A stretch of DNA of 57,909 bases, from positions 1 to 57,909 of the forward strand of contig JAYTKW010000022.1 in the NCBI GenBank assembly GCA_043729945.1, in the 5' to 3' direction. This document shows, one piece after another, positions 1 to 57,909 of the stretch. The position numbers were made by a program, and so were the translations under genes. How positions within the stretch are numbered: the first letter of the stretch is position 1; each line of letters begins with the position of its first letter. Source of the DNA: Candidatus Kaiserbacteria bacterium. Lineage in GTDB: Bacteria; Patescibacteriota; Minisyncoccia; Phycocordibacterales; UBA918. Under the pieces are notes generated by a model that searched no databases, was not told the origin of the DNA, and saw only the letters and a list, made by a program, of their open reading frames with translations.

Positions 1-98
1 TCCATCACGTTAGTATGACAAAACGTGCCCTAAAATACAAAAATATGATGCGATACAAGGGTTTGGTTTTTTGGTTTTGGGAGATGGCAGAAGTCGGG

Positions 99-123
99 AA
101 AAAACCGCGCAAGCGGTTTTTTT
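99..123. terminator. Hairpin with flanking A/T runs just downstream of the minus-strand protease gene
   Basis: AAAAAACCGC-GCAA-GCGGTTTTTTT read directly. Confidence 0.5.
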
Positions 124-140
124 GTTAGGTTGGGCAGCTA

Positions 141-1241
141 TCAGTTTTCAGGGGTTATTTCTCTAACCAAAAGATTGGTGAGAAATGGCGCCATGGTATT
201 GGTAAATTCAGCGGCGCGGGCGGTTACTTCGCTTGCTAGGTTGCGGTTGAGGTCGATGCCGGTTTCTTCGGTAATCGTTGAATTTATATGGCTCAGTGAG
301 ATTGCGCGCAAGCTGCCAACACCATCAGTCGCGTCATTGCCCCGGGTGGTGATCATCCCAATGACCGCACCAGCACTATTTACCACCGGTCCACCTGAAG
401 CGCCTTGTTCACCCATGGAGCTGCCACGTAGGGCCACAACATCAGCCGTATTTTTGGTAAATGTGTACAGTTCCGAGATGCTGGTACTCGCTTGTCGTGA
501 CAATAAATCAATGTCACTTCCTCCCCGCAAGAGTGCTCCGGCTGGGTAGCCGGCGGCGATGACACTGCTATTGCGGTCACGGACAGATAGTGGACGGATA
601 TCCAGGGCAAGGGCGGGGAATACTACCGGCAACGGGCTCTCGTCAACTGTTTTTGTCACATACAAAAGAGCATAGTCACGTTCCCCGGTACCGCTTGGTG
701 CTTTGTCATCAATTAAGCTGGCGTTTGCCTTGACCCAGGCCGGCGGAATATACAAGAGTTCAGCGTGGTAGCGTGGAGCTGCGGGATTGCCAGTACGGAT
801 AATACAATTCGTATCCCCAAAAACCCCCGTATTTTCGAGTAACAGAAATTGTGCTACATGGGCATTGGTCATAATGATCCCGCTCGGGTGAGCAAAGAAC
901 CCCGTGCCGGTCGTGGTACGGATTTGTTTGCTGGTGATTGAAGTACAGTAGATATTTACAATCGCCAAGAGGGGATCACTGACCGTTTGCCAAACCGGCA
1001 GCTGACTTGCGGCGACGGCTGCTTGTTGATAGGCAGCACTTTGCAACAGAACGTCCGGTATAAAAGCCCGTTCAGAAAAAACAGAGGGCAGGGGTGCAAT
1101 ATCGCCAGGGACAGCGGCGGTGTCTGCAGCCAGCTCATTGCTTGGGTTCTCATACAAACTGAGTATGGTGCCCGCTAGAGTCGTCGTAAACGAGATATAG
1201 CTCAACACAATCGCCGATACAAACTGCAAAATAAATTCCAT
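141..1241 (-). CDS. Membrane-anchored trypsin-like (S1 fold) serine protease
   Basis: 366-aa ORF with an N-terminal hydrophobic segment. Triad motifs are TNAHV (His), RDYALL (Asp) and GASGGPV (Ser). Confidence 0.8.
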   Translation of the reverse strand: MEFILQFVSAIVLSYISFTTTLAGTILSLYENPSNELAADTAAVPGDIAPLPSVFSERAFIPDVLLQSAAYQQAAVAASQLPVWQTVSDPLLAIVNIYCTSITSKQIRTTTGTGFFAHPSGIIMTNAHVAQFLLLENTGVFGDTNCIIRTGNPAAPRYHAELLYIPPAWVKANASLIDDKAPSGTGERDYALLYVTKTVDESPLPVVFPALALDIRPLSVRDRNSSVIAAGYPAGALLRGGSDIDLLSRQASTSISELYTFTKNTADVVALRGSSMGEQGASGGPVVNSAGAVIGMITTRGNDATDGVGSLRAISLSHINSTITEETGIDLNRNLASEVTARAAEFTNTMAPFLTNLLVREITPEN

Positions 1242-1365
1242 AGAGGTAGTATATCACCCCGCCTATAGACGGTTCGGACTTATAAAACCCATAAAATCAG
1301 GCTAATTCTAGTTGATATTCTTTACTATGTCGGCTATACTAGCCGTCATAGCAAAGAAAGTAACC

Positions 1366-1436
1366 GCGGGTGTGGTTTAGTGGTAAAACGTCAGCCTTCC
1401 AAGCTGAATATCAGGGTTCGATTCCCTGCACCCGCA
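1366..1436 (+). tRNA. tRNA-Gly (anticodon UCC)
   Basis: 71-nt cloverleaf read by eye. Acceptor is GCGGGTG/CACCCGC and the D stem is GTTT/AAAC. The anticodon arm is TCAGC-CTTCCAA-GCTGA and the T arm is CAGGG-TTCGATT-CCCTG. CCA is not encoded. Confidence 0.9.
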
Positions 1437-1444
1437 CTGTTCAA

Positions 1445-1480
1445 TAAAATAACCACCCTGAAAGGGGTGGTTATTTTATT
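1445..1480 (+). terminator. Hairpin plus T-run after tRNA-Gly
   Basis: AAAATAACCACCC-TGAAA-GGGGTGGTTATTTT. Confidence 0.6.
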
Positions 1481-1486
1481 GGTACA

Positions 1487-1622
1487 GTGCGGAGTGCAGC
1501 AACCTGCTAGTAGCAGGTTGCGCAGGGAATCGAAGCCCGATTGAGCTGGATTGGAAGCGCAGCGCACCAATCCAGCCAATTGGGGTACTGAAGTCGTAGA
1601 CTTCGATTCCCTGCACCCGCCC
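1487..1622 (+). other. Structured element E1 ending in an exact 19-nt copy of the tRNA-Gly 3' end (candidate ncRNA, att-like site or MITE)
   Basis: 1602-1620 is identical to 1417-1435 (TTCGATTCCCTGCACCCGC). 1522-1535 (GCAGGGAATCGAAG) is the reverse complement of 1601-1614. It contains a 9-bp hairpin (1499-1521), a 10-bp hairpin (1545-1576) and a 6-bp hairpin (1590-1604). Confidence 0.45.
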
Positions 1623-1681
1623 ATCAAATCTATTTCTACTCACCACTAACTTGGGCTGGATTTTTTGGTATACTGCTCCAT

Positions 1682-2098
1682 ATGAAAACTGACTATATGG
1701 TAATTGGCAGAGTTCGTAATTCAACAAATATACTCAAGCTTGTAAAAAGTATAGAAGAAAATGGCTATAGTTGCTATAACTTTTTACATAAGCCAGTGAT
1801 AGCTGATAAAGCGGATCTATCATGGGAAGAACAAATGGAAATTCTCGAATCGCACACTGATTTTTGGAACGATCCAATCCATCGACATCATTTTGAAAAA
1901 GATATGGAAGGCTTAGCAAACGCCGATACCGTCGTTATGCTCCTGCCGTGTGGTAAAGCTGCTCATATGGAAGCTGGAGTTGCCTTTGGTTTAAAAAAGA
2001 GAATGGTTTTAATTGGCGAGGTTGAAAAGCCAGAAACCCTGTACCTTATGTTTACAGAACATTATCCAGATATAGAATCATTTTTGTTACGTATTTAA
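1682..2098 (+). CDS. Nucleoside 2-deoxyribosyltransferase-like (Rossmann-like) protein
   Basis: 138-aa ORF in AT-rich DNA. The C-terminal pattern ADTVVMLLPCGKAAHMEAGVAFGLKKRMVLIG resembles the NDT/Rcl family core. Recognised by eye only. Confidence 0.4.
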   Translation: MKTDYMVIGRVRNSTNILKLVKSIEENGYSCYNFLHKPVIADKADLSWEEQMEILESHTDFWNDPIHRHHFEKDMEGLANADTVVMLLPCGKAAHMEAGVAFGLKKRMVLIGEVEKPETLYLMFTEHYPDIESFLLRI

Positions 2099-2109
2099 AA
2101 CCGTTACTA

Positions 2110-2147
2110 ATATTGTAAGTAACTCGTGACCGATTCCCCGCATACGC
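2110..2147 (+). repeat. Partial copy of the 3' end of element E2
   Basis: ATATTGTAAGTAACTCGTGACCGATTCCCCGCATACGC aligns with ATATGCTTAGTAATTCGTGACCGATTCCTCTCACCCGC at 4100-4135, on the same strand. Confidence 0.6.
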
Positions 2148-2151
2148 GAAA

Positions 2152-2190
2152 GCCCGAACACAAAAGGAAGTGTTCGGGCAGGTTTTGCAA
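2152..2190 (+). terminator. Hairpin after the 1682-2098 gene
   Basis: GCCCGAACAC-N8-GTGTTCGGGC followed by a T-containing tail. Confidence 0.5.
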
Positions 2191-2261
2191 TAATTGTAAT
2201 CCATTATCCCACAAACATACGAGCAAAAACGGGCTACATCAATGGCGTACAAGAAGTCGAA

Positions 2262-2627
2262 TCAGTTAGTTTTCATGGAACTTAAGGGCGCTATCTCTAC
2301 TGAGCCAGTTTTAGTATCAGTGTAAGTCACAACACATGCTTCATAAAAATCGTTATCATATGTCACGCCCATGACATTGTTCCATTTATCCTTTACACCA
2401 CTAGATAGTGATTCACATTCCGCTTGTTTGATTTTTAATTCAGATAGAGCGTTATCTTTTTCCTGTTGTTGTTCAAATAATACTTGCTTTTGTTTTAAAA
2501 TGGTATTTTCTGCTTCCTGTTGTTTTTCTATAGAAGCTCTCTTATCAATTTGAACAAAATAAAATGATACTGCTAAGACAATACATCCTAAAACTATTGA
2601 AACAGGTATAGTTAGTTTATCGTTCAT
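2262..2627 (-). CDS. Hypothetical membrane-anchored coiled-coil protein
   Basis: 121-aa ORF with an N-terminal TM helix (IPVSIVLGCIVLAVSFYFV) followed by a Q/E/K-rich helix. Confidence 0.55.
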   Translation of the reverse strand: MNDKLTIPVSIVLGCIVLAVSFYFVQIDKRASIEKQQEAENTILKQKQVLFEQQQEKDNALSELKIKQAECESLSSGVKDKWNNVMGVTYDNDFYEACVVTYTDTKTGSVEIAPLSSMKTN

Positions 2628-2808
2628 TAAATGATTCTAACATTATCATTTTACCTATCAAGCATGTTTAAACGATTTTCCTGAAAAATTGTCTGGTTTC
2701 TTTTGGAGCAGTACGTCAGTGACAGAGAGTAATTTTTTGAGATATTGATTCACAAAGAAAAAATATTAGACTTTAATAATAAAAGAATCAATTACAACGC
2801 ACCTGTGG

Positions 2809-2857
2809 TCTGTGGATATAGAATTACGGGGAATTCCCGTAATTCTATATCCACAGA
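2809..2857. repeat. 22-bp perfect inverted repeat
   Basis: TCTGTGGATATAGAATTACGGG-GAATT-CCCGTAATTCTATATCCACAGA, followed by TTTTTT. Confidence 0.85.
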
Positions 2858-2980
2858 CTTTTTTGTCAATAGTTGTTGATCTTTTGGTGAGAAAGTGTAT
2901 AATGCTAATTAAGTATTGGAACGAGCTAGCTCTTAGGCTCAATCCTTCACAAAGCCTTCCTTCGGGAAGGCTTTGCACGT

Positions 2981-3802
2981 CTAGGGATGAATGACACAAC
3001 TATTTTTTGTTGTTCCACCGCACTTCGCTTTAAAAGCTTTCTCTTTAAGTAGAGTAATTACATCCAAATCAAACTGGGTTACTCCACCATACCCTAAAGA
3101 CTCACTGATTCTTGCATCAATGCTAAGGAAGTGTGAAGCAATGTCTGCCAATTGCGTCTCAGTATCGAGATTATTTTTTGTAACAAATGATATTGCAGTT
3201 AAATGTTCTCTGACTTTATGTCTAGTTAAACCCATAGAAGAGACTCCACCAAACATAATTTTATTGTAAGCAGACAAAATATCTCCATCTTGGTTCTCGT
3301 CAGCAGCCTCAACAATAATTTTGCCAGAACTGCTTTTTTTCGAAGAGCTCGTCAAATAACATAAGTATATGCACCATAATTCTAAAAAAGTTTTCTTAGT
3401 AAGATTTTTTTCATGCTTTGTAATTGCTGTACTAAATCCATTTGTGACCACATGCTGTATAGGAGGATTATTTTTTAGATAGGTCAGTTTATTTGTACCT
3501 ACCCACAAAAGTTTGAAGGTCGAACGTCGGATCCACTCTTTGAAATCGGTACAAAATTCAGCGTACTTCGCTGGATCACTAGCAAAATGAGCAAAATCTC
3601 CCTTTAGTTGACGAATTTCAGTGGCATGGAAATTTACTTTGGTTGTACCCCAGTACTTAAATTTTATTTGATCCGCTCTCCGTTTAATAAAATCATCCAT
3701 ATTTTCATGGACGATTATCCCTGCTACAGCAAAATGGGGTGCGTAGGGTGTTATATGAGTTAATGTATTTTTGCCTGACTCATCAATGTAGAGCTTGAAC
3801 AT
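2981..3802 (-). CDS. DUF3800-like protein
   Basis: 273-aa ORF. The N-terminal YIDESG motif and overall layout are typical of DUF3800. The DNA is AT-rich. Confidence 0.6.
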   Translation of the reverse strand: MFKLYIDESGKNTLTHITPYAPHFAVAGIIVHENMDDFIKRRADQIKFKYWGTTKVNFHATEIRQLKGDFAHFASDPAKYAEFCTDFKEWIRRSTFKLLWVGTNKLTYLKNNPPIQHVVTNGFSTAITKHEKNLTKKTFLELWCIYLCYLTSSSKKSSSGKIIVEAADENQDGDILSAYNKIMFGGVSSMGLTRHKVREHLTAISFVTKNNLDTETQLADIASHFLSIDARISESLGYGGVTQFDLDVITLLKEKAFKAKCGGTTKNSCVIHP

Positions 3803-3961
3803 TGATTACAATAGTAGCATTGTATTATGTACATGTAAAAATATGCTAATCAAACAGTGGAAGTTCCATCAGTGTGTAAAAAAGTTCTAACGTTGACCCA
3901 TAGCCCCGCACACATATGTTTCCGAAAAAGCCCTTTAAGGGGCTTTTTCGTTCGAAACATA

Positions 3962-4139
3962 GTGTACGGGTGAAGCAAGGTGCCTGCGCACCTTGCGGGA
4001 GGAATCGAAAGGCACAGGCATGTTTTAGCTCTTCCTAGAGCTAAAACAGCCGAGCCGGGGTCGAGGACACTTAGTAGATTATGAGCGGAGCGAACAAATA
4101 TGCTTAGTAATTCGTGACCGATTCCTCTCACCCGCACCA
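3962..4139 (+). other. Structured element E2 with the same architecture as E1, ending in a tRNA-like 3' end with CCA
   Basis: The 3' strand CGATTCCTC+TCACCCG (4119-4134) pairs with GAGGAATCG (3999-4007) and CGGGTGA (3967-3973). A 9-bp hairpin (3975-3996) sits at the same junction as in E1. There is an inner 11-bp hairpin at 4022-4047. The element ends CACCCGCACCA. Confidence 0.45.
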
Positions 4140-4281
4140 ATCGAGGTGATCAGGCAATTTTTCTACCGCATTAAACGGTTTACGTATTGAAAAATAAGCT
4201 TTTTCGACTTCAACTTCCAAGTTCTGAAATAGGTTTTTACGATTTCACGTTTTCGTAGCGTATCAGAAATTTCAGACTGGC

Positions 4282-5604
4282 TTATTGCTGTTTGGTCTGT
4301 GGGACTGTTGCATATGACATGGTAAGGAATGATTCTATTGCAGTGGAAAAATTTAATGTGACCACATCATCTTGTTGGGCAGGGTTTTGTAGAATGATGG
4401 TTTGGTTTTGTTGATCAATACCAATCATTGCGTACGCATGTTCACCCAAGAGTGCGCGTTCATTGCCTTCAAAGTCTACTACTGGATAGAACATTGGACT
4501 TGGATTGTTTAGAACTGATTGTTCTGATCTGGTTAATTCAGCTACAGCTGCTTTTTTCCTGAGTGCTGAGACGAATTGTATGGATTGATGAGATCCAAAG
4601 GTCACTATCGTTCTTTCGGGATCAAGATTTGATAAATATTCCCAAGCCGTATCCTTATGTTCAAAAAGAAATGTGCTTTCGACCATTTCTTTACCGAGCA
4701 ATGCTCCTATAACCTCTACAGATTCGCCACCTGTAGCGTTTTTCAATTCTGTAAATCGTCTTGGACCCAGCTCCATGTCATCATGAAAAAACCCAGTAGA
4801 CACACGCTCTAGGTATTCATTGAATGCCACCTCCAGGATAGTGTTTCCAAGATTGTTAGTCCGGGCAATCTTACCAGCTGCAGCGTAGCGAAGAATATCA
4901 TGTGTAGTAACATCTATATTTTCTGGTAAACCTGGAAAATTAACTTCAAACACACCGGATTGAACTTCGTTCACCATCGATCCGAGGACTTCTTTTGCTA
5001 ACCCAGGTTTACTTTGTAGGCTTAGCAATGTTGCTACCCAATAGCAGTTACCCCTACGTTGTTCAATCTCAAGATCTTCAACTGGGTTTTTAAAGAGAGC
5101 TGTATACATTTCGTCCGCAGTTAAGTTGCCACCTTCTGATCCTTTCTCAGATGAGATATGTGTCTTTGATAATTCTGGTGTTTGCGCTACTTGTTTGTTG
5201 AAGTGAATTCGAAGTTTTAGTAAGTCTTTATGCGCTTGTATATACTGCTCTTTGATTCGTTCGTATTTTTTACGCTTTTGTAACTCGAACGATATTCGCT
5301 CGACAAAACCCAAAACTCCAGTTGATTCAATTCGATATTCTTGCAAAAGATTACGGTAATAATCTAAATCAGCCACCCGCTCAGTAATTGAGTCAATAAT
5401 GGGTTGTAATACTTTGACATGCTCGGCATGCTTCTCTATCTGACTTAGTTCTTCTGGGTAAATGTTTCCGTAGAAGTAGCTCGCAAGTATTTCAGACAGA
5501 AACTTATGGTCACCAATTTGTTTTTCAGGATTGACCTCAGCATCAATAACGGCCACCATTTTTTCATGCGAAGATTTCCATATTGATGCGCCTTCTGCTT
5601 TCAT
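4282..5604 (-). CDS. Coiled-coil protein with a C-terminal calpain/papain-like cysteine protease domain
   Basis: 440-aa ORF. QRRGNCYWVATLLS resembles the calpain Cys motif GDCWLLAA, GEHAYAMIG resembles GHAYS, and LQNP resembles the Asn motif. Confidence 0.4.
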   Translation of the reverse strand: MKAEGASIWKSSHEKMVAVIDAEVNPEKQIGDHKFLSEILASYFYGNIYPEELSQIEKHAEHVKVLQPIIDSITERVADLDYYRNLLQEYRIESTGVLGFVERISFELQKRKKYERIKEQYIQAHKDLLKLRIHFNKQVAQTPELSKTHISSEKGSEGGNLTADEMYTALFKNPVEDLEIEQRRGNCYWVATLLSLQSKPGLAKEVLGSMVNEVQSGVFEVNFPGLPENIDVTTHDILRYAAAGKIARTNNLGNTILEVAFNEYLERVSTGFFHDDMELGPRRFTELKNATGGESVEVIGALLGKEMVESTFLFEHKDTAWEYLSNLDPERTIVTFGSHQSIQFVSALRKKAAVAELTRSEQSVLNNPSPMFYPVVDFEGNERALLGEHAYAMIGIDQQNQTIILQNPAQQDDVVTLNFSTAIESFLTMSYATVPQTKQQ

Positions 5605-5910
5605 GCAGTAAGTATATCATTTTCAGTAGTTGTAGAATCAAGTAAACGCCAATTAATAGTTCTAAATTCATCGAGTTTCTACATAGTCAATATGAAAAAC
5701 TGTCCCTAGGGACGTATTTCTGTTTTAATTGAAGATTCACAAAAATCATGTGACATATTTACACAGTTGGGTGGCACTGCGTTACACGTTACTCTCGAGA
5801 ACCCCACTACATATTACTTGCAGAATCTGGTTGACAAAATTCAATAGTTGCAAAATCACTGAGTAGTAACACTTGGATTGCTTCGTACCTCGCAATGACG
5901 TAGAGTTATC

Positions 5911-7398
5911 TTGTTTTCTATGAAAACCATCACCCTTAAAAACGTTAGTAAATCACTGGCACAAAAGACGTTATTTAGTGGTGCGTCGCTTTCGATCGGG
6001 CAGCGTGATCGGGTGGCAATTATTGGGAATAACGGGGCTGGGAAAAGTACTCTACTCAAAATCATGGCAGGTATTGAATCGGTTGATGAAGGAGAAGTGT
6101 TGGGTAATCAGTCCGTTGCCTACATTGCCCAAGAATTTGGTGGGGATATGTCCCGAACGGTAGCCGAGTATCTGGCAGCGCAAAAGGTAGTTGCCAATAT
6201 ACATGCGATTATCAAAAAGTTTGGCATCATCAGTCCGCAATTGATGGAACAGGGAACGTTGTCTGAACTCTCGGGTGGGCAGTTGCGGGCTCTCGAAATC
6301 GCCGCAGTTATATCGCGCGGGCCGATGTTTCTCTGTATTGATGAACCGGAAAACCATCTCGATATTAAAGCCCGGCACGTTGTCACTGAATTACTGCGGG
6401 ATTATTGGGGGGCGGTCATTATGGTCTCTCATGATCATACGCTGATAAATAACCTGACCAAGAAAATAGTTTTGATTGAACACGAGGCGGTGACAGTTAC
6501 AACGGATCTGACCTACGAGGAGCTCGTTGAGGAGCGACTGCGGCGGCAAGATCTGGCACAGCATGAGTATCTGATGGCCAAACGGAAACTAACAAAAATG
6601 ACGAATCTCGTCACCGAGTTACGAAGGCAAACCACCTTTAGTGACAGTAAAGCCAAAACCTACCAAATGAAAAAGCGTCAGCTGGCGGTGGATCAGGAAG
6701 CTATTGATACAATGGTGAGGCCGGATACTCGAAAGCCCGAAGTTCGCATCGGGGACGTCGAGCAAAAGAACGGGAAACTCATTGTGCAGTTACATGACGT
6801 CAGTGGTGGCTACGGCGCCACGCCGCTGTTTTCAAAAGTAAACCTAGATATTCGGTTTGGGCAGAAACTCTGTATTGTAGGGCGTAATGGCGCCGGCAAG
6901 ACGACACTCCTCGGGCTCATTACGGGAGCGGTGGCTCCATTGTCTGGAGTAGTCCGCAGGGGAGTGTCTATTACGACCGTAGTATTTAGCCAACAGAGTG
7001 AAATGATACTCGAACATACGCCGTTTGAGTTGTTTGCCACTATTGGGATTTCCAAAGACCCGGCCCGATCAATCCTCAGTCGACTCTTATTTTCCAAAGC
7101 AGAAATGGATATGATTGCTGAACGCTTATCGGGGGGTCAAAAGCAACGACTCCGTTTGGCGCTACTGTTTTTTGCGAAACCGGATTTTATTATTTTGGAT
7201 GAACCAACGAATAATCTCGATCCAATCAATTGGCAGTTTCTAGTTGAGCTCCTGACGGAGTTCGAGGGGACAGTCATCTGTGTGACCCATGATCAGTCGT
7301 TTATCGAGTCGATTGATGAGTTACTGATTTTTGTGCTCGCAAAAAAGACGGTCACACGCGTATGGGGTACGGTCGACGAGGCGATTGCTCTATTATAG
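5911..7398 (+). CDS. ABC-F family ATPase (two ABC domains, no TM domain)
   Basis: Walker A GNNGAGKST and GRNGAGKTT; signatures LSGGQ (twice); Walker B IDEPENHLD and ILDEPTNNLD. Confidence 0.85.
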   Translation: MFSMKTITLKNVSKSLAQKTLFSGASLSIGQRDRVAIIGNNGAGKSTLLKIMAGIESVDEGEVLGNQSVAYIAQEFGGDMSRTVAEYLAAQKVVANIHAIIKKFGIISPQLMEQGTLSELSGGQLRALEIAAVISRGPMFLCIDEPENHLDIKARHVVTELLRDYWGAVIMVSHDHTLINNLTKKIVLIEHEAVTVTTDLTYEELVEERLRRQDLAQHEYLMAKRKLTKMTNLVTELRRQTTFSDSKAKTYQMKKRQLAVDQEAIDTMVRPDTRKPEVRIGDVEQKNGKLIVQLHDVSGGYGATPLFSKVNLDIRFGQKLCIVGRNGAGKTTLLGLITGAVAPLSGVVRRGVSITTVVFSQQSEMILEHTPFELFATIGISKDPARSILSRLLFSKAEMDMIAERLSGGQKQRLRLALLFFAKPDFIILDEPTNNLDPINWQFLVELLTEFEGTVICVTHDQSFIESIDELLIFVLAKKTVTRVWGTVDEAIALL

Positions 7399-7401
7399 AA
7401 T

Positions 7402-8469
7402 TTATAAAAAAGCTACGTCTAACAGTGCTTCTTTGACCTTGTTAAAAGCACCCGCATCCATTGGTCGGTGGGGGTAGATTCTGTTAGAGAGGATAGCAAA
7501 TCCCCTATGATTTTTTAGGTCAGCTGACATAAAACAGCCTGTAAAGCCGCTCTTTACCACCATCTCTCTATGGTACGTATCTATTAAGATATTATTCAAA
7601 TCCCCCCATCCAATAGGTGTATGGGTTGGCAAAAGTTTTGGGTAATAGTCCTCGGTCCATTTTGAAACAATAGTGCTGCTAAAGATTGGTTTTTTATTGT
7701 ATTCACCGCCGTGCAAGGCTACTTTCAAGAATTGAGTTATATCATTTATTGAAGCAAATAAACCAGCGGCCCCATTTGAAATCCCTCCCTTAGTGGTATA
7801 GAAAGTGAATTCATCATGTACAAAGCCCCTCACCTCACCGCGATCGTTCGTCAGTTCAGTAGGTGGTATTAAGGACTTGGTTTTTGATGAGGGAAAAAAT
7901 GTAGCCGTGGACATTTCAAGTGGGGTAAACACATAGTCTTTCACTAGAGTATAAAAATTTTCACTTGTAACACGTTCTATTATTTGAGTAAGTATAAAAG
8001 CCGTAATATTAGAATACATGTAGTTCGTACCCGGCAAGGCTTTTAAAGGGTATGACAAAGCATTGTGAGCAACTTGTTCAGGCGAGAGAGTCCCAAACAA
8101 AGATTTAGAGCCACCAGGAATGTTGTAGTCCATCGTATACGTCATAAGATGTGATAATAACGCCTCCCCTTTTTCTGGTTGGTTTACGAATTCAGGTAAA
8201 TACTTACTTATTTTCTCATCTAAATTTAAGATACCTTTATCTATTAAAATCATAGCAACCGCCATTGGGGCTATAATTTTAGTCAGAGATGCGCAGTCGT
8301 ATATCGTTGAAGTATGGACCTGGCTAGCATTGAGTTCATATGTAAAATGACCATAACCTTGGGAAAAGCAAGTGTCTTCGTTTAGAAATACAATTGAACA
8401 TCCAGGGAATACCTTCGAAGCGATAGCGGTTTCAATTATTGCTTCAAATTGTTTTATTTTGCTAGGCAT
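7402..8469 (-). CDS. Serine hydrolase of the class C beta-lactamase / PBP-like family
   Basis: 355-aa ORF with an SxxK motif (SLTK) and a YxN motif (YSN). The DNA is AT-rich. Confidence 0.7.
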   Translation of the reverse strand: MPSKIKQFEAIIETAIASKVFPGCSIVFLNEDTCFSQGYGHFTYELNASQVHTSTIYDCASLTKIIAPMAVAMILIDKGILNLDEKISKYLPEFVNQPEKGEALLSHLMTYTMDYNIPGGSKSLFGTLSPEQVAHNALSYPLKALPGTNYMYSNITAFILTQIIERVTSENFYTLVKDYVFTPLEMSTATFFPSSKTKSLIPPTELTNDRGEVRGFVHDEFTFYTTKGGISNGAAGLFASINDITQFLKVALHGGEYNKKPIFSSTIVSKWTEDYYPKLLPTHTPIGWGDLNNILIDTYHREMVVKSGFTGCFMSADLKNHRGFAILSNRIYPHRPMDAGAFNKVKEALLDVAFL

Positions 8470-8698
8470 AGGAATATTTTACCTCACATTTGAAATATTC
8501 AGCATTTTTATAACTTTACATAGTTTGTGGCGTCTCTTAAAAAGCAAAACACCCCGGCTGAGGAGTGTCTTACTTTGTGATGGGAAATAGCGAAGATTAC
8601 TCTCTGATTTCCACATAGCGTTTTACCTCCGCTACCATATTATTATACCACGAGGTGCTGGAAATTAAGTGTGGAAAAACATTATCTGGCGGCAAAAG

Positions 8699-8732
8699 AA
8701 AACAACTGTGGGCCAAAGCCCACAGTTGTTTT
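8699..8732 (-). terminator. Terminator downstream of hup
   Basis: AACAACTGTGGGC-CAAA-GCCCACAGTTGTT with a T-run on the minus strand. Confidence 0.7.
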
Positions 8733-8744
8733 CGAACATTTTAG

Positions 8745-9020
8745 TTAGCCCTTTACAGAATCCTTGAGTCCCTTGGCAGCGCGGAATTTTGGCACACGCA
8801 TCGCTGGTACTGGTACAGTCTCTCCGGTTCGTGGGTTACGAGCCTCACGAGCAGCACGCATTTTAGCTTCGAAAATACCGAAGCCAGCGATTGAAACTTG
8901 GCCTCCATCTTTCATCTCTGATTCGATGTTACCAAATACGGCTTCAACAGCTCGTTCTGCATCTGCTTTGGTAGTACCGAGAACTTCGTGCACCTTGGCG
9001 ATAATATCTGCTTTGTTCAT
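8745..9020 (-). CDS. hup: HU-family DNA-binding protein
   Basis: 91 aa with a canonical HU pattern: MNKADII...GFGIFE...ARNPRTGE. Confidence 0.9.
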   Translation of the reverse strand: MNKADIIAKVHEVLGTTKADAERAVEAVFGNIESEMKDGGQVSIAGFGIFEAKMRAAREARNPRTGETVPVPAMRVPKFRAAKGLKDSVKG

Positions 9021-9217
9021 ATTAGAAATGTATACTAGGGCGATTAAGATTTTGACTGCCTTGTTATTCAGCCACGTTGCCTAAAATTATTGGCTTGTCA
9101 CCATTATATAGCAAGGTTATCTGACTGCAATGCCTGGCAGATGGCAATATGTGTGTTGTAATAAAAAGCGGCGACCGGGGTGACCAGTCGCCGCTTGGTG
9201 CGTAGGTGGGAATGAAA

Positions 9218-9355
9218 TCACCGACGTCGCCAATTCACATTATTTCCGGACAGAGCTTTTTGCAGCTCTGTCACATTGGGATGGTTGGCAAAATGAATCA
9301 TTCCAGCCAAGCCACGCATCTGTAGCACAAAGATCATGGGCGCCCAATACCACAT
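9218..9355 (-). CDS. Possible 45-aa small hydrophobic protein downstream of rny
   Basis: Strong SD (GAAAGGAGGTG) lies 7 nt before the ATG. Translation is MWYWAPMIFVLQMRGLAGMIHFANHPNVTELQKALSGNNVNWRRR. A hairpin at about 9170-9205 follows. Confidence 0.35.
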   Translation of the reverse strand: MWYWAPMIFVLQMRGLAGMIHFANHPNVTELQKALSGNNVNWRRR

Positions 9356-9466
9356 TAGTGACACCTCCTTTCAATTTCAATCGTACTCCTCTTTTGGTGA
9401 CGAGAGGAGAGTGCGAGTGTGTATAACTAAAAATAGCCTGCGTGGGCAGGCTATTTAAGGCGCTAC

Positions 9467-10996
9467 TTAACGGGCGTAACTGACCACTCGTGTCTCTCTA
9501 ATCACGTGGACTTTGATTTCACCGGGGTACCGTAATTGGGTTTCGATGGTAGTGGCGATAGTACGGGCGAGAGTGTGCGTAGCAAATTCGGTCATATTGG
9601 CCGGGTTTACAATCACCCTAATCTCGCGACCAGCTGCAATGGCAAAGGCTTTTTCAACTCCTTCGAGGTTGGTGGCGATGGCTTCTAGGTCAGTCAGGCG
9701 CTTGATATAGTTTTCAATTGAATCACGACGAGCACCAGGACGTGAGCCAGATAGAGAGTCACAAACCTGCACAATGAGTGATTCGGGTGTTTCGTAGGGG
9801 TACTCTTCGTGGTGGGCGCGCATGGCGAGAATGACTTTCTCATCCACGTTGTATTTTTGTAAAATACGGATACCGATTTCAACGTGAGTACCGGCGACTT
9901 CATGACTGACGGTTTTACCGATGTCGTGGAGGAGGGCACCAGCTCGCGCTACGGCTACATCAGCTCCAACCTCTTCGGCAATGATCGCCGCCATATGGGC
10001 CATCTCCACCGAGTGCCACAGGACGTTTTGTCCGTAACTTGTCCTAAAGTGTAGGCGACCGATGATGGAAACGAGATCAGGGTGCAGATTGGGGACGTTG
10101 GCATCGTAACAGGCTTTTTCGCCCATTTTACGGACACTCTGGGCTACTTCACGCCGCGCCAATTCGACGGCTTCTTCAATTTTGGCAGGTTGGATGCGAC
10201 CGTCTTTCATCAGGGCTTCGAGTGCTACTCGGGCGATCTCTCGCCTGATGGGGTCAAATGACGACAGGACGATATAGCCAGGGGTTTCATCGATTAACAC
10301 ATCAACTCCCGTAGCACGTTCAAACGCTCGCACGTTACGCCCTTCCTTGCCGATAATCTTTCCTTTAAGATCGTCGCTTGGGATTTCAACGTTGCTCGTC
10401 ATGACACTTGTTGGCATGACGTTACCAATTCGGTGAATAGCAGCGAGTAGAATGTTGGTGGCTTTCGCTTCAATCTGTTCGTTTCCAAACAGTTCAATTT
10501 TCTGGATGCGAGCGGTCAGGTCTTCGGCTCGTTCACGTTCCACTCGGTCACTGATACGGGCAAAGGCTTCGGCAGCTGTCAGTCCCGCAACTGTCTCGAG
10601 TTTGGCGTCGAGCTCTCCCTTTCGTTCATCCAGTCTGGCTTTAAAACCTTTTACTTCTTCAATTTTATTTTGTAGGGACTCTTTTTGGGAATCAGCGTCG
10701 ATTTGACGACTATCTAAAAGCTCCTCGCGTTTCTGGAGGTGTGATTCCTTTTGGTTCAATTTTTCTGTCTGGGCGTTTCGTTCTGCGCGAGCTTCGGTAA
10801 TGGTAGCTGCAGCTTTGGCTTCTGCTTTTTCGATAATTTTTAGCGCTTTCTCCTCGGCATCGAGTAGTCGTTCTTTGATCGTAATTTCAATCGAAGACTT
10901 TTTGGAATGGGCGTGTAAATACCGTAAGTAGTAGCCAGCTGCCACACCCATCCCGAGAGCTGCCGCTACAATGGCGAGCAACACAAATGGAGGCAT
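9467..10996 (-). CDS. rny: Ribonuclease Y
   Basis: 509 aa with an N-terminal TM, coiled coil, KH motif GKIIGKEGRN and HD motif LLHDIGK. Confidence 0.9.
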   Translation of the reverse strand: MPPFVLLAIVAAALGMGVAAGYYLRYLHAHSKKSSIEITIKERLLDAEEKALKIIEKAEAKAAATITEARAERNAQTEKLNQKESHLQKREELLDSRQIDADSQKESLQNKIEEVKGFKARLDERKGELDAKLETVAGLTAAEAFARISDRVERERAEDLTARIQKIELFGNEQIEAKATNILLAAIHRIGNVMPTSVMTSNVEIPSDDLKGKIIGKEGRNVRAFERATGVDVLIDETPGYIVLSSFDPIRREIARVALEALMKDGRIQPAKIEEAVELARREVAQSVRKMGEKACYDANVPNLHPDLVSIIGRLHFRTSYGQNVLWHSVEMAHMAAIIAEEVGADVAVARAGALLHDIGKTVSHEVAGTHVEIGIRILQKYNVDEKVILAMRAHHEEYPYETPESLIVQVCDSLSGSRPGARRDSIENYIKRLTDLEAIATNLEGVEKAFAIAAGREIRVIVNPANMTEFATHTLARTIATTIETQLRYPGEIKVHVIRETRVVSYAR

Positions 10997-11155
10997 GTTA
11001 GGTCAACTAAACTAATAGAGGGCAAGAGGTCAGGGTCGGACGGAATACGTATCGAGCGTGTCAGACGAGCAAACGGTACCATATTGCAGGGGGATTGTAC
11101 ACCACCCAAATTAGGTGTATTCTGTGATTTATCCAGCGAACAGGGAGGAAAATTG

Positions 11156-11374
11156 ATGGATAGACAGCTAATAATATTAGGAATTACGGCTTTTTTGACC
11201 GCAGGCTGTTTGCTCATCGCGGCAGTCATATGGTCAGTGTGCTGGGTGGGAGTGTCCGTCGCCACGCTGCCAGGGAATGTGCTCTGGCTGACGATAGGGT
11301 GTGCCCTTATCGCAAAAGGAGGCGATAGGTTTCGCATTTTGTCGCAAAAAATGCAGCCAAAGTTCGATGAATAA
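11156..11374 (+). CDS. Small membrane protein (72 aa)
   Basis: The SD GGGAGGAAAATTG precedes the ATG. Two or three hydrophobic helices are present. Confidence 0.5.
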   Translation: MDRQLIILGITAFLTAGCLLIAAVIWSVCWVGVSVATLPGNVLWLTIGCALIAKGGDRFRILSQKMQPKFDE

Positions 11375-11432
11375 TCAAAAGGGGGCATGTCTCACGATAT
11401 GCCCTCTTGATTCGTTTCCCCGCAGGTATTTG

Positions 11433-12032
11433 CTACTTGTATACCTGATCAACAATTCCGTATTTGAGAGCCTCTTCCGCATCCATGAAAAAGTCGCGGT
11501 CGACGTCTTGTTCGATTTTAGCCAATTTCTGTCCGGTCGCTTTGGCGAGCATCTTGTTGAGGCGGTCGCGAGTTTTCAGGATGTGCTTGGCCGTAATATC
11601 AATATCAGACGCCTGGCCGTAGGCACCGCCTGATGGTTGATGGATCATGATTTCAGAGTTTGGTAGGGTAAAACGCTTACCTTTGGCTCCTTGTGACAAA
11701 ATGAGTGATCCCATCGAGGCCGCCATCCCGACGCAAACCGTTGCTACATCAGGTTTAATGTGGTGCATAGTGTCGATAATGGACAGTCCCGCCGTAACGC
11801 TGCCTCCTGGGGAATTTACGTACAGAAAGATGTCTTTCTTTGGGTCTTCGGATTCGAGGAAAAGGAGCTGAGCCACAATCAGGTTCGCCATATAGTCTTC
11901 AACTTGCCCGGTGACGAAAATAATGCGCTCCTTAAGCAACCGTGAGTAAATATCATACGCCCGTTCACCGCCTTGGGTCTTTTCAATCACCATCGGTACG
12001 AGCTGGGCTGTTTCTGGTTCAGTGTGTTTCAT
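11433..12032 (-). CDS. clpP: ATP-dependent Clp protease proteolytic subunit
   Basis: 199 aa with GMAASMGS (Ser) and MIHQP (His) motifs. Confidence 0.92.
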
Positions 12033-12147
12033 AGATGTAAAAGTTAACTGTAGGGTGTCGGTTTATCAGTATGGTCATCCGACGTCCCTATCCTAGCAAA
12101 TTGAGCGGGAAAAAGAAAATAGCACATTATAATCAGAATTTTAGTTC

Positions 12148-12579
12148 CTAGTACTGCAGTTTCAAGCGCGGTATTTTATGTAGTTTGATGTCAGCCGTCA
12201 TCAGCGATAGTCCGTGCAAAAGAGCAGTGCTGACAATCAGCGCGTCCGGCACAGAGAGATCGTTTGCCCGTCGTAGTACAGCAGAGAGAAATTATTTAAG
12301 ATGCTTCTCCCAAGATTTTCTGCTTTGAACTAATTCCCGAGCGACGGTGTTTTTCTTTGATTTAAGTAAACCAGCGGCTTTTTGCCAAATGACGGGGGTC
12401 ATAAGGTTTTGCAATGGTTTAAGAGATAGTCTGGTTGCGATTTTCATGATTGTAGTATAGCTAATTATCTCGGTGGTTACAATCAGAAACTTCTCCTCTG
12501 GCAGATAAATCCTCGGTCCAATACATTGGGCACACGTACCTTTGGGTACGTTAGTAAAATAAAGCCCAGCGCCACTCAT
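12148..12579 (-). pseudogene. PIN-domain (VapC-like) gene interrupted by an in-frame TAA
   Basis: The 95-aa ORF (12292-12579) runs through TAA in the same frame into ...RRANDLSVPDALIVSTALLHGLSLMTADIKLHKIPRLKLQY*, a typical PIN C-terminus. The N-terminal acidic residue appears lost (LYFTNV). Confidence 0.4.
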
Positions 12580-12616
12580 GTAGTGGCACCGGGATTTATC
12601 TTTGCTGATGTGTGAA

Positions 12617-13762
12617 TTAGAGCGCTTCCAGCATCTTCATCACGGCTTCGTTCGTCATAACACTGGCTACATATACGGTCACGCGGTGACGGTCGGCATC
12701 TTTGTACTGGGCCATTAGCTGGTTTACTTGTTCGGTTAGTTGCGTTTCATCAGGCTTTACTTCTTCACGTTTGGCGATTTCATTTAAGACAAGTTGGAGC
12801 TTGGCTCGCTTCTCAGCCGCTGGCGTCCATTCGGCTTTCATATCGTCTTTGGTTTTCTTGATATGGGTGAGGTAGTCGTCCATTTTAAGGTTGGCTCGTT
12901 CCAAATCCTCGTTCATTTGCGCAAACATTTGGTTGAGTTCGGTATCAATCAATAATTGTGGGAGGTCGATGGTGGTGGCACTGATAATAGTATCAGTAAT
13001 AATTGCCCGGTGCTTGGCAACACCATCACGCTTCTTCTCGACCTCGATATGTTCGCGGATTTTAGCTTTGAAATCAACGACAGTAGTGAATTGACCAGGC
13101 TGACCAAGAGTCTGCACGAGCTCGTCAGTTAGTTCGGGTAGGGGTAATTTTGCAAAGTCCTCTTCGGTTTCGATTGGTGCTACTGGGTTTTCGGCATCCT
13201 CTGCATCAATCCCATCCTCGATATTTTTAGCAGCGGCTTTGCTTTGCAGTCGGTCATAGGCGACTTTTTGACGCAAAATATCACTGATTTGTTTTTCGAC
13301 ATCAGCGTCAGTGACATCGAGTGATTCGCGAGATTGATTGGTAGTGGCAGCGAGCACTTTGTAGTCAGGGAGCGTGACGGCTGGGATGACCGTGACCGTG
13401 GCGGTAAACCCGAGTGGGTTACCTTCTGCAATTTTAGTAATTGAAATATCGGGGTACCCGATTGCGTCGATATTGTGGGCTTCGAGGATGTGTGGGTACA
13501 TATGAGCGATGGCTCGTTCGGCCATTTCCGCTAAAATACCCATCTCACCTACGGTCTTTACCACCATAGCTTCGGGAATGTGTCCGGGACGGAAACCATC
13601 AATTTTGAGGTTCTGGCCAAAATGTTTGATGGCGCCAGCCCGTTCGTGGAGCAACTCTGAAAAGGGGATTTCGCCCGCTATTTTGACCTGGGACCCTGGT
13701 TCAGGAGTGACTGAAAAAGCAGTTTTGAAATCGATATCGTGTGCGTGGTGTGTGTGTGACAT
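12617..13762 (-). CDS. tig: Trigger factor
   Basis: 381 aa with the overall trigger-factor N-terminal and C-terminal domain pattern. Confidence 0.8.
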   Translation of the reverse strand: MSHTHHAHDIDFKTAFSVTPEPGSQVKIAGEIPFSELLHERAGAIKHFGQNLKIDGFRPGHIPEAMVVKTVGEMGILAEMAERAIAHMYPHILEAHNIDAIGYPDISITKIAEGNPLGFTATVTVIPAVTLPDYKVLAATTNQSRESLDVTDADVEKQISDILRQKVAYDRLQSKAAAKNIEDGIDAEDAENPVAPIETEEDFAKLPLPELTDELVQTLGQPGQFTTVVDFKAKIREHIEVEKKRDGVAKHRAIITDTIISATTIDLPQLLIDTELNQMFAQMNEDLERANLKMDDYLTHIKKTKDDMKAEWTPAAEKRAKLQLVLNEIAKREEVKPDETQLTEQVNQLMAQYKDADRHRVTVYVASVMTNEAVMKMLEAL

Positions 13763-13806
13763 ATGTGTGGAACAGTGTACTCATATATATGACTTTTGCA
13801 ACCTGA

Positions 13807-13996
13807 GCATTCAAAAACGGTGAATGAAGAAATGAGCGTAGCGATTATTTTGAATTTATGTCCCGATTTTTCCTCCTAAGGAAAATCGCTGGACCGGATT
13901 TCGTTGTTGCTCCTGTCGCTCAAACTCTCACCGTACAACAAGTACGGCTCAAGCTTTCGCTCGGGAGCGCCTAGAACTTTACTCGTTTTTGAATGC
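13807..13996. mobile_element. MITE-like long-palindrome element, full-length copy with 13-bp perfect terminal inverted repeats
   Basis: GCATTCAAAAACG (13807-13819) is the reverse complement of CGTTTTTGAATGC (13984-13996). The core is TCACCGTAC-AACAA-GTACGGCTCA at about 13928-13951. Confidence 0.6.
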
Positions 13997-14042
13997 CCTA
14001 ACTTTCTTTACTCCTAAAAATTATTGAAAATTAGCAATCTGG

Positions 14043-14075
14043 TAAAAGAAAAACCAGGTGCGTGGGTGCACCTGG
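14043..14075 (-). terminator. Minus-strand terminator
   Basis: CCAGGTGC-N6-GCACCTGG with a T-run on the minus strand. Confidence 0.55.
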
Positions 14076-14601
14076 CGGTCGAGGGGGTGGTTTTGAATTT
14101 CAATGAGGAGATATCCCACTCTCCCAGCAAAGATTGTTAGTTGGTGGAATGACCCATAATGGGTTAATCCTTTCTGGAGTTGGGGCGTCACTGGTCGGCT
14201 GATTGTTCAGCAGGTTGTTGTGACGCGGATTATGTTTTACCAGTCAGCTGGGGCTGACGGCAGTGATGTTCGCCTTGATGTCCACGCCGGCAAGGACTAG
14301 GCGAAAGCGGCTTCGACCGGACAAACGTCATCTATGACGCGCTGATCGATGTCTGCGCAGTGGCCAACGGCCGGGCCGGCGCGCACAGAAGCGATAAGGA
14401 TTTTTTTCATCCCAAATCTCCCTGAAGAACTTTATCGTAGCCGAGACTGATAGTCGGCTACTCCCTCTCTCCGGTTCTGTCACCGTGAGGTATTTTTAAT
14501 AGTAGGGGATTTCGTTTTTTTTGCAAGGGAATTAGTGCTCGAATATACAAACCGTCCGCAAGGTATACGTGCGGAGGGCTGGGTCTTGTCTGATGACATG
14601 A

Positions 14602-15015
14602 CTACTGTGGGGCGGTAGCGGCGTTTAGTTCGGATTCGATGGCGGGGATTTCGGTGTCGAGATCATCTAGTTTAGTACTCTCGAGGTCGGCACGGATCGC
14701 GGGGAGTTCGTCGGAGGTACTGACGACATCAAGTGTCTGCGTGCGGGCTTCGGCAGTAGTGCTCTCGGGTTCGTTATTTGCTTCGGCAGTTGGTCTCGTG
14801 GCGGTGATAGTATTAGCTTCTTCGATGACGAGGGTATACCAGTAGTAAAATCCACCTAAAATTGCGAGCAAAATAAGGATGAGGAGAATAATAATCGGTA
14901 GCGAAATAATTGATTTAGGGGCCGTGTAGGGTGCGGGGGCATGCGTGGCGACTGTTGGCATTTTCATTTCCTCGCCATCAAAGTTTGGTTCTATGATTGG
15001 GTGTTTGGTATCCAT
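14602..15015 (-). CDS. Hypothetical single-pass membrane protein
   Basis: Start chosen at MDTKH so that it does not overlap the upstream gene. The TM helix is LPIIILLILILLAILGGFYYW and the C-terminus is acidic. Confidence 0.5.
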   Translation of the reverse strand: MDTKHPIIEPNFDGEEMKMPTVATHAPAPYTAPKSIISLPIIILLILILLAILGGFYYWYTLVIEEANTITATRPTAEANNEPESTTAEARTQTLDVVSTSDELPAIRADLESTKLDDLDTEIPAIESELNAATAPQ

Positions 15016-15031
15016 AGTAATATACAAATTA

Positions 15032-15610
15032 TTATAGCGAATTGGTACTGGTGCTGACAGGTGGTGTTCTGGTGCCAGTCGGTGAGAGATCAAGTGCATT
15101 GATGCTAGAGAGTAGCGCACTGTGGGCCGCGACAATGTTAGCGGTTGTGTCTGCGTAGGTTCGTTTGAGGTTCAGCCAGTTTTCCTGCGGCGCGGTTGAT
15201 CCAATAAAGGTTTCAACTCCGCGGTCGATGCCAGCGAGATTCGTCTTGGCGGAATTGAGGTGCTCGGTAGCGGTAGCCAGTGCGGCGCGGGCGGCCGCTA
15301 CGTCAGTGCCACTTTGGGCAATGACCTGGAGCCTGGATTCAATGCGGGCCCGGACATTATCGAGTCGTTTGACGACGGCGTCTTGGCGGTTGCTCAAATT
15401 TGCAGTCAAATTACGGATACGGGTCTGCGCAACTGAACTGAGTGCCGCCTGCGGCAAGGTCAGTGGTGGAGTAACGGCGGGCGATGTAGTTACGGCGCTC
15501 GTGGTGCTTGTGGTTGATAGGGAAGTACTGGCATTTTGGGCATGCACCAGCACTGGCAGGATGCCAGCTGTAATCAGCAGACACAGTAAAGATGATTTCG
15601 TTGAGAACAT
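15032..15610 (-). CDS. Hypothetical secreted helical protein
   Basis: Signal-peptide-like MFSTKSSLLCLLITAGILPVLVHA, followed by a Ser/Thr-rich linker. Confidence 0.5.
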   Translation of the reverse strand: MFSTKSSLLCLLITAGILPVLVHAQNASTSLSTTSTTSAVTTSPAVTPPLTLPQAALSSVAQTRIRNLTANLSNRQDAVVKRLDNVRARIESRLQVIAQSGTDVAAARAALATATEHLNSAKTNLAGIDRGVETFIGSTAPQENWLNLKRTYADTTANIVAAHSALLSSINALDLSPTGTRTPPVSTSTNSL

Positions 15611-15744
15611 ATGGCCCCAGTATAGCACTTACCAGCGGTAGCTCTATGATGGCGTGTGAGCAAATGAAATAGGTCCTATTCAAAAGTTAAAACAGACCCC
15701 GCGTAGGAGTCTGTTTTAACGTGCGTGCTTGTAACGTCTAGCTC

Positions 15745-16665
15745 TTACAATTTTAGGGCCGGGATAATTTGCTTTTTGCGCGAGAGAATACCCGGGAGGA
15801 TTTCAGTATCACCAGACACTGTTACTCCAAATGAACTCGCGATCACGTGTTTGGTGAGGTCGTTGTACGTAAGGACGGTGGCTTCTTCGCGGAAGATGTC
15901 GACGATAAAGAATAAAACGTCATCCACATCTGGTTCGAGGGCAAGGCTCTCCGTAATAGCAGCCACGATACCGGCCTGGCGAGCGAGGATGGTTTCGGGA
16001 GTGGTCGTTTCAATGACTGATACCCGGAAATTTTTGTCGCCAACCGCAAATTTCTTACTATCAAGTGAAATGAGTCCCGCATCAGTAAACATTGATACGT
16101 CAGATTTTGCGGCAAACATTTGGTTCGCATACTCCAACAGGTCGATACCAAGGGCCGCTGCCAGTTTCTCGGCGACGTCTTTGTCATGTGGGGTGGTGGT
16201 TGGTGACCTGAAGGCCAACGTGTCTGAGAGGATACACGAGAGCATCACCCCAGCGATGTGGCGGGGCAGGTCGGCGACGGCGATTCCCATCAGATCATGG
16301 AGGAGTGTCGCCGTACACGCGAGCGGTCGGATGGTGATGGTGCTCGGTAATTCCGTTGTGAGTCCCCCCACCAGTTTGTGGTGATCAATGAGACCGGTAA
16401 TGGTCATTTCCCCAATATTCGCTGGTAATTCCTGGGGATTATTGGTATCCACCACAACGACTTCGCTACCTGCTGGCAATTCAGGTAACAATTCCGGGGT
16501 GGGTACCGAAAAATGATTGAGTACAAATTTTGTCTCACTATTGAGTTCCCCCAGCACATATGGTGTCGCCGCTTGCCCTGTGTGCGCACCCAAATACCAG
16601 GTCCAAATAATTGCTGAACCAGTGGCGTCCGTGTCCGGCGATAAATGTCCAAATACGTGAATCAT
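15745..16665 (-). CDS. ppaC: Manganese-dependent (family II) inorganic pyrophosphatase
   Basis: 306 aa with N-terminal VFGHLSPDTDATGSAI and the DHH motif LIDHHK. Confidence 0.8.
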   Translation of the reverse strand: MIHVFGHLSPDTDATGSAIIWTWYLGAHTGQAATPYVLGELNSETKFVLNHFSVPTPELLPELPAGSEVVVVDTNNPQELPANIGEMTITGLIDHHKLVGGLTTELPSTITIRPLACTATLLHDLMGIAVADLPRHIAGVMLSCILSDTLAFRSPTTTPHDKDVAEKLAAALGIDLLEYANQMFAAKSDVSMFTDAGLISLDSKKFAVGDKNFRVSVIETTTPETILARQAGIVAAITESLALEPDVDDVLFFIVDIFREEATVLTYNDLTKHVIASSFGVTVSGDTEILPGILSRKKQIIPALKL

Positions 16666-16809
16666 AGAATGTAGCTAGTGACTAAGAACCCTAGTGTAGC
16701 CGACGGTGCCAGCCAGTGCAAGCCGTCGCCGTCACTAAAGCGTAGGTCCCATAACAAACAAAACCCAGGACATGGTATGTCCTGGGTTTTGTTTTTTGTC
16801 CTGGATTTT

Positions 16810-18216
16810 TTATGCCTTTGCCTCAGTCCCTTCCTCGTCTGACTCTTTGGCTTCAGCGTTTACGAGAGCCTCGGCTTCTTCGGGAGTATCTACTTCATCC
16901 ATTTCGTCACTGTCTGGTTCTACGTCACGGTCGGTTGTTGCCTCGTCTTCGACCATTTCGGTAGCGGCGAGGGTAGTGGTGTCTTCTTCTACTAATTCTT
17001 CAACCACGGTTGTGGGTGCTGGTTTGGTAGTTACGGTAGTAGCGTCACCCTCGGCTAACGCTTCACCTGTTTGGGCAGACACGATATCAATTTTCCAACC
17101 AGTGAGTTTGGCAGCCAGGCGAACATTCTGTCCACCGCGTCCGATAGCGAGTGATTGCTGATCGGCAGCCACTTCAGCCACGGCGTGACCGCGGTCACCA
17201 GTTTCAGCATTCGGTTCAGTGACGATTTTGACACTAATCACCTGGGCTGGAGACAGGGCGTCTTCGATGAACTCAGTTGGTGTGGCTGACCATTCGATGA
17301 TGTCGATTTTCTCTCCCCCTAGTTCACTCATAACGGTTGAAACACGCACTCCTCGTTGTCCTACCATTGATCCAACCGGGTCAATGTGTGAATCGTGGGC
17401 AAAGACCGCAATCTTTGAACGAGCGCCAGCTTCACGGGCCACGGCTTTTACTTCGACTGATCCCGTTTGTAGTTCGGGTGTTTCAATCGCAAATAGCCCA
17501 GCTAGGAAATCAGGATGCGCCCGAGATAACTTGAGGAAGATCCCGCGCGGTGTTTCTTCAACTGCGAGCAAAATCGCGCGGATCCGTTCTCCCGGTTTGT
17601 ACCGTTCGCCCGGCATTTGTTCATCGTACGGCATGATAGCGGTCATACGACCAAGGTCAACATACAAATTGCCACGTTCAAAGCGTTGCACTTGACCCAC
17701 AACGATGTCTCCGGCTTTCTGACTAAATTCAGCCATGGCTGATTCTTTTTCAGCTTCACGGATTTTCTGGACGATAACCTGCTTGGCTGTCTGCGCCGCA
17801 ATACGACCGAAATCAGCCTTTGATTCAAGTGGGAAAATCAACTGTTCACCCAAGGCCGCGCCCTTCTTGATCATTTGCGCCACGCCCTGCATGATGTGCT
17901 TTTCCTCATCAAATCGCACCTTTTTGATACCCTCTGCGTCGGGCATTACATCCTCTTCGTCATGAATGTCCTCTTCGCCTTCGGCCGCGGCTTCACGCAA
18001 CATACTCTCGTCTACGACAATTTTAATTTGATTGAAAATCACATCACCCGTCGCTAAATCAAAGTGGGCAGTGATAATCTGTCCTCGTTTTCCAAATTCC
18101 TTTTTGTAGGCAGTAGCCAGAGACTGCTCAATGGCGTCAATCATCTTCTCGCGCTTAATGCCACGCTCCTCTTCCATTTCGGTCAATACCGCATGGATTA
18201 CTTTTAGATCAAACAT
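16810..18216 (-). CDS. nusA: Transcription termination/antitermination factor NusA with an acidic C-terminal tail
   Basis: Start set at MFDLKVIHAVL. The S1 and KH domain pattern is present, and the ~90-aa tail is D/E-rich. Confidence 0.88.
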   Translation of the reverse strand: MFDLKVIHAVLTEMEEERGIKREKMIDAIEQSLATAYKKEFGKRGQIITAHFDLATGDVIFNQIKIVVDESMLREAAAEGEEDIHDEEDVMPDAEGIKKVRFDEEKHIMQGVAQMIKKGAALGEQLIFPLESKADFGRIAAQTAKQVIVQKIREAEKESAMAEFSQKAGDIVVGQVQRFERGNLYVDLGRMTAIMPYDEQMPGERYKPGERIRAILLAVEETPRGIFLKLSRAHPDFLAGLFAIETPELQTGSVEVKAVAREAGARSKIAVFAHDSHIDPVGSMVGQRGVRVSTVMSELGGEKIDIIEWSATPTEFIEDALSPAQVISVKIVTEPNAETGDRGHAVAEVAADQQSLAIGRGGQNVRLAAKLTGWKIDIVSAQTGEALAEGDATTVTTKPAPTTVVEELVEEDTTTLAATEMVEDEATTDRDVEPDSDEMDEVDTPEEAEALVNAEAKESDEEGTEAKA

Positions 18217-18597
18217 ATATATGTAGGGTGAGGTATTCCTCATTAGTTGTAAATCGTCCTGCCAGCCGTCACTTTTGGACAAAGAACGCGCGGGCAAGCG
18301 CCCGCGCGGAAGTCCCTTATAATATACCCCAAACCCTAAAAAGTGCAAATGAAAGGTACCCCTTTCTTTGCACACCGTTTCTAAAGTATTATCAATTAGA
18401 AACAAAATATGGCAAAACAAGGATTTAGAATTGCGGTTGAAATCAAAAACGAGATTATCAGTAAACTCAAAATTAGTTAACTCTAACAGTTCGGACTCAC
18501 TTCACCGTTTGCATGCCGTACAGGGGTCTCACGTTACTCTCTCCGTGATTTCTTTGGGTTGGTATGTAGTCGGTGAAGTGAGATATTTGAGGTTAGA

Positions 18598-19737
18598 TTA
18601 TACCGATGATTCAGGTAGTAAAATGTCCAAGTACGTATCCGGATTCATGACAGTGTAGGTGGCTAAGGGGTAGGTGGTGGTAAATAGCTTGGGGGCTTTG
18701 GGGATTTTTTTGGTTCCCCATTTGCATTCGTAGCCGGTGAGGGCTCCATTATGTTCTCGGACGATGTCGACTTCTTGGCCCTGATGGGTGCGCCAGAAAT
18801 AGAAGGTGCTATTTATATCTGCCAAGTTGTCTTTTTTTAGTAACTCCATAAAACAGAAATTTTCCCAGAGGGCACCAACATCTGACCGTGATGACAGTGG
18901 ATTAAACTGTCCAATAACTGCGTTACGAATACCATTATCAAGAAAATAGTACCGAGCTTTTTGGGTAATTTCATTTCGTAAATTACGACTAAATCCTCCA
19001 ACTCGTTTAATAACAAACATTTTTTCGAGTAAATCCAAATACCGTCCCACAGTTTGTACACTTGTGTTAAGGGCATTAGAAATTTCGTTGAGAGAAACAT
19101 CGTGTCCGATTTGCAGGGCTATCATCTTTGCAATATTACGGAGGAGTTCGGGTGACTTGATACCTTCAATCGCGAGGGCGTCCTTATATAGGTAGGAAGA
19201 GGCAAGTTCGCTTAGAAGCTTCTCTTTTGCACTAGTGTTGGGAGCAAGAAGAACTTCGGGATATGATCCGTACAGTAAAAACGTTTCAAGATTATTTCGC
19301 ACCTCAAATACGTTGGCCTGCATCTCAGACTGGGCGAGCGGGAGGAGGGTGAGTGTAAAGTGGCGGCCGGTGAGAGGTTCGCCAACTTCTGATGCCAAAT
19401 ACAGAGATGAAGAACCGGTCAGGATGAGTGTTTTTTCTGGAAACGCATCTACTAACATTTTTGCACCGATTCCAATGTGTGGTATTTGCTGAGCTTCATC
19501 AATAGCGATTAGGGTGTACTTTTGTGCAAAATCTTTAATATCAGATAGATATTGTCGAGAAAACGCGTCGCGCACTCGCCCGTCGTCACCATTGGCAAAA
19601 AAAGAGGTCTGAGGAGGTTGTTTTTGTAGGAATGTACTTAAGAGCGTCGTTTTTCCAATTCGTCTTGGTCCATAAATAATGAGGGCTCTTTTAGGATACA
19701 GCTCGGCTTCAATTGATTGTTTTCGAGTGAAATTCAT
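18598..19737 (-). CDS. AAA ATPase with a DUF4143-type C-terminal domain
   Basis: 379 aa with Walker A GPRRIGKTT and Walker B IAIDEAQ. The DNA is AT-rich. Confidence 0.7.
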   Translation of the reverse strand: MNFTRKQSIEAELYPKRALIIYGPRRIGKTTLLSTFLQKQPPQTSFFANGDDGRVRDAFSRQYLSDIKDFAQKYTLIAIDEAQQIPHIGIGAKMLVDAFPEKTLILTGSSSLYLASEVGEPLTGRHFTLTLLPLAQSEMQANVFEVRNNLETFLLYGSYPEVLLAPNTSAKEKLLSELASSYLYKDALAIEGIKSPELLRNIAKMIALQIGHDVSLNEISNALNTSVQTVGRYLDLLEKMFVIKRVGGFSRNLRNEITQKARYYFLDNGIRNAVIGQFNPLSSRSDVGALWENFCFMELLKKDNLADINSTFYFWRTHQGQEVDIVREHNGALTGYECKWGTKKIPKAPKLFTTTYPLATYTVMNPDTYLDILLPESSV

Positions 19738-20076
19738 AAATTTATAAGATAGTAATTAATAAATTATACTAAATTTATAATATACAATACCATAAATTAT
19801 GTCAATTTTAGGGTATTGCATACCATAAAATACGTTTTTTCTCGAAAAACACTTATTTAGTCGCACCAGAGGTTGATATCGGTGGCTACTTTGCCATGGT
19901 AGAGGCTAACGCCAGCCGCGCCTTCGGTATAATCTATAAATCCCATGGCGGAGTTCACGATAGTGCTTTCTGTATAGTGATTGTGTGCCACGCAGGTTTG
20001 CAAACAGTTGTGCATAAAGTATTGGGGGTTTGTTTGCTATACTTGATGGCGAGGTAGCTCTTAATGCTTTTTTACA

Positions 20077-21828
20077 ATGCGGATTGCTGACGATCAGTTG
20101 AAACGTTTTATTTTGGATTCGAACCTTATTACTAAGGCGGATATTGCTGCGGCTGAAAAGGTGGCTAAAGACGAGAATCGGTCGTTGTCTGAAGCCCTAG
20201 TCTCAGGGGGGCAGATGACCGAAGACGATATGCGCCGTGTTGAGTCGTACGTTTTAGGGATTCCGTTTGTGTCACTCAAGGATATTAAAATCGATTTTGA
20301 CATCCTGTCTTTGATCCCCGAACCAGTCGCCCGTACCCACAATATTATTGCCTTTAAGAAGAATGAATTTACCCTTGAGGTAGCAATGCTTGATACCGCT
20401 GATTTGCCGGCGATTGATTTTATAAAGAAAAAGGTGGGCCTCAAGATTTTGGCCCGGTTGACCGATACCGAATCAATGCGAGGGGCATTGCGCCAATACC
20501 AGAAAACGCTCAAGGATGAGTTTGGTGATTTAATCATGAAAGACGCGTCGGCGCTCAAGGTTGTCGCTGATGCGGAGGGTGAAGAAGCATCCGAGGCTGA
20601 TTTGAAAAAAATGGCCGAGGACCTGCCGGTGGTGCGGATTGTGGACACGCTTTTGCGTCATGCCATCATTCAGGGGGCGTCGGATATTCATATTGAACCA
20701 ATGGAAGAAGAGGTGCTGGTGCGCTACCGGATCGATGGCATTTTAAATGACGCGATGAAGTTACCTAAAATTGCTTCGGGGACAATCGTCGCCAGGCTCA
20801 AGGTACTGTCTAATTTGAAACTAGATCAAAAGCGTCTGCCACAAGACGGACGCTTTAAAATGGAGATGGATGGTCAAAAAGTGGCCTTTCGCGTGTCGAT
20901 GCTGCCGGTCTATTATGGTGAGAAAGTAGTAATGCGGTTGCTGCGAGAAAATCGGACAGGCTTCTCACTTGAGGGGATTGGATTTCACGGAGCAACGTTA
21001 GAGCGGATTCACAAAGCCACACGGGCAACGACCGGTATCATTCTGGTGACTGGCCCGACGGGGTCTGGTAAATCGACGTCGCTCTACACCGTGCTCGATC
21101 TCTTGAATACACCCGAAGTGAACATTTCAACGGTGGAAGACCCGATTGAATACCAGATGGCTCGGGTCAATCAAACACAGGTAAAACCTGATATTGGATT
21201 TACGTTTGCCGCAGGGCTGCGGTCACTGATGCGTCAGGATCCAGATATTATTATGGTGGGGGAAATTCGTGATCAAGAGACCGCCAGCTTGGCGATCAAT
21301 GCCGCCCTAACTGGACACCTCGTGCTGGCAACGGTGCACACTAATTCATCATCGGGTACGATTGCGCGGTTGATTGATATGGGGGTGGAATCGTTCTTGC
21401 TCGTTTCAACACTGCGGGTAGCTATCGGACAACGGTTGGTGCGTAAACTATCAGATGATAAAATTCCGTACACTCTGTCCAAGGCCGAGCGCGACGAATT
21501 GTCTCTCCACGCTAACCTCGATTTCGTGCTGGCGACTCTCAAGGAAGAAAAAATCGTTAAAGACGACGCTACCTGGAACGATATCCCGTTTTATCATCCC
21601 AAAGAAAAAGGTCAGACTGATGATGGGTACCATGGCCGCATGGGTATTCACGAGGTGTTTGAAATGTCGGCTACCATCAAAGATATGGTGATGAGTCACC
21701 AAACGGGTGATGCGCTCGAGGCGCAGGCTCGCAAGGAGGGGATGCTCACGATGATGGAAGACGGTATCTACAAAGCGGCCAAGGGACTGACTAGTGTCGA
21801 GGAAGTACTCCGAGTGATTAGTGAGTAA
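20077..21828 (+). CDS. pilB: Type IV pilus assembly ATPase (GspE/PilB family)
   Basis: 583 aa with Walker A GPTGSGKST and the His box ATVHTNS. Confidence 0.9.
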   Translation: MRIADDQLKRFILDSNLITKADIAAAEKVAKDENRSLSEALVSGGQMTEDDMRRVESYVLGIPFVSLKDIKIDFDILSLIPEPVARTHNIIAFKKNEFTLEVAMLDTADLPAIDFIKKKVGLKILARLTDTESMRGALRQYQKTLKDEFGDLIMKDASALKVVADAEGEEASEADLKKMAEDLPVVRIVDTLLRHAIIQGASDIHIEPMEEEVLVRYRIDGILNDAMKLPKIASGTIVARLKVLSNLKLDQKRLPQDGRFKMEMDGQKVAFRVSMLPVYYGEKVVMRLLRENRTGFSLEGIGFHGATLERIHKATRATTGIILVTGPTGSGKSTSLYTVLDLLNTPEVNISTVEDPIEYQMARVNQTQVKPDIGFTFAAGLRSLMRQDPDIIMVGEIRDQETASLAINAALTGHLVLATVHTNSSSGTIARLIDMGVESFLLVSTLRVAIGQRLVRKLSDDKIPYTLSKAERDELSLHANLDFVLATLKEEKIVKDDATWNDIPFYHPKEKGQTDDGYHGRMGIHEVFEMSATIKDMVMSHQTGDALEAQARKEGMLTMMEDGIYKAAKGLTSVEEVLRVISE

Positions 21829-21832
21829 CAAT

Positions 21833-23062
21833 ATGGCCACATTTATCTATCAGGGCGAAGATGGTGAAGGTAAAAAAGTCAAAGAGACTGTGACGGCTAC
21901 TGATCGTTACGCCGTCTATGATATTGCCCGCACCAGTGGCCACACAATTTCCAGTATCGAGGAACAGACGGGGTTTTCGGCCAAACGCTTCTTTAATATG
22001 GAGGCCATCAACTATAAGTTGGGGCGGGTAAAGCAAGACGAACTTGTAATGACTACTCGTAACTTGGGGTCGATGTTGGTGGCGGGACTGACCGTTACCA
22101 GGGCACTATCTGTTATCGAACGGCAGTCGACTAACGCCAAATTAAAAGGAGTGGTTAAAAAATTAATTGCCCGCATTAACAAAGGCGATCAGTTTTTCGA
22201 GTCCCTCAAAGAATTTCCGGAAGTTTTCTCGGATCTGTATGTGGCGATGATTCGCGCCGGGGAAGAGAGCGGGAACCTGGCCCAGTCACTGCAGACCCTC
22301 GCCATCCAGATGGAGAAATCCTCGAGCCTCAAGAAAAAAATTAAAGGGGCGATGATGTACCCATCAATTGTGATTATTGTGATGTTGATTATTGGTGTAC
22401 TCATGATGATATTTGTGATGCCGCAAATCACTGGGGTCTTCAAAGAAATGGGAACTGAGCTACCGGCTACAACGCAGTTTTTGATTTCAGCGAGTGATTT
22501 TTTCGCTAACTATACGCTCATTGCTGTCGGTTCAATGATAGGTTTTTTCTTTGGGATGGCATATTTGATTCGCTCTAAATATGGAAAAATTGGGACTTCG
22601 TGGTTGGTGCCAAAGCTGCCCGTTATTGGCACACTAGCCAAAGAAATGAACTCAGCGCGGACTGCGCGGACGCTATCATCCCTGCTTAACTCGGGGGTTG
22701 ATGTCATGCAGGCACTCGAGATTACTGAGGAAGTAGTCCAAAACCATTTTTATAAAAAAATCCTCAAAGACGCTCGTGCCCGCGTCGAGAAAGGATCGGC
22801 CCTGTCCGATGCCTTTATTGAACGCACGGACCTGTATCCAATTTTAGTGGGCGAGATGATTTTAGTGGGCGAGGAAACGGGGCAAATTTCTGGAATGCTC
22901 GCTGAGCTGGCGATTTTCTATGAAACCGAAGTCGAACGAAAAACCAAAGACCTCTCGACGATTATCGAGCCACTACTGATGGTAGTAATCGGCGGCGGGG
23001 TGGGGTTCTTTGCGCTGGCTTTGATTGCTCCAATTTATTCTATCGGCGATGGTATTAAATAA
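21833..23062 (+). CDS. pilC: Type IV pilus platform protein (GspF/PilC family)
   Basis: About 409 aa with the duplicated T2SS-F domain pattern and three TM segments. Confidence 0.85.
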   Translation: MATFIYQGEDGEGKKVKETVTATDRYAVYDIARTSGHTISSIEEQTGFSAKRFFNMEAINYKLGRVKQDELVMTTRNLGSMLVAGLTVTRALSVIERQSTNAKLKGVVKKLIARINKGDQFFESLKEFPEVFSDLYVAMIRAGEESGNLAQSLQTLAIQMEKSSSLKKKIKGAMMYPSIVIIVMLIIGVLMMIFVMPQITGVFKEMGTELPATTQFLISASDFFANYTLIAVGSMIGFFFGMAYLIRSKYGKIGTSWLVPKLPVIGTLAKEMNSARTARTLSSLLNSGVDVMQALEITEEVVQNHFYKKILKDARARVEKGSALSDAFIERTDLYPILVGEMILVGEETGQISGMLAELAIFYETEVERKTKDLSTIIEPLLMVVIGGGVGFFALALIAPIYSIGDGIK

Positions 23063-24782
23063 ATTAACAACCGCCCGAGGGTTTTCGCTCGTCGAGCTAC
23101 TGGTGACAGCGGCGGTTATGCTAATTGTGTTTGGGGGTCTATTTGGTGGCTTTCGTTATACACTCGATGTTATTAGTAACAGTCGAGCGAAATTGTCAGC
23201 CCTCACGCTTGCGAACGAACGGATGGAATACATTCGGTCGTTGTCCTATGACGCTGTCGGTACTGTATCAGGATTGCCTAATGGTGCACTTCCCCAAGTC
23301 AGCACGTCATCGCTCAATGGTATTATTTTTACGCAAACCGTACTGATTCAGTATGTTGATGACGCTGCCGACGGCATTGGTGTCGCTGATAGCAATATGA
23401 TCACGACAGATTATAAAGTCGCCAAAGTCACCATTGGGTGGTCGGTGCGAGGTGTGGCCAAGGAGATATTTTTAGTGAGTACAATTATTCCGCGTTCAAT
23501 TGAAACTAACGTGGGTGGCGGAACGGTGCGAGTCAATGTGTTTGATGCAAATTTAGCCCCCTTGCCTGGGGCGGATGTGCGGTTGCTCAATACGACCGGT
23601 ACCAGCACGGTTGATGTTACGCGGAGTTCCGATGCTACCGGAGTAGCGCTCTTTGGTGGAGCGCCAGCCGGCTCTAATTACCAAATTTTTGTTACTGCCC
23701 TAGGGTACTCATCGGAACAAACGTATGTGGCGACGACGACGCTTCCCAATCCAACAACTGCCCCAATATCGGTAACTGTTGCTAATATCTCCACGGTTAA
23801 CTTTTTCATTGATCGGTTAAGCAGTCTTACTATTACTACTCTCTTGAATAAAACGGCGAGTACCAGTGTGTTTACTTTTTCTGACCTCAGTCAAATTGCT
23901 AGTTCTAGCGCGGTAACAACGGCCGCTAGCTCACTTACATTGACTTCAAGTGCAGGATTGTACAGCGCTACCGGCTTTGCGTACCTAAATCCCATTACAC
24001 CAGCGGTCATTGATAGCTGGGATACGTTTACATTAGTAGCGACGACAACCGCCCTTACTACGGTGCACGTTTCGTTTTATACTGGAACTAGTACCTACAC
24101 CCTGATTTCTGATAGTGATCTACCAGGCAATAGCGCTGGTTTTTCTGGTTCGACAATTTCTCTCGCCGCCTTGAACTCTGTGGCATATCCGAGCCTTGTG
24201 CCCCGATTACAACTCGCCACCGCCTCATCAACCATTACCCCGCAGGTGGGACAAGTGAGTGTACGGTATATTGCGAGCAAAACTATCGCTCCCAATGTGG
24301 CTCTAGGAATTCTGGGAGCAAAAACTATTGGGACGTTGGCTGACACATCTCCAGTGTACAAATATAATAAATCTACAACGACCAATGGGAGCGGGGTGCG
24401 AACGATTGCCAATATCGAATATGACGCCTACACGATTGCCCCCACGGGTTATGACGTGTCCGAAGCCTGCCCATCTAATCCTGTTGCCGTACTCCCGAAC
24501 AGTGTTGTAAGTTTAGAGTTAATTCTAGCTGCGGATACGAGTGACTCATTTCGGGTGAGTGTTGTGACTGCTGCTGGGGCGTCGATTCCCGGAGCTACCG
24601 TAACGCTCGATCGTTCAGGCTACAACCAAACTAGAACAACCTCGGCTTGTGGGCAAGTGTTTTTTAGTGGTCTGACCGCAAATACGGACTATACGTTGAC
24701 CATAGTTGCGTCTGGATATACAACCCAAACGTTTACTAGTGTGAGTATTGGGGGTGACGCTACGCAAAAAGTAACATTTTAA
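23049..24782 (+). CDS. Giant pseudopilin with a prepilin-type N-terminus and two CarboxypepD_reg-like beta-sandwich segments
   Basis: Start MVLNKLTTARGFSLVELLV has the G-F-S-L-x-E prepilin motif. The start overlaps the end of pilC. Confidence 0.75.
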   Translation: MVLNKLTTARGFSLVELLVTAAVMLIVFGGLFGGFRYTLDVISNSRAKLSALTLANERMEYIRSLSYDAVGTVSGLPNGALPQVSTSSLNGIIFTQTVLIQYVDDAADGIGVADSNMITTDYKVAKVTIGWSVRGVAKEIFLVSTIIPRSIETNVGGGTVRVNVFDANLAPLPGADVRLLNTTGTSTVDVTRSSDATGVALFGGAPAGSNYQIFVTALGYSSEQTYVATTTLPNPTTAPISVTVANISTVNFFIDRLSSLTITTLLNKTASTSVFTFSDLSQIASSSAVTTAASSLTLTSSAGLYSATGFAYLNPITPAVIDSWDTFTLVATTTALTTVHVSFYTGTSTYTLISDSDLPGNSAGFSGSTISLAALNSVAYPSLVPRLQLATASSTITPQVGQVSVRYIASKTIAPNVALGILGAKTIGTLADTSPVYKYNKSTTTNGSGVRTIANIEYDAYTIAPTGYDVSEACPSNPVAVLPNSVVSLELILAADTSDSFRVSVVTAAGASIPGATVTLDRSGYNQTRTTSACGQVFFSGLTANTDYTLTIVASGYTTQTFTSVSIGGDATQKVTF

Positions 24783-24790
24783 ATATATTT

Positions 24791-25420
24791 ATGTTTACGT
24801 TAGGTAACAACCGCACATTTAATTACTCAAGCGGCTTTACCTTGCTTGAGACGGTAGTCGTGATTGCAATTAATACCATTTTACTCGTGGTGATTACCGG
24901 TAGTATCGCGCAGATTTACAAAAACAATAGCTATACCTTTGAGCAATCCAATGAGATTGAGGCTGCCAGACGTAGTATCGGTATTTGGGTGCGCGATGCT
25001 AGAGAAATGACGTCAGCGGGAAACGGTTCGTATCCAGTTGCAATACTCGAAAATAATCGTATGGGTTTCTACAGTGATATTGATCGGGACCTGAATGTTG
25101 AATATGTGGAGTATACCCTTACGGGTACCACCTTAACAAAAAAAACGTATAACCCTGTCGGATATCCCTCTGTATATAGTACTACGACACCGGATACGAC
25201 TGAGACGCTTTCGTTGTACGTACAAAACGGTTTACAAAATACCCCCGTGTTCACCTACTACGATGCGGCAGGGGTGATACTCGCTTCTCCCTCGGCGATG
25301 TTGACTGACGCACGGTTCATTTCGATGAAAATTATTGTCAATATCGATCCGCAACGTTCCCCGGGTGAGTTTATGTTGCGGGCGAGTGCGGCGCCACGTA
25401 ACCTCAAAGACAACCTCTAG
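24791..25420 (+). CDS. Pseudopilin (prepilin-type N-terminal cleavage/methylation motif)
   Basis: SSGFTLLETVVVIAI motif; 209 aa. Confidence 0.75.
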   Translation: MFTLGNNRTFNYSSGFTLLETVVVIAINTILLVVITGSIAQIYKNNSYTFEQSNEIEAARRSIGIWVRDAREMTSAGNGSYPVAILENNRMGFYSDIDRDLNVEYVEYTLTGTTLTKKTYNPVGYPSVYSTTTPDTTETLSLYVQNGLQNTPVFTYYDAAGVILASPSAMLTDARFISMKIIVNIDPQRSPGEFMLRASAAPRNLKDNL

Positions 25421-25424
25421 CCTG

Positions 25425-25541
25425 ACTTCCACAAACGGCGAACTTCTTCGTTGCTGCTGCGGTAAATGAGTGTTCACCATACAGTAGTATGGCTTACTCT
25501 CATTTCCTTGCGCGCCTAGAATTTCACTCGTTTCTGAAAGT
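25425..25541. mobile_element. MITE-like long-palindrome element copy
   Basis: Imperfect TIRs ACTTCCACAAACGGCGAA / TTCACTCGTTTCTGAAAGT. The core is TTCACCATAC-AGTA-GTATGGCTTA, followed by GCGCCTAGAA. Confidence 0.6.
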
Positions 25542-25561
25542 CATATATAATAAATATAGTT

Positions 25562-26983
25562 ATGATGAGTTCAAATCAACACACCGTCCGCGATGCAACC
25601 TCTGGGTATTTACTAGTGCTGGTATTGGTCTTTGGGGCGATATTTTTTATGATTGTGACATCGTTTACGACGTTTATTATTACGCAGAGTAAACTAGTAG
25701 CTTTAAAAGTTGAACAAGAAAGTGCGGGACAGATAGCAGAGGCAGGGCTTAGTTACTATAAATGGCGACTGGCTCATTACCCGAACGATCTCACTAACGG
25801 TACCGGTGTGCCTGGGCCCTACGTGGGAGTCTATTCTGATCCCGAAGGAACAGCAATTGGTGAATATTCATTATCAATTGCCAGTACGACGTATTGCGGG
25901 GACGTAGCGTCGCTTGATGTGACGTCCGTAGGGTATACCTACAAAGCGCCAACTGTTAAGCGTACTATTTCAGCGCGTTACGCGCGTCCAACGGTGGCAG
26001 AGTACTCGTATATTTTAAATTCAAATGTATGGGTTGGTCCGGATGCACAAATTATTGGTCCGTACCACTCAAATGGAGGTATTCGTATGGACGGGACCAA
26101 TAATTCAGTTGTTACTAGTGGGCAAACAAACTGGTCATGTACGCCTTCATTTGGCTGTAATCCTACTACCGCTCAAAATGGTGTATTTACCACCACGGCT
26201 AATGCTGTCACCTCACTGTTCGAGTTTCCGTCTGCGCCGATTAATTTTGCAGGCATTACGGTAAATTTAGCAAATATACAAAATAAAGCTCAAAATAATG
26301 GGGGTCAATATTTTGGCCCGTCGGGAAAATCTGGGTATCATATTATTTTTAATGCCAACGGTACCTATGAGGTGAGGCTTGTGAATGGCAAGGTAAACGA
26401 ACCAAATGGGTATGCATGGGGTCAGCAGATGAATATCCTCAACGGTACTACGCTCATTGGTACGTACCCAATTTCTGCCGCCTGTCCGGTCATATATGTT
26501 GAGGATCAGGTCTGGCTTGAGGGTGTCGTCAACGGTAAGGTGACATTAGCAGTGGCTGACGTGGATACTTCAGGTGTTGATCCGTCTATCATTTTAAATA
26601 ACAATATCACGTACGCCACGGCCACCTCAGGTATTTTGGCAATCAGTGAATACGATATTTTAATTGGTTTAGAAGTTCCGAACGATATGATTTTAAACGG
26701 CATTTTTATAGCACAAACTGGCCGTTTTGGTCGTAACCTCTATGATACAAGTATGCCAAATGCTTGGGAGACGTATATTTTACGCAACTCTTTGACGATG
26801 ACAGGAACTATCGTATCAAATGGTCGAGTGGGGACAAGGTGGGTTGATGGCAACGGAGTCTATATCTCTGGTTTTAATAATCGCTACAATTCATACGATA
26901 GAAACCTTGTTGCCAATCCGCCACCTTTGGTCCCGGTAACCTCGGATGTCTATAAATTTTCAGAGTGGCGTGATGCGAACTAA
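25562..26983 (+). CDS. Pilus-associated protein with a PilX-like N-terminal anchor
   Basis: 473 aa with an N-terminal hydrophobic segment GYLLVLVLVFGAIFFMIV. It lies in the pilus operon. Confidence 0.5.
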   Translation: MMSSNQHTVRDATSGYLLVLVLVFGAIFFMIVTSFTTFIITQSKLVALKVEQESAGQIAEAGLSYYKWRLAHYPNDLTNGTGVPGPYVGVYSDPEGTAIGEYSLSIASTTYCGDVASLDVTSVGYTYKAPTVKRTISARYARPTVAEYSYILNSNVWVGPDAQIIGPYHSNGGIRMDGTNNSVVTSGQTNWSCTPSFGCNPTTAQNGVFTTTANAVTSLFEFPSAPINFAGITVNLANIQNKAQNNGGQYFGPSGKSGYHIIFNANGTYEVRLVNGKVNEPNGYAWGQQMNILNGTTLIGTYPISAACPVIYVEDQVWLEGVVNGKVTLAVADVDTSGVDPSIILNNNITYATATSGILAISEYDILIGLEVPNDMILNGIFIAQTGRFGRNLYDTSMPNAWETYILRNSLTMTGTIVSNGRVGTRWVDGNGVYISGFNNRYNSYDRNLVANPPPLVPVTSDVYKFSEWRDAN

Positions 26984-27056
26984 TCAGCGGCCTATCTTTG
27001 GTGACCGCATTCATTGTCGGCAGTGATTCTTTTCGGTATGCTACAATTTTACTATT

Positions 27057-27818
27057 ATGAAAAATACCACACAGTCGCTTGTTATCGGTAATTGGAAGAT
27101 GAATCCCCAAAAAGCCACCGAGGCGAAAAAAATTGCCACCGAGCTCAAGAGTTTGCTTAAGAAAAATACGTCAGTGATGGTTGTCGTAGCTCCTCCAGCG
27201 TTGTATCTCGGTGAGGTAAAAAAAGCTCTCGGCACGAGCACTATCGTACTAGGTGCCCAGACAGTGAACGCGGCACCGCTCGGTGCTCAGACCGGCGAGC
27301 TCTCGGTTCCAATGCTCACTGATGCCGGAGTCGGTACTATTATTGTGGGCCATAGCGAGAGGCGGGCCCTTGGCGAGACTGACGCCATGATTGCAGATAA
27401 AGTCACTGCTATTTTAAAGGGTAAATTAACACCAATAATTTGCATTGGCGAACGAGAGCGGGATACGCAAGGAAATTTCTTGGGACTCGTTGAAACTCAA
27501 ATCAAAACAGCTTTGAGCACTGTCCCCAAAGCTCGGTTCAAAGACATCGTGATTGCCTATGAACCAATTTGGGCCATTGGAACCGGCGCCACTGCTACCC
27601 CGGACGATGTCAATGAGATGCGGTTATTTATTCAAAAAACATTGACGAAACATTTTGATCGAGCGGCGGCGATGAAAGTGCGAATTATTTACGGCGGATC
27701 AGTTTCAGCCGAAAACGCTGCGTCACTCTATGTGGGTAGTGGGGTTGATGGTTTCTTGGTCGGAGGAGCCAGTTTACGTCCGGCAGAATTTGCCAAAATT
27801 GTTAGTAGTGTTAGTTAA
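27057..27818 (+). CDS. tpiA: Triosephosphate isomerase
   Basis: 253 aa with AYEPIWAIGTG and GGASL motifs. Confidence 0.92.
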   Translation: MKNTTQSLVIGNWKMNPQKATEAKKIATELKSLLKKNTSVMVVVAPPALYLGEVKKALGTSTIVLGAQTVNAAPLGAQTGELSVPMLTDAGVGTIIVGHSERRALGETDAMIADKVTAILKGKLTPIICIGERERDTQGNFLGLVETQIKTALSTVPKARFKDIVIAYEPIWAIGTGATATPDDVNEMRLFIQKTLTKHFDRAAAMKVRIIYGGSVSAENAASLYVGSGVDGFLVGGASLRPAEFAKIVSSVS

Positions 27819-28939
27819 TGTGTATGAAATCAATTGTTGATTGTCCGGAACTACGAGGAAAGTATGTCTTGGTGCGCTCATCGTGTAACGTGCCAGTCAC
27901 AGACGGAGTCGTACAAAATGCCTATCGGTTAAAACGAGCCCTTCCCACCCTCCAATTTTTACACGCTGCCGGCGCCCGCGTGATTGTAGTAGCCCACATT
28001 GGTCGTGACGAATCCGATACTCTGAAACCAGTCTACGAGGTTTTTTTGAATTTGATCGGGGTGCAGTGGGGAGGATCAATCGGGAGTGCCGAGTTTACCG
28101 CCGCTTTGTCTCGTTTGGCTGACGGAGACATTGTCATCGCCGAAAACCTCAGACAAGATCCCCGTGAAGTCGGTAACGACGCTGGATTTGCCGCAGAGCT
28201 TGCTGCGCTCGCTGATATCTACGTTGATGATGCCTTTGATAATATCCACCGGGACCACGCGTCGATGGTCGGTGTGCCAGCGCTCTTGCCTGCCTATGCC
28301 GGCATTACCCTCAAGGAAGAAGTGACCGAACTAACGAAAGCCATGGAACCAGCTTCCCCAGCCCTCCTCATTTTAGGTGGAGCTAAATTTGAAACTAAAA
28401 TGCCGCTCGTTGAAAAATATCTCGATTTGTATGATAACGTTTTTGTAACAGGGGCGCTCCTTAATGATATCCTCAAAGCCGAAGGACACGAGGTCGGGCA
28501 GTCACTCGTATCTGACATTTCACTCAAAGGTGCAGATTTCCTCTCGAGTGCGAAATTAATTCACGCCATTGATGTGGTAGTAACAAGCGACCGCGGTATG
28601 CGAACGGCGAGCATTGATGACGTCCAGTCTGACGAAAAAATTACCGACATGGGACCGCTCACGATTGGCGCCCTAGCCCCGTACATAAAAGACGCTGCCA
28701 CCATCCTCTGGAATGGACCGCTTGGACTCTATGAGTCTGGTGTCGCCGGAGGTACTCACGCCGTGGCGAAACTGATTGCTGACGCTCCAGGGTATAGTAT
28801 CATCGGCGGCGGGGACACCGTAGCCGCGATTGAAGATTTAGGGCTCAATGATCAGTTTGGGTTCGTCTCAATTGGTGGTGGCGCGATGCTTACCTTGCTC
28901 GAACATGGGACTACCCCCGCCCTCGAAGCCCTCGAGTAA
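27818..28939 (+). CDS. pgk: Phosphoglycerate kinase
   Basis: 373 aa with the PGK N- and C-domain pattern (GGAKF, GGGDT). The start overlaps the tpiA stop (TAATG). Confidence 0.88.
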   Translation: MCMKSIVDCPELRGKYVLVRSSCNVPVTDGVVQNAYRLKRALPTLQFLHAAGARVIVVAHIGRDESDTLKPVYEVFLNLIGVQWGGSIGSAEFTAALSRLADGDIVIAENLRQDPREVGNDAGFAAELAALADIYVDDAFDNIHRDHASMVGVPALLPAYAGITLKEEVTELTKAMEPASPALLILGGAKFETKMPLVEKYLDLYDNVFVTGALLNDILKAEGHEVGQSLVSDISLKGADFLSSAKLIHAIDVVVTSDRGMRTASIDDVQSDEKITDMGPLTIGALAPYIKDAATILWNGPLGLYESGVAGGTHAVAKLIADAPGYSIIGGGDTVAAIEDLGLNDQFGFVSIGGGAMLTLLEHGTTPALEALE

Positions 28940-28940
28940 A

Positions 28941-29230
28941 ACTTCCATAAACGGCGAACTTCGTCGTTGCCCGTCGGTAAAATACTCCTCACCGTGAGAA
29001 AGTCTGGGAGACTTTCGCAAGAGGTTGTCGCTCTTTTGAAAAAAAGAGCGACAACCTGAACAGCTTCTGTAAGAAGCGGAAAGTACGGCTCGTTCTATTT
29101 TCCTTTCTCCTCTGACAGCGGCTGTACACCTTGTCACTTATTTGTTTCGGTATTTACCTCACAAATAAGTAGGCAAGGTCTTGCGGAAGCTAGTCGCTTC
29201 CTCACTCGAATTTCACTCATTTCTGAAAGT
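28941..29230. mobile_element. MITE-like element copy carrying a nested second repeat type inside its central loop
   Basis: The termini (ACTTCCATAAACGGCGAAC / TTTCACTCATTTCTGAAAGT) match those of 25425-25541. The core CTCACCGT...GTACGGCTC is split by about 90 nt that is homologous to 47936-48030. Confidence 0.6.
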
Positions 29231-29282
29231 TCTAAGAGTCTAGAATAACAAAACTCGTTCGGTCTAACTGAGCGAGTTTTGT

Positions 29283-29696
29283 TTAGGCGAGTTGATTTCG
29301 CAGTAGTTGTGCGATGTCTGCCAAAGTCTCGTCAGGAGCCTCCGTGCTTGAAATAAGTGCTCGACTGAGATTGTGATCTGTTGTAGGCATTGGATATATT
29401 TTGATATGGACGTGAGGTACTTCAAAACCTTCAATAACGAGACAAGTACGTTCGGCAGAAAATGCTCGGTCGGATGCTTGTGCGATTTTCTTTGCTACTG
29501 CAAAGAGATGAAGATACGTTTCATTATCTAAATCAAAGACGTAACTCACTTCTTGTTTCGGAATGACTAACGACTGGCCGTGAATTCCAGGAAATTTATC
29601 AAGGATACATATACAGTACTCATCCTCATACACGATGTGTGCTGGGATTTCGCGGTTGATGATACGGGTGAAAATTGAGGGTTGTGCGATTGTCAT
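29283..29696 (-). CDS. HIT-family nucleotide hydrolase/transferase (variant motif HVHIK)
   Basis: 137 aa starting at MTIAQPSIFTRII. The histidine-triad region reads PHVHIKIYP. Confidence 0.75.
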   Translation of the reverse strand: MTIAQPSIFTRIINREIPAHIVYEDEYCICILDKFPGIHGQSLVIPKQEVSYVFDLDNETYLHLFAVAKKIAQASDRAFSAERTCLVIEGFEVPHVHIKIYPMPTTDHNLSRALISSTEAPDETLADIAQLLRNQLA

Positions 29697-29711
29697 GCAA
29701 AGCATGGTACC

Positions 29712-31418
29712 ATGACTGAACTTACTATGTCTCCTACTCTTGCTCCGTCGATTACTGTGGCTGCTCGGACTGAACTGGCTGCGTACGATATCGGATTGCA
29801 ACAACTGTTGTTTAACCGTGGCATTACCACAAAAGCCGCAGCCGAAGTGTTTCTCAATCCCGACTACGACATCCAACTTCATAGCCCGCTCCTGTTGCAT
29901 GATATTGCTCGTGCTACGACCCGGATCAAGGCCGCTATGCAGGCCGGGGAACAGATAGCTATTTTTAGTGACTACGATTGTGATGGTATCCCGGGGGCCG
30001 TGGTCGCGCATGATTATTTCACCGCCATTGGCTATACGCAGTTTCAAAACTACATCCCGCATCGCCACTACGAAGGGTTTGGCCTATCCGTGAGCGCGGT
30101 CGAGAAGTTAGCGACCGGTGGGGTCACCCTCATCATCACCATAGATTGTGGTACTAGTGACGTCGCGGCGGTTGCGCGGGCACGAGAATTGGGGGTTGAT
30201 GTGATTATCACTGACCATCATGAACCCGGTGCTACCTTACCTAATGCCTTAGCGATTATTAATCCCAAACTGGGCTCCTACCCGTTTCCGGATCTCTGTG
30301 GGGCGGCGGTCATGTACAAGCTCGTTCAGGCGCTCCTTATGACAAGTGATACAACCCTGGCGCCTGGTCACGAGAAGTGGTGGCTTGATATGGTGGGAAT
30401 AGCGACGATTGCTGATATGGTGCCACTGGTTGGTGAAAATAGAGTCTTTGCGCATTATGGTTTGAAAGTGTTGCGTAAATCTAGACGTCCCGGGTTACAG
30501 CAACTGCTGCGAAAAGCCGGCATGAACCAGGCCTATCTAACCGAAGAAGACATTGGTTTTACTATTGGTCCCCGCATTAATGCTGCGTCGCGCATGGATG
30601 CGCCAGAACAAGCGTTTACTCTCCTTACTACCACCGATGAAGGCGAGGCGGGTAGTGCGGTCGCGCATCTCGAGAAATTAAATAACGAGCGCAAGGGGAG
30701 TGTGGCCCAAATGACCAAAGAACTGCACAAGCGCCTGGCGGACATGACGGAACTGCCTCCGGTATTGGTGTTCGGCAATCCGCTGTGGCGACCGGCGTTG
30801 GCTGGACTGGCGGCTAATAAATTAGCGGAAGAGCACAACCGACCGGTTTTTATTTGGGGTCGTGATGGAAATGATTGTATCAAAGGTTCGTGTCGTTCGG
30901 GTGGTGGCGTGAGTGTGGTGCGTTTGATGGAAACAGCCACCCAGCTCTTTCATGAACATGGCGGACACCATATGTCCGGTGGATTTTCAGTGCGCGACGA
31001 ACACATATTTACGCTTGCTGATCATTTGAATGACGCGTATGTTACGTTAGGTGATGCCGCTCTTGTTCCCAAAGAACTATCTGTCGACGCCGCGCTTACC
31101 CTCGAAGACATCTTTGGTGAATTGCGCCGGTCACTCCAAAAAATCGCCCCTTTTGGTACGGGAAACCCCAAACCACTTTTTGTATTTAGTGCGGTCGTAC
31201 CACAAAGCGTGAGTCAATTTGGAAAAACCGGTGAACATTTAAAATTACAATTCGAAACGAAACGCGGCCCGCTTGAGGCAATTGCCTTTTTCGCCACCCC
31301 AGAAACATTTACGGGTACACCCGTTGCCGGGCAGGCGAATACACTCCTTGCGCATGTTGAAGAGTCGTTTTTTATGGGACGTAAACAAACTCGTTTGCGT
31401 ATTGTTGATATTTTGTAA
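29712..31418 (+). CDS. recJ: Single-stranded-DNA-specific exonuclease RecJ
   Basis: DHH-family motifs DYDCDGI and ITDHHEP, with a DHHA1-like C-terminal region. Confidence 0.85.
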   Translation: MTELTMSPTLAPSITVAARTELAAYDIGLQQLLFNRGITTKAAAEVFLNPDYDIQLHSPLLLHDIARATTRIKAAMQAGEQIAIFSDYDCDGIPGAVVAHDYFTAIGYTQFQNYIPHRHYEGFGLSVSAVEKLATGGVTLIITIDCGTSDVAAVARARELGVDVIITDHHEPGATLPNALAIINPKLGSYPFPDLCGAAVMYKLVQALLMTSDTTLAPGHEKWWLDMVGIATIADMVPLVGENRVFAHYGLKVLRKSRRPGLQQLLRKAGMNQAYLTEEDIGFTIGPRINAASRMDAPEQAFTLLTTTDEGEAGSAVAHLEKLNNERKGSVAQMTKELHKRLADMTELPPVLVFGNPLWRPALAGLAANKLAEEHNRPVFIWGRDGNDCIKGSCRSGGGVSVVRLMETATQLFHEHGGHHMSGGFSVRDEHIFTLADHLNDAYVTLGDAALVPKELSVDAALTLEDIFGELRRSLQKIAPFGTGNPKPLFVFSAVVPQSVSQFGKTGEHLKLQFETKRGPLEAIAFFATPETFTGTPVAGQANTLLAHVEESFFMGRKQTRLRIVDIL

Positions 31419-31463
31419 TCGGTAACGTAAGCTACGCGGAGAACAGCAAAAGAGGGAAGTGTC

Positions 31464-31697
31464 GTGCAGAAAAAAAAGAAACCGTTGCCCTACAGGTCAG
31501 TGTTACCGCCGAAGGGGCGTGCATCAAAAGCGTTTCTGCTTCCGTTTCCGGAAACAGTAATTTGCCACCACTGCGGGTCTAGTTCCGGTTTGGTTCTCAA
31601 GGGAAGTCGTTTTCGACTGGTGCACCATCTTGTCCCAGGCAGTGATACCCCATGTTCTGGTTCAGGAAAAGCAATTTCAATCAAAGAGCTGCGCTAG
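31464..31697 (+). CDS. Possible small zinc-ribbon protein (GTG start)
   Basis: SD-like GAGGGA lies upstream. CHHC...C spacing is present. A hairpin plus T-run at 31685-31710 overlaps the stop. Confidence 0.4.
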   Translation: MQKKKKPLPYRSVLPPKGRASKAFLLPFPETVICHHCGSSSGLVLKGSRFRLVHHLVPGSDTPCSGSGKAISIKELR

Positions 31698-31735
31698 CGC
31701 GGCTCTTTTGCTTTTGTGCTATAGTGCCAGTAACT

Positions 31736-32152
31736 ATGGAAACAATCATTTGTTATACAAGTGGAGTCTCTCGGGGTAACCCCGGCCCGGGGGCAGTGGG
31801 GGTGTATATTACCGATGAGGCAGGCGCGATGCTCTGTGAAGAGGCTCAAGCTATCGGTAACTGCACTACTGATTTTGCCGAATATCAGGCAGTACTCTTA
31901 GGTCTACAGACCCTACAAAGTCTCCTCGGAGAAAAGAGTCGTAAGACTGCTGTCGAATTACGACTAGCGAGCGAGTTGGTGAAAAAACAATTAAATGCCG
32001 AGTCAACTATCACTGATCCCGGCCTCGTCCCTCTTTTTATCGAGATTCATAATACCCGGGTAGAAAGTTTCCCGCATCTAACCTTACATTTGATTACTAG
32101 TGAAGAAAACAGTCAGGCCGGACAACTCGTAAACGAAGCCCTGGTGATTTAG
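31736..32152 (+). CDS. RNase H-fold protein with three of the four catalytic carboxylates substituted
   Basis: YTSGVSRGNPGPG versus canonical TDGASRGNPGP. AEY is retained. ASELVKKQ versus DSxLVxxQ. NSQAGQLVNEA versus NxxADxLAN. Confidence 0.7.
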   Translation: METIICYTSGVSRGNPGPGAVGVYITDEAGAMLCEEAQAIGNCTTDFAEYQAVLLGLQTLQSLLGEKSRKTAVELRLASELVKKQLNAESTITDPGLVPLFIEIHNTRVESFPHLTLHLITSEENSQAGQLVNEALVI

Positions 32153-32264
32153 TTGTCTCGATACGTTGGCTCGCAATAGCTATGTGCTCTGCCCGACCGC
32201 ACCGATACCGCCCTCCGCAAATAGCTATTCCCAGACAACTCCCTGGTTTGTATTTTTTCTAACC

Positions 32265-32293
32265 TTGACGAAGAGTCCTAAATTTTATATTGT
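32265..32293 (+). promoter_or_regulatory. Sigma70-like promoter TTGACG-N17-TATTGT
   Basis: Hexamers and 17-nt spacing counted directly. An identical hexamer pair recurs at 32733-32761. Confidence 0.45.
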
Positions 32294-32454
32294 TGCCGGT
32301 ACGGTTAGCGTATTTTGCGTTAATCGAGTCAAGCTAATAGGGAGAAGAGAATGGCTGTACCCAGCGGGTGGCACGTGTTTTATCAAGGGCCAAAACAAAC
32401 CCATGGCACTCCGCCGCCAATCCAGAAAGATGTTAAGAACTAGAGCGTGTCAGT

Positions 32455-32649
32455 ATGAAAGAGACAAGCGTGGTGGCTCAGCAAGATCGGTACAAAGCAG
32501 GGCGGGCACTACTTAATGGTGCCGATCATGGCACACTTCAAGTAGACGGCAGGATTGTCAATGTAAGGCTTTCTCGTTCGGTAACACTTGTTGGGATTGG
32601 TGTCAATAAAGGGCTCAAGTTGAATCCTGACAGCTGCATAACTGAATGA
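32455..32649 (+). CDS. Possible 64-aa protein inside an orphan transcription unit
   Basis: The ORF ends immediately before a double hairpin/terminator. There is no SD and I recognise no family. Confidence 0.25.
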   Translation: MKETSVVAQQDRYKAGRALLNGADHGTLQVDGRIVNVRLSRSVTLVGIGVNKGLKLNPDSCITE

Positions 32650-32650
32650 T

Positions 32651-32712
32651 TTGGAGCGGGGGCGATATGGCCCCCGCGACTCCAACCACATAGAAAACTA
32701 TGGTGGTTTTTT
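32651..32712 (+). terminator. Two consecutive hairpins, the second followed by T6
   Basis: GGAGCGGGGGC-GATATG-GCCCCCGCGACTCC, then CCACATAG-AAAA-CTATGGTGG-TTTTTT. Confidence 0.6.
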
Positions 32713-33107
32713 GTTTGTGCAGTGGTAGGTGGTTGACGATTTTTTGCGGGTGGGGTATTGTGCGAGTAGGCAGTTCTTTCGTTCGAGAGGCTGTCTTTTT
32801 TGAAACTTAACAAAAGGAAATCCCATGTCGGATATTATCCAGCATACACTCCAGGCACATCCCTCGAATGTCTTGGTGGAGGAGAACGATATGGATGCGT
32901 CTGACGTGGAGACCGAACGACCTAGTCTCCGCCAGACCAATCATCCTATCAGTTGATGGCTGCTGATGTTTGTTCACGTTGAACAATAGTACAACAACAG
33001 CAGCCGAGAGACTGACACCACCCTTTTAGGGTAAACCATTTGGCTTCGGCCTCTACCCTGGTTGCGCATGCGCGACTGGGGTTTGAATTTTCTGCTACAC
33101 TTACCTC

Positions 33108-34712
33108 ATGTCCGGGGTAATTTTTTATACTTTGATACTCAGTTTTGCGAGCGGGATTTTCCTCCGCTCGTTTTTGGTGGTGGATGTATGGACGGCGGGG
33201 TGGGTGGGGTTGCTTACTGTGGGATTAGGACTGTGGGCGTACCGCAGACGAAGTATGCGGAGTGTGCAGGCAGTCGTACTACTCGCTGTAGTATGTGCAG
33301 GTGGGGCGCTGGGGTTGGCGCGGTTTAATCTGGTCGAGATGACTGCGCCGGCACCGGTATTGCTGCCTAGCGTCGGTACTATTGGTACGTATTCGGGGTA
33401 TGTTATGTCCGAACCAGAACTGGGCGAGTCGACTGCAAACGTGGTTGTACTAATTGGAGATGAACGGGTATTAGTTAAAACCGATAGGCATACCAGTGTG
33501 CAGTATGGAGATACCGTAGACGTCACTGGTAAACTGGCCACACCGGAATCATTTGTCACTGACACTGGTCGAACTTTTGATTATCCAGGATACCTGCGAG
33601 CCCGGGGAATTGCGTACACCATGAGCTATACGAACATTACGGTGACCGATGATACAACCGGCAACCCAATTTTGTGCCAACTTTTTTCATACAAGAAAAC
33701 TTTTATCGAGGCACTGCAACTGGCTTTGCCTGAGCCAGAGGTCGGTTTGGGGGTGGGGTTACTGCTCGGGGTAAAGCAGTCCTTGGGCGCCGACCTCGAA
33801 GAGGCCTTTAGGCGGGCTGGGATTATTCATATCGTCGTTTTGTCTGGCTACAACATTATGATTATTGTGGGTTTTGTTATGGTGCTCTTGGGGCGATTTT
33901 TACCTGTGTGGGCGCAGGTGGTGATAGGAATCGTGGCTATCGTGCTATTTGCGTTTTTGGTTGGAGCCGGCGCGTCGGTCGTTCGGGCCAGTATCATGGC
34001 GGTGTTGGGGTTGATAGCTATTTTGGGCGGCCGGCGTTATGCCGTATTGCGAGCGCTGTTTTTAGCTGGGTGGCTCATGCTTGTATATAATCCGTATCTG
34101 CTGGTATTTGATGTGGGATTTCAGTTGTCGTTTATGGCAACCCTTGGTTTGATTCTGGTAGCTCCTGGCTTAGAGTCAGCCGCCGGCTGGGTACCAACGC
34201 AATTTAGTATTCGGCAATTTCTCTTCGCTACAGTAGCTACCCAAATTGCGGTGTTGCCTATTTTGCTATATCACATGGGACAGTTTTCGGTGATTGCGGT
34301 GGTCGTCAACATCCTGGTCTTGCCGGTAGTGCCAGTTGCTATGCTGGTGACATTTCTGACGGGACTGGTGGCCCTGGTGTCCCAGGCGAGCGCAATTCCT
34401 CTAGCCTATATAACCTACGTTGTGCTGGCATACATCATCACTCTCGCTACTACCTTTGCCGCATTACCGTACGCTGTGGTCACGGTTCCGGTTTTCTCTG
34501 GTGTATGGGTGCCGCTTTTTTACCTGGTGCTGGGCTACGGTCTCTATTGGTATTACAAAAGGCAACCCGCACACCTAATCCCCGATGTCCCGACTCTGGT
34601 CGGCTGGACCATAGTAGAGGAATCGGAAGCCCCTGCCGGAGGTATACCCAATACATCAAAAAAGCCGGCCACCCCGGCCAACTCTTCCTCCACCCCAATT
34701 TTCTTTCGCTAA
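33108..34712 (+). CDS. comEC: ComEC/Rec2 DNA-uptake channel (OB/DUF4131 plus competence TM domain, without the MBL domain)
   Basis: 534 aa, polytopic, with the typical ComEC membrane core. Confidence 0.8.
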   Translation: MSGVIFYTLILSFASGIFLRSFLVVDVWTAGWVGLLTVGLGLWAYRRRSMRSVQAVVLLAVVCAGGALGLARFNLVEMTAPAPVLLPSVGTIGTYSGYVMSEPELGESTANVVVLIGDERVLVKTDRHTSVQYGDTVDVTGKLATPESFVTDTGRTFDYPGYLRARGIAYTMSYTNITVTDDTTGNPILCQLFSYKKTFIEALQLALPEPEVGLGVGLLLGVKQSLGADLEEAFRRAGIIHIVVLSGYNIMIIVGFVMVLLGRFLPVWAQVVIGIVAIVLFAFLVGAGASVVRASIMAVLGLIAILGGRRYAVLRALFLAGWLMLVYNPYLLVFDVGFQLSFMATLGLILVAPGLESAAGWVPTQFSIRQFLFATVATQIAVLPILLYHMGQFSVIAVVVNILVLPVVPVAMLVTFLTGLVALVSQASAIPLAYITYVVLAYIITLATTFAALPYAVVTVPVFSGVWVPLFYLVLGYGLYWYYKRQPAHLIPDVPTLVGWTIVEESEAPAGGIPNTSKKPATPANSSSTPIFFR

Positions 34713-34724
34713 AATCTAAGGCTA

Positions 34725-35303
34725 CTACATCAAACGATTCGAAACCACTTCCCAATTGAGATTTTGGAAAAAGGCGTCGATGTATTTTTTCTTGTCGGCA
34801 GGGACATAGTCACGCATGTATGAGTGTTCCCACATGTCGAGCGCAAGTATGATATCGAGATCAGCTAATTGCCCAATGTGTTGTTCATCCACCCAGGTGG
34901 TGACGAGTTGGTCAGTGTGCGCATCATGGTACATCATGGCCCAACCGATACCGCGGGTCATGGCAATTGCGGTAAAGCGCGCTTGCCAGGCCTCGACACT
35001 ACCCCAGGTCGTAATAATTTTATCGCTTAGCGTATCCTCGGGGAGGTCAGTTGGTCCACCCTCGAGTTGGGCAAAATAGTATTCGTGATTACGCATACCG
35101 CCAAATTCAAAGCCGAGCCGGCGCTGCATCTCTGCAATAGCGTAACTATTTGCCTCAAGGTCGTGGCTGTAGGCTGCGATTTTATCGTTGATCAAATTGA
35201 CATGCTTTACGTATCCGGCATACAGTCCGAGATGCAGATCAATCGTCTCGCGACTGATACCAGTGAGTTCCGGGATATCAAATGATAGTGGTGTGTAGTT
35301 CAT
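34725..35303 (-). CDS. Fe/Mn superoxide dismutase
   Basis: 192 aa with the DMWEHSY motif and an N-terminal helical hairpin pattern. Confidence 0.88.
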   Translation of the reverse strand: MNYTPLSFDIPELTGISRETIDLHLGLYAGYVKHVNLINDKIAAYSHDLEANSYAIAEMQRRLGFEFGGMRNHEYYFAQLEGGPTDLPEDTLSDKIITTWGSVEAWQARFTAIAMTRGIGWAMMYHDAHTDQLVTTWVDEQHIGQLADLDIILALDMWEHSYMRDYVPADKKKYIDAFFQNLNWEVVSNRLM

Positions 35304-35392
35304 AGAAATAATATATCTAATAAGTCCTAGCAGTATACCAAAGTCCGCACCGGAGTGCTCTCCTAAATTCGTACGGTATACTTACTTTATAT

Positions 35393-36259
35393 ATGCCGCA
35401 GTCGTTGCTCATTCGTTTCATTGCCTTGGTAGGGATTTTGTTATCAGGGATTGGATTGTGGGTGCTCCCCGGGCTGTCACTTTCGCAGGCCACCCAACCC
35501 TATCTCACAGTGACGTTCCTTGATGTAGGACAAGGTGATGCGATTTTGATTGAAACCCCCGACGGGGTGCAGATGTTGATTGATGGAGGTCCTGATACCT
35601 CGGTCTTACGTGAGTTACCGCTGGCGTTGCCGTGGTTTGATCGCACCCTCGACATCGTGCTCGGCACCCATCCGGACAAAGATCATATAGCAGGGTTAGT
35701 GGATGTACTAAAAAATTATACCGTGAGCACTATTATTACAACCGAAAATCGTGGCGAAACAATGACCGCTACCGCCTACCGCGAGGCCTTGGTCCAAGAA
35801 GGCGCCGACGTTGTCATGGCTCGTTCCGGACAAGTGTACCAGCTCGGAGCCAGCACAACCGTCGCGATTTTTTCACCCCAAAGCGACCCCAGCATGCTCG
35901 AAACGAATACGGCGTCGATTGTAGCCCAGGTCCGCTACGGCGATATCGAATTTATGTTGACCGGGGACGCACCTGCCGGAATCGAGCGGTACCTCGTAGG
36001 CGCCTACGGCGATCAGCTAGAATCCGAAGTATTAAAACTCGGCCATCACGGCTCAAAAACTTCCTCGTCTGACGAATTTCTAGCAGCCGTCAACCCACGC
36101 TTTGCCGTTGTGTCAGCTGGTAAAGACAATACGTATGGTCACCCATCGGCTGACGCCGTCAAGCGTGTGACTGACCGCAACATTCCACTCGTAAGCACTA
36201 TCGACGAAGGCACTATTACGTTTGCTACCGACGGCATCAGCATATGGAACGTTCGGTAA
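35393..36259 (+). CDS. Stand-alone ComEC-type metallo-beta-lactamase domain protein with an N-terminal anchor
   Basis: GQGDAILIE, HPDKDHIAG and KLGHHGS motifs; 288 aa. Confidence 0.75.
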   Translation: MPQSLLIRFIALVGILLSGIGLWVLPGLSLSQATQPYLTVTFLDVGQGDAILIETPDGVQMLIDGGPDTSVLRELPLALPWFDRTLDIVLGTHPDKDHIAGLVDVLKNYTVSTIITTENRGETMTATAYREALVQEGADVVMARSGQVYQLGASTTVAIFSPQSDPSMLETNTASIVAQVRYGDIEFMLTGDAPAGIERYLVGAYGDQLESEVLKLGHHGSKTSSSDEFLAAVNPRFAVVSAGKDNTYGHPSADAVKRVTDRNIPLVSTIDEGTITFATDGISIWNVR

Positions 36260-36321
36260 AATCAATACCGTGCCAGACACAAATAAAAGCTTAGAAAAAG
36301 ACAGACTAAAATAGATGAAGT

Positions 36322-36404
36322 GCTAGGCGTGAAAATAAAATGATGCGAGCCGTACAGGTGTACGGTGAACAGCGTTTTGTGCATCACAACAACGCAATTC
36401 GCTA
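36322..36404 (-). repeat. MITE-family core copy (minus orientation)
   Basis: CTAGGCG...GAGCCGTAC-AGGT-GTACGGTGAA...CAACAACGC. Confidence 0.6.
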
Positions 36405-36458
36405 TTTTTGTTTGGTCTATCTAAAATAAAAGTCATTCCTGGTGGAATGACTTTTATT

Positions 36459-36701
36459 TTAGATTAACTTGGCCGCTTTGAGAGTGACGTATGCTCCGTT
36501 CTTGGCAATGGTGCGGATACCTTTGGTAGAGACCTTGATTGTGACGGTCTTGTCGAGCTCGGGTACATAGATACGCTTCTTTTGGAGGTTTGGTGCCCGT
36601 TTGTAGATTCCTGATGGGTTGAACTGCGTCGCACGCACGCGGTTACTGTATTTTCCTCCTGATTGGGTCTTTTTCCCAGTGATAACGCAGATTTTTGACA
36701 T
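36459..36701 (-). CDS. rpmB: 50S ribosomal protein L28
   Basis: 80 aa, MSKICVITGKKTQSGGKYSNRVRAT... Confidence 0.85.
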   Translation of the reverse strand: MSKICVITGKKTQSGGKYSNRVRATQFNPSGIYKRAPNLQKKRIYVPELDKTVTIKVSTKGIRTIAKNGAYVTLKAAKLI

Positions 36702-36934
36702 ATAAAAGTATTTAAGTTCCGCCATACTACCAGCCTTATGTGTATTATGCAACCCTTGACCCCGGTCCGAACCATGGGCGGTGTGCCATTTTGCACCCGG
36801 GTCCTCGCTCAGAGAATTTCCGCTGCGGCGTGTGCAAAACGGCACATCGCCCGTGGTTCTCAGATGAAGTATTGCGTGATTACTGTTTACTTATAACTCA
36901 AAGCCATAGAAGTGTTCGTTAAAAACAGTCCGGG

Positions 36935-37008
36935 ACTAGGCGTTGATTTATTTCGGCTTGAGCCGTATTCCTATACGGTGAAAGTTGAAATAATGAAAAC
37001 AACGACGT
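36935..37008 (-). repeat. MITE-family core copy (minus orientation)
   Basis: CTAGGCG...GAGCCGTAT-TCCT-ATACGGTGAA...CAACGACG. Confidence 0.55.
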
Positions 37009-37055
37009 AGCGGGCGTTTTTTACGGACTCACTCCAATAATGTATACTAGCCCAT

Positions 37056-37688
37056 ATGGAACCGATACAAATAGCGCTCATAATCGCGCTCATCATCTCA
37101 ATCATTATTCACGAAATGGCCCACGGCTACGCGGCTAATTGGCAGGGTGACCCGACCGCCCGCCTGCAAGGGCGGCTGTCTCCGAACCCCCTTGTCCATA
37201 TTGATCCAATGATGTCGGTGATTTTGCCGGGGATTCTTATATTATCGGGTTCACCATTTGTCTTTGGAGCTGCCAAACCCGTACCGTACAACCCGTACAA
37301 CTTCCGGAATCAAAAATGGGGTGAAGCCATGGTGGCTTTTGCCGGCCCGCTCTCTAACATTATCCTCGCCCTTATTTTTGCTGCACTATTTCATTTTTCT
37401 GACGTCCTGGCCCTGTCTGAGACATTTACCACGTTGTCAGTTCAGATTATTGCCCTGAACCTCTTTCTCGCTTTCTTTAACCTAGTCCCAATTCCACCGC
37501 TTGATGGTTCAAAGATCCTCCCTCAGTTCCTACCGTTTACGCTCCGTCTGCGCTACGAACGCTTCCGTCACGCCCTTGAACAGAACATTGCGCTGGCCTT
37601 TGGAGTGGTGATTATTGCCTTTATGTTCGTTCTCGGCGCCCCATTGGCCGCTCTGACCCAATATCTGACTATTTTACTGGTCTCGTAG
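37056..37688 (+). CDS. Site-2 protease family (M50) membrane metalloprotease
   Basis: HEMAHG motif, polytopic, 210 aa. Confidence 0.8.
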
Positions 37689-37729
37689 CTTGCAAAATAA
37701 AGCTTTTAGTAGTATCTTATGCGGGCTTT

Positions 37730-38143
37730 ATGGCAACAATAAATCAATTAACAAGAAAGAAGCGCGTCGACCCCGTTACCAAGCGCAAGACCGGAGCGTT
37801 GTTTGCAGGCTTTAACTCAATCGAGAACAAGCCGAACTACTACAACTCTCCGTTCAAGCGTGGTGTCTGTACTCGCGTAACGACCAAGACCCCACGTAAG
37901 CCGAACTCTGCGATCCGAAAGATTGCTCGTGTTCGTCTCTCAAACGGAATGGAAATTACCGCGTACATCCCAGGTATCAAGCACACCCTCCAAGAGCACT
38001 CAGTAGTACTCGTACGTGGAGGTCGTGTGAAGGACATCGGCGTGAACTACACTATCGTTCGTGGTAAATACGACGCGACTGGTGTGGCGGAACGGCGAAT
38101 GGGGCGGTCACGATACGGAGCCAAGAAACCAAAAGCGAAATAA
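37730..38143 (+). CDS. rpsL: 30S ribosomal protein S12
   Basis: [10 protein letters not shown]... and the PNSAIRK motif. Confidence 0.95.
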
Positions 38144-38155
38144 TTCACTTCATCT

Positions 38156-38230
38156 GCGTTGTTGCCCGGCACAAAATTTGTGTTCACCGTACGTTCAGTA
38201 CGGCTCACAAAAATTTGTTTGGGCGCCTAG
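38156..38230 (+). repeat. MITE-family core copy inside the rpsL-rpsG spacer
   Basis: GCGTTGTTG...TTCACCGTAC-GTTCA-GTACGGCTCA...GCGCCTAG. Confidence 0.65.
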
Positions 38231-38442
38231 CAGCTAAAGCAAATTCTATCGCTTTAAATTTGGCAAACTGGGACATAACGTATTCCAGTGCAGGAGGGAG
38301 GATTATAAATAGTCTATATTCGCTACAGATACCTGACGCGATTCAAGTCGAAAGACTTCGGAATCAGAATATGCGAAGAATGAAACAAGAGGCTGCTGCC
38401 ATACTATTTCATTCTTAATTACTAAAATTAAGAACTAACAAA

Positions 38443-38913
38443 ATGCGTCGACCAATTAAAAAGCGACCGGTTGTCAGTCCAGACGTTCAGTTTGGATCTG
38501 TCGATGTGGAACGCCTCATCAACTACGTGATGCTCCGCGGTCAGAAAGAAACCGCCCGTAAAATCGTTTACGGAGCGTTCGAAGAAATCAAGAACCGCAA
38601 AGACGGTGGTGAACCACTAGAAGTATTTACTACTGCTGTACGGAACGCCGGTCCCCTAATGGAAGTCCGCTCACGCCGCGTTGGTGGAGCCAACTACCAG
38701 GTACCACGCGAAGTTCGTCCTGAACGACGTCTAGCTCTAGCCCTCCGTTGGATCATCACCGGAGCCCGTAACCAAAAAGGTGTCCCAATGCACAAGGCAT
38801 TAGCTCAGGAGTTGATTCTTGCAGCCAAGGAAGAAGGAAATGCGGTCAAGAAGAAGGAGGATACGCATAAGATGGCTGAGGCCAACCGAGCCTTTGCCCA
38901 CTTCGCCTGGTAA
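38443..38913 (+). CDS. rpsG: 30S ribosomal protein S7
   Basis: 156 aa with a canonical S7 pattern (ANYQVP, ends HFAW). Confidence 0.93.
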
Positions 38914-38934
38914 CCGACATTTTCGTCACGATAC

Positions 38935-39008
38935 CGCGTTGAAAGCCCCAAAATTTTGTTCACCGTACGTCCAGTACGGCTCACAAAATTTTGGGGCTTT
39001 CGCCTTGT
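38935..39008 (+). repeat. MITE-family core copy right after rpsG
   Basis: CGCGTTG...TTCACCGTAC-GTCCA-GTACGGCTCA...TTCGCCTTG. Confidence 0.6.
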
Positions 39009-39069
39009 CTCGTTTAGAAAATCTCAGTTACCAAACTAGGCCTAGGCAAGACCACTTCGATGGGTGCAC

Positions 39070-39114
39070 AAAAAAGCCGCTCTCCGTACGTCAGTACGTG
39101 TCGCGGCTTTTTTG
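39070..39114 (+). terminator. Terminator closing the rpsL-rpsG unit
   Basis: AAAAAGCCGC...GCGGCTTTTTT. Confidence 0.6.
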
Positions 39115-39195
39115 CTACCCGCCTCGCGACTCATTCAAATTTGAACGTTTCCAACAATTAATTGCAAAATTTTTATGTAAGAGCATAATCAATAT

Positions 39196-39894
39196 ATGCA
39201 AATATCTCCAGATTATTTTTTACGACCGTCTTTTGTTTTGGGCATATTTTCAGTTGTTGCACCGTACCTGATTTTAAGTGCACATAGTGCGACTTATGCT
39301 CACAAACTTGAACTCGCAAATCTATTTGTACAAATAGTAGTTGCTGTGTCTGCTGCCTTAGCTTTTTTAACTTATTATGAAAATAAAGAAGAAAAGAAAT
39401 TAAAATACGCAGTAGATTTGATTAGTTTTTTTCGGGAAAAAGTAATAAGCAAGCAGAACGAAATTACAAAGAAGGTTATTGAAGAACGAGGTGATAAGTA
39501 TGATATACCAAGGGTTGTTGCTTTCAGTCCTTATAAAATGACTATGGAATCAATCTTTTATAACCAAGAGATGAAGCAAGGATATATTGATTTTATAAAA
39601 ATAAAATCAATTATTAGTCCACAGACTAATTTACTAAATAGTCTAGACCAATTTGCTTTGTGTGTAAGAGTGTATGGCTTGACTGAACATCCATCACTAA
39701 TTTCATTACACGCAGTCTTTATTCAGATTGTTGAACAGGGCGGTATACAGAGAATTTTGCAACATAGAGTTATCGGAACGGGGGAAAATGTTTTTTCAGA
39801 AACACTGGATCTTTACGAATTATGGAAAAATAAAATTTCCAGAAAATCAGAAGATCAAAGAATTGCAGAATTTTTTAAAGAAAAAGAGACATAG
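39196..39894 (+). CDS. Hypothetical membrane-anchored protein in very AT-rich DNA
   Basis: 232-aa ORF with two N-terminal hydrophobic helices. No family recognised. Confidence 0.5.
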   Translation: MQISPDYFLRPSFVLGIFSVVAPYLILSAHSATYAHKLELANLFVQIVVAVSAALAFLTYYENKEEKKLKYAVDLISFFREKVISKQNEITKKVIEERGDKYDIPRVVAFSPYKMTMESIFYNQEMKQGYIDFIKIKSIISPQTNLLNSLDQFALCVRVYGLTEHPSLISLHAVFIQIVEQGGIQRILQHRVIGTGENVFSETLDLYELWKNKISRKSEDQRIAEFFKEKET

Positions 39895-39897
39895 ACG

Positions 39898-39930
39898 ACA
39901 AACCCTAAAAACTTTGCGGTGGGTTTGGGT
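39898..39930 (+). repeat. Array repeat B1 (ACAAACCCTAAAAAC...GGGTTTGGGT)
   Basis: 15 nt are identical to 40561-40575. Confidence 0.6.
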
Positions 39931-40080
39931 GTTGCTGTGCGGGAAACGTTTATCGTGGGTATAAAAAATTGTCGTACAGGGGGCCGAACGACAGTTCTGG
40001 GTTTTTGTTGACATTTTAGTGCCTGAGGTGTCTAATTGAAATTAGGAAGTTTAATCGAGGTTTCAACAGGAGAGAGCGAT

Positions 40081-40482
40081 ATGTCTTTTTCGGGTATTGG
40101 CCGAGCGGCCAATGAGTCCAATATGGTTGGGCGTGTAAATGCAGAAGCTGTAGGTCTTGAACTGTTGCTTCGGATAAGCAAGAATGCCGCGGCTGATGTT
40201 CAGGATTTTTGCGACAAGATTCGTGCGGCATCTTCGGTTCACGGTCAACAAGCTCTCAAACAGTGGGGAGCAGATTCGGCTAACTTTAAGCAATTGGCTG
40301 ACTGGATGAAATATATGGCCGGATGGCTTCAGCGGTGTGAGTTTTACGGCAAAATGCTCCTCTGGAACAATACCGATGAAGTGTATTTGCGGGGGGCGGC
40401 ATTGCATATGGCACTGCTTCAGACTTGGAATCAGGTAATTTCGTTGGCATTGGGGGATGTTGAGGTAGACAAGGCTGCGTGA
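40081..40482 (+). CDS. Hypothetical helical protein
   Basis: The SD AGGAGAG lies 7 nt before the ATG at 40081. A terminator hairpin at about 40498-40533 follows. Confidence 0.5.
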   Translation: MSFSGIGRAANESNMVGRVNAEAVGLELLLRISKNAAADVQDFCDKIRAASSVHGQQALKQWGADSANFKQLADWMKYMAGWLQRCEFYGKMLLWNNTDEVYLRGAALHMALLQTWNQVISLALGDVEVDKAA

Positions 40483-40560
40483 GTGAGACGATGGCTTGAA
40501 AAGGCCGCACCTCAACTCATGTGGCCTTTTTCAATTTTAAATTAAATATTGACCGAGTCA

Positions 40561-40593
40561 ACAAACCCTAAAAACGTGGGGTAGGTTTGGGGT
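40561..40593 (+). repeat. Array repeat B2
   Basis: ACAAACCCTAAAAACGTGGGGTAGGTTTGGGGT. Confidence 0.6.
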
Positions 40594-40616
40594 ACAGGAG
40601 GAAGACGTAGTCCGGG

Positions 40617-40659
40617 AGTATAAAAACACTGCCGTCCGGGTAACCGGGCGGCAGTTTTT
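40617..40659 (+). repeat. Array repeat C2 (GTATAAAAACACTGCCG... hairpin plus T-run)
   Basis: GTATAAAAACACTGCCGTCCGGG-TAA-CCGGGCGGCAGTTTTT. A near-identical copy lies at 41452-41494. Confidence 0.6.
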
Positions 40660-40704
40660 AATTCGAATTTATGAACCAAGATGTTTGTTAGTTGAAACTG
40701 GTGT

Positions 40705-40734
40705 AAGCTCCGCCTAGGACCGACCTAGGCAAAA
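40705..40734 (+). repeat. Cassette-junction repeat A1
   Basis: AAGCTCCG-CCTAGG-ACCGA-CCTAGG-CAAAA. Confidence 0.7.
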
Positions 40735-40830
40735 ATCCGCGTACCGCTAATAAATAGAAACGCCACCTCGGAAGATTGGCCAGAGTGGCGTTTCTTCGCT
40801 CAGTGGCGGGACATCGACACGACTTGATGT

Positions 40831-41238
40831 CTATGTGGCGTAGGTTCTGATGACCGCTTTTTCGAGCGGTGAATTGCGGGTTTCGTCGTCTTGCCAAAAT
40901 TTGTTTGGCAAAGTGAATGCAAAATCAAAACGAATACCGTCGCGGTGTGCGTCTTCAAACGCACGGTAGTGGGACATTTCGTAGAGATTACCGCTCATAT
41001 CCATCGCAAACCTGGTTGTATCAGGATCCGTTAGGAATTCAATTTCCTTGCTCGCCGGCTCCTGGTGTGGGTTCCATTGGTCAGGATTGATATAAATAAT
41101 CTTGGCATGACCTGAGCCGCGAAAATTGAAGTGCCAGATGAGAGAGTGAAGCAGTAAGCCAGTCGGCGAGAGTTCCGAGGTCCCCATGAGTTTAGTCCTT
41201 GTGCTGGTGAATCTGGACCAAAGATACGCCAATAACAA
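40831..41238 (-). CDS. Hypothetical protein
   Basis: 135-aa ORF (alternative start MGTSELS at 41187). A hairpin at 40757-40797 lies downstream. No family recognised. Confidence 0.45.
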   Translation of the reverse strand: MLLAYLWSRFTSTRTKLMGTSELSPTGLLLHSLIWHFNFRGSGHAKIIYINPDQWNPHQEPASKEIEFLTDPDTTRFAMDMSGNLYEMSHYRAFEDAHRDGIRFDFAFTLPNKFWQDDETRNSPLEKAVIRTYAT

Positions 41239-41407
41239 AAATTGTCAATCTGCTATTGTTACCCCAGATGGGGAGGGTGTGTACCATTGTTCTCCTACCG
41301 ATGTAGGCGAGGCCAAAGCCGTTGTTACTCCGTGAGGAGAAAGGACTAGATGTCCATTTGTACTTAATTATACAGTGTGTAGTAAAAGTATCAATCGTGT
41401 TATTTGA

Positions 41408-41435
41408 AAATCCGCCTAAACCTTACCTGGGCAAA
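41408..41435 (+). repeat. Cassette-junction repeat A2 (degenerate)
   Basis: AAATCCG-CCTAAA-CCTTA-CCTGGG-CAAA. Confidence 0.45.
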
Positions 41436-41451
41436 CGAAACGTAGCGCTGG

Positions 41452-41494
41452 GGTATAAAAACACTGCCGTCCCGGGGCCGGGGCGGCAGTTTTG
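41452..41494 (+). repeat. Array repeat C3
   Basis: GTATAAAAACACTGCCGTCCCGGGGCCGGGGCGGCAGTTTTG. Confidence 0.6.
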
Positions 41495-41509
41495 TTTTGG
41501 GGCGACATA

Positions 41510-41941
41510 TCATGATTGCCAGAGTTGTATGACTGAGCCAAATTGTTTAGTCAGGAACTTAGTGTGATGATCAAACTCCGGTTTGTCTTGATGTCTAAAC
41601 CAGCCAACCTGACTAATTTCCTGGGTATCGCTGATATGGACAGGTCCATACCAATCGACTGCTCTGATAATGACATGGCGCCAATATGTTCCAAATGGTG
41701 TTTGTCTGTCGTAGATGAGTATGATTTTTGCTTGCGTGAGCATTAGGCCCGTTTCTTCACGTAGTTCACGCCGCCCGGCCGCGAGATACGTTTCACCGTC
41801 CTCGACCTTACCACCAGGTATTTCATATTCATCATCCTGAATCAAACGCCGACTCTGTACACACAATAGGCGACGATTCTTTTCCACGATGACTCGAGCC
41901 ACCGTGCCAGTTACTCTCCGTAGCATGGTTTCCTCTCTCAA
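41510..41941 (-). CDS. NUDIX hydrolase
   Basis: Nudix box GGKVEDGETYLAAGRRELREETGL. Confidence 0.8.
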   Translation of the reverse strand: MREETMLRRVTGTVARVIVEKNRRLLCVQSRRLIQDDEYEIPGGKVEDGETYLAAGRRELREETGLMLTQAKIILIYDRQTPFGTYWRHVIIRAVDWYGPVHISDTQEISQVGWFRHQDKPEFDHHTKFLTKQFGSVIQLWQS

Positions 41942-42028
41942 CGTTTCGCAGCTACCGTATCATGTTCGGGTCGTTAATACAATTAAGTTTTGCCGAGGCC
42001 GTGCCCCGGCAGGTCAAAAGCCTGGGAG

Positions 42029-42090
42029 AAAGCTTCGTCTAGGGACGACTTAGGCCAAATAAAGCTCCGCCTAGGCCTTGCCTAGGCAAA
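42029..42090 (+). repeat. Cassette-junction repeats A3a+A3b (tandem pair)
   Basis: AAAGCTTCG-TCTAGG-GACGA-CTTAGG-CCAAA, then AAAGCTCCG-CCTAGG-CCTTG-CCTAGG-CAAA. Confidence 0.7.
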
Positions 42091-42156
42091 TTTAACTTTA
42101 TAGCGCTTGCATTTATACTATAATTTAGTACTATTATATAGTAATAACTAAATAAT

Positions 42157-42375
42157 ATGACCACTATCACTGTGCCTTTAAATACTAAGCAAATTGAACA
42201 CCTTGATGCACTTGTGGATGATTTTGGGTCCACTCGGGCGGGAGTGATGCGGAAGGCTTTAGAGCTGTTGGCTGAAGAAGCTGCCATTACATCTATTTTG
42301 AAGTCAGAACAAGAGTATCGTGAGGGCAAGGTATTGCGAGGAGATACTCGTAGTATTTTGCTGGGTCTTAAATAG
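42157..42375 (+). CDS. Ribbon-helix-helix antitoxin
   Basis: 72 aa with an N-terminal beta-strand plus helices (ITVPLNTKQIEHLDALV). It lies directly upstream of a RelE/ParE-like ORF. Confidence 0.6.
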   Translation: MTTITVPLNTKQIEHLDALVDDFGSTRAGVMRKALELLAEEAAITSILKSEQEYREGKVLRGDTRSILLGLK

Positions 42376-42382
42376 TAGCAAC

Positions 42383-42643
42383 ATGTTTGAAATTGTCATC
42401 TCAAAGCAATTCGCCCGACAATTTAGAAAATTTGATAATCACCTCAAAGAAGAAGTTGTCGAAAAACTGGAACTTTTAAAAAATCCAACTAATCACCAAT
42501 CATTAAAAGTGCATAAATTGAATGGTCGGTTGGCTAATAACTACAGTTTTTTTGTAAATTACAAGATACGAATAGTTTTTTCCTATCCTGTTCCGACAGA
42601 AATACTCCTGCTTTTAGTCGGCTCTCATGATGTTTATAACTAA
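42383..42643 (+). CDS. RelE/ParE-family toxin
   Basis: 86 aa with the pattern HKLNGRLANNYSFFVNYKIRIVF...VGSHDVY. Confidence 0.65.
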   Translation: MFEIVISKQFARQFRKFDNHLKEEVVEKLELLKNPTNHQSLKVHKLNGRLANNYSFFVNYKIRIVFSYPVPTEILLLLVGSHDVYN

Positions 42644-42650
42644 GATCTAA

Positions 42651-42695
42651 GATCCGATAGGCAAATAAGCTCCGACTAGGACTCTCCTAGGCAAA
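42651..42695 (+). repeat. Cassette-junction repeat A4 (partial copy plus full copy)
   Basis: GATCCGATAGGCAAAT, then AAGCTCCG-ACTAGG-ACTCT-CCTAGG-CAAAA. Confidence 0.7.
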
Positions 42696-42706
42696 AAGAG
42701 TAAGAG

Positions 42707-43090
42707 CTATATCCCTATTGTATCCAAACTAATTTCGATGGCGGTGCCGACTTGCGAGAGTATGGGTGCTGGAACTGCACCGAGGCGTTTTACTAATCGG
42801 GCTTTATCGATGGTACGAATTTGATTGAGAAGGACCAAGGAATTATTTTTTAGTCCGATGGTTGCGCTGGTCTTAATGAGGACTTCGGTGGGGTAGATTT
42901 TTTCCCCTGATATTGCGGTTGTAATGGCAGCTACGATAGTGACGGGGCTGTAGGTATTGGCGATATCATTTTGGATAATTAGAGCGGGGCGGGTTTTGTT
43001 TATTTCCGAACCAATCGTTGGGTCAAAATTAACGAGCCAAATCTCGCCACGCTTGGGCTTTTTTGTTTTGGTTACGGTTTGTTTTGCCAT
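42707..43090 (-). CDS. mazF: MazF/PemK-family endoribonuclease toxin
   Basis: RGEIWLVNFDPTIGSEINKTRPALIIQND is the canonical PemK motif. Confidence 0.8.
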   Translation of the reverse strand: MAKQTVTKTKKPKRGEIWLVNFDPTIGSEINKTRPALIIQNDIANTYSPVTIVAAITTAISGEKIYPTEVLIKTSATIGLKNNSLVLLNQIRTIDKARLVKRLGAVPAPILSQVGTAIEISLDTIGI

Positions 43091-43344
43091 ACTGATTCAT
43101 CAACATGAAACCACTGGGCGGCTATATCAGTATCACGATTAGTATTTCGCAAGGCACCTTCTTTAAGTGATTGTCGTAACTGTTTTTTTCCTACAGCATC
43201 AACATAAAAATGTACCGCCTGATCAATAAATCGACTGCGGTCACCTGGCTCGGTTAGCGCATCAATTTTTTCTAGGGTAGTTTCCGGAAGTGAGATGTTC
43301 ACTCTTTTATTGGCAGTTGTTGTAGTCATAACATAATCATACAC
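43072..43344 (-). CDS. RHH/CopG-like antitoxin paired with MazF
   Basis: Overlaps the mazF start by 19 nt. The RVNISLPETTLEKID...SRFIDQAV pattern is present. Confidence 0.6.
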   Translation of the reverse strand: MYDYVMTTTTANKRVNISLPETTLEKIDALTEPGDRSRFIDQAVHFYVDAVGKKQLRQSLKEGALRNTNRDTDIAAQWFHVDESVWQNKP

Positions 43345-43396
43345 ACGTTTTGTGTGTATGACAAGTCTTTGTACATATAACTCCGAAGGACCGACA

Positions 43397-43425
43397 AAGC
43401 TCCGCCTAGGACTCTCCTAGGCAAA
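43397..43425 (+). repeat. Cassette-junction repeat A5
   Basis: AAGCTCCG-CCTAGG-ACTCT-CCTAGG-CAAAC. Confidence 0.7.
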
Positions 43426-43461
43426 CCATAGTTAGAACAAAATCCTAAAAACCGCGGGATG

Positions 43462-43490
43462 GTATCTCCGAAGGCCGGGCCTTCGTAAGT
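43462..43490 (+). repeat. 29-nt repeat D1
   Basis: GTATCTCCGAAGGCCGGGCCTTCGTAAGT is identical to 44522-44550. Confidence 0.8.
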
Positions 43491-43827
43491 TTATAGTCAT
43501 GGGCCGGAAACTGTAAGCAGAATACATATACCGCGGTATACTAATTGAAAGATCATTGGGTCTTTTATTCACATTTTTAGAAAATGTGATTTTAGGATAA
43601 TACAATATAAATATATATGAATATGAAAATAAATACGGGGGGCCAAAATATTCCGCATAATCAGCCAATGCCTCGCAGGGTTGCGTCGCGGATGGAAGGG
43701 GTGGTGAAAAATCGCGGTACGCAGATGGTTAAGAAGCCAAAAGGGGGGTAGGGAATGAAATAAAAAAGCAGCGCTGAGGCGTTATGTAGTAAAGCTGAAA
43801 TTTGACATATATACCAAAATATATATT

Positions 43828-44124
43828 ATGGTATATATGGCTACACAAAATACGGCGACAATCTTAAATATTAAAACAGACAAGAAGCTCAAAGCTGAGG
43901 CTAAAAAAGTGGCTGATGATATGGGGCTTACGCTTACAGCGGTAGTTAATTCTATGCTCAAGCAGTTTGTTTTAGAAAAAGAAATCACTTTTTCGTCTAA
44001 AGTATATGAACCTTCACCGTATTTGATAAAAGCTCTCAAAGCTGCTGACGAAGAATATACGTTGGGGAAAGTTAAGAGGTTTTCTTCTGTAGAAGCGATG
44101 CAGGCTGATCTAATGAAAAAATAA
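43828..44124 (+). CDS. RelB/DinJ-family antitoxin
   Basis: ILNIKTDKKLKAEAKKVADDMGLTLTAVVNSMLKQFV. The alternative start at 43837 may be leaderless. The ATATACCA...TGGTATAT inverted repeat overlaps the promoter. Confidence 0.65.
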   Translation: MVYMATQNTATILNIKTDKKLKAEAKKVADDMGLTLTAVVNSMLKQFVLEKEITFSSKVYEPSPYLIKALKAADEEYTLGKVKRFSSVEAMQADLMKK

Positions 44125-44125
44125 T

Positions 44126-44389
44126 ATGGAAGTTGCGTACAGTAAAAGCTTTAAAAAAGATTTTGCTAAGATGCAAAAAAAAGCTCAAGAACAGTTTTTC
44201 GAGCGTCTCTCTTTGTATCTAGCAAGTCCGCAACACCTACTCTTGCATGTACATTCGCTTAATGGTGCATACCAAGGCTATCAAAGTTTTAATGTCACTG
44301 CCGATATACGAGCTATCTTTACTTTTCGTGATAATGGGGATGTTTTGTACGTAGACATGATCGGGACTCATTCCCAGTTGTATAAGTGA
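44126..44389 (+). CDS. RelE/YafQ-family toxin
   Basis: 87 aa with the pattern HSLNGAYQGYQSFNVTADIRAIF...IGTHSQLY. Confidence 0.7.
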   Translation: MEVAYSKSFKKDFAKMQKKAQEQFFERLSLYLASPQHLLLHVHSLNGAYQGYQSFNVTADIRAIFTFRDNGDVLYVDMIGTHSQLYK

Positions 44390-44433
44390 TTGATTACGCA
44401 TTAATTTTGAGGACCGACTTTCAAAAATGGTTT

Positions 44434-44517
44434 TTTATATATTCGCGCCGTCGAATTCGGTTACTTTGATTTGGGCGAGGTCGAAGTTTTCGAGACAATT
44501 GAGGTTGACTATGGTCA
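44434..44517 (-). pseudogene. Truncated fragment of a GFA-family gene (paralogue of 45899-46249)
   Basis: Encodes MTIVNLNCLENFDLAQIKVTEFDGANI*, compared with the C-terminus YMINLNCLEGFDLSNIKINDFDGASA* of the intact gene. Confidence 0.7.
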
Positions 44518-44521
44518 TGTA

Positions 44522-44550
44522 GTATCTCCGAAGGCCGGGCCTTCGTAAGT
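44522..44550 (+). repeat. 29-nt repeat D2
   Basis: Identical to 43462-43490. Confidence 0.8.
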
Positions 44551-44619
44551 CTTAAATTTATTTTTTACTTTCCTTTTAATTTTGGAGGCGATCCCTCAGG
44601 AAAGTGGAGGCCTTCATTC

Positions 44620-44649
44620 AAGCTCCGTCGAGGCGTCGCTTAGGCGAAA
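44620..44649 (+). repeat. Cassette-junction repeat A6 (diverged)
   Basis: AAGCTCCG-TCGAGG-CGTCG-CTTAGG-CGAAA. Confidence 0.5.
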
Positions 44650-44708
44650 TTGGGGTGAGCTTCCCAAGGGGGGATATTTGTGTATGATGGGCTGTAGATG
44701 AACAAATT

Positions 44709-45398
44709 ATGGATGCTAAATACTTAGTGTCCAGTAAAACAAGGAGAAGAGTTATGAAAGTGATTACTTGCGGAGCTGCCTTTGATCCCTCTCAAGAATG
44801 GTGGAAATCTGTTGCTAGCACAACAAATCATCAACAGTTGATGAGTGTTTTAAAAGAGGGGGAAAACTACCACGTGGCAATTATTGATAGCGTTGTTGGC
44901 GGGGTTTGTTTAACAAAGGAGCTATCGTGTTTTAAGCGAGAGGTGCCGCAAACTATTTTTTTCGTGCGGTTCATAGGTTTGTGTCCCGATGCCATCCTTA
45001 AGTCGCTGCTGACTTTAGGGATTGATGGATACCTCATGGATAGTCCTTCATTTGAAACTGTTCAAGGACTTTACTCCCTGCGGTCTAATATCTTGACTGT
45101 CAATCTGGCCGACGGAAAGCAATTGCTCCTGTCAGAAAAAACAATTTCGTGTGACCAGGCAAAAATAAGGGTTACAGCAACAGAAGCTTTACTTCTCAGA
45201 CGACTTATCTTGTCTCAAGGCCGGCCGGTCACTAGTAAAATGTTACAAGTTGTACTCGGATATAATTCGATTGCCCGAACCCAGACCGTACGTTCTCATA
45301 TTGAGAGAATTAGAAAGAGGGCCTATGAAGCCGGTTTTCCGAGCATCATCGGCACACAGCCAAAAGCAGGATACTACATTGAGTGTCCGGCCGCTTGA
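44709..45398 (+). CDS. OmpR/PhoB-type winged-helix DNA-binding protein with a degenerate receiver-like N-terminal domain
   Basis: The C-terminus is Trans_reg_C-like: TATEALLLRRL...TVRSHIERIRKRA...GYYIE. The N-terminal acidic pocket is not evident. Confidence 0.6.
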   Translation: MDAKYLVSSKTRRRVMKVITCGAAFDPSQEWWKSVASTTNHQQLMSVLKEGENYHVAIIDSVVGGVCLTKELSCFKREVPQTIFFVRFIGLCPDAILKSLLTLGIDGYLMDSPSFETVQGLYSLRSNILTVNLADGKQLLLSEKTISCDQAKIRVTATEALLLRRLILSQGRPVTSKMLQVVLGYNSIARTQTVRSHIERIRKRAYEAGFPSIIGTQPKAGYYIECPAA

Positions 45399-45404
45399 AG
45401 CAAC

Positions 45405-45440
45405 CTGAGGCAAGCCAGCCGGCTTGCCTCAGTTTCATTT
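45405..45440 (+). terminator. Terminator after the wHTH gene
   Basis: CTGAGGCAAGCC-AGCC-GGCTTGCCTCAG-TTTCATTTT. Confidence 0.65.
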
Positions 45441-45529
45441 TAAAGTTTGTTTTAACTCCATTGAGTCAAGAGTGGCTGTAGTTTAAGAATCTTGTGAATA
45501 CAACTACAGAAAGGATTTTTGGACAGAAC

Positions 45530-45874
45530 TTATTTGCCAGCCGTTTTATTTTTTTGTAATTGTATGTCTCCTGCCCGAATAATTGTAAACATAAGGTTAT
45601 TAATTGCGTTATATAATTCTCTTTCTGAGGTCTCTAAGATGAGTGAACTGTAATCAGGAGTGATAGCTTCTTGAATCAGTCGGATTTTCTCAATGGTATT
45701 ACTTTTATCGAGCTGTTCAGTAGGTGTCAAATTCGGAGTATTATTAGTAAGAAACTTGAATCGTTCTGGTTCTAGACAGCGGCGAGCAAATTCTAAATCT
45801 TCGGGATTACATTCTGCTTTTAAGCGTTCTTTTACAATCGGTCGTTCAAATCTATTTTTCATAATATCAATCAA
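45530..45874 (-). CDS. Hypothetical protein
   Basis: 114-aa ORF in AT-rich DNA. No family recognised. Confidence 0.4.
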   Translation of the reverse strand: MIDIMKNRFERPIVKERLKAECNPEDLEFARRCLEPERFKFLTNNTPNLTPTEQLDKSNTIEKIRLIQEAITPDYSSLILETSERELYNAINNLMFTIIRAGDIQLQKNKTAGK

Positions 45875-45898
45875 GTTAAAATCATTTATGTAATCAGC

Positions 45899-46249
45899 TT
45901 ATGCACTGGCGCCGTCGAAGTCGTTTATTTTAATATTTGAGAGATCAAAACCCTCGAGGCAGTTGAGGTTAATCATGTACATGTAATTACCGTTACCATC
46001 ATGACCGTATCCGTATGATTGAACACCACACGTTTTACAAAATGTGTGATTAATGTGGTGTTTGTTAAAGTGGTAAGTTGTCTGTGCATCAACACCACGT
46101 AGTAAAGTAAAATCAGTAACCGGCGCAAAAGCCAGTAAGAAGCCTTTGCGTTTACAATGTGAACAGTTACAGCGCATGGCTTCGGTAAATTCCCCGTTTA
46201 CGGTATATGCTACTGCGCCACAATGGCAACTGCCAGTATATGTTTTCAT
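45899..46249 (-). CDS. GFA-family (CENP-V/glutathione-dependent formaldehyde-activating-like) zinc protein
   Basis: CHCGAV and CNCSHC cysteine motifs; 116 aa. Confidence 0.75.
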   Translation of the reverse strand: MKTYTGSCHCGAVAYTVNGEFTEAMRCNCSHCKRKGFLLAFAPVTDFTLLRGVDAQTTYHFNKHHINHTFCKTCGVQSYGYGHDGNGNYMYMINLNCLEGFDLSNIKINDFDGASA

Positions 46250-46317
46250 AATTGCATCATATCATAAGTAAATATTATGTCAGTAAATTTGGTTATAGAA
46301 TTAGTCTGTATGTTAAG

Positions 46318-46755
46318 ATGAAACTAATGGAAAAGATGCCGAAAAAGGAAAAACGGGAGGTAATTTCACTCGTGGAGCAGAAGCGGGTAGAGGCTTTGAC
46401 GGCGGTGCTAGATGAGCTAGATACCCGTTTGCCCGCTGCACCAAAACGTTCGTTTGAATCAAATGGACGTGAGTACGCTCTGACATCGGCCGAAGACTGC
46501 ATGTTAGCTTTTGCTCAACAAAACCGCGAAGCCGTCTCTGCGCTTTATACTGAAATATTGTCGCGTGATGATTATCGGGCGGAACAGGCAATGGTAAAAC
46601 TTTTAAAGTTATTTGAAGCCTACGAGCGAACTGTGGCGCTTTATGCAGAATTAGTCAGCTACTATCCAACAGCGGCCGCACGCGTGACCGTAAAGCTCCC
46701 ACCATTGTCTGAAATCGCCCGTCATGGTGCCCGGATGTGGGACAATATTAAATAA
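46318..46755 (+). CDS. Hypothetical helical protein
   Basis: ORF trimmed to MKLMEKMPKKEK. No family recognised. Confidence 0.4.
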   Translation: MKLMEKMPKKEKREVISLVEQKRVEALTAVLDELDTRLPAAPKRSFESNGREYALTSAEDCMLAFAQQNREAVSALYTEILSRDDYRAEQAMVKLLKLFEAYERTVALYAELVSYYPTAAARVTVKLPPLSEIARHGARMWDNIK

Positions 46756-46795
46756 CATATCGTTGGTAATAAATTTGTAACTGTTCTTTTAAAAT

Positions 46796-47866
46796 ATGAC
46801 AATCGACTTTGATGCTGAAATTGTTGCTCACCTCGAGCAAGTTCGTCGGCTGCAAAAACCGTCGGGCGTTTTTACTGCCTCTGCCCATGATGTAGCCACT
46901 GGGTATGACAAAGCTTGGCTCCGGGATATTTACTTTATGACGCTAGGTTTCCTCGAAACTGGAGAAATTGAGGTGGTGCAAAAGGCTGCTCGAGCGCTGC
47001 TCGAAGTATTTGTTAAACACGAAGCCAAAATTAGTTGGGCGATTGAGTATCGTCCGCACGAAACCTGGCAGCGTATTCACGCTCGTTTTCATCCAGAAAC
47101 TTTTGAAGAATACTGGGAAGAGTGGGGAAATAGTCAGAATGATGCCGTGGGTGAGGTGTTAAATATTATCGTTGAACTAGAAATTCGTGGTGCCAGTGTT
47201 GTTGAAACGGCAGAAGAACAAGCGGTGGTGCAAAAAATTATTGACTATTTGGTGGCGCTCGAATATTGGCAAGATCCTGATAATGGTATTTGGGAAGAGA
47301 ACATGGAAGTGCACGCTTCGTCTGTGGGATCGTGTATTGCGGCACTCCAAAAAGCGGCGCAGATACCGTGGCTTATCGTCCCTGACGGCGCCATCACGCG
47401 CGGAGAGCAAGCACTGCGAGCGTTATTGCCCCGTGAATCAAAAAGTAAGTTTGCTGACCTGGCACTACTGTCCCTGATTTATCCTTTTGCTGTCACTACA
47501 CCAGAAGAAACAGAAACAATTTTACGGAACGTTGAATATCATCTGACCCGTGAGCGCGGCGTGATTCGTTATAAATTTGATCGCTATTATAATCAAAATG
47601 AAGACGGATACAGTGAAGAAGCCGAATGGTGCTTTGGTCTATCGTGGCTCGCGATTATTTATGCAGAGCGAGGGGAGAGTGAGAAAGCTTGGTACTATCT
47701 CCGTCGCGCTAAAATGACTGTCACCCCAGCCGGCCAGGTGCCTGAACTTTACTATTCTCATACTGACATTCCCAATGACAACACCCCATTGGGTTGGGCC
47801 GAGAGTATGTACGTTGTTGCTCTACAAAAAGTAAAATTATTGGAAGCAGAGTCGAATCGGAAATAA
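46796..47866 (+). CDS. Glycoside hydrolase family 15-like protein
   Basis: AWLRDIYF and GIWEENMEVHASSVG motifs; 356 aa. Confidence 0.6.
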   Translation: MTIDFDAEIVAHLEQVRRLQKPSGVFTASAHDVATGYDKAWLRDIYFMTLGFLETGEIEVVQKAARALLEVFVKHEAKISWAIEYRPHETWQRIHARFHPETFEEYWEEWGNSQNDAVGEVLNIIVELEIRGASVVETAEEQAVVQKIIDYLVALEYWQDPDNGIWEENMEVHASSVGSCIAALQKAAQIPWLIVPDGAITRGEQALRALLPRESKSKFADLALLSLIYPFAVTTPEETETILRNVEYHLTRERGVIRYKFDRYYNQNEDGYSEEAEWCFGLSWLAIIYAERGESEKAWYYLRRAKMTVTPAGQVPELYYSHTDIPNDNTPLGWAESMYVVALQKVKLLEAESNRK

Positions 47867-47893
47867 TTGCCGTACTCATACGTAGTAGTAAGT

Positions 47894-47935
47894 ATGACAA
47901 AAACAGCTATTTTCGCAGGAGGATGTTTCTGGGGT
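47894..47935 (+). repeat. Exact 42-nt duplicate of the msrA start (ATG plus 13 codons), running into a stop after 16 codons
   Basis: Identical to 48048-48089. Reads MTKTAIFAGGCFWGEQ*. Confidence 0.9.
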
Positions 47936-48047
47936 GAGCAGTGACTAAATGTCACTGCGCAAGAGGTTACCAGCTCGTTTGAAAAACGAGCGATAACCTG
48001 AACAGGTTCTGTAAGAACTGGAAGAGCTTGTAATGCAATAAAAATCT
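47936..48047. repeat. 112-nt repeat-type insert (same family as the nested segment at about 28995-29090)
   Basis: CGCAAGAGGTT..hairpin..AACCTGAACAGGTTCTGTAAGAACTGGAAG aligns with CGCAAGAGGTT..AACCTGAACAGCTTCTGTAAGAAGCGGAAAG. Confidence 0.7.
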
Positions 48048-48539
48048 ATGACAAAAACAGCTATTTTCGCAGGAGGATGTTTCTGGGGTATGGAAGACCT
48101 CTTTCGGGATCTCCATCCCGGCATCCTAACTACCGAAACGGGTTACACCGGTGGTACCAATGAAAACCCTACCTACGAAAATCATCCCGGCCATGCCGAA
48201 GCATTACTGGTGGAGTATGATGATGCAAAAATTGCGTACACAGAATTACTAGATTTCTTTTTCCGAGTGCATAATCCCACCACCCTTAATCAGCAAGGAA
48301 ACGACCTGGGCACGGCTTATCGTTCAGCGATTTTTTATCAAGATGAAAGCGAACGCGTAGCCGCTGAATTATTTATTGATCTGGTAAATGAATCAGCTCG
48401 TTGGGAGGCTCCTGTAGTCACCACGCTCGAACCGTTCACTAGATTCTGGTCAGCCGAAGACTATCACCAAGATTATTTACAAAAGAATCCACATGGATAT
48501 ACCTGCCACGCAATTCGATTTGAGAGCTATTTAGTGTAA
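48048..48539 (+). CDS. msrA: Peptide methionine (S)-sulfoxide reductase
   Basis: GGCFWG active-site motif; 163 aa. Confidence 0.9.
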   Translation: MTKTAIFAGGCFWGMEDLFRDLHPGILTTETGYTGGTNENPTYENHPGHAEALLVEYDDAKIAYTELLDFFFRVHNPTTLNQQGNDLGTAYRSAIFYQDESERVAAELFIDLVNESARWEAPVVTTLEPFTRFWSAEDYHQDYLQKNPHGYTCHAIRFESYLV

Positions 48540-48655
48540 TTTTGGAGTATAGGGATGGCTAAACCTTACAGGTTCTGTCCACTCATTGGACTTTTTATCT
48601 CGCTTCGCTCATAAAAATCCTCAATGAGTCTTGCGAAATGCTCCCAGCATTTCTC

Positions 48656-48694
48656 ACCTGCCATGCCATCAGGTTTGATAGTTATTTAACCTAA
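48656..48694 (+). pseudogene. Diverged duplicate of the last 12 codons of msrA plus the stop
   Basis: TCHAIRFDSYLT* versus TCHAIRFESYLV* at 48501-48539. 29/39 nt are identical, and most differences are at third codon positions. Confidence 0.75.
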
Positions 48695-48737
48695 AGTTAG
48701 CAAGACAAGGTGGGTGAAACTGTTGTATTATATAGAT

Positions 48738-49310
48738 ATGTTAAAAACCATCTATGTACTAATTGGTATGGCATTACTGGCAGCTGGTATCAAGTTCTGG
48801 CTTTTGTCTCAGGCTACGATAGGTATGCCAATTGAAGAAACTGCTATGTGTACGATGGAAGCTCGGCAGTGTCCAGACGGTTCGTACGTGGGCCGCACTG
48901 GGCCTAAATGTGAATTCGTTTGTCCGCCTACTCCTGATTTTGTAACCACTATGACAGCGGAGATTGCCGCCAAAGCAGATGTTATTACTGTTGCAACACC
49001 ACTCATAATGAATGAAGTTATTTCACCCTTGACTGTCATAGGGGAAGCGCGCGGGTGGTGGTTCTTTGAAGGCAGCTTTCCGGTGATGTTAACTGATTGG
49101 GATGGGATGGTAATCGCTAGTGGGGTGGCTACGGCACAAAGCGATTGGATGACTGAACAATTTGTTCCCTTTGAAGCCACTCTCAACTTTACCAGCCCAT
49201 ATATTGCTGGTTTTAAGGAAAACGGTAAATTGATTTTGAAAAAAGATAACCCCTCTGGACTGCCCGAAAATGACGACTCACTGGTTGTTCCAGTGAGATT
49301 TGCACCCTAG
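48738..49310 (+). CDS. Membrane-anchored Gmad2-like immunoglobulin-fold protein
   Basis: GEARGWWFFEGSFPVMLTDWDG pattern with an N-terminal TM helix. Confidence 0.55.
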   Translation: MLKTIYVLIGMALLAAGIKFWLLSQATIGMPIEETAMCTMEARQCPDGSYVGRTGPKCEFVCPPTPDFVTTMTAEIAAKADVITVATPLIMNEVISPLTVIGEARGWWFFEGSFPVMLTDWDGMVIASGVATAQSDWMTEQFVPFEATLNFTSPYIAGFKENGKLILKKDNPSGLPENDDSLVVPVRFAP

Positions 49311-49507
49311 GGGCTGTCCCTCATGCTGGCTCTGTCGTATAATAGATATATTACAAACATAATGTATACCAACGTGTAATTAATTCTTTTGCATTTTTGT
49401 TACTCATTAATCAATACCACTATGGCCAAAGGCGAACTGCGACATAAAAAAGAAGCAAAAAAACCAAAGAAAGAAAAAATCAAAGACATCTTGATTTAAT
49501 TAAAACC

Positions 49508-49531
49508 ACCCACCCACCCACCCACCCACCC
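49508..49531 (+). repeat. Tetranucleotide microsatellite (ACCC)x6 forming the left arm of a terminator hairpin
   Basis: Counted directly. The right arm is GCTGGGTGGTTGG, followed by TTTTT. Confidence 0.9.
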
Positions 49532-49596
49532 AGCTATCTCGGTAGCTGGGTGGTTGGTTTTTGTTATACTAGATATATACCCAGTAATAAATTTTT

Positions 49597-50199
49597 ATGA
49601 AAAACATCTATTTGATAATTGGAGTTTTAGTGATTGGTGTTGTAGCGTTTTACCTGTGGCGTGGCGATTTGGTGCCCGAGACTGATGTAAATGTGCTTAA
49701 TACCCCAGCTGTAGATGAGATATCTGCGGTGCCAGAAGAACCCGAAACACTAACCGGTAGTGATACCTTTGCTAATTTGTTTAAATTGGGCCGGACTCTA
49801 GAATGTACTTTTACCTTTAAGGATGATGAGATTGCTACTGCCGGCACGGGATTTTTTGAGGGCACTAACATGCGAGTTGATTCAATGTACGTAGGTGATG
49901 ACAAAACAACTTATACTTCTAATATGATTAGTGATGGTGCAATGATGTATCTTTGGTCAAAAACAGCAGACGGTGATATGGCTGTAAAAATGGCTGTACC
50001 CAAAGACGGGGTGACCAGTAATACCGAACCGGTTGATCAGTCTCGTGGTGGTTTGAATCCACAATCCAAAGTGACCTATGATTGCAAGCCATGGATTGTC
50101 GACGGTTCAGTCTTTGTGCCACCAGCTGATTTAGATTTTATGGACATGACGGCCATGCAAAATAAAATGATGGGTGCGCCACCTCTACCCAGACAGTAA
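49597..50199 (+). CDS. Hypothetical membrane-anchored or secreted protein
   Basis: 200 aa with an N-terminal TM helix IYLIIGVLVIGVVAFYLW. Confidence 0.5.
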   Translation: MKNIYLIIGVLVIGVVAFYLWRGDLVPETDVNVLNTPAVDEISAVPEEPETLTGSDTFANLFKLGRTLECTFTFKDDEIATAGTGFFEGTNMRVDSMYVGDDKTTYTSNMISDGAMMYLWSKTADGDMAVKMAVPKDGVTSNTEPVDQSRGGLNPQSKVTYDCKPWIVDGSVFVPPADLDFMDMTAMQNKMMGAPPLPRQ

Positions 50200-50349
50200 T
50201 GCTGTACTGCAATAATTAATTTAGCTGTACACAGTTGCTGTGAAGACAGATTATCTGTTGTGGGGTAGACTATAAATAACAGGAGGCCGACACCCATTAC
50301 GGGTGCCGGTCTTTCCGTTGTATTAATAAAGTAGTTCTCCACAAAAACC

Positions 50350-52230
50350 ATGTTTAATAAATCAGTTGTCCAAACCAAAACCCAAATCGCCAGTCTCATC
50401 TTCGCCTGTGCGCTAGCTGTTATTAGCTTTAGTAGTTTAGCGACCGTGGCAGGCGCGCAGCAGAATCCGGCAGAAAATACATTGTCTGCTCTGCAGGCGC
50501 AAATTGCTTTGTTGATGGCACAGATTGCCGCCCTGCAAGGCGGTGGTACAACTACACCACCACCCACGTCATCTCCGGCAAAAGTTTTTGCCGTTGGTGC
50601 TTCCGTTCAGCCGACAGCGAATATTAGAGTGCGTACTCAGCCTGGTCTGACTAGCCCGATTATCGGCACCGAGAATATCAGTAGTAGAGGCATAGTCTCT
50701 GCTGGACCAGTAAAAGAAGGTGGCTATAACTGGTACAAAGTTGATTTTAAAGCCGGTTTTAGTGGCTGGGTGACAGGTTGGTGGTTACAAGCTGCTACTG
50801 CAAACCTTGATCAATATAATTGTGTACCGGGCACTTCATGTCCAGGAAGCGTTTTGGATAGTAATTTACAGCCTTCAGTAAAAGAAATTTCTAGTATTGC
50901 CCAGAAAGACAGTAGATTTGCAGGTTCAAAGGGTATTTCTATAATTGGTAGTTTTGAAGTAGAAATCACTGCTCAAGATAGCCCGCTTTATGTGAATCCA
51001 AATACATTTAATATTTTTCCTTCTGTTGGTGAAAAATCATCCGCCACAGATAATCCAATGCTCTCGAAAACAGTTACGAGTAATGCACAAAAAAGTGGTG
51101 TGTATTACTTTGTTGGTGAGGGAGAATCTAGAACGTTCAAAGTCACGTATGAGTATTTTCCCCGTGAAAAAGGCACATACGTAATGATTATGCAAAATTT
51201 TGATTTTGCAATCACAGCAGTGGGTCGACCATTCACTCATGAACTTTATCCAAATCGTCCCCAGTCAAACGAAGTTCTGTATTTTTCTGAACCAACAACC
51301 TTGCCGTACGTAACAATCACAAATATCACCAGTGGCTTGATGCCAATTATTTCTGGAAATACTGAAGAGCGTGTTACTACGCTTGGTCTCTCAATCGCGG
51401 GTCCTTCAGGAGATAAAGTGTACGGTAGTGGTGTCATTCCAGTAACGAAAGGTAAATGGTCGCATATAGTAGGTACTGCATTGCCAAATGGTATCAACGA
51501 AGTTGTTGTCTATGCAGATAAAAAAGAAGTTGCTCGTAAGAAATTTAATGTTGGTGAGCCAGTTCCTGTAGTAAAACCAACGCCGCGATTTAATGGAGTG
51601 ACTTATCCAGTAGGTACTTCAGTAGCTGCAGTATCAGCGGTGTTTGCTTCACCAAAGACTCCTTCAACAGGGCCAGTTATCATTGGATACATTAAATGGG
51701 GTGAAGCCGGTACCGCAACCCAAACTGTGTCAGCGATTCCTGCCGGTACTCAAACAACGGTTGAACTAAAACATACTTACAAAACTGCTGGTGATTACCT
51801 CATTACCCTCATTGGTCTTGACGGAAAACTTGTGACCCAAAAAGTTACCGTTACCCTGCCGCCGGTAGCAGTAGCTCAACCCACTTGTACTCTCACGGCT
51901 ACTCCAGCTAACATTAGAGCCGGACAGCCTGTTACTTTGACCTGGACAACGACCAACGTAAAAACTGCTTCAATCAATAATAGTATTGGTGTCGTAGCGC
52001 CCAAAGGGACAAAGATTGTGACTCCCGGCAAAACTACCACTTATCAACTATTGGCTGTATCGGCAACTGGTGTCGCTGTCACTTGTGTGAAATCAGTAGC
52101 AGTACTAGCAATGACTACGGCTGCAGCCTCTTCAACTGGTCTCGTTAAAGGTGCGGCCACGGTGGATCATTTAGCCGAAATTCAAGTTACCCTAACAAAT
52201 ATCCAAAAGATTTTGTCTGAGCTAGAATAG
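50350..52230 (+). CDS. Secreted protein with a bacterial SH3-like domain and Ig-like repeats
   Basis: Signal-like N-terminus. The SH3b-like segment is ANIRVRTQPGLTSPIIG...GYNWYKVDF. The C-terminal half is beta-rich. Confidence 0.55.
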   Translation: MFNKSVVQTKTQIASLIFACALAVISFSSLATVAGAQQNPAENTLSALQAQIALLMAQIAALQGGGTTTPPPTSSPAKVFAVGASVQPTANIRVRTQPGLTSPIIGTENISSRGIVSAGPVKEGGYNWYKVDFKAGFSGWVTGWWLQAATANLDQYNCVPGTSCPGSVLDSNLQPSVKEISSIAQKDSRFAGSKGISIIGSFEVEITAQDSPLYVNPNTFNIFPSVGEKSSATDNPMLSKTVTSNAQKSGVYYFVGEGESRTFKVTYEYFPREKGTYVMIMQNFDFAITAVGRPFTHELYPNRPQSNEVLYFSEPTTLPYVTITNITSGLMPIISGNTEERVTTLGLSIAGPSGDKVYGSGVIPVTKGKWSHIVGTALPNGINEVVVYADKKEVARKKFNVGEPVPVVKPTPRFNGVTYPVGTSVAAVSAVFASPKTPSTGPVIIGYIKWGEAGTATQTVSAIPAGTQTTVELKHTYKTAGDYLITLIGLDGKLVTQKVTVTLPPVAVAQPTCTLTATPANIRAGQPVTLTWTTTNVKTASINNSIGVVAPKGTKIVTPGKTTTYQLLAVSATGVAVTCVKSVAVLAMTTAAASSTGLVKGAATVDHLAEIQVTLTNIQKILSELE

Positions 52231-52327
52231 ACGGATCAGCCTAAACAAAAACTCTCGCCTTTAACTGCGAGAGTTTTTGTTTGTCTGACGTTCACATTTG
52301 GTCAAAAGTAGTGTATGGTATGACCCT

Positions 52328-53806
52328 ATGTCACGAATGGATGGACTCGTCGTATTTAGCGACGTCTCATACGAATATGATGCTACTCGCCCCATTTTAA
52401 AAGGCGCGAGTTTTGTGGTACGTCGGGGTTCCAAGCTCACGCTCATGGGGCAAAACGGGGCGGGCAAAAGTACTATTTTTGCGCTCATTACCGGCTTGCT
52501 CAAAGTAGACGAAGGGGACATCAATCTCCAGCCACGAACAACGATTGCCATTTCTCGGCAAATTATTCCCCGGCCGGAACTGGAACTCACCGTGCGCGCT
52601 TTTTTTGAAAAGTGTTTTACGGAAAAAATGTACGACATTGATCCGAAAATTGATGAGGTGTTAGAGATTGTGAATCTGACACCAACCGACAAAATGAAAG
52701 ACGAATTCAAAGAACGCATCATTGGTAGTTTTTCTGGTGGACAACAGGCCAGGTTGCTCCTCGCGTCAGCCTTGATCCAGAACCCGGATGTATTATTGCT
52801 TGATGAGCCGACGAATAATCTCGATGTAGCGGGAATCGATCACCTGACAGAATTCCTCAAAGAATACAAAAAGACCGTGATGGTGATTTCGCACGATGCT
52901 GATTTCCTCAATTCGTTTACTGATGGGGTGCTGTACCTCAATGTCCAGAATCGCCAGGTAGAACAATATAATGGTAACTACCACGGTGTGCTCCGTGACA
53001 TCGCTGCGCGAGTAGAAAAAGAACAACGTCAAAACGCCCAGCTCGCCAAACAAATTCAAGCGGACAAAGACAAAATTAACTACTTTGCCAACAAAGGAGG
53101 TAAGATGCGTTTGGTCGCCAAACGAATGCGTAATGAAATCGAAGAAGCCGAGGATAATAAAGTTGATGTTCGCAAAGAAGATAAAACTATTCGTCCGTTT
53201 ACAATCGAGCTCCAGCCCGAGGTCCCTGTTGACGTAGTTAAGTTAACCTCATACAAAGTTATTCGTAACCACGTACCAAAAGACGTCGAGTGCAACCTGG
53301 TGTTAAAGCGCGGCAGTCACCTGCAGATTATTGGACCAAACGGCATTGGTAAAACGACGTTGCTCGAAGCGCTCGCCTCGGGACACGCCAAAGGGGAGCA
53401 GGTGGCCGCGGATGTTAAAATTGGCTACTACCGCCAAGATTTCTCGAACCTCGAGTTTGATAAAACGGTCTTTGAAACCCTGATGGATTCTATGCCAAAG
53501 AAAGTTGAAGAAGATATGCGTTCGATCGCCTCAGGTTTCCTGCTATTTTCAGATGTAATGAAAACTCGAGTAGGAAACCTCTCTGAGGGTCAGAAAGGAT
53601 TAGTGGCGTTTGCAAAACTAACCATGGAACGCCCCGGACTACTTATTCTCGACGAACCAACCAACCACATCAATTTCCGCCACATTCCAATTATCGCAAA
53701 AGCTTTGGATGAATACAAAGGCGCGATGATTTTGGTATCTCACGTTCCAGAATTCGTCGAACAGATTCGCATCGATGAGGTTCTGGATCTTGCCAAGGCA
53801 AAATAA
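52328..53806 (+). CDS. ABC-F family ATPase (second copy)
   Basis: Walker A GQNGAGKST and GPNGIGKTT; signatures FSGGQ and LSEGQ; Walker B LLDEPTNNLD and ILDEPTNHIN. Confidence 0.85.
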   Translation: MSRMDGLVVFSDVSYEYDATRPILKGASFVVRRGSKLTLMGQNGAGKSTIFALITGLLKVDEGDINLQPRTTIAISRQIIPRPELELTVRAFFEKCFTEKMYDIDPKIDEVLEIVNLTPTDKMKDEFKERIIGSFSGGQQARLLLASALIQNPDVLLLDEPTNNLDVAGIDHLTEFLKEYKKTVMVISHDADFLNSFTDGVLYLNVQNRQVEQYNGNYHGVLRDIAARVEKEQRQNAQLAKQIQADKDKINYFANKGGKMRLVAKRMRNEIEEAEDNKVDVRKEDKTIRPFTIELQPEVPVDVVKLTSYKVIRNHVPKDVECNLVLKRGSHLQIIGPNGIGKTTLLEALASGHAKGEQVAADVKIGYYRQDFSNLEFDKTVFETLMDSMPKKVEEDMRSIASGFLLFSDVMKTRVGNLSEGQKGLVAFAKLTMERPGLLILDEPTNHINFRHIPIIAKALDEYKGAMILVSHVPEFVEQIRIDEVLDLAKAK

Positions 53807-53845
53807 CGACTGCGGTCGTTATTTTGTTCCTGATTCGTCCCAGGT

Positions 53846-54064
53846 TGGCTTCGACTGTATTCTTACTAACTCAAGAGTTGTCGTTCCAGAACTTTGTCCT
53901 AGGGAGGGACAAAGTTGGAACAAAGCAAAATCATACAACCTTTGGTCTATACATAAGACTGGGTGGCTTCGACTGTATTCTTACCAACTCAAGAGCTGTC
54001 GTTCCAGAACTTTGTCCTAGGGAGGGACAAAGTTGGAACAAAGCAAAATCATACAACCTTTGGT
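53846..54064 (+). repeat. Tandem direct repeat, 2 x 101 nt (99/101 identical) separated by 17 nt, each unit with a 16-bp bulged hairpin
   Basis: Units are at 53846-53946 and 53964-54064. The hairpin is GTTCCAGAACTTTGTCC-TAGGGAG-GGACAAAGTTGGAAC. Confidence 0.9.
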
Positions 54065-54115
54065 TGTTGTTTTGCTTTTGCTATACTGTATGACATTAAT
54101 GATAGCAAACTCGGT

Positions 54116-55147
54116 ATGAAAAAAATTATTTTAATCATGGTGGTGTTGGTGATTTTGGTGGGGGGAGTTGGGGCAGGGGTTTACTTTGGCGGACTGGTTC
54201 CGTCGGGTCTTTTGAAATCATTGACGGTATCTGCTCCCGCACCACAACCGTTACCAGTGACTGAGGTTCAACCCGGAGTGTCTTTTGCGGGACTGGCTCT
54301 GGCTGTGCCTGATATGAATGGGGTAACGACGACACTTGATTTATTATCACCGACTTCGCGGCGTGATTATCCGATGGGCCGATTTAAAGACGTTGATTCT
54401 GGTGCAGTAGGTAATCTCGTTATGTACGATGAGTACGCTACGACCTACGAGAATGGCCTCCGAGCAGTCCCGATTTCGGTTAGTACTACAACCGGTGCAC
54501 AGTTATTTTATCTTGCCGTGCTGACAGGAGAGGATATGAAGCAAGCCACTACGGTTCCTCTGGGTACGAATATAAAAATCATGGGGGTAGCGCGAGCTGG
54601 TAGTCAGGCAACGGTCACCTATCTCATTCACGACCGCGATCAACAATTTGAAGAGACACCGAGAATCACCACGGCTACTATTGTTGATATAGTTAAAGGA
54701 TCTGTACTGCAGGCTGGACGTAATCCGGCCGCCGAGACCATAATAGTGATTAAAAACTTTGCTCCAAAATATCGTTGGGTAGAGACAGTGGCTGATGATG
54801 GTTCTAAAACGATACCAAGTATACCTGACAAATTCTTCCTAATTTTTGATGCGAACCGGGTGACGTTCCAGACGGACTGTAACACTGGCGGCGCTACATT
54901 TACCAGTGGTACTGGCTCGTCAACCGCTTTTGTAGTTGACGCAATTGCTACCACCAAAATGTTCTGTAGTAGTAGCGAGGAAGGACCGTACTTTGCTATG
55001 TTCGAAAAAGTAAAAACATATAACTTAAAACCTGACGGCACTCTGACACTTAAATTTTCCGGCAGTGGCGCTATGACCTTTGCGCCCGTCATACAAAAAA
55101 CTGAAACCGACTCAACTCCCGAAACGGACACGGCTACTACCTCGTAA
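54116..55147 (+). CDS. Membrane-anchored protein with a C-terminal META (HslJ-like) domain
   Basis: Start at MKKIILIMVVLVILVGG. The C-terminal pattern is FQTDCNTGGATF...TTKMFC...GTLTLKF. Confidence 0.5.
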   Translation: MKKIILIMVVLVILVGGVGAGVYFGGLVPSGLLKSLTVSAPAPQPLPVTEVQPGVSFAGLALAVPDMNGVTTTLDLLSPTSRRDYPMGRFKDVDSGAVGNLVMYDEYATTYENGLRAVPISVSTTTGAQLFYLAVLTGEDMKQATTVPLGTNIKIMGVARAGSQATVTYLIHDRDQQFEETPRITTATIVDIVKGSVLQAGRNPAAETIIVIKNFAPKYRWVETVADDGSKTIPSIPDKFFLIFDANRVTFQTDCNTGGATFTSGTGSSTAFVVDAIATTKMFCSSSEEGPYFAMFEKVKTYNLKPDGTLTLKFSGSGAMTFAPVIQKTETDSTPETDTATTS

Positions 55148-55221
55148 TACGACAGTGCTCATTTGTGCCCAAGTGTTTTTTGTCGTGCTACCATAGAGGT
55201 ATTACTCTCTAATCATTTGGT

Positions 55222-57765
55222 ATGGTAGTTATTTTATTGCTGGCTGTGGTGGTGTTATATGTCTGGGTATTACGACTCGCTGACCGGGTCAATCAGCTCG
55301 AGTCAATGGCCGCCCGGCCTCAAGTAACTGATGCCCAGACAAATCAGCCGACAATACCCGAGTCATATGGGAAAAATAAGCCACCGGCTTTTGATATTCA
55401 TGAACTGAGTGTGCCAGTGCCAACCGTTGTCCAGGCCACCGCTATGTCGACACCCGCGCGGATGCCGCTGCCACAATTTTCGCCGCTGACGGTTGTCCCT
55501 GCGCCGACACCGATGTCGACCCAAACCAGTGCAGATACGGTACCAAATGAATTTATTATATATACGTGGTTTAAGGAACAGACCCTGATTAAAATTGGCG
55601 CCCTGATTTTCTTTTTGGGTGCAGTCTGGTTTGTGAGTTACGCGATTAGTCAGGGTTGGATACCGGTGTTTGTACGAATTTTACTCGGACTGTTGGTAGC
55701 GCTAATTATTTATGCACTGGGTGTGTGGCGTAAGTCGCAAAATGAAGGGCAGTACATCGTACTAACAGTTCTCGGTACGGGTATTGTCCTCGTGACGGTC
55801 TATTGTGCTCAGTTTCTGTTCGGATTATTTGTGGCGCCAGTTGCCCTCGTGATTATGGTGGCGAGTATTGCCTATACTGTCTATGTGAGTATTGAAACCA
55901 AAACAGAATGGTTGGCGACAATGAGCGCCCTGGCTGGTTTTGTAGCTCCGTTTTTGATTGGGGTCACTAATCCCGATATGACGCTCTTGATGTTTTATCT
56001 GTTTGTCTTGGCTGCCAGTTTTGCAGTAGTGACGTTTTTTACCCAGTGGCGAGTGGTACCGCTGGTATTGGTTGTGGGAGTGAGTTACTTTCAGCTCTGG
56101 GCACTTTCTATCCCGTTATTTCCACTCTTGTGGTTTAGTATGATTCTGTTTGCTGGGTTATTTCTTGCCATGACAACGGTGCGTTTAAGTCGGAGTCAGG
56201 CGCCGCAGCCAGCTGATATTTTCGCCCTCGCCGTGAGTGGTAGTATGTATACCTATGGCGCACACACTTTAGCCTACTCGAGCAGTCTCGCGTTATTTGT
56301 AGCGGCGTTTCTGCTCGCTGGAGTGGGATATGTGTTATCTGGTAATCAGGTGTCTAAACGAGTAGTGTCTGTGTACGTTTGTTTTGCGAGCGTGGCCTGG
56401 GTCATCGGAACTTGTTTCTTGCTCACAGGTTTCAGTTTGTTGTTTGCTCTGACTATTGAGGTCTTGGGAGCGTTTCTGATTTTAACTGATTTGCGGCTGT
56501 CTGCTCGGGCGGTGTATATATCAATGTGGGCGTTTGTGTTACCGATAGGCGCTTCTATTCCAGTCATATTCTCTGATCGTTGGAGTGAGGGAATTTGGCA
56601 CTTGGATGCGCTGGCGACTGTGACGGTCGCGCTTGTCTTGACGTTTGCGACGTTATGGGTACGAGAGCGCCCGCTGCTTTTAGCAGAATCATGGGCAGGG
56701 GCAGTGTCTGCGACGTTGGGTCTGACTGGGTTTGTGTACACCATAGTTCTCTTGGCCCAGATTGCCCGAGCCACAAGCGTTTCAAGTGAAGTGTATATGT
56801 ATGTGCTCTGGGGGGCGTTTATTTTCGGGTGTCTCTATTATGCAATTATTCGTAAGTTACCCCAAATGTGGATCACGGTAGCTTTCTCGGCGCTTTCGCT
56901 ACCGCTTGTGGTTAGCATAACGTCATTTAACGCTCTAGGGTGGCTCGACAGCGCCTTGCATCCGGCAGCAGTTGGTGTGTATGCCACCTGGGCTCTACTA
57001 TTGTGCACAATGCTTACCCTCAAAGTCTGGTATAGCGAGAGTCGGCTCGCAAGTGCGCGACAAATTTTACTGACATCGAGCATTGTACTTTTGGGGTACA
57101 GTTTAGCCGTCATTGCCCTGGTGTGGTATGCGCTAACGCCGGATCCTATAGCCAATGTGCTGACGTACGTCACGTATGGTCTAGTGGTCTACCTGGCAGC
57201 ACTGTGGTGGTGGCAACAGAACCAACCGCTCCCGTGGGTACAGTACGTCACGAGCGTGGGTATTCTCCCGGTACTCTTGTCGACAGCTTCACTTGATAGT
57301 AGTGGGTGGGGAACGAGTGTAGTGCACCCCCAGGCTGCTGGTTTGTATGTGATGACGGTGCTGATCAGTCTGATGGCTCTCCGGTATCTCACCTATCGTG
57401 GTGACGACAACAATCCAGAAGAGACTACTCGGGCACAAAACTGGGGTCGTGGCCTCTGTATCCTCGCTGGGATATATGGCGTGAGTATTGTGTGGTTGGT
57501 CACACATACGCTCTCTGCAACGAGCGATATTGCGGTGACGATTGCGCTCTTTGTGTACACCGTAGCCGGATTAGGTCTCTATGTGCTCGGCAGTAGTCAT
57601 GGCCGTCCTTTTATAAAATACGCTGGGATGTCTCTTCTGATTCTAGTAATCGTCCGTTTGGGATTATTTGAAATCTGGTCGATGGTTATTTTGTGGAAAA
57701 TTGTCACGTTCCTTGGTATCGGTCTCTTGTTCATGGTGGCTGCACTGCTGGAAAAAAAGAACTAA
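55222..57765 (+). CDS. Large polytopic membrane protein (DUF2339-like)
   Basis: 847 aa with an N-terminal TM helix plus linker, followed by more than 20 hydrophobic helices. Confidence 0.5.
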   Translation: MVVILLLAVVVLYVWVLRLADRVNQLESMAARPQVTDAQTNQPTIPESYGKNKPPAFDIHELSVPVPTVVQATAMSTPARMPLPQFSPLTVVPAPTPMSTQTSADTVPNEFIIYTWFKEQTLIKIGALIFFLGAVWFVSYAISQGWIPVFVRILLGLLVALIIYALGVWRKSQNEGQYIVLTVLGTGIVLVTVYCAQFLFGLFVAPVALVIMVASIAYTVYVSIETKTEWLATMSALAGFVAPFLIGVTNPDMTLLMFYLFVLAASFAVVTFFTQWRVVPLVLVVGVSYFQLWALSIPLFPLLWFSMILFAGLFLAMTTVRLSRSQAPQPADIFALAVSGSMYTYGAHTLAYSSSLALFVAAFLLAGVGYVLSGNQVSKRVVSVYVCFASVAWVIGTCFLLTGFSLLFALTIEVLGAFLILTDLRLSARAVYISMWAFVLPIGASIPVIFSDRWSEGIWHLDALATVTVALVLTFATLWVRERPLLLAESWAGAVSATLGLTGFVYTIVLLAQIARATSVSSEVYMYVLWGAFIFGCLYYAIIRKLPQMWITVAFSALSLPLVVSITSFNALGWLDSALHPAAVGVYATWALLLCTMLTLKVWYSESRLASARQILLTSSIVLLGYSLAVIALVWYALTPDPIANVLTYVTYGLVVYLAALWWWQQNQPLPWVQYVTSVGILPVLLSTASLDSSGWGTSVVHPQAAGLYVMTVLISLMALRYLTYRGDDNNPEETTRAQNWGRGLCILAGIYGVSIVWLVTHTLSATSDIAVTIALFVYTVAGLGLYVLGSSHGRPFIKYAGMSLLILVIVRLGLFEIWSMVILWKIVTFLGIGLLFMVAALLEKKN

Positions 57766-57789
57766 CGGAGTATCCAATAGGACCTCCCC

Positions 57790-57909
57790 AAACGGTGAAT
57801 GAAGAAAAGGGCGCGTAAAACGTGACATCAAGTCACGTTTTACCTATTCTGAATTTATGTCCCGATTTTCTCTCTCCTAGAGAAAATCGCTGGACCGCAC
57901 TTCCTGCCT
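57790..57909. mobile_element. Left part of another MITE-family copy, cut by the window end
   Basis: AAACGGTGAATGAAGAAA...TGAATTTATGTCCCGATTTTC..GAAAATCGCTGGACCG parallels 13815-13898. Confidence 0.55.

Follow-up and report, generated by a model that had tools for sequence, protein, structure and literature searches.

A three-hairpin element behind tRNA-Gly(UCC) in a Candidatus Kaiserbacteria contig, candidate member of an undescribed family of miniature integrative elements

Introduction

The genomes of CPR/Patescibacteria are tiny and, to our knowledge, few mobile elements have been described from them. In a 57,909-nt contig of a Candidatus Kaiserbacteria bacterium (JAYTKW010000022.1; the whole stretch that was analyzed is referred to here as the window), a segment of about 135 nt downstream of tRNA-Gly(UCC) has a copy of the tRNA 3′ end at its own 3′ side and the complement of that copy at its 5′ side. 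A preliminary description of this segment, termed E1, offered three options, i.e., a structured non-coding RNA, a folded single-strand recombination site or a tRNA-mimicking MITE. The locus raises the question of what sort of element carries both strands of its neighbor's end, and how it came to lie there. The contig is chromosomal and belongs to Parcubacteria/Patescibacteria; the S1-type protease encoded next to tRNA-Gly has named homologs in that group, and the window encodes housekeeping proteins (RNase Y, trigger factor, ClpP, NusA, S12/S7, pgk) as well as ComEC with type IV pilus genes.

Results

Anatomy and fold of E1

The features of the locus are as follows.

1366-1437, + strand: tRNA-Gly(UCC) gene (ARAGORN; Rfam tRNA model, 78 bits)
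1417-1435, + strand: proximal repeat copy O, the last 19 nt of tRNA-Gly(UCC)
1438-1486, no strand assigned: module T, a perfect 17-bp palindromic terminator-like hairpin (1442-1458 / 1465-1481)
1487-1622, + strand: E1, the element under study (covariance-model score of 153 bits, folds, covariation)
1487-1535, + strand: O′, inverted copy of the tRNA 3′ end (inverted-repeat pairs)
1602-1620, + strand: distal direct copy O (T-loop, T-stem 3′ strand and acceptor 3′ strand of the tRNA)

The tRNA gene is intact and encodes no CCA. From 5′ to 3′, E1 consists of O′a (1487-1498), hp1 (1499-1521, about 10 bp), O′b (1522-1535), hp2 (1536-1585, which includes a 10-bp stem, GCTGGATTGG / CCAATCCAGC), an invariant unpaired GTACTG (1585-1590), hp3 (1590-1604, 6 bp) and the distal O (1602-1620). 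Every feature of E1 in the preliminary description was found where it had been placed, and the anatomy proposed there, a closing helix of the tRNA 3′ end and its complement with three internal hairpins, was correct. The distal copy is an exact 19-nt match to tRNA-Gly(UCC), as had been noted: TTCGATTCCCTGCACCCGC occurs only at 1417-1435 and 1602-1620 (chance expectation 0.01; two matches in none of 100 shuffles). The upstream complements, GCGGAGTG (1489-1496) and GCAGGGAATCGAAG (1522-1535), do pair with this second copy, and the 14-nt arm pair 1522-1535 / 1601-1614 is 100% complementary. O′ is split by hp1 at the point where its acceptor and T-stem parts meet, and it has one base more (A1493) than a perfect complement. 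The palindrome of T extends beyond both its ends, into the tRNA 3′ end and into the 5′ arm of E1, and O, T and O′a form one large palindrome across the terminator (1442-1481) that includes the genuine tRNA 3′ end. This palindrome of the inverted copy with the genuine tRNA end had been missed in the earlier account.

In keeping with the multi-hairpin structure first proposed, both strands of E1 folded far better than their shuffles as RNA (+ strand, MFE of -79.3 kcal/mol, z of -9.2; - strand, -77.1 kcal/mol, z of -8.4), as did E1 as DNA (MFE of -50.5, z of -10.8); no shuffle matched the fold energy of E1 in any of the three settings. E1 does not fold as a canonical tRNA on either strand, as had been said: ARAGORN and the Rfam tRNA and tmRNA models called no tRNA, tmRNA or permuted tRNA on either strand of E1, and this reading was rejected, the sole call being the genuine tRNA at 1366-1437. 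Rfam 15, applied to the whole window at the gathering threshold, gave no match to E1, and scans by E-value, run on E1 and on the armless copies described below, returned sub-threshold noise only. A keyword search of the literature likewise found no description of such elements in Patescibacteria. With respect to Rfam and the literature searched, the E1 family matches no described family, RNA or otherwise.

Family members in the window

A covariance model found 24 E1-related copies, six of them in the window (about one copy per 10 kb). Members of the family are about 100-135 nt long, non-coding and modular. The further units and cores in the window are listed below.

2108-2147, + strand: truncated M2-type 3′ end, …gtaagtaactcgtgac followed by a degenerate tRNA-end copy, cgattccccgcatacgc
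3904-4139, + strand: second complete tRNA-armed unit (covariance-model matches of 42.6 and 58.9 bits; M2 alignment)
28984-29087, + strand: armless core downstream of pgk, in sense orientation (48.6 bits)
29098-29216, - strand: armless core downstream of a HIT-family gene, in sense orientation (69 bits)
About 47936-48046, + strand: core within the msrA 5′ site (47893-48089), after codon 14 of msrA
48550-48667, - strand: core at the msrA 3′ site (48516-48694), just past the msrA stop codon

The second complete unit (3904-4139) consists of ccccGCAC, a palindrome T2, O′a (gtacgggtgaag), a hairpin, O′b (gggaggaatcgaaa), M2 and a tRNA-end copy, cgattcctctcacccgcacca, which fits the tRNA-Gly of loci L003, L008 and L021 and not that of the window. 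The covariance models place this unit at 3963-4137 and the core of the msrA 5′ site at 47926-48029. M2 is a second unit type, a long hairpin with the junction …GTGAC/CGATTC…, and often follows the first type. The truncated unit at 2108-2147 closes a one-gene cassette (ORF 1682-2098). The four armless cores share the form hp1-CGCAAG-hp2-GAACAG-hp3, and the first two stand tail-to-tail between pgk and the HIT gene. Neither the unit at 3904-4139 nor the truncated one nor the four armless relatives appear in the preliminary description.

The arms follow the local tRNA

Orthologous loci were fetched by way of the flanking S1-type protease, and the hp1 sequence was used as query in one genome scan and one metagenome scan. 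The tRNA-T-E1 unit was recovered in many independent assemblies. It follows tRNA-Gly(UCC) in L003, L005, L018-L021, L027-L029 and L032-L035, tRNA-Gly(GCC) in L010, and tRNA-Glu(CUC) in L022 and L030/L031; on the L010 contig, the unit is also found behind two further tRNAs. The scan of the genome collection with the hp1 19-mer had one real match, L010, and the other seven were judged not to be E1-like (L016 is an ordinary terminator, and the rest have no adjoining tRNA-Gly or tRNA-Glu).

In every tRNA case, both arms reproduce the 3′ end of the local tRNA. The T-stem and acceptor sequence of the arms reads CCCTGCACCCGC in the window, CTTCTCACCCGC in L005, CCTCTCACCCGC in L021 and CTTCTCGCCCGC in L033 behind tRNA-Gly(UCC), CTCCCTGGCTGC behind tRNA-Gly(GCC) and CTCCGCGGGGTC behind tRNA-Glu. 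In L033 and L034, the tRNA, O′ and O change in concert, three-way. The split O′ with the same extra base (A or C) recurs in L005, L021, L025, L032, L033 and L034, and this base (GCGG-A-GTG) is kept in six lineages while the bases around it change with the tRNA. E1 of the L021 group ends at its 3′ side in CACCCGCACCA, which resembles a mature tRNA end, and in L034 a full core is nested within another unit. E1 holds the same position in genomes whose neighboring protease is only 61-70% identical, which argues for long residence or function and not for recent movement.

A conserved, covarying core

The interior is homologous in all tRNA-flanked units and comprises hp1, hp2 with its apex GAG…CGAA, the sequence GTACTG, which is unpaired and invariant, and hp3, whose loop contains GTA. 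Among the unpaired parts, GTACTG, a CUGUAAG loop and the hp2 apex are conserved. For nine units, RNAalifold gave 43 pairs, with compensatory changes in 23. When 24 copies were aligned to the model, 95% of cells were paired, both sides had changed in 36 of the 43 pairs, and the covariation score was 0.50 (shuffles, 0.13; slid partners, 0.06-0.09). These values are somewhat inflated because the alignment was fitted to the model. At one position, hp1 is represented by at least three unrelated sequences (AACCTGCTAGTAGCAGGTT, GGAAGTGCTTTGACGCACTTCC and CAAGGTGCCTGCGCACCTTG). The family thus has a three-hairpin core with conserved linkers, conserved loops and covarying stems; its pairing is conserved in relatives, and the structure of E1 is under constraint. 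The element-sense strand folds better than its complement by 2-8 kcal/mol in eight of nine units. G.T pairs outnumber A.C pairs (27 vs. 7), a strand bias that is weak evidence since the underlying alignment was fitted to the model and is biased by it.

Filled and empty sites at gene ends

The gene order GH15-msrA-Gmad2 is conserved in three relatives, and at either end of msrA a core is present in some genomes and missing from others. At the 5′ site, L043 is empty and has a 68-nt spacer that contains neither a core nor a duplication. In the window, L044 and L041, a core is inserted at one and the same nucleotide (after …TTCTGGGGT, codon 14); about 30 nt follow, and then the first 42 nt of the ORF are repeated. 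In the window, the direct repeats (47893-47935 and 48047-48089) are identical over 43 nt (one base in addition to the first 42 nt of the msrA ORF), and there is no inverted copy. The two copies show five differences in L044, and the segment is present threefold in L041. At the 3′ site, L041 and L044 have no core, whereas the window and L043 do; in the latter two, the duplication comprises the last ~24 nt of msrA with the stop codon. The two copies in the window (48516-48539 and a diverged one at 48671-48694) are identical at 17 of 24 positions, and the distal copy resembles orthologous gene ends, which fits a displaced original.

Similar duplications were found at tRNA genes. Those of tRNA ends measure 17-23 nt in L005, L021, L033 and L030. 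In L022, the core upstream of tRNA-Glu lies between 28-nt repeats of the 5′ part of the tRNA, with their boundary at the anticodon stem, and in L008 tRNA-Gly stands without any unit. The elements sit at the very ends of genes, namely in the T-loop or the anticodon stem of a tRNA and, in msrA, at codon 14 or in the last 24 nt. In these cases the gene remains intact, and its terminal 17-43 nt are repeated beyond the element. A regenerated target with a displaced fragment marks the ends of integrated elements, and an intact gene with its displaced terminal fragment past the insert is the signature of integrative elements (PMC4383910).

Dispersal, filled and empty orthologous sites, position at gene ends, and an intact gene with a duplicate end are all directly observed. 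With moderate confidence, we favor the reading that E1 is one copy of an undescribed Parcubacteria family of non-autonomous miniature integrative elements. Among the options first put forward for E1, a repeat or a recombination site was favored, since the family is dispersed and has filled and empty sites and gene-end duplications. The tRNA-mimicking MITE held as far as the repeat is concerned, but failed as a classical MITE, there being no fixed short duplication and, in the window and the fetched loci, no related transposase or autonomous IS with matching ends. What was called tRNA mimicry is more aptly regarded as a piece of the target gene that has been displaced, together with an internal complement of this piece, because the same family has msrA- or tRNA-Glu-derived flanks at other sites.

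The covarying stems and conserved loops and linkers would also be expected if the family consisted of functional structured RNAs, transcribed in the sense of the upstream gene as tRNA trailers or 3′-UTR elements. Such RNAs could protect the 3′ end, control processing or termination, or sequester or mimic the tRNA acceptor end, and the arms would follow the tRNA through the need to pair with it or imitate it. The better fold of the element-sense strand and the excess of G.T over A.C pairs agree with this, as do the sense orientation of four of the six window copies downstream of a gene, the pairing of O′a with the tRNA 3′ strand across T in a read-through transcript, and the resemblance of CACCCGCACCA to a mature tRNA end. 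However, E1 lies behind a strong terminator-like hairpin, a conserved promoter was looked for and not found, two of the six window copies are antisense or outside a UTR, and Rfam has no matching family. A role as RNA also gives no account of the 43-nt msrA duplication, the filled and empty sites or the cassette boundaries described below, and as a full explanation it is unlikely. REP elements are mobile and also transcribed, so a role as RNA is possible alongside the integrative reading and compatible with it.

Recombination and cassettes at tRNA-Gly

Copies of the tRNA end are found in the window at 1604, 2131 and 4119, in L034 at 1792 and 484 (the latter perfect), and also in L005, L032 and L003. 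These serial copies bound cassettes of one to three genes, and the genes between the unit and the conserved flank (HU, ABC-F) differ in every genome. A defense-island reading of the cargo genes was rejected, as PADLOC gave no specific match. Between the window and L005, identity is 98% in T and 85% in the tRNA; between the window and L021, the values are 92% and 80%, respectively. In both comparisons, the flanks are about 50% identical. L005 and L003 are 97% identical in the tRNA, 61% in T and 73% in E1. By these identities, T and E1 are modules that are exchanged independently of the tRNA. Two groups of genomes differ in the orientation of the entire tRNA-T-E1 block, which is inverted in relation to the protease and HU genes. 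Strain variants of one population differ by inversion or exchange at T, and also by a 1.2-kb cassette between repeated T-E1 units.

Other mobile DNA uses the same site. In L019, a 6.5-kb large-serine-recombinase (LSR) element flanked by GCACCA has been inserted precisely where E1 stops on its 3′ side; in L017, a related element has one end directly at the genuine tRNA/T junction. The LSR element is similar to E1 at neither end, and tblastn found no other LSR among the loci; E1 as an attP remnant of the L019 element was rejected on these grounds.

None of the searches pointed to an enzyme or a vehicle belonging to E1. No mobilizing enzyme was found among about 50 window ORFs (Pfam) or in two large unknown ORFs compared with PDB sequences; integrases, transposases, reverse transcriptases and HUH enzymes are absent from the window ORFs and from beside most copies, and no recombinase is encoded in 1438-8700 or elsewhere in the window. 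No free or circular form was seen. Comparison with phages and plasmids by blastn gave no match, and of two pattern scans of viral contigs, one had zero matches and the other five chance matches in coding sequence. A phage or plasmid origin was rejected, there being no real matches in viral contigs, phage genomes or plasmids.

The tRNA-end copies that delimit variable genes, and the use of the E1 site by a serine-recombinase element, could instead mean that E1 is a passive scar, made of att leftovers from island or prophage integrations at tRNA-Gly together with ordinary terminators and having no mobility of its own. The 3′ ends of tRNAs are classic integration sites, with a displaced tRNA fragment ending the island (PMC4383910), and tandem islands with 3′-end repeats are found at ssrA of Dehalococcoides (PMC3146451). 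A scar, however, would be expected to decay, whereas 36 of 43 pairs keep pairing via double changes and the one-base bulge is kept while its neighbors covary with the tRNA. The same core also occurs without tRNA arms at protein-gene ends, the LSR element ends are unlike E1, and ordinary att scars have no inverted core copy. We consider this explanation quite unlikely.

The long palindrome O-T-O′a, centered on the T loop, and the three-way concerted change in L033 and L034 would suit an origin of the arms as by-products of replication template switching (quasi-palindrome correction), provoked by the strong hairpins T and core. O′ would be made from the tRNA end and O from O′, and they would be homogenized without selection. 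The short closing stems of armless copies also use their flanks (CCCCAGGGT/ACCCTGGGG in L021; GATGGC/GCCATC at 48550-48667). Correction of this kind would nonetheless erase the extra base of O′a and the hairpin that splits O′; moreover, O′b does not belong to a flank but lies inside the core, between hp1 and hp2, the copy at the msrA 5′ site comes with a direct repeat and no inverted copy, and dispersal and empty sites are left unaccounted for. Template switching as the source of the arms is therefore improbable.

Lastly, stem-loop arrays of TIGR-Tas occur in CPR bacteria and have two spacers that pair with opposite DNA strands (bioRxiv 10.64898/2026.09.09.750476). E1 is complementary to both strands of the same target, yet the proposal that it encodes a guide RNA of the TIGR-Tas or IS110 bridge type, with arms that pair with both strands of the tRNA 3′ end, is largely refuted and extremely improbable: defining features are absent, with no Nop-domain or DEDD-recombinase gene in the window or beside any copy, box C in none of 24 copies and a box D-like CTGA in 10 of 24, a conserved interior with variable stems (the reverse of a spacer array), arms that are complementary to each other and would self-pair, and copies that are dispersed rather than arrayed by an effector gene.

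Discussion

How an integrative element could produce the locus

If E1 is an integrative element, the T plus E1 block (1438-1601, about 165 bp) would have inserted in the T-loop of tRNA-Gly(UCC); 1417-1437 would then be the regenerated tRNA end and 1602-1620 the displaced original one. The tRNA-end copies at 2131 and 4119 would mark later or earlier insertions carrying one to three genes each, and the serial copies with their cassettes point to the tRNA-Gly 3′ flank as an accretion site for units and other mobile DNA. In a folded single strand of the tRNA sense, the internal O′ would pair with the displaced O, and this pairing would recreate a duplex image of the target. Such a folded form might be recognized by a trans-acting recombinase or another mobilizing enzyme. 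By analogy with integron attC sites and the CTX-phage attP hairpin, the active form could be a folded single strand that rebuilds the target duplex; this is suggested by the inverted copy and its conserved bulge, by the strand bias and by the small cassettes that lack an integrase.

Several observations sit uneasily with the integrative reading that we favor. At least four unrelated targets are hard to fit with one site-specific recombinase. Even between genomes in which T is 98% identical, each set of arms fits its own tRNA, which calls for an extra assumption, namely selection for pairing or re-templating at insertion. There is also the lack of an enzyme, of a free form and of any phage or plasmid match, together with the long syntenic residence.

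A bolder version is that these are structure-defined, enzyme-less integrative elements that target gene extremities, carry a guide-like complement of the target and integrate by a host recombinase or by an RNA-templated route, with the arrays behind tRNA genes forming an integron-like platform without an integrase. We hold this version to be possible though rather unlikely. A folded strand would rebuild the duplex end of the target and a host recombinase would integrate it, the source being perhaps single-stranded DNA taken up by naturally competent CPR bacteria; as an alternative, integration could be RNA-templated.

Comparison with known systems

In behavior, the E1 family is closest to tRNA-targeting islands, reduced to about 165 bp around a hairpin core. 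Islands at tRNA and tmRNA genes (Islander-type islands, CIMEs, Dehalococcoides ssrA) share with E1 the insertion in the T-loop region, the regenerated gene, the displaced 17-23-nt 3′ fragment as a far direct repeat, and the serial repeats that bound cassettes. Among the marks of tRNA-targeting elements, the displaced-fragment repeat and presence/absence polymorphism were both found, and an internal integrase was not. Unlike such islands, the E1 "island" is about 165 bp long and non-coding, with an integrase neither in nor near E1, and it has an internal inverted copy of the target and a three-hairpin core that is also found at protein-gene ends.

The attC sites of integrons and attP of the CTX phage resemble E1 in being imperfect palindromes of about 60-140 nt with a conserved extrahelical base, in which structure is kept over sequence and folding would recreate the duplex site, and in their association with small integrase-less gene cassettes. 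In contrast to attC, neither strand of 1438-1640 matches R″ (RYYYAAC) or R′ (GTTRRRY), and E1 as an integron attC was rejected for want of these R-box cores. A tyrosine recombinase is absent from the window, so there is no attC array beside an intI. Unlike both attC and CTX attP, E1 comes with no IntI gene and no dif-like site, its copies are mostly dispersed, its arms derive from the target gene, and recombination as a single strand is for E1 a proposal.

REP/REPIN, BIME, NIME and MITE sequences are, like E1, short, multi-copy, intergenic, mosaic hairpin elements with filled and empty orthologous sites. E1 differs in its three hairpins with conserved linkers and its gene-end-specific duplications of 17-43 nt, and in that the gene is restored although the insertion falls within its end; neither a RAYT nor a transposase turned up, the 58-kb window containing no Y1 transposase. 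A classical MITE was rejected for its lack of a fixed short duplication and because the "terminal inverted repeat" is itself derived from the target.

LSR attB sites may lie within repeated host elements, as with phiRv1 in REP13E12, where the repeat provides several alternative places for attachment. The junctions in L019 and L017 are alike in that they use the tRNA end, its inverted image by T and the 3′ end of E1. The likeness goes no further, since use of E1 by an LSR leaves the origin and nature of E1 aside.

Significance and practical consequences

A family of this kind would be a major unannotated force in CPR genome plasticity, as it would insert without inactivating genes, track the tRNA and bound cassettes, with other mobile DNA landing on its copies. 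If the folded-strand model were true, E1 would be a third independent recombination site read as a hairpin, after attC and CTX-phage attP. In practical terms, the copies give rise to spurious ORFs and may be mistaken for tRNA pseudogenes. One such spurious ORF in the window (3850-4140) overlaps the unit at 3904-4139. In the metagenome scan, many family copies were located at contig ends, which suggests that the repeat may break metagenome assemblies.

Rearrangements and Insertions at the tRNA-T-E1 Block

When related loci from other assemblies were compared with the window, the entire block made up of tRNA-Gly(UCC), the terminator-like palindromic hairpin T and the three-hairpin element E1 was found in one orientation in one set of related genomes and in the opposite one in a second set, with the adjacent protease and HU genes as the reference. 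In two strain variants of one population (L017 2455-4265 and L028 400-2141), the segment lying between two copies of the palindromic T is inverted in one relative to the other, and what joins T on its far side differs as well. Taken together, the T-bounded inversion and the differing far-side sequence suggest recombination at or beside T.

Window 1366-1622, compared for inversion with L005 3648-3904 and L003 3561-3950: tRNA-T-E1 block
L019 641-7188, junctions at about 635 and 7189: insert of ~6.5 kb

The L019 insert carries the gene for a large serine recombinase of 371 aa with Resolvase, Recombinase and Zn_ribbon_recom domains. Its exact insertion point is the pseudo-tRNA 3′ end, the repeat of the tRNA-Gly 3′ end that closes E1, and GCACCA is present on both flanks. 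The sequence abutting the tRNA/T junction in L017 is homologous to the right end of this element. Separately, the variable regions adjoining tRNA-Glu/tRNA-Gly units contain an IS30-like transposase (HTH_38 and rve domains; L026 3775-4773) and an IS1595-like transposase fragment (L024 4451-4831).

Loop Sequences of the E1 Hairpins

On the tRNA-sense strand, the apex of hp2, the second hairpin of E1, often reads GCGNAGC (window 1555-1566 and the equivalent loops of other copies), and the loop of the third, hp3, reads (C/T)GTA(G/A) (window 1595-1599 and its equivalents). Both are GNA triloops; d(GCGAAGC) is a DNA mini-hairpin of unusually high stability.

Promoter-Like Boxes and Cassette Genes

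The sequence at window 1475-1490 (TTTATTGGTACAGTGC) is similar to that at 1661-1676 (TTTTTTGGTATACTGC), which looks like an extended -10 box a few bases 5′ of the ATG at 1682; if so, an mRNA starting from this ATG would be leaderless. In L032 and L033, comparable boxes (TGNTATACT) come immediately after the distal tRNA-end copy.

Window 2810-2856: perfect palindrome of ~47 nt (ctgtggatatagaattacggg gaattc ccgtaattctatatccacag), then a T run, within the first cassette region
Window 3850-4140, - strand: listed ORF of 96 aa, overlapping the second tRNA-armed unit almost completely

The 96-aa ORF had no Pfam match and is probably spurious. The displaced 5′ fragment of msrA (window 47894-47947) retains its original upstream region and start codon, and forms a 16-codon mini-ORF (MTKTAIFAGGCFWGEQ*) that reads into the hairpin element upstream of intact msrA, an arrangement resembling a leader peptide followed by hairpins.

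Conserved Segments Near the HU and tRNA-Gly Genes

Window 8540-8640; L005 about 3520-3600, - strand: segment adjoining the HU gene
L033 about 2810-2880; L034 about 2150-2230; L008 about 3790-3880: leader upstream of tRNA-Gly

The segment of ~70-100 nt adjoining the HU gene (…gtgatgggaaatagcgaagattactct…tttccacatagcgtttacctccgctacc…) is kept between genomes, whereas the surrounding intergenic DNA is not. It had no Rfam match and could be an unannotated small RNA. In genomes where the tRNA and protease genes are arranged divergently, a leader of ~100 nt is conserved upstream of tRNA-Gly and holds a mini-hairpin built from the tRNA's own acceptor stem (e.g., cacttGCGGGCGtaagaaaatctttCGCCCGC in L033).

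Follow-up and report, generated by a model that had tools for sequence, protein, structure and literature searches.

Folded non-coding repeats placed 3' of tRNA genes in Patescibacteria, an apparently undescribed family whose arms copy the tRNA 3' end

Patescibacteria have tiny genomes, and their gene gain and loss are poorly understood. A contig of Candidatus Kaiserbacteria (JAYTKW010000022.1, 57,909 nucleotides, analyzed over its full length and called the window here) carries two strongly folded segments, E1 and E2, close to a tRNA-Gly(TCC) gene, each of which ends like the 3' end of a tRNA. The locus raises the question of what such segments are: decayed tRNA genes, genes for a structured RNA, or DNA that moves. 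E2 was found to be a member of an apparently undescribed family of folded non-coding repeats 3' of tRNA genes; literature searches turned up no published description of such elements.

The first-pass annotation had given E2 the same layout as E1, and every E2 feature that it described was located (Table 1). The predicted fold of E2 has an energy of -80.7 kcal/mol compared with -51.5 ± 4.3 kcal/mol for shuffled sequences (z = -6.8; 0/200 shuffles), and that of E1 has -79.4 kcal/mol (z = -9.3). The two elements share 51.5% identity overall and 39% in the inner part, with an identical order of helices, and their homologues retain the pairing. The claim that structure rather than sequence is conserved is thus borne out, and, similar to integron attC sites, the conserved fold is strand-specific. 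The difference between the outer helices of E1 and E2 had also been taken as compensatory, which did not hold: in each element, both strands instead copy one tRNA 3' end, and true compensatory change is located in P2, P4, and P5. The pairing proposed for CCTCT(C) in E2 is present, with GGGAGG, including one G.U pair, as the partner strand in place of the GAGAGG-like sequence that had been suggested.

The swappable core between the outer arms comes in two types, A (present in E2) and B (present in E1). The type-A profile matched E2 at E = 1e-42. Alignment of type-B copies showed 92.7% of cells paired, with changes on both sides in 33 of 51 pairs and none of 500 shuffles scoring as high, while slid controls reached 47% or less. 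For type A, 89.7% of cells were paired and 25 of 43 pairs were changed on both sides (0/500 shuffles as high). The + strand folded more stably than the - strand in 17 of 18 copies, by a mean of 4.7 kcal/mol, and one G.U pair was kept in seven of the eight type-A copies. Unpaired motifs are conserved as well, namely, GUACUG, AAG, a GUA loop, and the GGA/GA loop.

Table 1. Coordinates of the tRNA gene, the elements and their parts, the island, and the solo cores in the window
Feature	Position	Strand	Basis or remark
tRNA-Gly(TCC)	1366-1437	+	ARAGORN; Rfam tRNA, 78 bits; repeat family D1
P0 of E1, terminator-like hairpin	1438-1486	+	arms 1442-1458 and 1465-1481; inverted repeats I8 and I4
E1, type-B element	1487-1623	+	fold; covariance model, 147.7 bits; covariation
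E1 acceptor-complement	1489-1497		
E1 P2 (GCAACCTGC/GCAGGTTGC)	1499-1521		
E1 T-complement	1522-1535		
E1 P4	1536-1584		
E1 GTACTGA	1585-1591		
E1 P5 (GTA triloop)	1592-1602		
E1 direct tRNA-end copy	1603-1620		
Low-GC island	1622-5900	.	composition profile; Pfam; synteny with relatives
Truncated 3' end of another type-A element	2106-2147	+	D2 repeat; nhmmer
P0 of E2, terminator-like palindrome	3904-3970	+	comparison with L013 and L138; palindrome detected at 3906-3970
E2, type-A element	3962-4139	+	fold; type-A profile; alignment and covariation
E2 acceptor-complement CGGGTGA	3967-3973		
E2 P2, 9-bp hairpin (GCAAGGTGC/GCACCTTGC)	3975-3996		
E2 T-complement (GGGAGGAATCG)	3997-4007		
E2 P4 with GGA/GA-type internal loop	4011-4056		inner hairpin 1
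E2 long P5 with conserved G.U	4059-4118		inner hairpin 2
E2 3' strand (CGATTCCTCTCACCCGC-ACCA)	4119-4139		direct tRNA-end copy 4119-4135; ACCA 4136-4139
Solo core, convergent with the next, in intergenic spacer	28994-29082	+	covariance model, 31 bits, E = 1e-5
Solo core	29098-29211	-	covariance model, 34.1 bits, E = 1.6e-6
Solo core without tRNA arms (P2, CGCAAGA, P4, GAACAG, P5 with GUA loop)	47934-48032	+	covariance model, 32.9 bits, E = 3e-6
Solo core just downstream of msrA, inverse to the preceding	48548-48666	-	covariance model, 62.5 bits, E = 1.5e-13; nhmmer

The source of the arms was traced by comparison with tRNA genes. The arms of E1 copy the last 19 nt of the window's own tRNA-Gly(TCC) (1417-1435), and the palindrome of its P0 reaches into the acceptor 3' strand of the tRNA on the left and into the acceptor-complement of E1 on the right. 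The arms of E2 agree at 19 of 19 positions with the tRNA-Gly tail of two other loci, L013 and L138, and at three positions depart from that of the window; at its first acceptor position, E2 has an A mismatched with C. The P0 palindrome of E2, whose right arm overlaps the 5' edge of the element, has a left arm beginning CCCCGCACAC that aligns with the last 8-9 nt of tRNA-Gly and the trailer in L013 and L138. Since its arms fit the tRNA-Gly of other lineages and not that of the window, E2 is a displaced, imported copy in the low-GC island. It would have formed at a tRNA-Gly(TCC) gene in another lineage and then have come in with the foreign DNA of the island.

Pattern scans and synteny look-ups in metagenome-assembled genomes (MAGs) of Patescibacteria yielded about 25 further elements, confirming that E1 and E2 belong to a wider family. 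Nineteen of them immediately follow the 3' end of a tRNA gene and share its orientation. The same ordered parts were found at nine isoacceptors (Gly-TCC, Gly-GCC, Pro-TGG, Pro-GGG, Ala-CGC, Arg-CCT, Arg-GCG, Phe-GAA, and Lys-CTT) in Paceibacterota, Kaiserbacteria, and other Patescibacteria MAGs, and, in the contigs examined, most tRNA genes that stand alone have an element. A full element followed tRNA-Gly(TCC) in all four relatives that were reached solely via the neighboring protease gene; the exact-protein look-up for this protease returned the same strain only, and the relatives were drawn from more distant protease homologues. In metagenomes, the 17-base pattern GCANNTTGCGNNNGGAATCGAA gave, among the matches listed, true elements at L019, L050, and L094, the matches being mostly chance ones in coding DNA. 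Scans of viral contigs with four patterns returned chance matches only, with the fold absent, and together with BLAST against phage and plasmid collections revealed no free circular or phage/plasmid form.

In Patescibacteria of the Paceibacteria type, full copies are 135-180 nt long, non-coding, and strongly folded, and follow one order: the P0 terminator hairpin, an inverted tRNA-end copy of ~20 nt, the core, and a direct tRNA-end copy. In most complete copies, the inverted copy is split at the acceptor/T-stem boundary by the 8-9-bp P2. The direct copy showed 0-4 mismatches in 19 nt to the neighboring tRNA in 15 of 19 elements and the inverted copy 0-3 mismatches in most elements, compared with 5-9 mismatches between element arms and non-cognate tRNAs. 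A rare tRNA variant, GATTACCCC, is mirrored in its element by GGGTAATC. The acceptor strands are truncated or mismatched in many copies (L010, L094, L138, L140, L142, and position 1 of E2). P0 resembles an intrinsic terminator with a T-run and is placed between the tRNA and the element at most loci, which argues against simple co-transcription of the + strand. Scanning for promoters on the + strand gave no convincing candidate immediately 5' of either E1 or E2.

The composition of the arms bears on whether E1 and E2 could be decayed tRNA genes or pseudogenes, one of the outcomes that would have undone the first-pass annotation. The 3' strand does equal a tRNA 3' end, and the 5' acceptor-complement corresponds to tRNA positions 1-7. 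However, only the last ~20 nt of the tRNA are present, once direct and once inverted; the D arm, the anticodon arm, and the T hairpin are all absent, the T-loop pairs with its own inverted copy, and the same non-tRNA parts are kept across loci. ARAGORN reported a tRNA at 1366-1437 only, and cmscan at E ≤ 10 gave no tRNA match at E1 or E2. Decay from a tRNA gene is, therefore, extremely improbable.

Other known identities were tried and rejected. Gathering-threshold and E-value searches with Rfam 15 of the whole window and of 1300-4300, 47850-48750, and 28900-29300 gave the tRNA and chance-level miRNA, CRISPR, and snoRNA matches only. Neither ARAGORN nor Rfam supported a tmRNA; the one weak match, to permuted tmRNA, fell on the T arm of tRNA-Gly with 15.7 bits against a cutoff of 47. 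The end boxes of integron attC sites have the consensus RYYYAAC (R'') and GTTRRRY (R'). The closing helices found here derive from the tRNA (CGGGTGA...TCACCCG and the like) and change from one tRNA to another. A partial likeness by eye to attC boxes, to the hammerhead ribozyme (CUGANGA...GAAA), and to group II intron ends and domain V was likewise dismissed: GUGCG at the 5' edge, CUGA, and GAGCCG either stem from the tRNA complement or lack agreement with the remaining consensus. An integron with IntI and attI was rejected, as no Phage_integrase domain was found in the seven proteins of 1-8.5 kb or in the best 25 of 40 Pfam families for the 31 other ORFs; these Pfam results also contained no transposase-like family, with the analysis covering the 58-kb window and loci of 8-19 kb. 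A MITE with fixed terminal inverted repeats and a fixed duplication does not fit, as the arms vary with the tRNA, the flanking repeats span about 6 to about 85 nt, and solo cores have no arms. The inserted DNA is bounded by a direct repeat of the tRNA 3' end, as in tRNA-targeting integrative elements, but an element-encoded integrase is absent from the island and from the tRNA-linked copies examined.

The last nucleotides of E2 had been reported to recur at 2110-2147, and this was found to be true over a slightly longer segment (2106-2147, ~42 nt, 79% identity to 4094-4135). Type-A profile positions 121-161 match 2107-2147 at E = 2.5e-5 (nhmmer), and the segment comprises the end of P5 and a direct copy resembling a tRNA end, CGATTCCCCGCATACGC, with no exact counterpart in the local tRNA or in E2. 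It represents the decayed 3' end of one more copy. Both this fragment and E2 lie within an island of 35-42% GC, compared with about 50% in the flanks, together with small accessory genes (nucleoside-deoxyribosyltransferase-like, DUF3800, and calpain-like); core genes are absent, and no recombinase, transposase, or reverse transcriptase was found in the island (Pfam, all seven proteins of 1-8.5 kb) or among the best 25 of 40 Pfam families for the 31 other ORFs of the window. In relatives, the interval between HU and the protease is short or differently filled, whole and truncated copies are arrayed at the same hotspot, and every relative examined has the serine protease gene next to the tRNA. 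The proposal that the elements bracket accessory DNA was upheld only in part, the position in the island and the arrays speaking for it and two observations against it: the module of tRNA and element is inverted in some relatives, so that the variable genes there lie on the 5' side of the tRNA, and DUF3800 is not consistently tied to an E2-like element. DUF3800 as cargo travelling with E2 was also rejected, its homologues being at the same hotspot or near another displaced element and forming no fixed unit with an E2-type element. The position of variable genes 5' of the tRNA at inverted modules speaks against a mobile-DNA origin.

Signs of turnover were observed at many loci. Tandem full copies are present at L012, and a full copy followed by 3'-half remnants was found at L010, L006/L019, L094, L138, and L140 and in the window; some remnants bear the arms of other tRNAs. 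Displaced copies accompanied by only the last ~2-10 nt of a tRNA and P0 are E2, L008, L010-Pro, L143, and L147. L140 and L142, each with several copies per contig, share a common 5' module with a type-A core in the former and a type-B core in the latter. One core is nested within another element, and, within one contig, nearly identical cores with distinct arms are placed at distinct tRNAs. The window itself contains six copies or fragments and four solo cores in 58 kb, in line with a MITE-like element that is small, non-coding, and multi-copy. Six right-hand copies carry a full ACCA, which is absent from the adjacent tRNA genes, and at the tRNA-Pro of L142, the right copy is followed by the ancestral terminator, as seen in L140; right-hand copies look like displaced original gene ends. 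The direct repeats measure about 6, 17-30, 43, and about 85 nt (the last at L142 tRNA-Pro), a spread that is at odds with a single, simple crossover at a specific site. Near the elements, just one integrase was seen, an Xer-sized Phage_integrase gene 1.5 kb from the displaced copy of L147; none was found at the tRNA-linked copies examined. Every relative examined carried the tRNA-linked form, and a filled/empty pair was seen for solo cores only.

The core elements behave as mobile DNA. A solo core is present in L142 and its site is empty in L140, with microhomology at the insertion site. At the 5' end of msrA in the window, a solo core (47934-48032) has been inserted, and a 43-bp direct repeat flanks it in two perfect copies (47893-47935 and 48047-48089). 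An internal complement to this duplicated target was sought in the msrA core and none was found; with the inverted target copy lacking there, the idea of a folded target replica fails to cover all family members. Solo cores are found in both orientations relative to the flanking genes, arguing against a cis-acting mRNA element.

For the tRNA-linked copies, we infer mobility, a single-stranded intermediate, and an enzyme. The reading that we prefer, and to which we give about an even chance, is that the elements are non-autonomous mobile DNA integrating at tRNA 3' ends via a folded single strand. In the + strand, the inverted copy pairs with the direct one (P1 and P3), closing the core into a rod. 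The integration target may be the segment of tRNA genes from the T-loop to the acceptor. An incoming element would bring a replacement tRNA 3' end and its own terminator, and the original tRNA end, displaced to the far side, would become the 3' strand of the element. Owing to the inverted copy, the single strand could fold into a duplex replica of the target and so serve as the recombination substrate, comparable to integron attC and CTX-phage attP. Arrays would arise from repeated insertions, with older copies shedding the palindromic 5' part. A bolder version, which we regard as rather unlikely, makes the element the attachment module of a target-templated integration, in which the folded DNA strand or its RNA presents a 20-nt replica or complement of the tRNA end and directs insertion. 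Nucleic-acid pairing, and not a recombinase, would then confer specificity, since at least nine tRNA types can be matched by rewriting the arms. In a variant, the split 20-nt complement would be a retroviral-like primer-binding site for mature tRNA, which would explain the CCA-bearing copies.

Much of the same evidence can also be read as that of genes encoding a structured non-coding RNA that ends like a tRNA. Its P1 would form a 7-bp acceptor stem, P3 a stacked T-stem extended through the T-loop, and P2 would occupy the exit point of the D and anticodon arms in a tRNA, with a discriminator base and CCA at the end. Maturation could proceed through RNase P and the tRNA 3'-end machinery, and the product might function as decoy, partner, or sponge towards the neighboring tRNA or acceptor/T-arm enzymes, the mobility of solo cores being a side issue. 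The strong covariation and conserved unpaired nucleotides, the + strand bias and conserved G.U pair, the exit of P2 exactly at the acceptor/T junction, the ACCA after six element ends next to tRNA genes without it, and the presence of an element after tRNA-Gly(TCC) in every relative examined are in agreement with this. They have to be set against a T-run terminator between tRNA and element that leaves no space for a separate promoter, acceptor strands truncated or mismatched in many copies, armless solo cores in either orientation to flanking genes, the lack of an Rfam family match, and arrays, remnants, foreign arms, and nested copies typical of mobile DNA; an RNA gene is, on balance, improbable as the primary identity. 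The unpaired motifs, encoded CCA ends, and + strand bias suit a functional RNA equally well and, to that extent, count against the mobile-DNA reading.

Two further readings take the repeats as residues of other processes. The elements could be ordinary attL/attR scars of double-stranded phage, ICE, or CIME elements with a tyrosine integrase, the cargo having been deleted and the hairpins being incidental arm-site architecture. The direct repeats of the tRNA 3' end, some of which run a few nt past the gene (26 nt at L007; L012), the low-GC island adjoining the tRNA, tandem accretion, and the Phage_integrase gene at L147 would be expected from such scars. Double-stranded arms, however, need no 20-nt inverted core copy, and strand-biased covarying hairpins kept across species despite sequence turnover are not expected, nor are near-identical cores with different arms at different tRNAs in one contig, if att is specified by a protein. 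With the tRNA-linked copies examined also being devoid of an integrase, we consider this origin quite unlikely. Slightly less credible still is a passive origin from errors of replication at tRNA terminators, where fold-back or template switching gives direct-inverted-direct repeats and stray hairpin DNA, and where helix complementarity stems from conversion between palindrome arms and not from function. The inverted copy is indeed contiguous with the right arm of the terminator palindrome, the flanking duplications differ in size, some being long (about 85 nt at L142 tRNA-Pro; 43 nt at msrA), and microhomology is present at the solo-core insertion site. Such errors do not account for the recurrence of the same ordered parts (P2 at one junction, a type-A or type-B core, and the conserved motifs) at nine tRNA types, or for covariation in P4 and P5, which are not arms of the tRNA palindrome.

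The elements mark a hypervariable hotspot between conserved housekeeping genes. If mobile, they would constitute an abundant unannotated class of tRNA-targeting DNA with target recognition apparently written in its own sequence, which would bear on the genome plasticity of the CPR and could offer a principle of programmable integration. Should target-templated integration be true, the tRNA genes of competent, genome-reduced CPR bacteria would capture small accessory genes in the manner of integron platforms. If the elements are RNAs, they would form a new widespread class of tRNA-mimicking RNA. Long perfect or near-perfect palindromes and repeats beside tRNA genes can also break assemblies and confuse predictors of tRNAs and genomic islands.

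Several known systems share part of this organization. Integron attC sites and attP sites of the CTX-phage type are imperfect inverted repeats in which a single strand folds into a duplex site, and CTX-type elements use host Xer recombinases. The family resembles them in the conservation of structure over sequence, strand-specific folding, a variable terminal structure between the arms, a site left intact at one end of the inserted unit, and arrays of units beside a fixed chromosomal site. In contrast, its arms copy the tRNA 3' end and change with the neighboring tRNA instead of being R''/R' boxes or dif-like, one strand is broken by a whole hairpin (P2) and not by single extrahelical bases, there is no IntI gene or dif target, and most units are gene-less. 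REP/REPIN elements are mobilized by RAYT transposases, and IS200/IS605 elements, which have hairpin-ended non-autonomous derivatives, contain internal "guide" bases that, in single-stranded DNA, base-pair to the flanking target as well as to the element end. Similar to these and to MITEs, the present elements are small, non-coding, multi-copy, hairpin-rich, intergenic, nested, and polymorphic between relatives; they differ in arms of ~20 nt derived from the target instead of fixed terminal inverted repeats, in long and variable flanking repeats, and in that no transposase partner was found. Downstream of E. coli tyrT, 178-bp repeats contain the last 19 nt of the tRNA, and such repeats of enterobacterial tRNA operons likewise place direct copies of the ~19-nt tRNA end downstream of the gene; to our knowledge, they have no inverted copy, no hairpin core, and no spread over many tRNA types. 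With tmRNA, viral 3' tRNA-like structures, mascRNA, and YrlA Y RNAs, the elements share an acceptor-like helix stacked on a T-stem-like helix and, at the end of some copies, a discriminator base and CCA. They differ from them in lacking a D-loop or elbow and an Rfam match and in having a terminator upstream, and a T-loop fold is missing because the loop is paired. Tycheposons are arrays of islands at tRNA genes (Hackl et al., bioRxiv 10.1101/2020.12.28.424599). They and other tRNA-targeting integrative elements and CIMEs have in common with the family the insertion at tRNA 3' ends, the direct repeat, restoration of the tRNA by element-borne sequence, tandem accretion with decaying remnants, and small accessory genes nearby, whereas the elements described here are only 135-250 bp long, carry no integrase, and possess an extra inverted copy of the target and a covarying multi-hairpin fold.

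Every feature of E2 (the type-A element at 3962-4139) listed in the first-pass annotation was present in the window sequence. E1 (the type-B element at 1487-1623) and E2 showed the same helix order at 51.5% identity overall and 39% in the inner parts. The predicted fold of E2 reached -80.7 kcal/mol vs -51.5 ± 4.3 kcal/mol in dinucleotide shuffles (z -6.8), and E1 gave a z of -9.3. The annotated third copy was confirmed at 2106-2147, with 79% identity to 4094-4135 and a type-A profile match at E = 2.5e-5. Neither E1 nor E2 matched an Rfam family, even at E <= 10.

Features located in the window and the basis of each assignment
Feature	Position	Strand	Basis
tRNA-Gly(TCC) gene	1366-1437		
E2 acceptor-complement CGGGTGA	3967-3973		window reading
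E2 P2, 9-bp hairpin GCAAGGTGC-CTGC-GCACCTTGC	3975-3996		window reading
E2 T-complement GGGAGGAATCG	3997-4007		window reading
E2 inner hairpin P4	4011-4056		window reading
E2 inner hairpin P5	4059-4118		window reading
E2 3' strand CGATTCCTCTCACCCGC then ACCA	4119-4139		window reading
Solo core	28994-29082	+	type-B covariance model
Solo core	29098-29211	-	type-B covariance model
Solo core	47934-48032	+	type-B covariance model
Solo core	48548-48666	-	type-B covariance model

Further family members were sought with an exact pattern from the P2/T-complement junction in species-representative genomes. Nine loci were recovered, all in Patescibacteria MAGs (Paceibacterota, Kaiserbacteria, and others), and the element directly followed a tRNA gene in 8/9. 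To remove pattern bias, relatives were also reached via the neighbouring serine-protease gene. The gene order trigger factor, ClpP, RNase Y, HU, variable DNA, tRNA-Gly(TCC), protease was conserved, and a full element lay right after tRNA-Gly(TCC) in 4/4 independent relatives, with P2 sequences differing by compensatory changes (GAAACCTGC, GTAACCTGC, GGAAGTGC, and GTAAAGCGC). Further tRNA genes on the same contigs also bore elements, in tRNA clusters only the last gene. The nineteen tRNA-linked elements seen, all in Patescibacteria, covered nine isoacceptor types and always had the orientation of the tRNA. The interval from protease/tRNA-Gly to HU (window 1240-8745; loci L134, L138, L140, L142, and L143 of other Patescibacteria) was a hypervariable hotspot ranging from ∼0.6 kb without genes (L134) to >8 kb (L143, with DNA methyltransferases and DUF3800), and its accessory genes differed in each relative. 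The tRNA-Gly(TCC)-element module was inverted between HU and protease in L134, L138, and L013, in contrast to the window, L140, L142, L009, and L010.

The MFE folds of 18 copies followed one plan in all (18/18), consisting of outer helix P1, branch hairpin P2, P3, and then P4 and P5. Standard pairs occupied 92.7% of cells in type B and 89.7% in type A (70 and 74% in column shuffles), with 33/51 and 25/43 pairs, respectively, altered on both sides; none of 500 shuffles reached the observed values for either type, and slid controls of type B gave ≤47% pairing. Conserved unpaired motifs were AAG, GUACUG, and a GUA triloop in type B and a GGA/GA internal loop in type A, which also conserved GGGGUCG...CGUGACC, where 7/8 copies retained a G.U pair. 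The + strand folded better than the - strand in 17/18 copies (mean advantage 4.7 kcal/mol); the fold is thus a property of the tRNA sense strand alone, and the folded molecule may be RNA or single-stranded DNA.

The last 19 nt of the tRNA at each locus were compared with its element. A direct copy with 0-4 mismatches was found in 15/19 elements and an inverted copy (acceptor and T parts summed) with 0-3 in most, while tails of non-matching tRNA types gave 5-9; a rare T-arm variant of the L140 tRNA-Gly(GCC), GATTACCCC, was mirrored by GGGTAATC. The E1 arms copied the end of the window's own tRNA-Gly, whose last 19 nt recurred exactly at the E1 3' end (1602-1620). The terminator-like hairpin P0 sat between this gene and E1, with a palindrome that extended on its left into the tRNA acceptor strand and on its right into the E1 acceptor-complement; a P0-like palindrome was also found upstream of E2 (3904-3970). 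E2 was identical at 19/19 positions to the L013/L138 tRNA-Gly tail but differed at three from the window tRNA. Both strands of the outer helix do differ between E1 and E2 as annotated; this difference, read at first as compensatory, reflects two tRNA-Gly alleles because the arms copy neighbouring tRNA ends. The P0 region of E2 and the preceding 8-9 nt were homologous to the tRNA end, trailer, and terminator of L013 and L138, which, with the arms, indicates that E2 is a displaced copy of foreign origin.

Element-adjacent tRNA genes at all Patescibacteria loci examined (e.g., window 1436-1440) ended in the discriminator plus C with no encoded CCA, and an A-rich trailer and then a terminator followed the gene ends. 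Six elements carried full ACCA at the 3' strand, the adjacent tRNA genes ending at the first C. At tRNA-Pro, the terminator of the L140 locus recurred in L142 behind the right-hand copy. From the ACCA ends and this terminator, the original end of the gene appears to be the right-hand copy, with the left-hand end and P0 apparently imported by the element.

Full copies were arranged in tandem in L012, and a full copy followed by at least one 3'-half remnant was found in L010, L006/L019, L094, L138, L140, and the window, some remnants having arms from a different tRNA. Displaced copies, in which P0 persisted with a tRNA reduced to its last ∼2-10 nt, comprised E2 and those of L008, L010 tRNA-Pro, L143, and L147. 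L140 and L142 had a common 5' module with a type-A and a type-B core, respectively, and near-identical type-B cores, one containing a nested core, occurred with differing arms at tRNA-Gly(TCC), tRNA-Gly(GCC), and tRNA-Pro. In L140 (18480-19014, -), three arrayed elements had arms from yet another tRNA (CGAGTCCCTCCGGGTGCACCA); the first element was without P2, and in the second the inner arm paired with the acceptor end, CCA, and trailer rather than the T arm, showing that the target register can shift. The only recombinase seen near any element was a 309-residue, Xer-sized tyrosine recombinase of L147 (7722-8651), 1.5 kb from a displaced type-B element (10146-10276) that keeps the last ∼10 nt of a tRNA, TGGGGGCACA.

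The four solo cores of the window, relatives without tRNA arms, each contained P2, CGCAAGA, P4, GNACAG, and P5 with a GUA loop. Relatives held additional solo cores, and both orientations relative to flanking genes were observed. The trigger-factor/ClpP spacer had a solo core in L142 and an uninterrupted site in L140, a presence/absence difference between close relatives. The core at 47934-48032 lay between 43-bp direct repeats of the msrA start that matched perfectly (span 47893-48089), and no complement of this duplicated target was found within it. Each repeat comprised the first 42 nt of msrA and one preceding base, and 111 bp of solo core element lay between the two. The real msrA begins in the downstream repeat; translation from the upstream one would yield no more than 16 residues. 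The gene (48048-48539) was bracketed, like a composite unit, by the inversely oriented cores at 47934-48032 (+) and 48548-48666 (-). The pair near 29 kb was convergent within one intergenic spacer, with 3' tails overlapping as reverse complements.

GC content was 35-42% over ∼1620-5900 vs ∼50% in the flanks, and this stretch encoded small accessory proteins and no recombinase. The remaining ORFs were housekeeping genes, with no integrase or transposase among the best 25 of 40 Pfam families listed for them. They included ComEC (Competence, DUF4131) and type IV pilus ATPase and platform genes at 12-58 kb, making single-strand DNA uptake plausible in the organism. Inside this low-GC island, two perfectly complementary 23-bp arms separated by 5 nt and followed by a T-run (2808-2858), flanked by strong promoter-like hexamers (2869-2842, -; 2876-2903, +), have the appearance of an operator or bidirectional terminator separating units that diverge or converge.

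The best fit to the data, at about even odds, is a family of small mobile DNAs that are non-autonomous and that, in their tRNA-linked form, insert into the segment of tRNA genes running from T-loop to acceptor. One strand would fold into a duplex replica of the target, which would account for the inverted copy. In a circular single strand, pairing between the sole tRNA-end copy and the inverted copy would leave P0 and the core at opposite ends, and integration would then give the order direct copy, inverted copy, direct copy, exactly as observed. Against mobility, no recombinase could be assigned to the elements from the window Pfam matches and the loci examined, no free form was found in the phage and plasmid collections searched, and no empty site for the tRNA-linked form was seen among the relatives examined. 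Flanking repeats varied from ∼6 to ∼85 nt, and the repeats at msrA resemble a long target duplication more than the outcome of site-specific crossover. The inverted module in L134, L138, and L013 places the variable genes on the tRNA 5' side, further weakening this reading.

Conserved unpaired motifs, CCA ends, and universal occupancy at tRNA-Gly(TCC) would all be expected of a functional tRNA-like RNA, but a gene for one is unlikely. A simple + strand gene is at odds with the truncated-copy arrays, with solo cores lying in either orientation, and with the terminator that separates tRNA and element at most loci. Classical att scars are improbable, since ordinary double-stranded att sites have no need for an inverted copy, and an origin as replication by-products is improbable as well. 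Decayed tRNA genes, which the first-pass annotation had considered for E1 and E2, are essentially excluded.

No comparable elements were found in Rfam 15, in phage or plasmid collections, or in literature searches. The element combines the known themes of tRNA-end targeting, hairpin recombination sites, and MITE-like repeats; what appears to be new is their arrangement together, of which the literature searches found no description. That it embodies a nucleic-acid-specified integration principle is unlikely, though the probability is far from negligible. In integron attC sites and CTX-phage attP, one strand folds into a duplex recombination site. The inverted target copy, which sets the element apart from ordinary double-stranded att sites, may similarly fold a single strand into a duplex replica.

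Follow-up and report, generated by a model that had tools for sequence, protein, structure and literature searches.

We analysed a 57.9-kb stretch of a contig from Candidatus Kaiserbacteria bacterium (57,909 nucleotides; hereafter the window), in which a variable island separates rpsG (38443-38913) from a GH15 gene (46796-47866). The island contains hyp232, hyp133, hyp118, a NUDIX gene, three toxin-antitoxin pairs (TA1-3), a wHTH gene, hyp110, a GFA-family gene and hyp145, and its modules have their own promoters. Backbone homology with the related loci L005, L030 and L031 stops at approximately 39032 and restarts at approximately 46792; the island measures 1.1 kb in L031 and 2.2 kb in L030. 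Copies of a dyad, AAGCTCCG-CCTAGG-N5-CCTAGG-CAAA, lie between its genes together with several companion repeats.

39033..46795, no strand: variable island, rpsG to GH15 gene, by the limits of backbone homology
39897..39930, + strand: ACAAACCCTAAAAAC..GGGTTTGGG module, first copy (repeat D8)
40562..40595, + strand: ACAAACCCTAAAAAC..GGGTTTGGG module, second copy (D8)
40619..40659, + strand: intrinsic terminator (A-tract, 12-bp hairpin, T-tract; repeat D9), strongest terminator-like site
40705..40733, + strand: intact dyad, loop ACCGA, hyp133/hyp118 junction (0 mismatches; -7.3 kcal/mol, z -3.9)
41407..41435, + strand: decayed dyad, hyp118/NUDIX junction (5 mismatches; folding lost)
41454..41494, + strand: second terminator copy, stem changed (D9, 83% identity)
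42030..42058, + strand: decayed dyad in tandem with the copy at 42062 (4 mismatches)
42062..42090, + strand: intact dyad, loop CCTTG, NUDIX/TA1 junction (0 mismatches; -8.6 kcal/mol)
42157..42643, + strand: TA1, 72-aa antitoxin and HigB-like toxin, own promoter at 42097-42124
42651..42666, + strand: half dyad, loop and 3' arm CCGATAGGCAAAT, stacked on the copy at 42667
42667..42695, + strand: near-intact dyad, loop ACTCT, TA1/TA2 junction (1 mismatch)
42707..43329, - strand: TA2, MazF/PemK toxin and RHH antitoxin, missing in L004 and L005
43397..43425, + strand: intact dyad, loop ACTCT, TA2/spacer segment junction (0 mismatches)
43462..43490, + strand: 29-nt repeat D19, hairpin CGAAGGCC-G-GGCCTTCG (-7.0 kcal/mol, z -3.6)
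43766..43794, + strand: decayed dyad just 5' of the TA3 promoter (aligns to L004 35-63)
43837..44389, + strand: TA3, RelB/YafQ, promoter at 43802-43829
44435..44521, - strand: C-terminal fragment of a GFA-family gene, 71% identical to 45899-45985 (repeat D3)
44522..44550, + strand: second copy of the 29-nt repeat, directly beside the point at which the GFA fragment is truncated (D19, D3)
44620..44648, + strand: decayed dyad, GFA fragment/wHTH gene junction (4 mismatches; no fold)

We found four intact or near-intact dyads, four decayed dyads and one half copy, all on the + strand between 40.7 and 44.7 kb. Intact and near-intact copies are those that match the core AAGCTCCGCCTAGG-N5-CCTAGGCAAA with at most one mismatch; there are four such matches, on the + strand at 40705, 42062, 42667 and 43397, with none expected from 100 shuffles. 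Decayed copies were recognized by a fuzzy search, at 4-5 mismatches (41407, 42030 and 44620), or by synteny, which revealed the copy at 43766-43794: its counterpart, L004 35-63, is a recognisable dyad inside a shared block (L004rc 7781-8000, window 43609-43827). The half copy at 42651-42666, a 3' half, was read off the sequence, and stacked half dyads are also present in L005, L008, L004 and L024. Repeat grouping placed six of the dyads in one family (D1). Neither pattern nor fuzzy search found a dyad elsewhere in the 57.9-kb window, where dyads account for 7 of 13 CCTAGG hexamers. By the gene calls on the source contig all copies are intergenic. Folded as single-stranded DNA, the four good dyads form a stem of 7-8 bp (-4.5 to -8.6 kcal/mol; z of about -3.8 to -3.95 for the best three), while the decayed dyads have lost this folding. 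An earlier note on this DNA had reported eight copies, all on the + strand and between genes irrespective of gene orientation. The repeats are real, its coordinates were correct to within 1 nt, and strand, placement and independence from gene orientation hold, as does its view that dyads are not terminators, since they have no T-run; its count gives way to the one above, and the copy at 43766-43794 was not on its list. A comparison ruled out that the dyads are fragments of the MITE-like repeat of the window.

Among the companion repeats, the ACAAACCCTAAAAAC..GGGTTTGGG module had been described three times; two copies are present (D8, 39872-39930 and 40535-40593), and the third, at 43436, is weak. 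Two copies of the GTATAAAAAC-hairpin-TTTT element, also described as threefold, were confirmed (D9, 40628-40655 and 41463-41490), and these are the two strongest terminator-like sites of the region. In relatives (L002, L003, L008, L020, L026, L028 and L032) the dyad has a 3' extension, GGCAAA-CCCTTTAAAAC-hairpin-T run, and the ACAAACCCTAAAAAC..GGGTTTGGG module is most likely a remnant of it. The 29-nt exact repeat does occur twice (D19, 43462-43490 and 44522-44550). The truncated gene of the earlier note proved to be the GFA-family fragment, a recombination scar; the intact GFA-family gene (45899-46249) matches PF04828.

Scans of public genomes and metagenomes recovered the same 29-mer from 20 independent loci of CPR bacteria, both Kaiserbacteria and other Patescibacteria. 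Each locus contains one to six dyads, on one strand only. A scan of MAGs found a perfect copy on only one or two contigs per MAG, and copy number is apparently low and limited to one or two TA islands per genome. Skew could be measured in 18 loci, and in 15 of these the dyad top strand is the G-rich one (p = 0.004); GC skew of the window is positive in 13 of 14 4-kb bins. The only gene consistently bracketed by dyads is a Y1 transposase of approximately 220 aa. It starts 55-80 nt 3' of a dyad in L002, L003, L008, L018, L020 and L024, and a second dyad lies at or over its stop codon in all of these except L020, which is cut off within the gene; two loci found by looking up the transposase first (L032 and L033) have the same bracket. 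We considered whether a dimeric regulator, be it a TA antitoxin or the wHTH protein, could instead bind dyads as duplex operators or insulators, or whether dyads could stabilize or terminate RNA. Two palindromic hexamers 11 bp apart, promoters and terminators next to dyads, and the fusion of the dyad to a terminator hairpin in many relatives would suit such roles. We regard them as highly improbable given that the consistently bracketed gene is a transposase, the genes beside dyads are unrelated from one lineage to another, the dyad itself is without a T-run, and conserved asymmetric flanks with a single orientation whatever the gene direction speak against a symmetric operator or transcript element. 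Moreover, no homologue of the wHTH protein, which the earlier note had put forward as binder, lies near dyads elsewhere.

The transposase matches Y1_Tnp in Pfam, and its only NCBIfam match is REP-associated tyrosine transposase (RAYT), with scores of 30-62 bits where the cut-off is 80. A sequence search of the PDB gave no match; homologues appear in some JGI records under the name 'REP element-mobilizing transposase RayT'. Across 33 homologues, an HUH motif (H82-F-H84) and Y135/Y138/Y142 do not vary. By structure, the AlphaFold model (pLDDT 82) best matches PDB entry 4er8 (E 4e-5), a complex of the E. coli RAYT with a REP hairpin; the next transposases are the TnpA proteins of IS608 and ISDra2, with Thg1 chains ranking between. 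The protein also has a C-terminal helical extension of approximately 70 aa. Homologues of 58-84% identity share the gene order RecA-FtsK-...-surface protein-RAYT-...-DUF1360-rplJ-rplL, which suggests that the gene is domesticated; CPR bacteria of the Kaiserbacteria/Paceibacteria type retain one copy of it at this constant position, between the surface-protein gene and rplJ-rplL. We found that the hairpin changes together with the RAYT. RAYTs of at least 69% identity go with GCCTAGG-N5-CCTAGGC, and the 60%-identical one of L036 goes with CCCTAGG-N5-CCTAGGG, arranged as inverted doublets. The L034 RAYT (58%) has a CCATAGGCCGGGCC palindrome, and the second RAYT of L003, at 49%, has a CACAGGCAAGACCTGTTCAA palindrome. 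The RAYT of the L007 type that occurs near dyads is probably not cognate. The core of D19 resembles the hairpin that flanks the 58%-identical RAYT of L034, and D19 is probably a second REP-like family. No RAYT gene was found in the window; since MAG JAYVIL01, a close relative, contains both loci (L003 and L004), we infer that the source genome has one elsewhere. The protein partner that the earlier note had anticipated has a candidate, a RAYT-type Y1 HUH enzyme encoded elsewhere, whose gene the hairpin brackets in relatives. The tyrosine or serine recombinase that it had suggested searching for is absent from the window, which contains no integrase or other recombinase, and none lies beside the dyad in the 20 related loci.

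A Y1 gene with flanking hairpins could also be an autonomous insertion sequence of the IS200/IS605 type, with solo dyads as non-autonomous, PATE/MITE-like copies. The hairpins on either side of the gene share one strand, as in IS200/IS605, the Pfam match is to Y1_Tnp, and in one genome the dyad-RAYT unit occupies a non-canonical site. This reading appears improbable, because the syntenic position is constant among 58-84% identical copies, any given RAYT type is single-copy in every recovered locus, two paralogues that share a locus go with separate hairpin families, and there is no TnpB partner. Fixed synteny, single copy, own hairpin family and lack of TnpB are hallmarks of domesticated RAYTs (PMC5581495; PMC6006769).

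Because the dyads bracket the gene, the protein model matches 4er8, synteny is fixed and the hairpin changes as the protein diverges, we think it likely that the dyads are a REP-type DNA hairpin family with a domesticated Y1 HUH RAYT (TnpA-REP-like) as its cognate enzyme. The RAYT would recognize the folded hairpin and its asymmetric flanks (5' AAGCTCCG, 3' CAAA) on single-stranded DNA, most likely the lagging-strand template, presumably the G-rich strand; such a substrate would explain the single orientation per locus. Cutting and rejoining nearby would allow dyads to spread, local amplification could yield the tandem and half copies, and cutting may provoke deletions and insertions beside dyads. 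The hairpins would have colonized junctions of a hypervariable TA-rich island at the rpsG|GH15 hotspot, where gene-content differences between relatives would often end at dyads because these are recombination-prone repeats. The array of the window would now be sedentary, with half of its copies decayed. Running against the REP/RAYT assignment are the lack of a RAYT in the window, of a GT[AG]G foot and of inverted pairs, the low copy number, and the weak similarity to characterized RAYTs (30-62 bits against the cut-off of 80).

Our data indicate that dyads mark sites of gene gain and loss in the variable toxin-antitoxin island. Relatives differ from the window by whole modules at rpsG|GH15, and several breakpoints are dyads. 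The MazEF module (42696-43396), with dyads on both sides, is missing from two syntenic Kaiserbacteria genomes (L004 and L005), in which one or more dyads come directly after TA1, and then TA3. TA1 is kept in both and TA3 in L005. The dyad at 42667..42695 is the left breakpoint of this indel (L005 homology stops at 42682), and TA1 homology with L005 and L004 begins 9-16 nt past the dyad at 42062..42090. The orthologous junction 5' of TA1 contains two dyads in the window, about four in L004 and about five in L005. Short-read contigs (L009, L014 and L015) begin or end at the dyad at 43397..43425, and dyads are the exact truncation points of DUF1360 in L020 and of a second HigB-like copy in L005. 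These differences raise the question whether the RAYT excises and integrates whole modules as single-stranded circles at dyads, an integron analogue in which HUH replaces IntI and the window holds a CALIN-like satellite array. We regard such a cassette system as unlikely. The MazEF indel would fit, since L004 and L005 retain a single dyad region, and so would alternative blocks with a dyad as right boundary in the close relatives L001 and L007, the recurrence of dyad, TA or small gene, dyad arrays in RAYT islands of many genomes (L001, L003, L022, L024, L026 and L028), a dyad-RAYT unit at a different place in LNFM01001765.1, where it truncates DUF1360, and the in vitro excision and rejoining of ssDNA between sites by E. 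coli TnpA-REP (PMC3333891). However, homologous recombination between direct repeats explains a dyad-flanked deletion equally well. We found no cassette that occurs at two locations and whose homology breaks off at dyads, TA families common to different islands are only 29-55% identical, and MazEF runs opposite to the dyads in the window and in the same direction as them in L003. Several breakpoints lie off dyads (window 43609 vs L004; L001 1469 vs L007 2486), and the junction between TA3 and a NUDIX-like gene in L005 is dyad-free. The gain and loss of cassettes foreseen by the earlier note is seen as module-sized differences between relatives, several of them with breakpoints at dyads, while the array, including gene order, is invariant across all contigs of the source population. 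The hotspot of L031 varies although it is dyad-free, so dyads are not required for hotspot variability and may be its passengers rather than its drivers.

The earlier note had likened the array to an integron. Sedentary chromosomal integrons and CALINs do resemble it in their small, often TA modules between same-orientation structured repeats, in module-sized differences between relatives, and in repeats that act as folded single strands, as dyads presumably do. We rejected this reading given that there is no integrase (IntI), the sites are perfect hairpins of 29 nt, not 57-141 nt and not attC-like, without R/L boxes or extrahelical bases, and the gene that the hairpin brackets in relatives encodes a Y1 HUH transposase; in addition, the modules carry promoters of their own and are oriented either way, and no cassette relocation was found. 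IS200/IS605 elements (IS608, ISDra2) share with the CPR RAYT one-strand subterminal hairpins, a TnpA matched by the structural model and, by inference, Y1 HUH chemistry and a strand-specific mechanism tied to the lagging-strand template. In contrast to these elements, the CPR gene is not as a rule multi-copy or mobile and has no TnpB, and dyads have no distinct left and right ends, with solo hairpins outnumbering the gene. TnpA-Y1 subclass 2.6 and class 3 (Quentin et al. 2018, PMC6006769) are likened to the CPR system by their arrangement, which is REPtron-like and not IS-like; they come from Bacteroidetes or from Planctomycetes and Acidobacteria, and the main text of that classification does not mention CPR bacteria. 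In picocyanobacteria a RAYT-family gene likewise accompanies small-gene arrays in streamlined genomes: small prochlorosin genes diversify rapidly, and a role of TnpA-REP in diversifying recombination was proposed, a causal claim withdrawn by the authors themselves (bioRxiv 10.1101/2020.03.09.984088). Their RAYT belongs to subclass 2.1, with many copies and fragments and different cargo. Compared with classical REP/RAYT systems, the dyads are atypical REPs. They have no canonical 5' GT[AG]G foot, and their stem is perfect where the REP stem is mismatched. They stand in one orientation, as singletons or direct tandems rather than inverted REPIN/BIME pairs (L036 is an exception), and apparently number tens in one or two TA-rich islands, whereas classical REPs number hundreds and are dispersed; the CPR protein has its C-terminal extension and falls short of the NCBIfam RAYT cut-off. 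As in the proteobacterial REPtrons of E. coli, Pseudomonas and Stenotrophomonas, however, a short extragenic hairpin brackets a single-copy Y1 HUH gene that keeps its locus under vertical inheritance, RAYT paralogues go with separate hairpin families and co-vary with them, copies are amplified locally in tandem and as variants, and the protein fold matches 4er8.

We found that the hairpin repeat of the window, referred to here as the dyad, is both real and non-random, as the earlier note had proposed. A pattern search of the window for AAGCTCCGCCTAGG-N5-CCTAGGCAAA with at most one mismatch returned four matches, at 40705, 42062, 42667 and 43397, all on the + strand, against an expectation of zero dyad-core matches in shuffled sequence. 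Repeat grouping placed six dyad copies in one family (D1) and recovered the accessory modules that had been described as accompanying the dyads (families D8, D9 and D19). Decayed dyads were detected by fuzzy search at 41407, 42030 and 44620, an additional decayed dyad at 43766-43794 was exposed by synteny with a relative, and 42651-42666 is a 3' half copy. The dyad count is eight within a single 4-kb stretch of 58 kb, and no dyad was found outside 40.7-44.7 kb in the 57.9-kb window. Each unit is 29 nt long, its GCCTAGG pairing with CCTAGGC in a stem of 7-8 bp, and its 5' flank is AAGCTCCG, without GTAG or GTGG. Folded as single-stranded DNA, the three perfect dyads reach -7.3 to -8.6 kcal/mol (z approximately -3.9) and the one-mismatch dyad -4.5 kcal/mol (z -2.4), while the decayed dyads do not fold. 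All dyads of the window are intergenic relative to the following genes called on the source contig.

Genes of the dyad array
hyp232
hyp133
hyp118, - strand
NUDIX gene, - strand
TA1, toxin-antitoxin module of a 72-aa antitoxin and a HigB-like toxin
TA2, toxin-antitoxin module of MazF and an RHH antitoxin, - strand
TA3, toxin-antitoxin module, RelB/YafQ
GFA gene fragment, C-terminal part
44709-45398, OmpR-type wHTH protein gene, start most likely at 44754 (AAGGAG ribosome-binding site); only the 214-aa form of the product is seen in public assemblies

Dyads in relatives are likewise extragenic, except for copies that overlap the last codons of a transposase gene (RAYT, see below). The dyad therefore shares with REPs, the hairpin repeats of RAYT transposases, both a short palindromic stem-loop in the 20-40 nt class and an extragenic location. 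The earlier claim that the dyads are not simple terminators also held: the dyad lacks a T-run, and the true terminators are the adjoining GTATAAAAAC hairpins, the region's two strongest terminator-like sites. Many relatives have the dyad joined to CCCTTTAAAAC, a second hairpin and a T-run, and the ACAAACCCTAAAAAC modules of the window look like remnants of this 3' extension. The GFA fragment of the window ends at a 29-nt repeat, a hairpin with a core resembling the REP type of locus L034. A known RNA family was rejected as an identity for the dyad, the sole Rfam match in the window being a tRNA. Two further duplications lie downstream of the array. An exact 43-nt direct repeat (47893-47935 and 48047-48089) copies the 5' end of msrA, covering the ribosome-binding region and first 14 codons, at a distance of 154 nt ahead of the true start, and a near-perfect (97%) 104-nt tandem duplication (53843-53946 and 53961-54064) lies at the start of a META-domain gene.

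We found a candidate partner enzyme in relatives. In locus L002, a dyad lies 57 nt upstream of a gene for a 222-aa protein that matches Pfam Y1_Tnp (PF01797), and three more dyads directly follow the gene, the first of which encodes its last codons. By tblastn, this RAYT gene adjoins a dyad in L003, L008, L018, L020 and L024, and is absent from the window. The RAYT gene is flanked by its own hairpins, forming a REPtron, in L002, L003, L008, L018, L024, L032 and L033, while only the upstream copy was recovered in L020; L032 and L033 were reached through the protein and not through the dyad, and give the same dyad bracket. Since the MAG JAYVIL01 contains both a RAYT locus (L003) and a syntenic rpsG island (L004), we infer that the source genome carries a RAYT elsewhere. 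A more distant RAYT type, that of L007, is only 25% identical and lies near dyads, and at first seemed associated with them; comparison with the closely related L001 showed it to be inserted in a PemK-like gene, with no dyads on either side. Most likely, the dyad is not its cognate hairpin.

The RAYT family comprises 4,076 homologues at E <= 1e-5, some of which are titled 'REP element-mobilizing transposase RayT' in JGI records. The sole NCBIfam match of the RAYTs is the REP-associated tyrosine transposase (NF047646), at 30.6, 41.7 and 61.9 bits, below the 80-bit cut-off for membership in that curated family. Searches of PDB sequences with a single RAYT sequence and with a 7-sequence profile returned no RAYT or IS200 structure, and the kinship to these structures came from fold comparison only. 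For the AlphaFold model (pLDDT 82), the best PDB match by Foldseek was 4er8_A (E 4e-5), the E. coli RAYT in complex with a REP hairpin, and the next transposase matches were the TnpA proteins of IS608 and ISDra2. All 33 homologues compared retain the HUH motif, H82-F-H84, and, on the helix that comes after it, Y135/Y138/Y142. This protein thus has the HUH motif, tyrosine and RAYT fold that characterize the Y1 HUH enzymes of REP/RAYT systems.

When one genome per species was scanned for the exact pattern, the dyad turned up in eight stretches of six MAGs, all Patescibacteria (CPR), and a metagenome scan added 12 further loci. A phage origin was discarded, since none of 2.9 million viral contigs contains the dyad. 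A perfect copy is present on only one or two contigs per MAG. The dyads appear to be few and to keep to one or two hypervariable toxin-antitoxin islands adjoining ribosomal-protein operons, in place of hundreds of dispersed copies. Within each locus all dyads lie on one strand, and they are direct, not inverted pairs, in the window and in most loci; inverted doublets were seen only beside a 60%-identical RAYT in L036. GC skew of the window is positive in 13 of 14 4-kb bins, including the stretch with oppositely directed genes. In L001, a unit of approximately 150 nt comprising an upstream segment, a terminator hairpin and the dyad is repeated (772-927 and 1514-1660), which indicates that the sequence co-amplified with the dyad is lineage-specific.

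In divergent genomes, RAYT homologues (58-84% identity) are found at one and the same site, in the order RecA, FtsK, PG_binding surface protein, RAYT, variable genes, DUF1360, rplJ and rplL. Across this range the hairpin shifts with the divergence of the enzyme: it is GCCTAGG-N5-CCTAGGC at RAYT identities of at least 69%, CCCTAGG-N5-CCTAGGG in inverted doublets at 60%, and a CCATAGGCCGGGCC palindrome at 58%, while the second paralogue of L003 (49%) has a CACAGGCAAGACCTGTTCAA palindrome. Fixed synteny and a hairpin that shifts in step are what a single-copy, vertically inherited RAYT with a co-evolving REP displays; RAYT/REP systems are set apart from insertion sequences by a single copy at a fixed place, a hairpin family for each paralogue, and co-variation (PMC6006769; PMC5581495). 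An IS200/IS605 element, by comparison, would be expected in several identical copies at different sites, with an LE distinct from its RE and often with tnpB; the RAYT sits at a fixed syntenic site, and no tnpB appears in the Pfam lists of related loci.

Several arrangements around the RAYT were observed separately. The two L003 paralogues (3191-3841 and 5612-6265; 49% identical) share one 6.5-kb Kaiserbacteria MAG contig, each bracketed by its own palindrome family, with BrnT/BrnA and MazEF modules between them. On LNFM01001765.1 (L020 1699-1894; L026), a DUF1360 gene cut down to 55 aa contains a dyad-plus-RAYT unit, and nothing but PemK-like and BrnTA modules flanked by dyads is present at the usual site behind the surface-protein gene; this arrangement suggests that the RAYT unit itself has moved. 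A BrnT/BrnA-type pair lies 3' of the RAYT or of its usual site in L003, L007, L008, L022 and L026, and a solitary PemK-like gene is often found 5' of the RAYT or of that site (L001, L024, L026 and L028). From this recurrence, the REPtron carries a recurrent set of toxin-antitoxin modules.

We think it likely that the dyads are REP/RAYT-kind elements of CPR bacteria that have colonised a toxin-antitoxin hotspot. Y1 HUH transposases recognise a folded hairpin with a guide sequence in a strand-specific manner, act through a 5'-phosphotyrosine intermediate and prefer the lagging-strand template (PMC3333891). By analogy with this established biology, the RAYT would recognise the dyad and its asymmetric flanks on single-stranded DNA and would cut and rejoin nearby, and its action may spread, amplify and vary the dyads and cause adjacent rearrangements. 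The single orientation of the dyads fits such a strand-specific model: of the 18 loci with measurable skew, 15 have the top strand as their G-rich strand (p = 0.004).

We compared the island (39033-46795, between rpsG and a GH15 gene) across relatives, which share the backbone SOD, MBL, L28, M50, S12, S7, island, GH15, Gmad2 and ABC. The island measures 7.8 kb in the window, 2.2 kb in L030 and 1.1 kb in L031, the latter two with other genes and L031 without dyads; L029 has no island of this kind, and its S7 precedes a MliC/Gmad2-domain gene, after which comes EF-G. L004 and L005 are the closest genomes (S7 92% identical); their TA1 and TA3 match those of the window at 80-85% nucleotide identity, and hyp232 through NUDIX, as well as TA2, are missing from both. 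Behind TA1 of L005 come stacked half dyads, one full dyad and, with nothing in between, the TA3 promoter. Homology blocks begin 9-16 nt after the dyad at 42062 and stop inside the dyad at 42667, and the TA3 block begins just after the decayed dyad at 43766; some other breakpoints fall away from dyads. The junction before TA1 holds two dyads in the window, approximately four in L004 and approximately five in L005; half copies at this junction end in the loop, and every next copy starts exactly at AAGCTCCG. Genes are also truncated precisely at dyads (DUF1360 in L020 and a second HigB-like copy in L005).

These module indels are suggestive of a further role, in which a domesticated HUH Y1 transposase, and not a tyrosine integrase, services sedentary CPR arrays of small modules, toxin-antitoxin pairs among them, with the hairpins as single-strand recombination sites at which modules, including the transposase gene, are excised, inserted or deleted on the lagging-strand template. 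If true, this would be integron-like on different chemistry, a host-level function for RAYT and a second, mechanistically independent solution to gene-cassette capture. We regard it as improbable: recombination between direct repeats explains the indels equally well, and no relocated cassette was found. Searches for the same cassette in two islands yielded only distant homologues (29-55% identity). Within the source population (several BUSI22-1 samples and Logan runs), look-ups with MazF, the TA1 toxin, YafQ and wHTH recovered no alternative gene order; every contig had the same order, and short contigs break at dyads. Overall, modules are gained or lost with dyad breakpoints between relatives, the array is invariant within the population, and a cassette at two sites was not seen.

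Of the earlier proposal that the dyads are junction elements of an integron-like array served by a trans-acting partner, the junction elements and the partner are supported, and the integron part is not. No integrase family was found among the window ORFs scanned or in the Pfam lists of related loci. Integron attC sites are 57-141 nt long, with R''-L''/L'-R' boxes and extrahelical bases; unlike attC, the dyad is a 29-nt perfect hairpin without a GTTRRRY core. We therefore rejected both an integron and a CALIN. The wHTH protein, put forward as a binder of the dyad, was dropped since it has no homologue near any other dyad. Descent of the dyad from the window's MITE-like repeat failed on alignment, which shows a different element with approximately 12 of 16 nt in common with the dyad 5' half.

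This MITE-like intergenic repeat, approximately 130 nt long, occurs at 13873-14000, 25414-25545, 28930-29234 and 57845-57903, and the weak likeness to the dyad lies in its 3' part, GCGCCTAGAAYTTYACTC. It holds the same CACCGTAC..GTACGGCT core as a second hairpin-repeat family, TCACCGTAC-N4-6-GTACGGCTCA, found at 38169-38217, 38941-39001, 13928-13951 and 36360-36390 (inverted), within long palindromes (28-nt arms, 89% complementary). These sites are directly 3' of rpsL, directly 3' of rpsG and at two other intergenic positions; the copy 3' of rpsG is kept in L005 and L030. It may represent a further REP family, or else a conserved structure with a terminator or regulatory role. Most public contigs with close rpsG homologues are just 0.6-2.5 kb long, which suggests that the repeats on either side of rpsL and rpsG are a routine breaking point in assemblies of this clade.

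CPR bacteria are usually described as having very small, streamlined genomes, and a RAYT-like gene is kept at one fixed locus across their deeply divergent members. To our knowledge, the host role of RAYTs and REPs has been an open question since 2010, and this compact, tractable system could allow RAYT function to be tested and RAYT activity to be connected with how accessory arrays are structured and turned over. It also identifies a repeat that fragments CPR assemblies. The published TnpA-Y1 survey (PMC6006769) does not mention CPR taxa in its main text, and the top-ranked literature on REPs holds no link with Patescibacteria. The dyads differ from known REP/RAYT systems in that they lack a GT[AG]G foot and the inverted pairs of REPINs and BIMEs, their RAYT scores below the curated cut-off, and their copy number appears low and localised. 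REPs without a GTAG foot have precedent in subclass 2.6 and class 3 (PMC6006769), and the dyads extend the REP definition beyond GTAG-footed elements. A stem-loop repeat, extragenic placement, a REPtron bracket in relatives, a Y1 HUH fold and hairpin-enzyme co-variation are common to both. Our data indicate that the dyad system is not a new category of system, as it has most of the features that define REP/RAYT.

What the first reader, a model, noticed from the sequence alone, without database searches (positions are those of the whole stretch)
47894..48694. msrA is nested between duplicated copies of its own 5' and 3' ends, separated by ~112-116-nt repeat-type DNA
The layout is [42-nt exact copy of the start codon plus 13 codons, 47894-47935], [112-nt repeat-family insert], [intact msrA, 48048-48539], [116 nt with long hairpins and a partial match to the same family], [last 12 codons plus stop of a diverged msrA, 48656-48694]. 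The 3' fragment has 10/12 identical aa but only 29/39 identical nt, with mostly third-position changes. The 3' fragment therefore derives from a different msrA allele that evolved under purifying selection, whereas the 5' duplicate is recent or homogenised. This could reflect a repeat-flanked msrA cassette landing in, or replacing the interior of, a resident msrA. Alternatively, the element may carry gene-end copies that restore the target ORF.
Basis: seen in the sequence. Interest (0 to 1): 0.65.

Follow-up and report, generated by a model that had tools for sequence, protein, structure and literature searches.

The report
Mobile hairpin element splits msrA ends
The intact msrA gene of this Parcubacteria genome lies between two opposite-facing copies of an apparently undescribed 85-100-nt three-hairpin mobile element, and each copy sits inside a short leftover copy of the gene's own end, a layout this element repeats at tRNA, 5S rRNA and other genes across the candidate phyla radiation.

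Summary
An exact 43-nt repeat of the msrA start and a 29/39-nt copy of its last codons flank an intact msrA, in several independent assemblies. Both "inserts" belong to one family, here called E. The 3' one is a full member on the minus strand, not a partial match. E has three hairpins with conserved linkers (GUGAG-P1-GCAAGA-P2-UGNACAG-P3, loop CUGUAAG) and strong covariation. It has no Rfam match and is widespread in Patescibacteria.

The layout [gene-end stub with E inside] - spacer - [intact gene] recurs at msrA in relatives, with either side alone. It also recurs at a GH1 gene, a dehydrogenase gene, many tRNA genes and 5S rRNA. E replaces exactly 3 nt at purine-run|GNN sites. E also occurs nested in another E, as a filled/empty pair between related genomes. 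One co-occurring allele lacks the 154-nt 5' unit.

Stub and intact ends differ mainly at third codon positions, so they look like two alleles, not a decayed local duplicate. Best reading: E is a non-autonomous mobile element. Its insertions near gene ends persist as stub-plus-E units, lost (shown) and probably gained (inferred) by recombination through the gene-end homology. How the duplication first arises, and which enzyme acts, are unknown.

The parts
47840..47867 (+). Promoter-like site (TTGGAA-16-AATAAT) upstream of the outer 5' stub. It is the likely native msrA promoter; no such site lies in the spacer before the intact gene.
   Evidence: consensus scan only; weak evidence
47893..47933 (+). 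Outer 5' stub: T plus the first 40 nt of msrA (ATG...TTCTGGG). It is identical to 48047-48087 and reads as a 16-codon ORF that stops at a TGA inside the element.
47934..48019 (+). Element E3, 86 nt, sense to msrA. Layout: GTGAG - P1 (CAGTGAC/GTCACTG) - GCAAGA - P2 - TGAACAG - P3 (loop CTGTAAG). It takes the place of GTA, which is present at 48088-48090 in the intact copy.
   Evidence: 84.6 bits, E 4e-21
48019..48028 (+). Short inner arm of the 5' stub: TGGAAGAGCT. It continues the old gene; compare TGGAAGACCT at 48091-48100 in the intact copy.
   Evidence: (repeat D9)
48029..48046 (+). Spacer between the 5' stub and the intact gene. It shows no similarity to the native upstream DNA.
48048..48539 (+). 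Intact msrA, 163 aa, PMSR. The inner copy of the 43-nt repeat is 48047-48089.
48540..48554 (+). Spacer between the msrA stop codon and the 3' stub.
48555..48560 (+). Short inner arm of the 3' stub: ATGGCT(A). Compare ATGGATA at 48493-48499 of the intact gene.
   Evidence: minus strand TAGCCAT vs TATCCAT; L008 has TAGCCGT vs TAGCCGT
48561..48657 (-). Element E4, 97 nt, antisense to msrA. It has the same architecture as E3 with a longer P2. On the minus strand it takes the place of GTA (TAC at 48500-48502 of the intact copy).
   Evidence: 68.3 bits, E 1e-16
48658..48694 (+). Outer 3' stub: the last 37 nt of an msrA allele including its stop codon. With the element's AC it reads TCHAIRFDSYLT*.
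28994..29077 (+). Element E1, same family, in the pgk/HIT convergent intergenic region.
   Evidence: 79.2 bits
29108..29205 (-). Element E2, same family with a degenerate P3. It faces E1 across 30 nt.
   Evidence: 54.5 bits

Best explanation
**What E is.** E is a non-autonomous mobile element defined mainly by the fold of one strand (RNA or single-stranded DNA). It consists of three hairpins joined by conserved linkers.

**How it inserts.** It inserts in either orientation after a purine run and replaces 3 nt (GNN, mostly GYA).

**What happened at msrA.** Two independent E copies hit the gene.
- One is in sense orientation after TGGG in the GCFWG codons.
- One is antisense, 37 nt before the end of the gene.

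**Why the gene is still intact.** An insertion in the last 25-95 nt of a gene is seen only in one configuration. The interrupted end is a stub: a long arm reaching the gene end, then E, then 6-20 nt of inner arm. A second, intact gene end joins the gene body after a short spacer.

**Where the two ends come from.** Stub and intact end come from different alleles. The unit therefore travels between related genomes by recombination that uses the conserved gene end as its homology. Possible routes are single-crossover (Campbell-type) integration, or allele exchange after DNA uptake.

**How the unit is lost.** Recombination between the two copies deletes it precisely; the E3-less allele L003 is this form. 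Units whose repeats are short or diverged are the ones that last.

**Shown here:**
- the family, its fold and its spread;
- the recurring layout;
- the 3-nt replacement;
- a filled/empty nested insertion;
- the E3-less allele;
- the third-position bias.

**Inferred:**
- the single-strand intermediate;
- gain of units through gene-end homology;
- a trans-acting enzyme, which was not found;
- how the first stub-plus-intact-end arrangement arises at a new gene.
For: **Family and fold.**
- The window holds four copies.
- 127 matches were found in 100 sources, nearly all Patescibacteria MAGs.
- 96-97% of cells are paired against 70-72% in shuffles. The covariation score is 0.63-0.68 against 0.17-0.18 in shuffles and 0.06-0.16 for slid partners.
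- G.U pairs outnumber A.C pairs 42 to 10, so the sense strand is the one that folds.
- No Rfam family matches.

**Mobility.**
- L011 carries an extra E nested in the E that is orthologous to the un-nested one in L008. It sits at GCAAGA|GGT, without duplication.
- L005 has the same nesting.
- P1 hairpin types recur in up to 17 species.
- The msrA-5' elements of the window and L007 share P1 at 29/31 and P3 plus inner arm at 23/23. Their msrA third positions are only 47% identical.

**Target rule.** About 20 junctions read a|GNN|b natively and a|GTGAG...E|b in the stub.

**Layout as a family trait.**
- The upstream flank is repeated downstream in 18 of 99 copies, against 2 in the control.
- Targets include msrA 5' and 3', GH1, UDPG-dehydrogenase-like, tRNA D-arm or anticodon region in both orientations, and 5S rRNA.
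- The mirror layout also exists, so the short arm always faces the intact gene.

**Independence of the two sides.**

**Loss by repeat recombination.** L003 equals the window minus 154 nt, with 1 mismatch in 1482 nt. The depth of the bridging unitig is 50-100% of the flanks.

**Two alleles.** 45 of 68 stub/intact differences lie at third codon positions, with 35 synonymous and 18 non-synonymous codon changes. P = 6e-4 against the 0.46 expected if only one copy were constrained.

**DNA uptake genes.** ComEC and type IV pilus genes are present in the window.
Against: - No transposase, integrase or reverse transcriptase recurs next to E, and none is called in the about 27.6 kb of the window whose gene calls were read (45048-51539; about 17.8-38.9 kb; neighbours of E). 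The rest of the window was not annotated.
- About 85% of E copies have no flank duplication. The duplication is therefore not part of every insertion, and how insertion and an intact second end arise together at essential single-copy genes is unexplained.
- In the window the 43-nt copies are identical while the inner arm and spacer are not. This needs homogenisation or re-integration.
- Gain of a unit through gene-end homology has not been observed; only loss has.
- The recurrence of P1 types could reflect sequence constraint rather than horizontal spread.
- No RNA data were available.
- The alignment A2 was fitted to the model, which inflates pairing. A1 was not fitted and gives the same picture.
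Confidence: 0.58

Rival explanations
1. In-situ repair duplication. E inserts into the gene. The same event, for example replication template switching at its hairpins or break repair from a sister chromosome, re-copies the gene end locally. The stub is then a decaying pseudo-copy of the resident gene.
For: - The total stub length (long arm plus short arm) is about 40-60 nt in most cases.
- Young-looking cases exist: L115 has a 39/39 identical tRNA-derived long arm and a 13/13 inner arm, and the window has 43/43.
- Inverted as well as direct gene-end fragments occur near some copies. This is typical of template switching.
- No imported DNA need be invoked.
Against: - The third-position excess of stub/intact differences is 45/68, P = 6e-4 to 5e-3 against the expectation for one neutral copy.
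- In the window and L034 the long arm is 100% identical, while the inner arm or spacer is diverged or absent.
- Flanking non-coding parts of the repeats are more diverged than the coding or tRNA parts.
- Nested insertions make no duplication.
Confidence: 0.2
2. One reading: a composite cassette [E - msrA - inverted E] moved as one piece and replaced the interior of a resident msrA, leaving its two ends outside.
For: - In the window the two elements are inverted with respect to each other, with their P3 ends facing the gene.
- A second inverted pair with almost nothing between lies at 28994-29205.
- The stubs look like another allele.
Against: - Relatives carry only one side: L007 has the 5' unit; L008 and L011 have the 3' unit.
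- L005 stacks units on one side.
- L003 lacks only the 5' unit, with all else identical.
- The same one-sided layout occurs at tRNA, 5S and GH1 genes.
- The two elements of the pair are unlike in sequence, so they are not terminal inverted repeats.
Confidence: 0.06
3. E is chiefly a host-useful structured RNA, such as a leader or trailer processing, stability or termination signal, or a self-cleaving ribozyme that frees the mRNA from the stub. It is kept by selection at each locus, and mobility is secondary.
For: - E shows strand-specific pairing (G.U 42 vs A.C 10).
- About 25 linker and loop nucleotides are conserved.
- The element starts exactly at the junction with the stub, as 5'-cleaving ribozymes of retroelements do.
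- Orthologous copies keep their structure through compensatory changes.
- E3 lies in the msrA leader, downstream of the only promoter-like site.
Against: - Orientation relative to neighbouring genes is about random: 21 co-oriented and 17 anti-oriented in tandem gene contexts. E4 is antisense to msrA.
- Copies nest inside each other and interrupt gene fragments.
- No match to any ribozyme or cis-regulatory family in Rfam.
- No RNA data.
Confidence: 0.12
4. Assembly artefact or chimera at a repeat.
For: - Contigs do break at these elements. L215 ends 82 nt after pgk (8339-nt contig, pgk at 7136-8257). In the window the pgk stop at 28939 lies 55 nt before the start of E1, so the break falls inside E1.
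- L004 starts inside E3.
Against: - Four assemblies from different samples agree.
- Unitigs of four runs bridge copy 1, E3 and copy 2.
- Independent genomes show the same architecture with their own sequences.
Confidence: 0.01

Closest known systems
Small dispersed bacterial repeats and MITEs (Correia/NEMIS, ERIC, RUP, BOX; Rickettsia palindromic elements, which insert inside genes)
   Same: E is short, non-coding and multi-copy. It is found in intergenic DNA and gene ends, nests in itself, breaks assemblies and can fold when transcribed.
   Different: E has no terminal inverted repeats and no target-site duplication; 3 nt are replaced instead. Its three hairpins keep their fold through compensatory changes rather than by sequence identity, and its modules are swapped between copies. 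The gene-end stub plus intact end signature is, to my knowledge, not described for these families.
Integrative elements that enter a gene end and supply a replacement end (e14 and phage 21 in icd; islands in tRNA/tmRNA genes; integrase-less CIME remnants)
   Same: Direct repeats of a gene end flank the inserted DNA. The working gene end and the displaced end differ like two alleles. The unit can be lost by recombination between the repeats.
   Different: The unit is only about 150-250 nt and has no integrase. 5' ends are hit as often as 3' ends. E lies inside the displaced copy, with 6-20 nt of the old gene on its inner side, and many unrelated genes are hit by one family.
Structure-defined single-strand recombination or transposition sites (integron attC; IS200/IS605-derived PATEs and REP/REPIN with RAYT)
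   Same: E shows low sequence but high structure conservation and strand-specific folding. It inserts without target duplication next to a short preferred motif, and it occurs as inverted pairs in intergenic DNA.
   Different: E has three hairpins with conserved linkers instead of one imperfect hairpin with R/L boxes or a REP stem. No IntI, TnpA(Y1), RAYT or TnpB gene was seen nearby. E replaces 3 nt.
Mobile introns and twintrons (group I/II; Euglena group III; archaeal bulge-helix-bulge tRNA introns)
   Same: E inserts at conserved sites of tRNA, rRNA and protein genes, starts GUGAG and nests within itself.
   Different: E is about 90 nt with no catalytic core and no Rfam match. Three exon nucleotides are lost and the interrupted copy is truncated. 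Function is kept by a second gene end, not by splicing.

Membership tests
MITE (non-autonomous DNA transposon) | Terminal inverted repeats | tested here: not met
   The 5' end is a constant GTGAG. The 3' end is the variable strand of P3, with no complementarity between the ends.
MITE (non-autonomous DNA transposon) | Short target-site duplication flanking each copy | tested here: not met
   The filled/empty pair L011/L008 and about 20 junctions show 3 nt replaced and no flanking repeat. There are no extra short flank repeats beyond the long ones.
MITE (non-autonomous DNA transposon) | A related autonomous element with a transposase | tested here: inconclusive
   No recurrent transposase lies next to 131 copies. 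None is called in the about 27.6 kb of the window whose gene calls were read. Whole genomes were not searched.
Integrative element restoring its target gene (e14/icd type, tRNA islands, CIME) | Direct repeats of the target gene end at both borders | tested here: met
   A 43-nt exact repeat and a 29/39 repeat in the window. The same holds in 18-20 other copies.
Integrative element restoring its target gene (e14/icd type, tRNA islands, CIME) | Site-specific recombinase (in cis, or in trans for CIME) | tested here: not met
   No integrase lies in the units or their neighbourhoods. Action in trans is not testable here.
Integrative element restoring its target gene (e14/icd type, tRNA islands, CIME) | The displaced end abuts element DNA directly at the crossover | tested here: not met
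   The old gene continues for 6-20 nt on the far side of E.
Integron attC site | Single imperfect hairpin with R''/L''-L'/R' boxes (RYYYAAC...GTTRRRY), next to cassettes and an intI platform | tested here: not met
   E has three hairpins with GCAAGA and UGNACAG linkers and no GTTRRRY core. No integron context is present.
IS200/IS605-derived PATE / REP-RAYT | Subterminal hairpins; insertion 3' of a fixed tetra- or pentanucleotide without duplication; TnpA(Y1), RAYT or TnpB in the genome | tested here: inconclusive
   Hairpins and duplication-free insertion fit. The target is only a purine run followed by G, and 3 nt are lost. The enzyme was not looked for genome-wide.
Group I/II or other self-splicing intron | Conserved catalytic core; precise insertion so that splicing restores the exons | tested here: not met
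   No Rfam intron or ribozyme model matches even at E <= 10. Three nt are replaced and the interrupted copy is truncated.
Any described RNA family (Rfam 15) | Match to a curated covariance model | tested here: not met
   Only tRNA, 5S, LSU and the L10 leader were found in the window and 21 loci. Nothing overlaps E or its larger version.

The most novel reading that the evidence does not exclude
E units may be homology-addressed mini-cassettes. In this reading a structured single-strand element has no recombinase gene and no fixed att site. It carries a copy of a conserved gene's end as its integration address and spreads among Patescibacteria, perhaps via their DNA-uptake machinery, always leaving the target gene whole. 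Alternatively, E may be a new 5'-cleaving ribozyme or SINE-like retroelement of bacteria. Either would be a kind of mobile element not described so far.
Probability: 0.3. Interest if true: 0.85.

Novelty: new variant of a known kind. Interest (0 to 1): 0.72.

Why it matters
- **A hidden family.** E appears to be a widespread, undescribed structured element in a very large bacterial radiation.
- **Odd annotations explained.** It accounts for duplicate gene starts, tRNA and 5S fragments, long gaps before conserved genes, and contig breaks.
- **Gene integrity.** It shows a recurrent way in which insertions into essential genes coexist with an intact gene: an interrupted stub lies next to a whole gene end.
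- **Population genetics.** Its presence/absence alleles and swapped modules give markers for recombination and gene flow in uncultured Patescibacteria.
- **Possible tool.** If integration through gene-end homology is confirmed, it suggests a simple natural design for inserting DNA next to conserved genes in these organisms.
- **Possible new RNA.** If the element acts as RNA, it is a candidate new functional RNA class.

Tried and rejected
**Searches that found nothing useful**
- Rfam at gathering and at E <= 10 on the window regions and on 21 loci: nothing overlaps E.
- The viral contig scan with the E pattern gave two chance matches without hairpins.
- RNA runs for the window and for a Rifle-site locus: none served. 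Transcription and processing of E could therefore not be tested.
- A search for a recurrent enzyme gene next to E found only housekeeping neighbours.
- The metagenome scan for msrA relatives returned mostly distant loci at 44-72% identity. Only one of 80 has E, again at the 5' site.

**Ideas considered and dropped**
- A long target-site duplication made by the insertion. The old gene continues past E, nested copies have none, and 85% of copies have none.
- An intron. Three nt are lost, the stub is truncated and there is no catalytic core.
- Translational bypassing between the two GGT codons. The same layout occurs at tRNA and 5S genes.
- A DGR-like or leader-peptide attenuator reading of the 5' copy, for the same reason.
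- An orientation-locked duplication of the 5' flank only. Mirror cases were found.

**Test that did not discriminate**
- Enrichment of GNRA-type loops does not separate RNA from DNA, because GNA triloops are also stable in DNA.
Full report
**1.

- 47893-47935 and 48047-48089 are an exact 43-nt direct repeat covering the msrA start and the GCFWG codons.
- 48656-48694 repeats the last 12 codons plus the stop of msrA at 29/39 nt and 10/12 aa.
- No shuffle out of 20000 reaches 29 matches, and there is no other near copy in the window.
- msrA (48048-48539) is an intact PMSR gene.
- The organism is a Parcubacteria-type member of the candidate phyla radiation. The closest named msrA hits are from Candidatus Parcubacteria, and the neighbours are typical housekeeping genes.
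- The layout is present in four ENA assemblies.
- In Logan unitigs of four runs, a unitig 47906-48076 bridges copy 1, the insert and copy 2.
- It is not an assembly artefact.

**2. Both inserts are one structured family, in opposite orientation**

- The 5' insert shares hairpins with a locus between pgk and a HIT gene at 28994-29077.
- Read on the minus strand, the 3' insert and a fourth copy at 29108-29205 show the same plan.
- The plan is: GTGAG, hairpin P1, GCAAGA, a long hairpin P2, TGNACAG, then a short hairpin P3 with loop CTGTAAG. I call the element E.
Nearly all are from Patescibacteria MAGs: Paceibacterota, Kaiser-, Zambryski-, Nomura-, Lloyd- and Taylorbacteria, and MAGs labelled Saccharibacteria.
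- An unfitted alignment of 43 copies gives three helices with 96.4% of cells paired, against 71.9% in shuffles. The covariation score is 0.63, against 0.17 in shuffles and 0.07-0.16 for slid partners.
- A covariance model finds exactly four full copies in the window. These are E1 28994-29077 (+), E2 29108-29205 (-), E3 47934-48019 (+) and E4 48561-48657 (-).
- The model finds 127 copies in 100 sources, with 97% pairing.
- G.U pairs outnumber A.C pairs 42 to 10, so the E-sense strand is the one that folds.
- Rfam 15 has nothing like it.
- It is absent from viral contigs except for two chance hits.

**3. The msrA layout recurs in relatives, one side at a time**

Syntenic loci (GH15 - msrA - Gmad2) show the following.
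- L007 has only a 5' unit.
- L008/L009/L010 have only a 3' unit.
- L011 has a 3' unit with a second E nested in the first.
- L005 has three msrA starts in a row, with E copies (one nested) after the first two and no 3' unit.
- More distant genomes, L048 and L136, again carry E after the GCFWG codons.
- Contig L003, from another sample of the same population, equals the window except that it lacks 154 nt, that is E3, its tail and one 43-nt copy. It has 1 mismatch in 1482 nt.
- The bridging unitig has 50-100% of the flank depth, which is compatible with a mixture of the two alleles.

The two sides are therefore independent units, and the 5' unit is polymorphic. This rules out a single msrA cassette that replaced the interior of a resident gene.

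**4. The layout is a trait of the family, not of msrA**

- The 40 nt upstream of E recur within 500 nt downstream in 18 of 99 copies. The control direction gives 2.
- Protein-gene targets are msrA, a GH1 gene (after FYWG) and a UDP-glucose-dehydrogenase-like gene (inside the GxGxxG codons).
- RNA-gene targets are many tRNA genes (after the D arm, or in the anticodon region, in both orientations), 5S rRNA and a long hairpin RNA.
- The native sequence reads a|GNN|b: GTA four times, GCA seven to eight times, plus GAA, GCG and GGT. The interrupted copy reads a|GTGAG...E|b.
- E thus replaces exactly 3 nt after a purine run. The old gene then continues for 6-20 nt before an unrelated spacer of 2-130 nt and the complete gene.
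- Mirror cases exist: complete tRNA-Phe or 5S first, then spacer, a 12-nt arm, E, and the long 3' arm. The short arm always faces the intact gene and the long arm reaches the gene end, whatever the orientation of E.
- About 85% of copies, mostly intergenic, have no such repeat, long or short.

**5. Applied to the window**

- The 5' stub is 47893-47933. E3 takes the place of the GTA seen at 48088-48090. The short arm TGGAAGAGCT (48019-48028) continues the old gene; the intact copy has TGGAAGACCT. After an 18-nt spacer the intact gene begins.
- On the other side the order is the msrA stop, a 15-nt spacer, the short arm ATGGCT(A), E4 on the minus strand, and then the last 37 nt of an msrA allele.
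- The only promoter-like site lies upstream of the outer 5' stub. msrA is therefore probably transcribed through a 16-codon stub ORF and E3. This is weak evidence.

**6. E is mobile**

- L011 and L008 share an orthologous 3' E. L011 has another E inserted in it at GCAAGA|GGT, replacing GGT, with no duplication. This is a filled/empty pair.
- L005 shows the same nesting site.
- P1 hairpins fall into discrete types that recur in up to 17 species, and P1, P2 and P3 types are combined differently in different copies.
- The msrA-5' elements of the window and L007 agree at 29/31 in P1, the one changed pair being compensated, and at 23/23 in P3 plus short arm. P2 is a different type and the spacers differ.
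- The two msrA genes are only 47% identical at third codon positions. Modules of E are therefore younger than the genomes they sit in, or are exchanged between copies.
- Orientation relative to neighbouring genes is about random (21 vs 17 in tandem contexts). That fits selfish DNA better than a cis-acting RNA.
- No transposase, integrase or reverse transcriptase recurs near E, and none is called in the about 27.6 kb of the window whose gene calls were read.

**7. Stub and intact end look like two alleles**

- Over 11 protein-gene cases, 45 of 68 differences are at third codon positions. There are 35 synonymous and 18 non-synonymous codon changes.
- That is far from the 1/3 expected for neutral change (P = 3e-8). 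It is also above the roughly 0.46 expected if the stub decayed neutrally while only the working copy was constrained (P = 6e-4).
- The non-coding outer parts of the repeats are more diverged than the coding or tRNA parts, as between orthologous regions of different lineages.
- In the window the 43-nt copies are identical while the short arm (9/12) and the spacer are not. The identity therefore reflects recent recombination, not a fresh local duplication.

**8. Best explanation**

- E is a non-autonomous element that moves through a folded single strand and replaces 3 nt after purine runs.
- Insertions close to a gene end are seen only as stub-plus-E units beside an intact gene end that comes from another allele.
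- Such units are lost by recombination between the two copies; L003 is that form.
- They are most likely gained and passed between related genomes by recombination through the same homology. Routes include single-crossover integration of a small circle, or allele exchange after DNA uptake. The window encodes ComEC and a type IV pilus.
- Units with short or diverged repeats persist. This would explain why only insertions within about 25-95 nt of a gene end are found, and why the inner arm is below the length needed for efficient homologous recombination.
- Loss, mobility, the target rule, the recurrence and the allele-like divergence are shown. Gain through homology, the nature of the intermediate, the enzyme, and the first formation of a unit at a new (often essential) gene are inferred or open.

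**9. Rivals**

- An in-situ repair duplication is simpler and fits some young-looking cases. It is disfavoured by the third-position excess and by the window's mismatch between perfect long arms and diverged short arm.
- A host-useful RNA role, including a 5'-cleaving ribozyme, is not excluded and could coexist with mobility. No RNA data could be obtained.

**10. Comparison with known systems**

- E works partly like small dispersed repeats or MITEs.
- It works partly like integrative elements that restore their target gene (e14 in icd, tRNA islands, CIMEs).
- It also works partly like structure-defined single-strand sites (attC, REP/PATE).
- It fails defining tests for each. It has no terminal inverted repeats or target duplication, no recombinase, no att-type junction, no attC boxes and no intron core.
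- I therefore file it as a new variant of the general kind "small non-autonomous structured mobile repeat". I did not find its gene-end stub signature described in Rfam or in the literature searches.

Noticed in passing
window 28994-29205: A second inverted pair of the same element (E1 plus strand, E2 minus strand, P3 ends facing, 30 nt apart). It lies between the convergent pgk and HIT genes. L032 has the orthologous pair.
   Followed up: partly
window 1438-1620: Downstream of tRNA-Gly(TCC) and its terminator lies an antisense copy of the tRNA 3' end, split by a small hairpin. Next comes an E-related half element (P2 and P3 only; 13 bits with the model). Then comes a sense copy of the tRNA 3' end (GATTCCCTGCACCCGC). 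L019 has a very similar arrangement.
   Followed up: partly
L036, L037, L044, L088, L096, L099, L124 (for example L044 minus strand around 1600-1950): A larger version of about 250-300 nt exists. A 5' module (AGCCGGAGC - hairpin - GCGAGGCGG) and a 3' module (GCGAACACTTAG - hairpin - CTTAGTAACTTGTGACC) enclose an E core. It is often found just after terminators or tRNA 3' ends, and no Rfam family matches it.
   Followed up: partly
L029, L034, L040 (tRNA genes downstream of E): The complete tRNA copies carry a long insertion in the anticodon loop that looks like a group I intron (…AAATAGCAGCC…GGTGAATTGCTGGAAA…). ARAGORN and Rfam were not run on it.
   Followed up: no
L215 (contig end) and L004 (contig start): Public contigs end or start inside E copies. 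L215 ends 82 nt after pgk, which falls inside E1. L004 starts inside E3. The element therefore breaks short-read assemblies.
   Followed up: no
window about 49.3-49.6 kb (L002 vs L001): Two assemblies of the same population differ by a 12-nt indel and 3 substitutions in 6.5 kb. The indel lies in the gap between the Gmad2 gene and the next gene.
   Followed up: no
window about 20-34 kb (locus L214): Type IV pilus genes (T2SSE, T2SSF) and ComEC lie in the same window, together with RecJ and a small RNase H-like (RVT_3) gene. The DNA-uptake machinery is relevant to the proposed exchange of units.
   Followed up: no
L062 minus strand about 6840-7170: A 94-nt long-hairpin sequence of unknown identity is duplicated around an E copy. 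The two copies differ by compensatory changes in the stem, so it may be an unannotated structured RNA gene.
   Followed up: no
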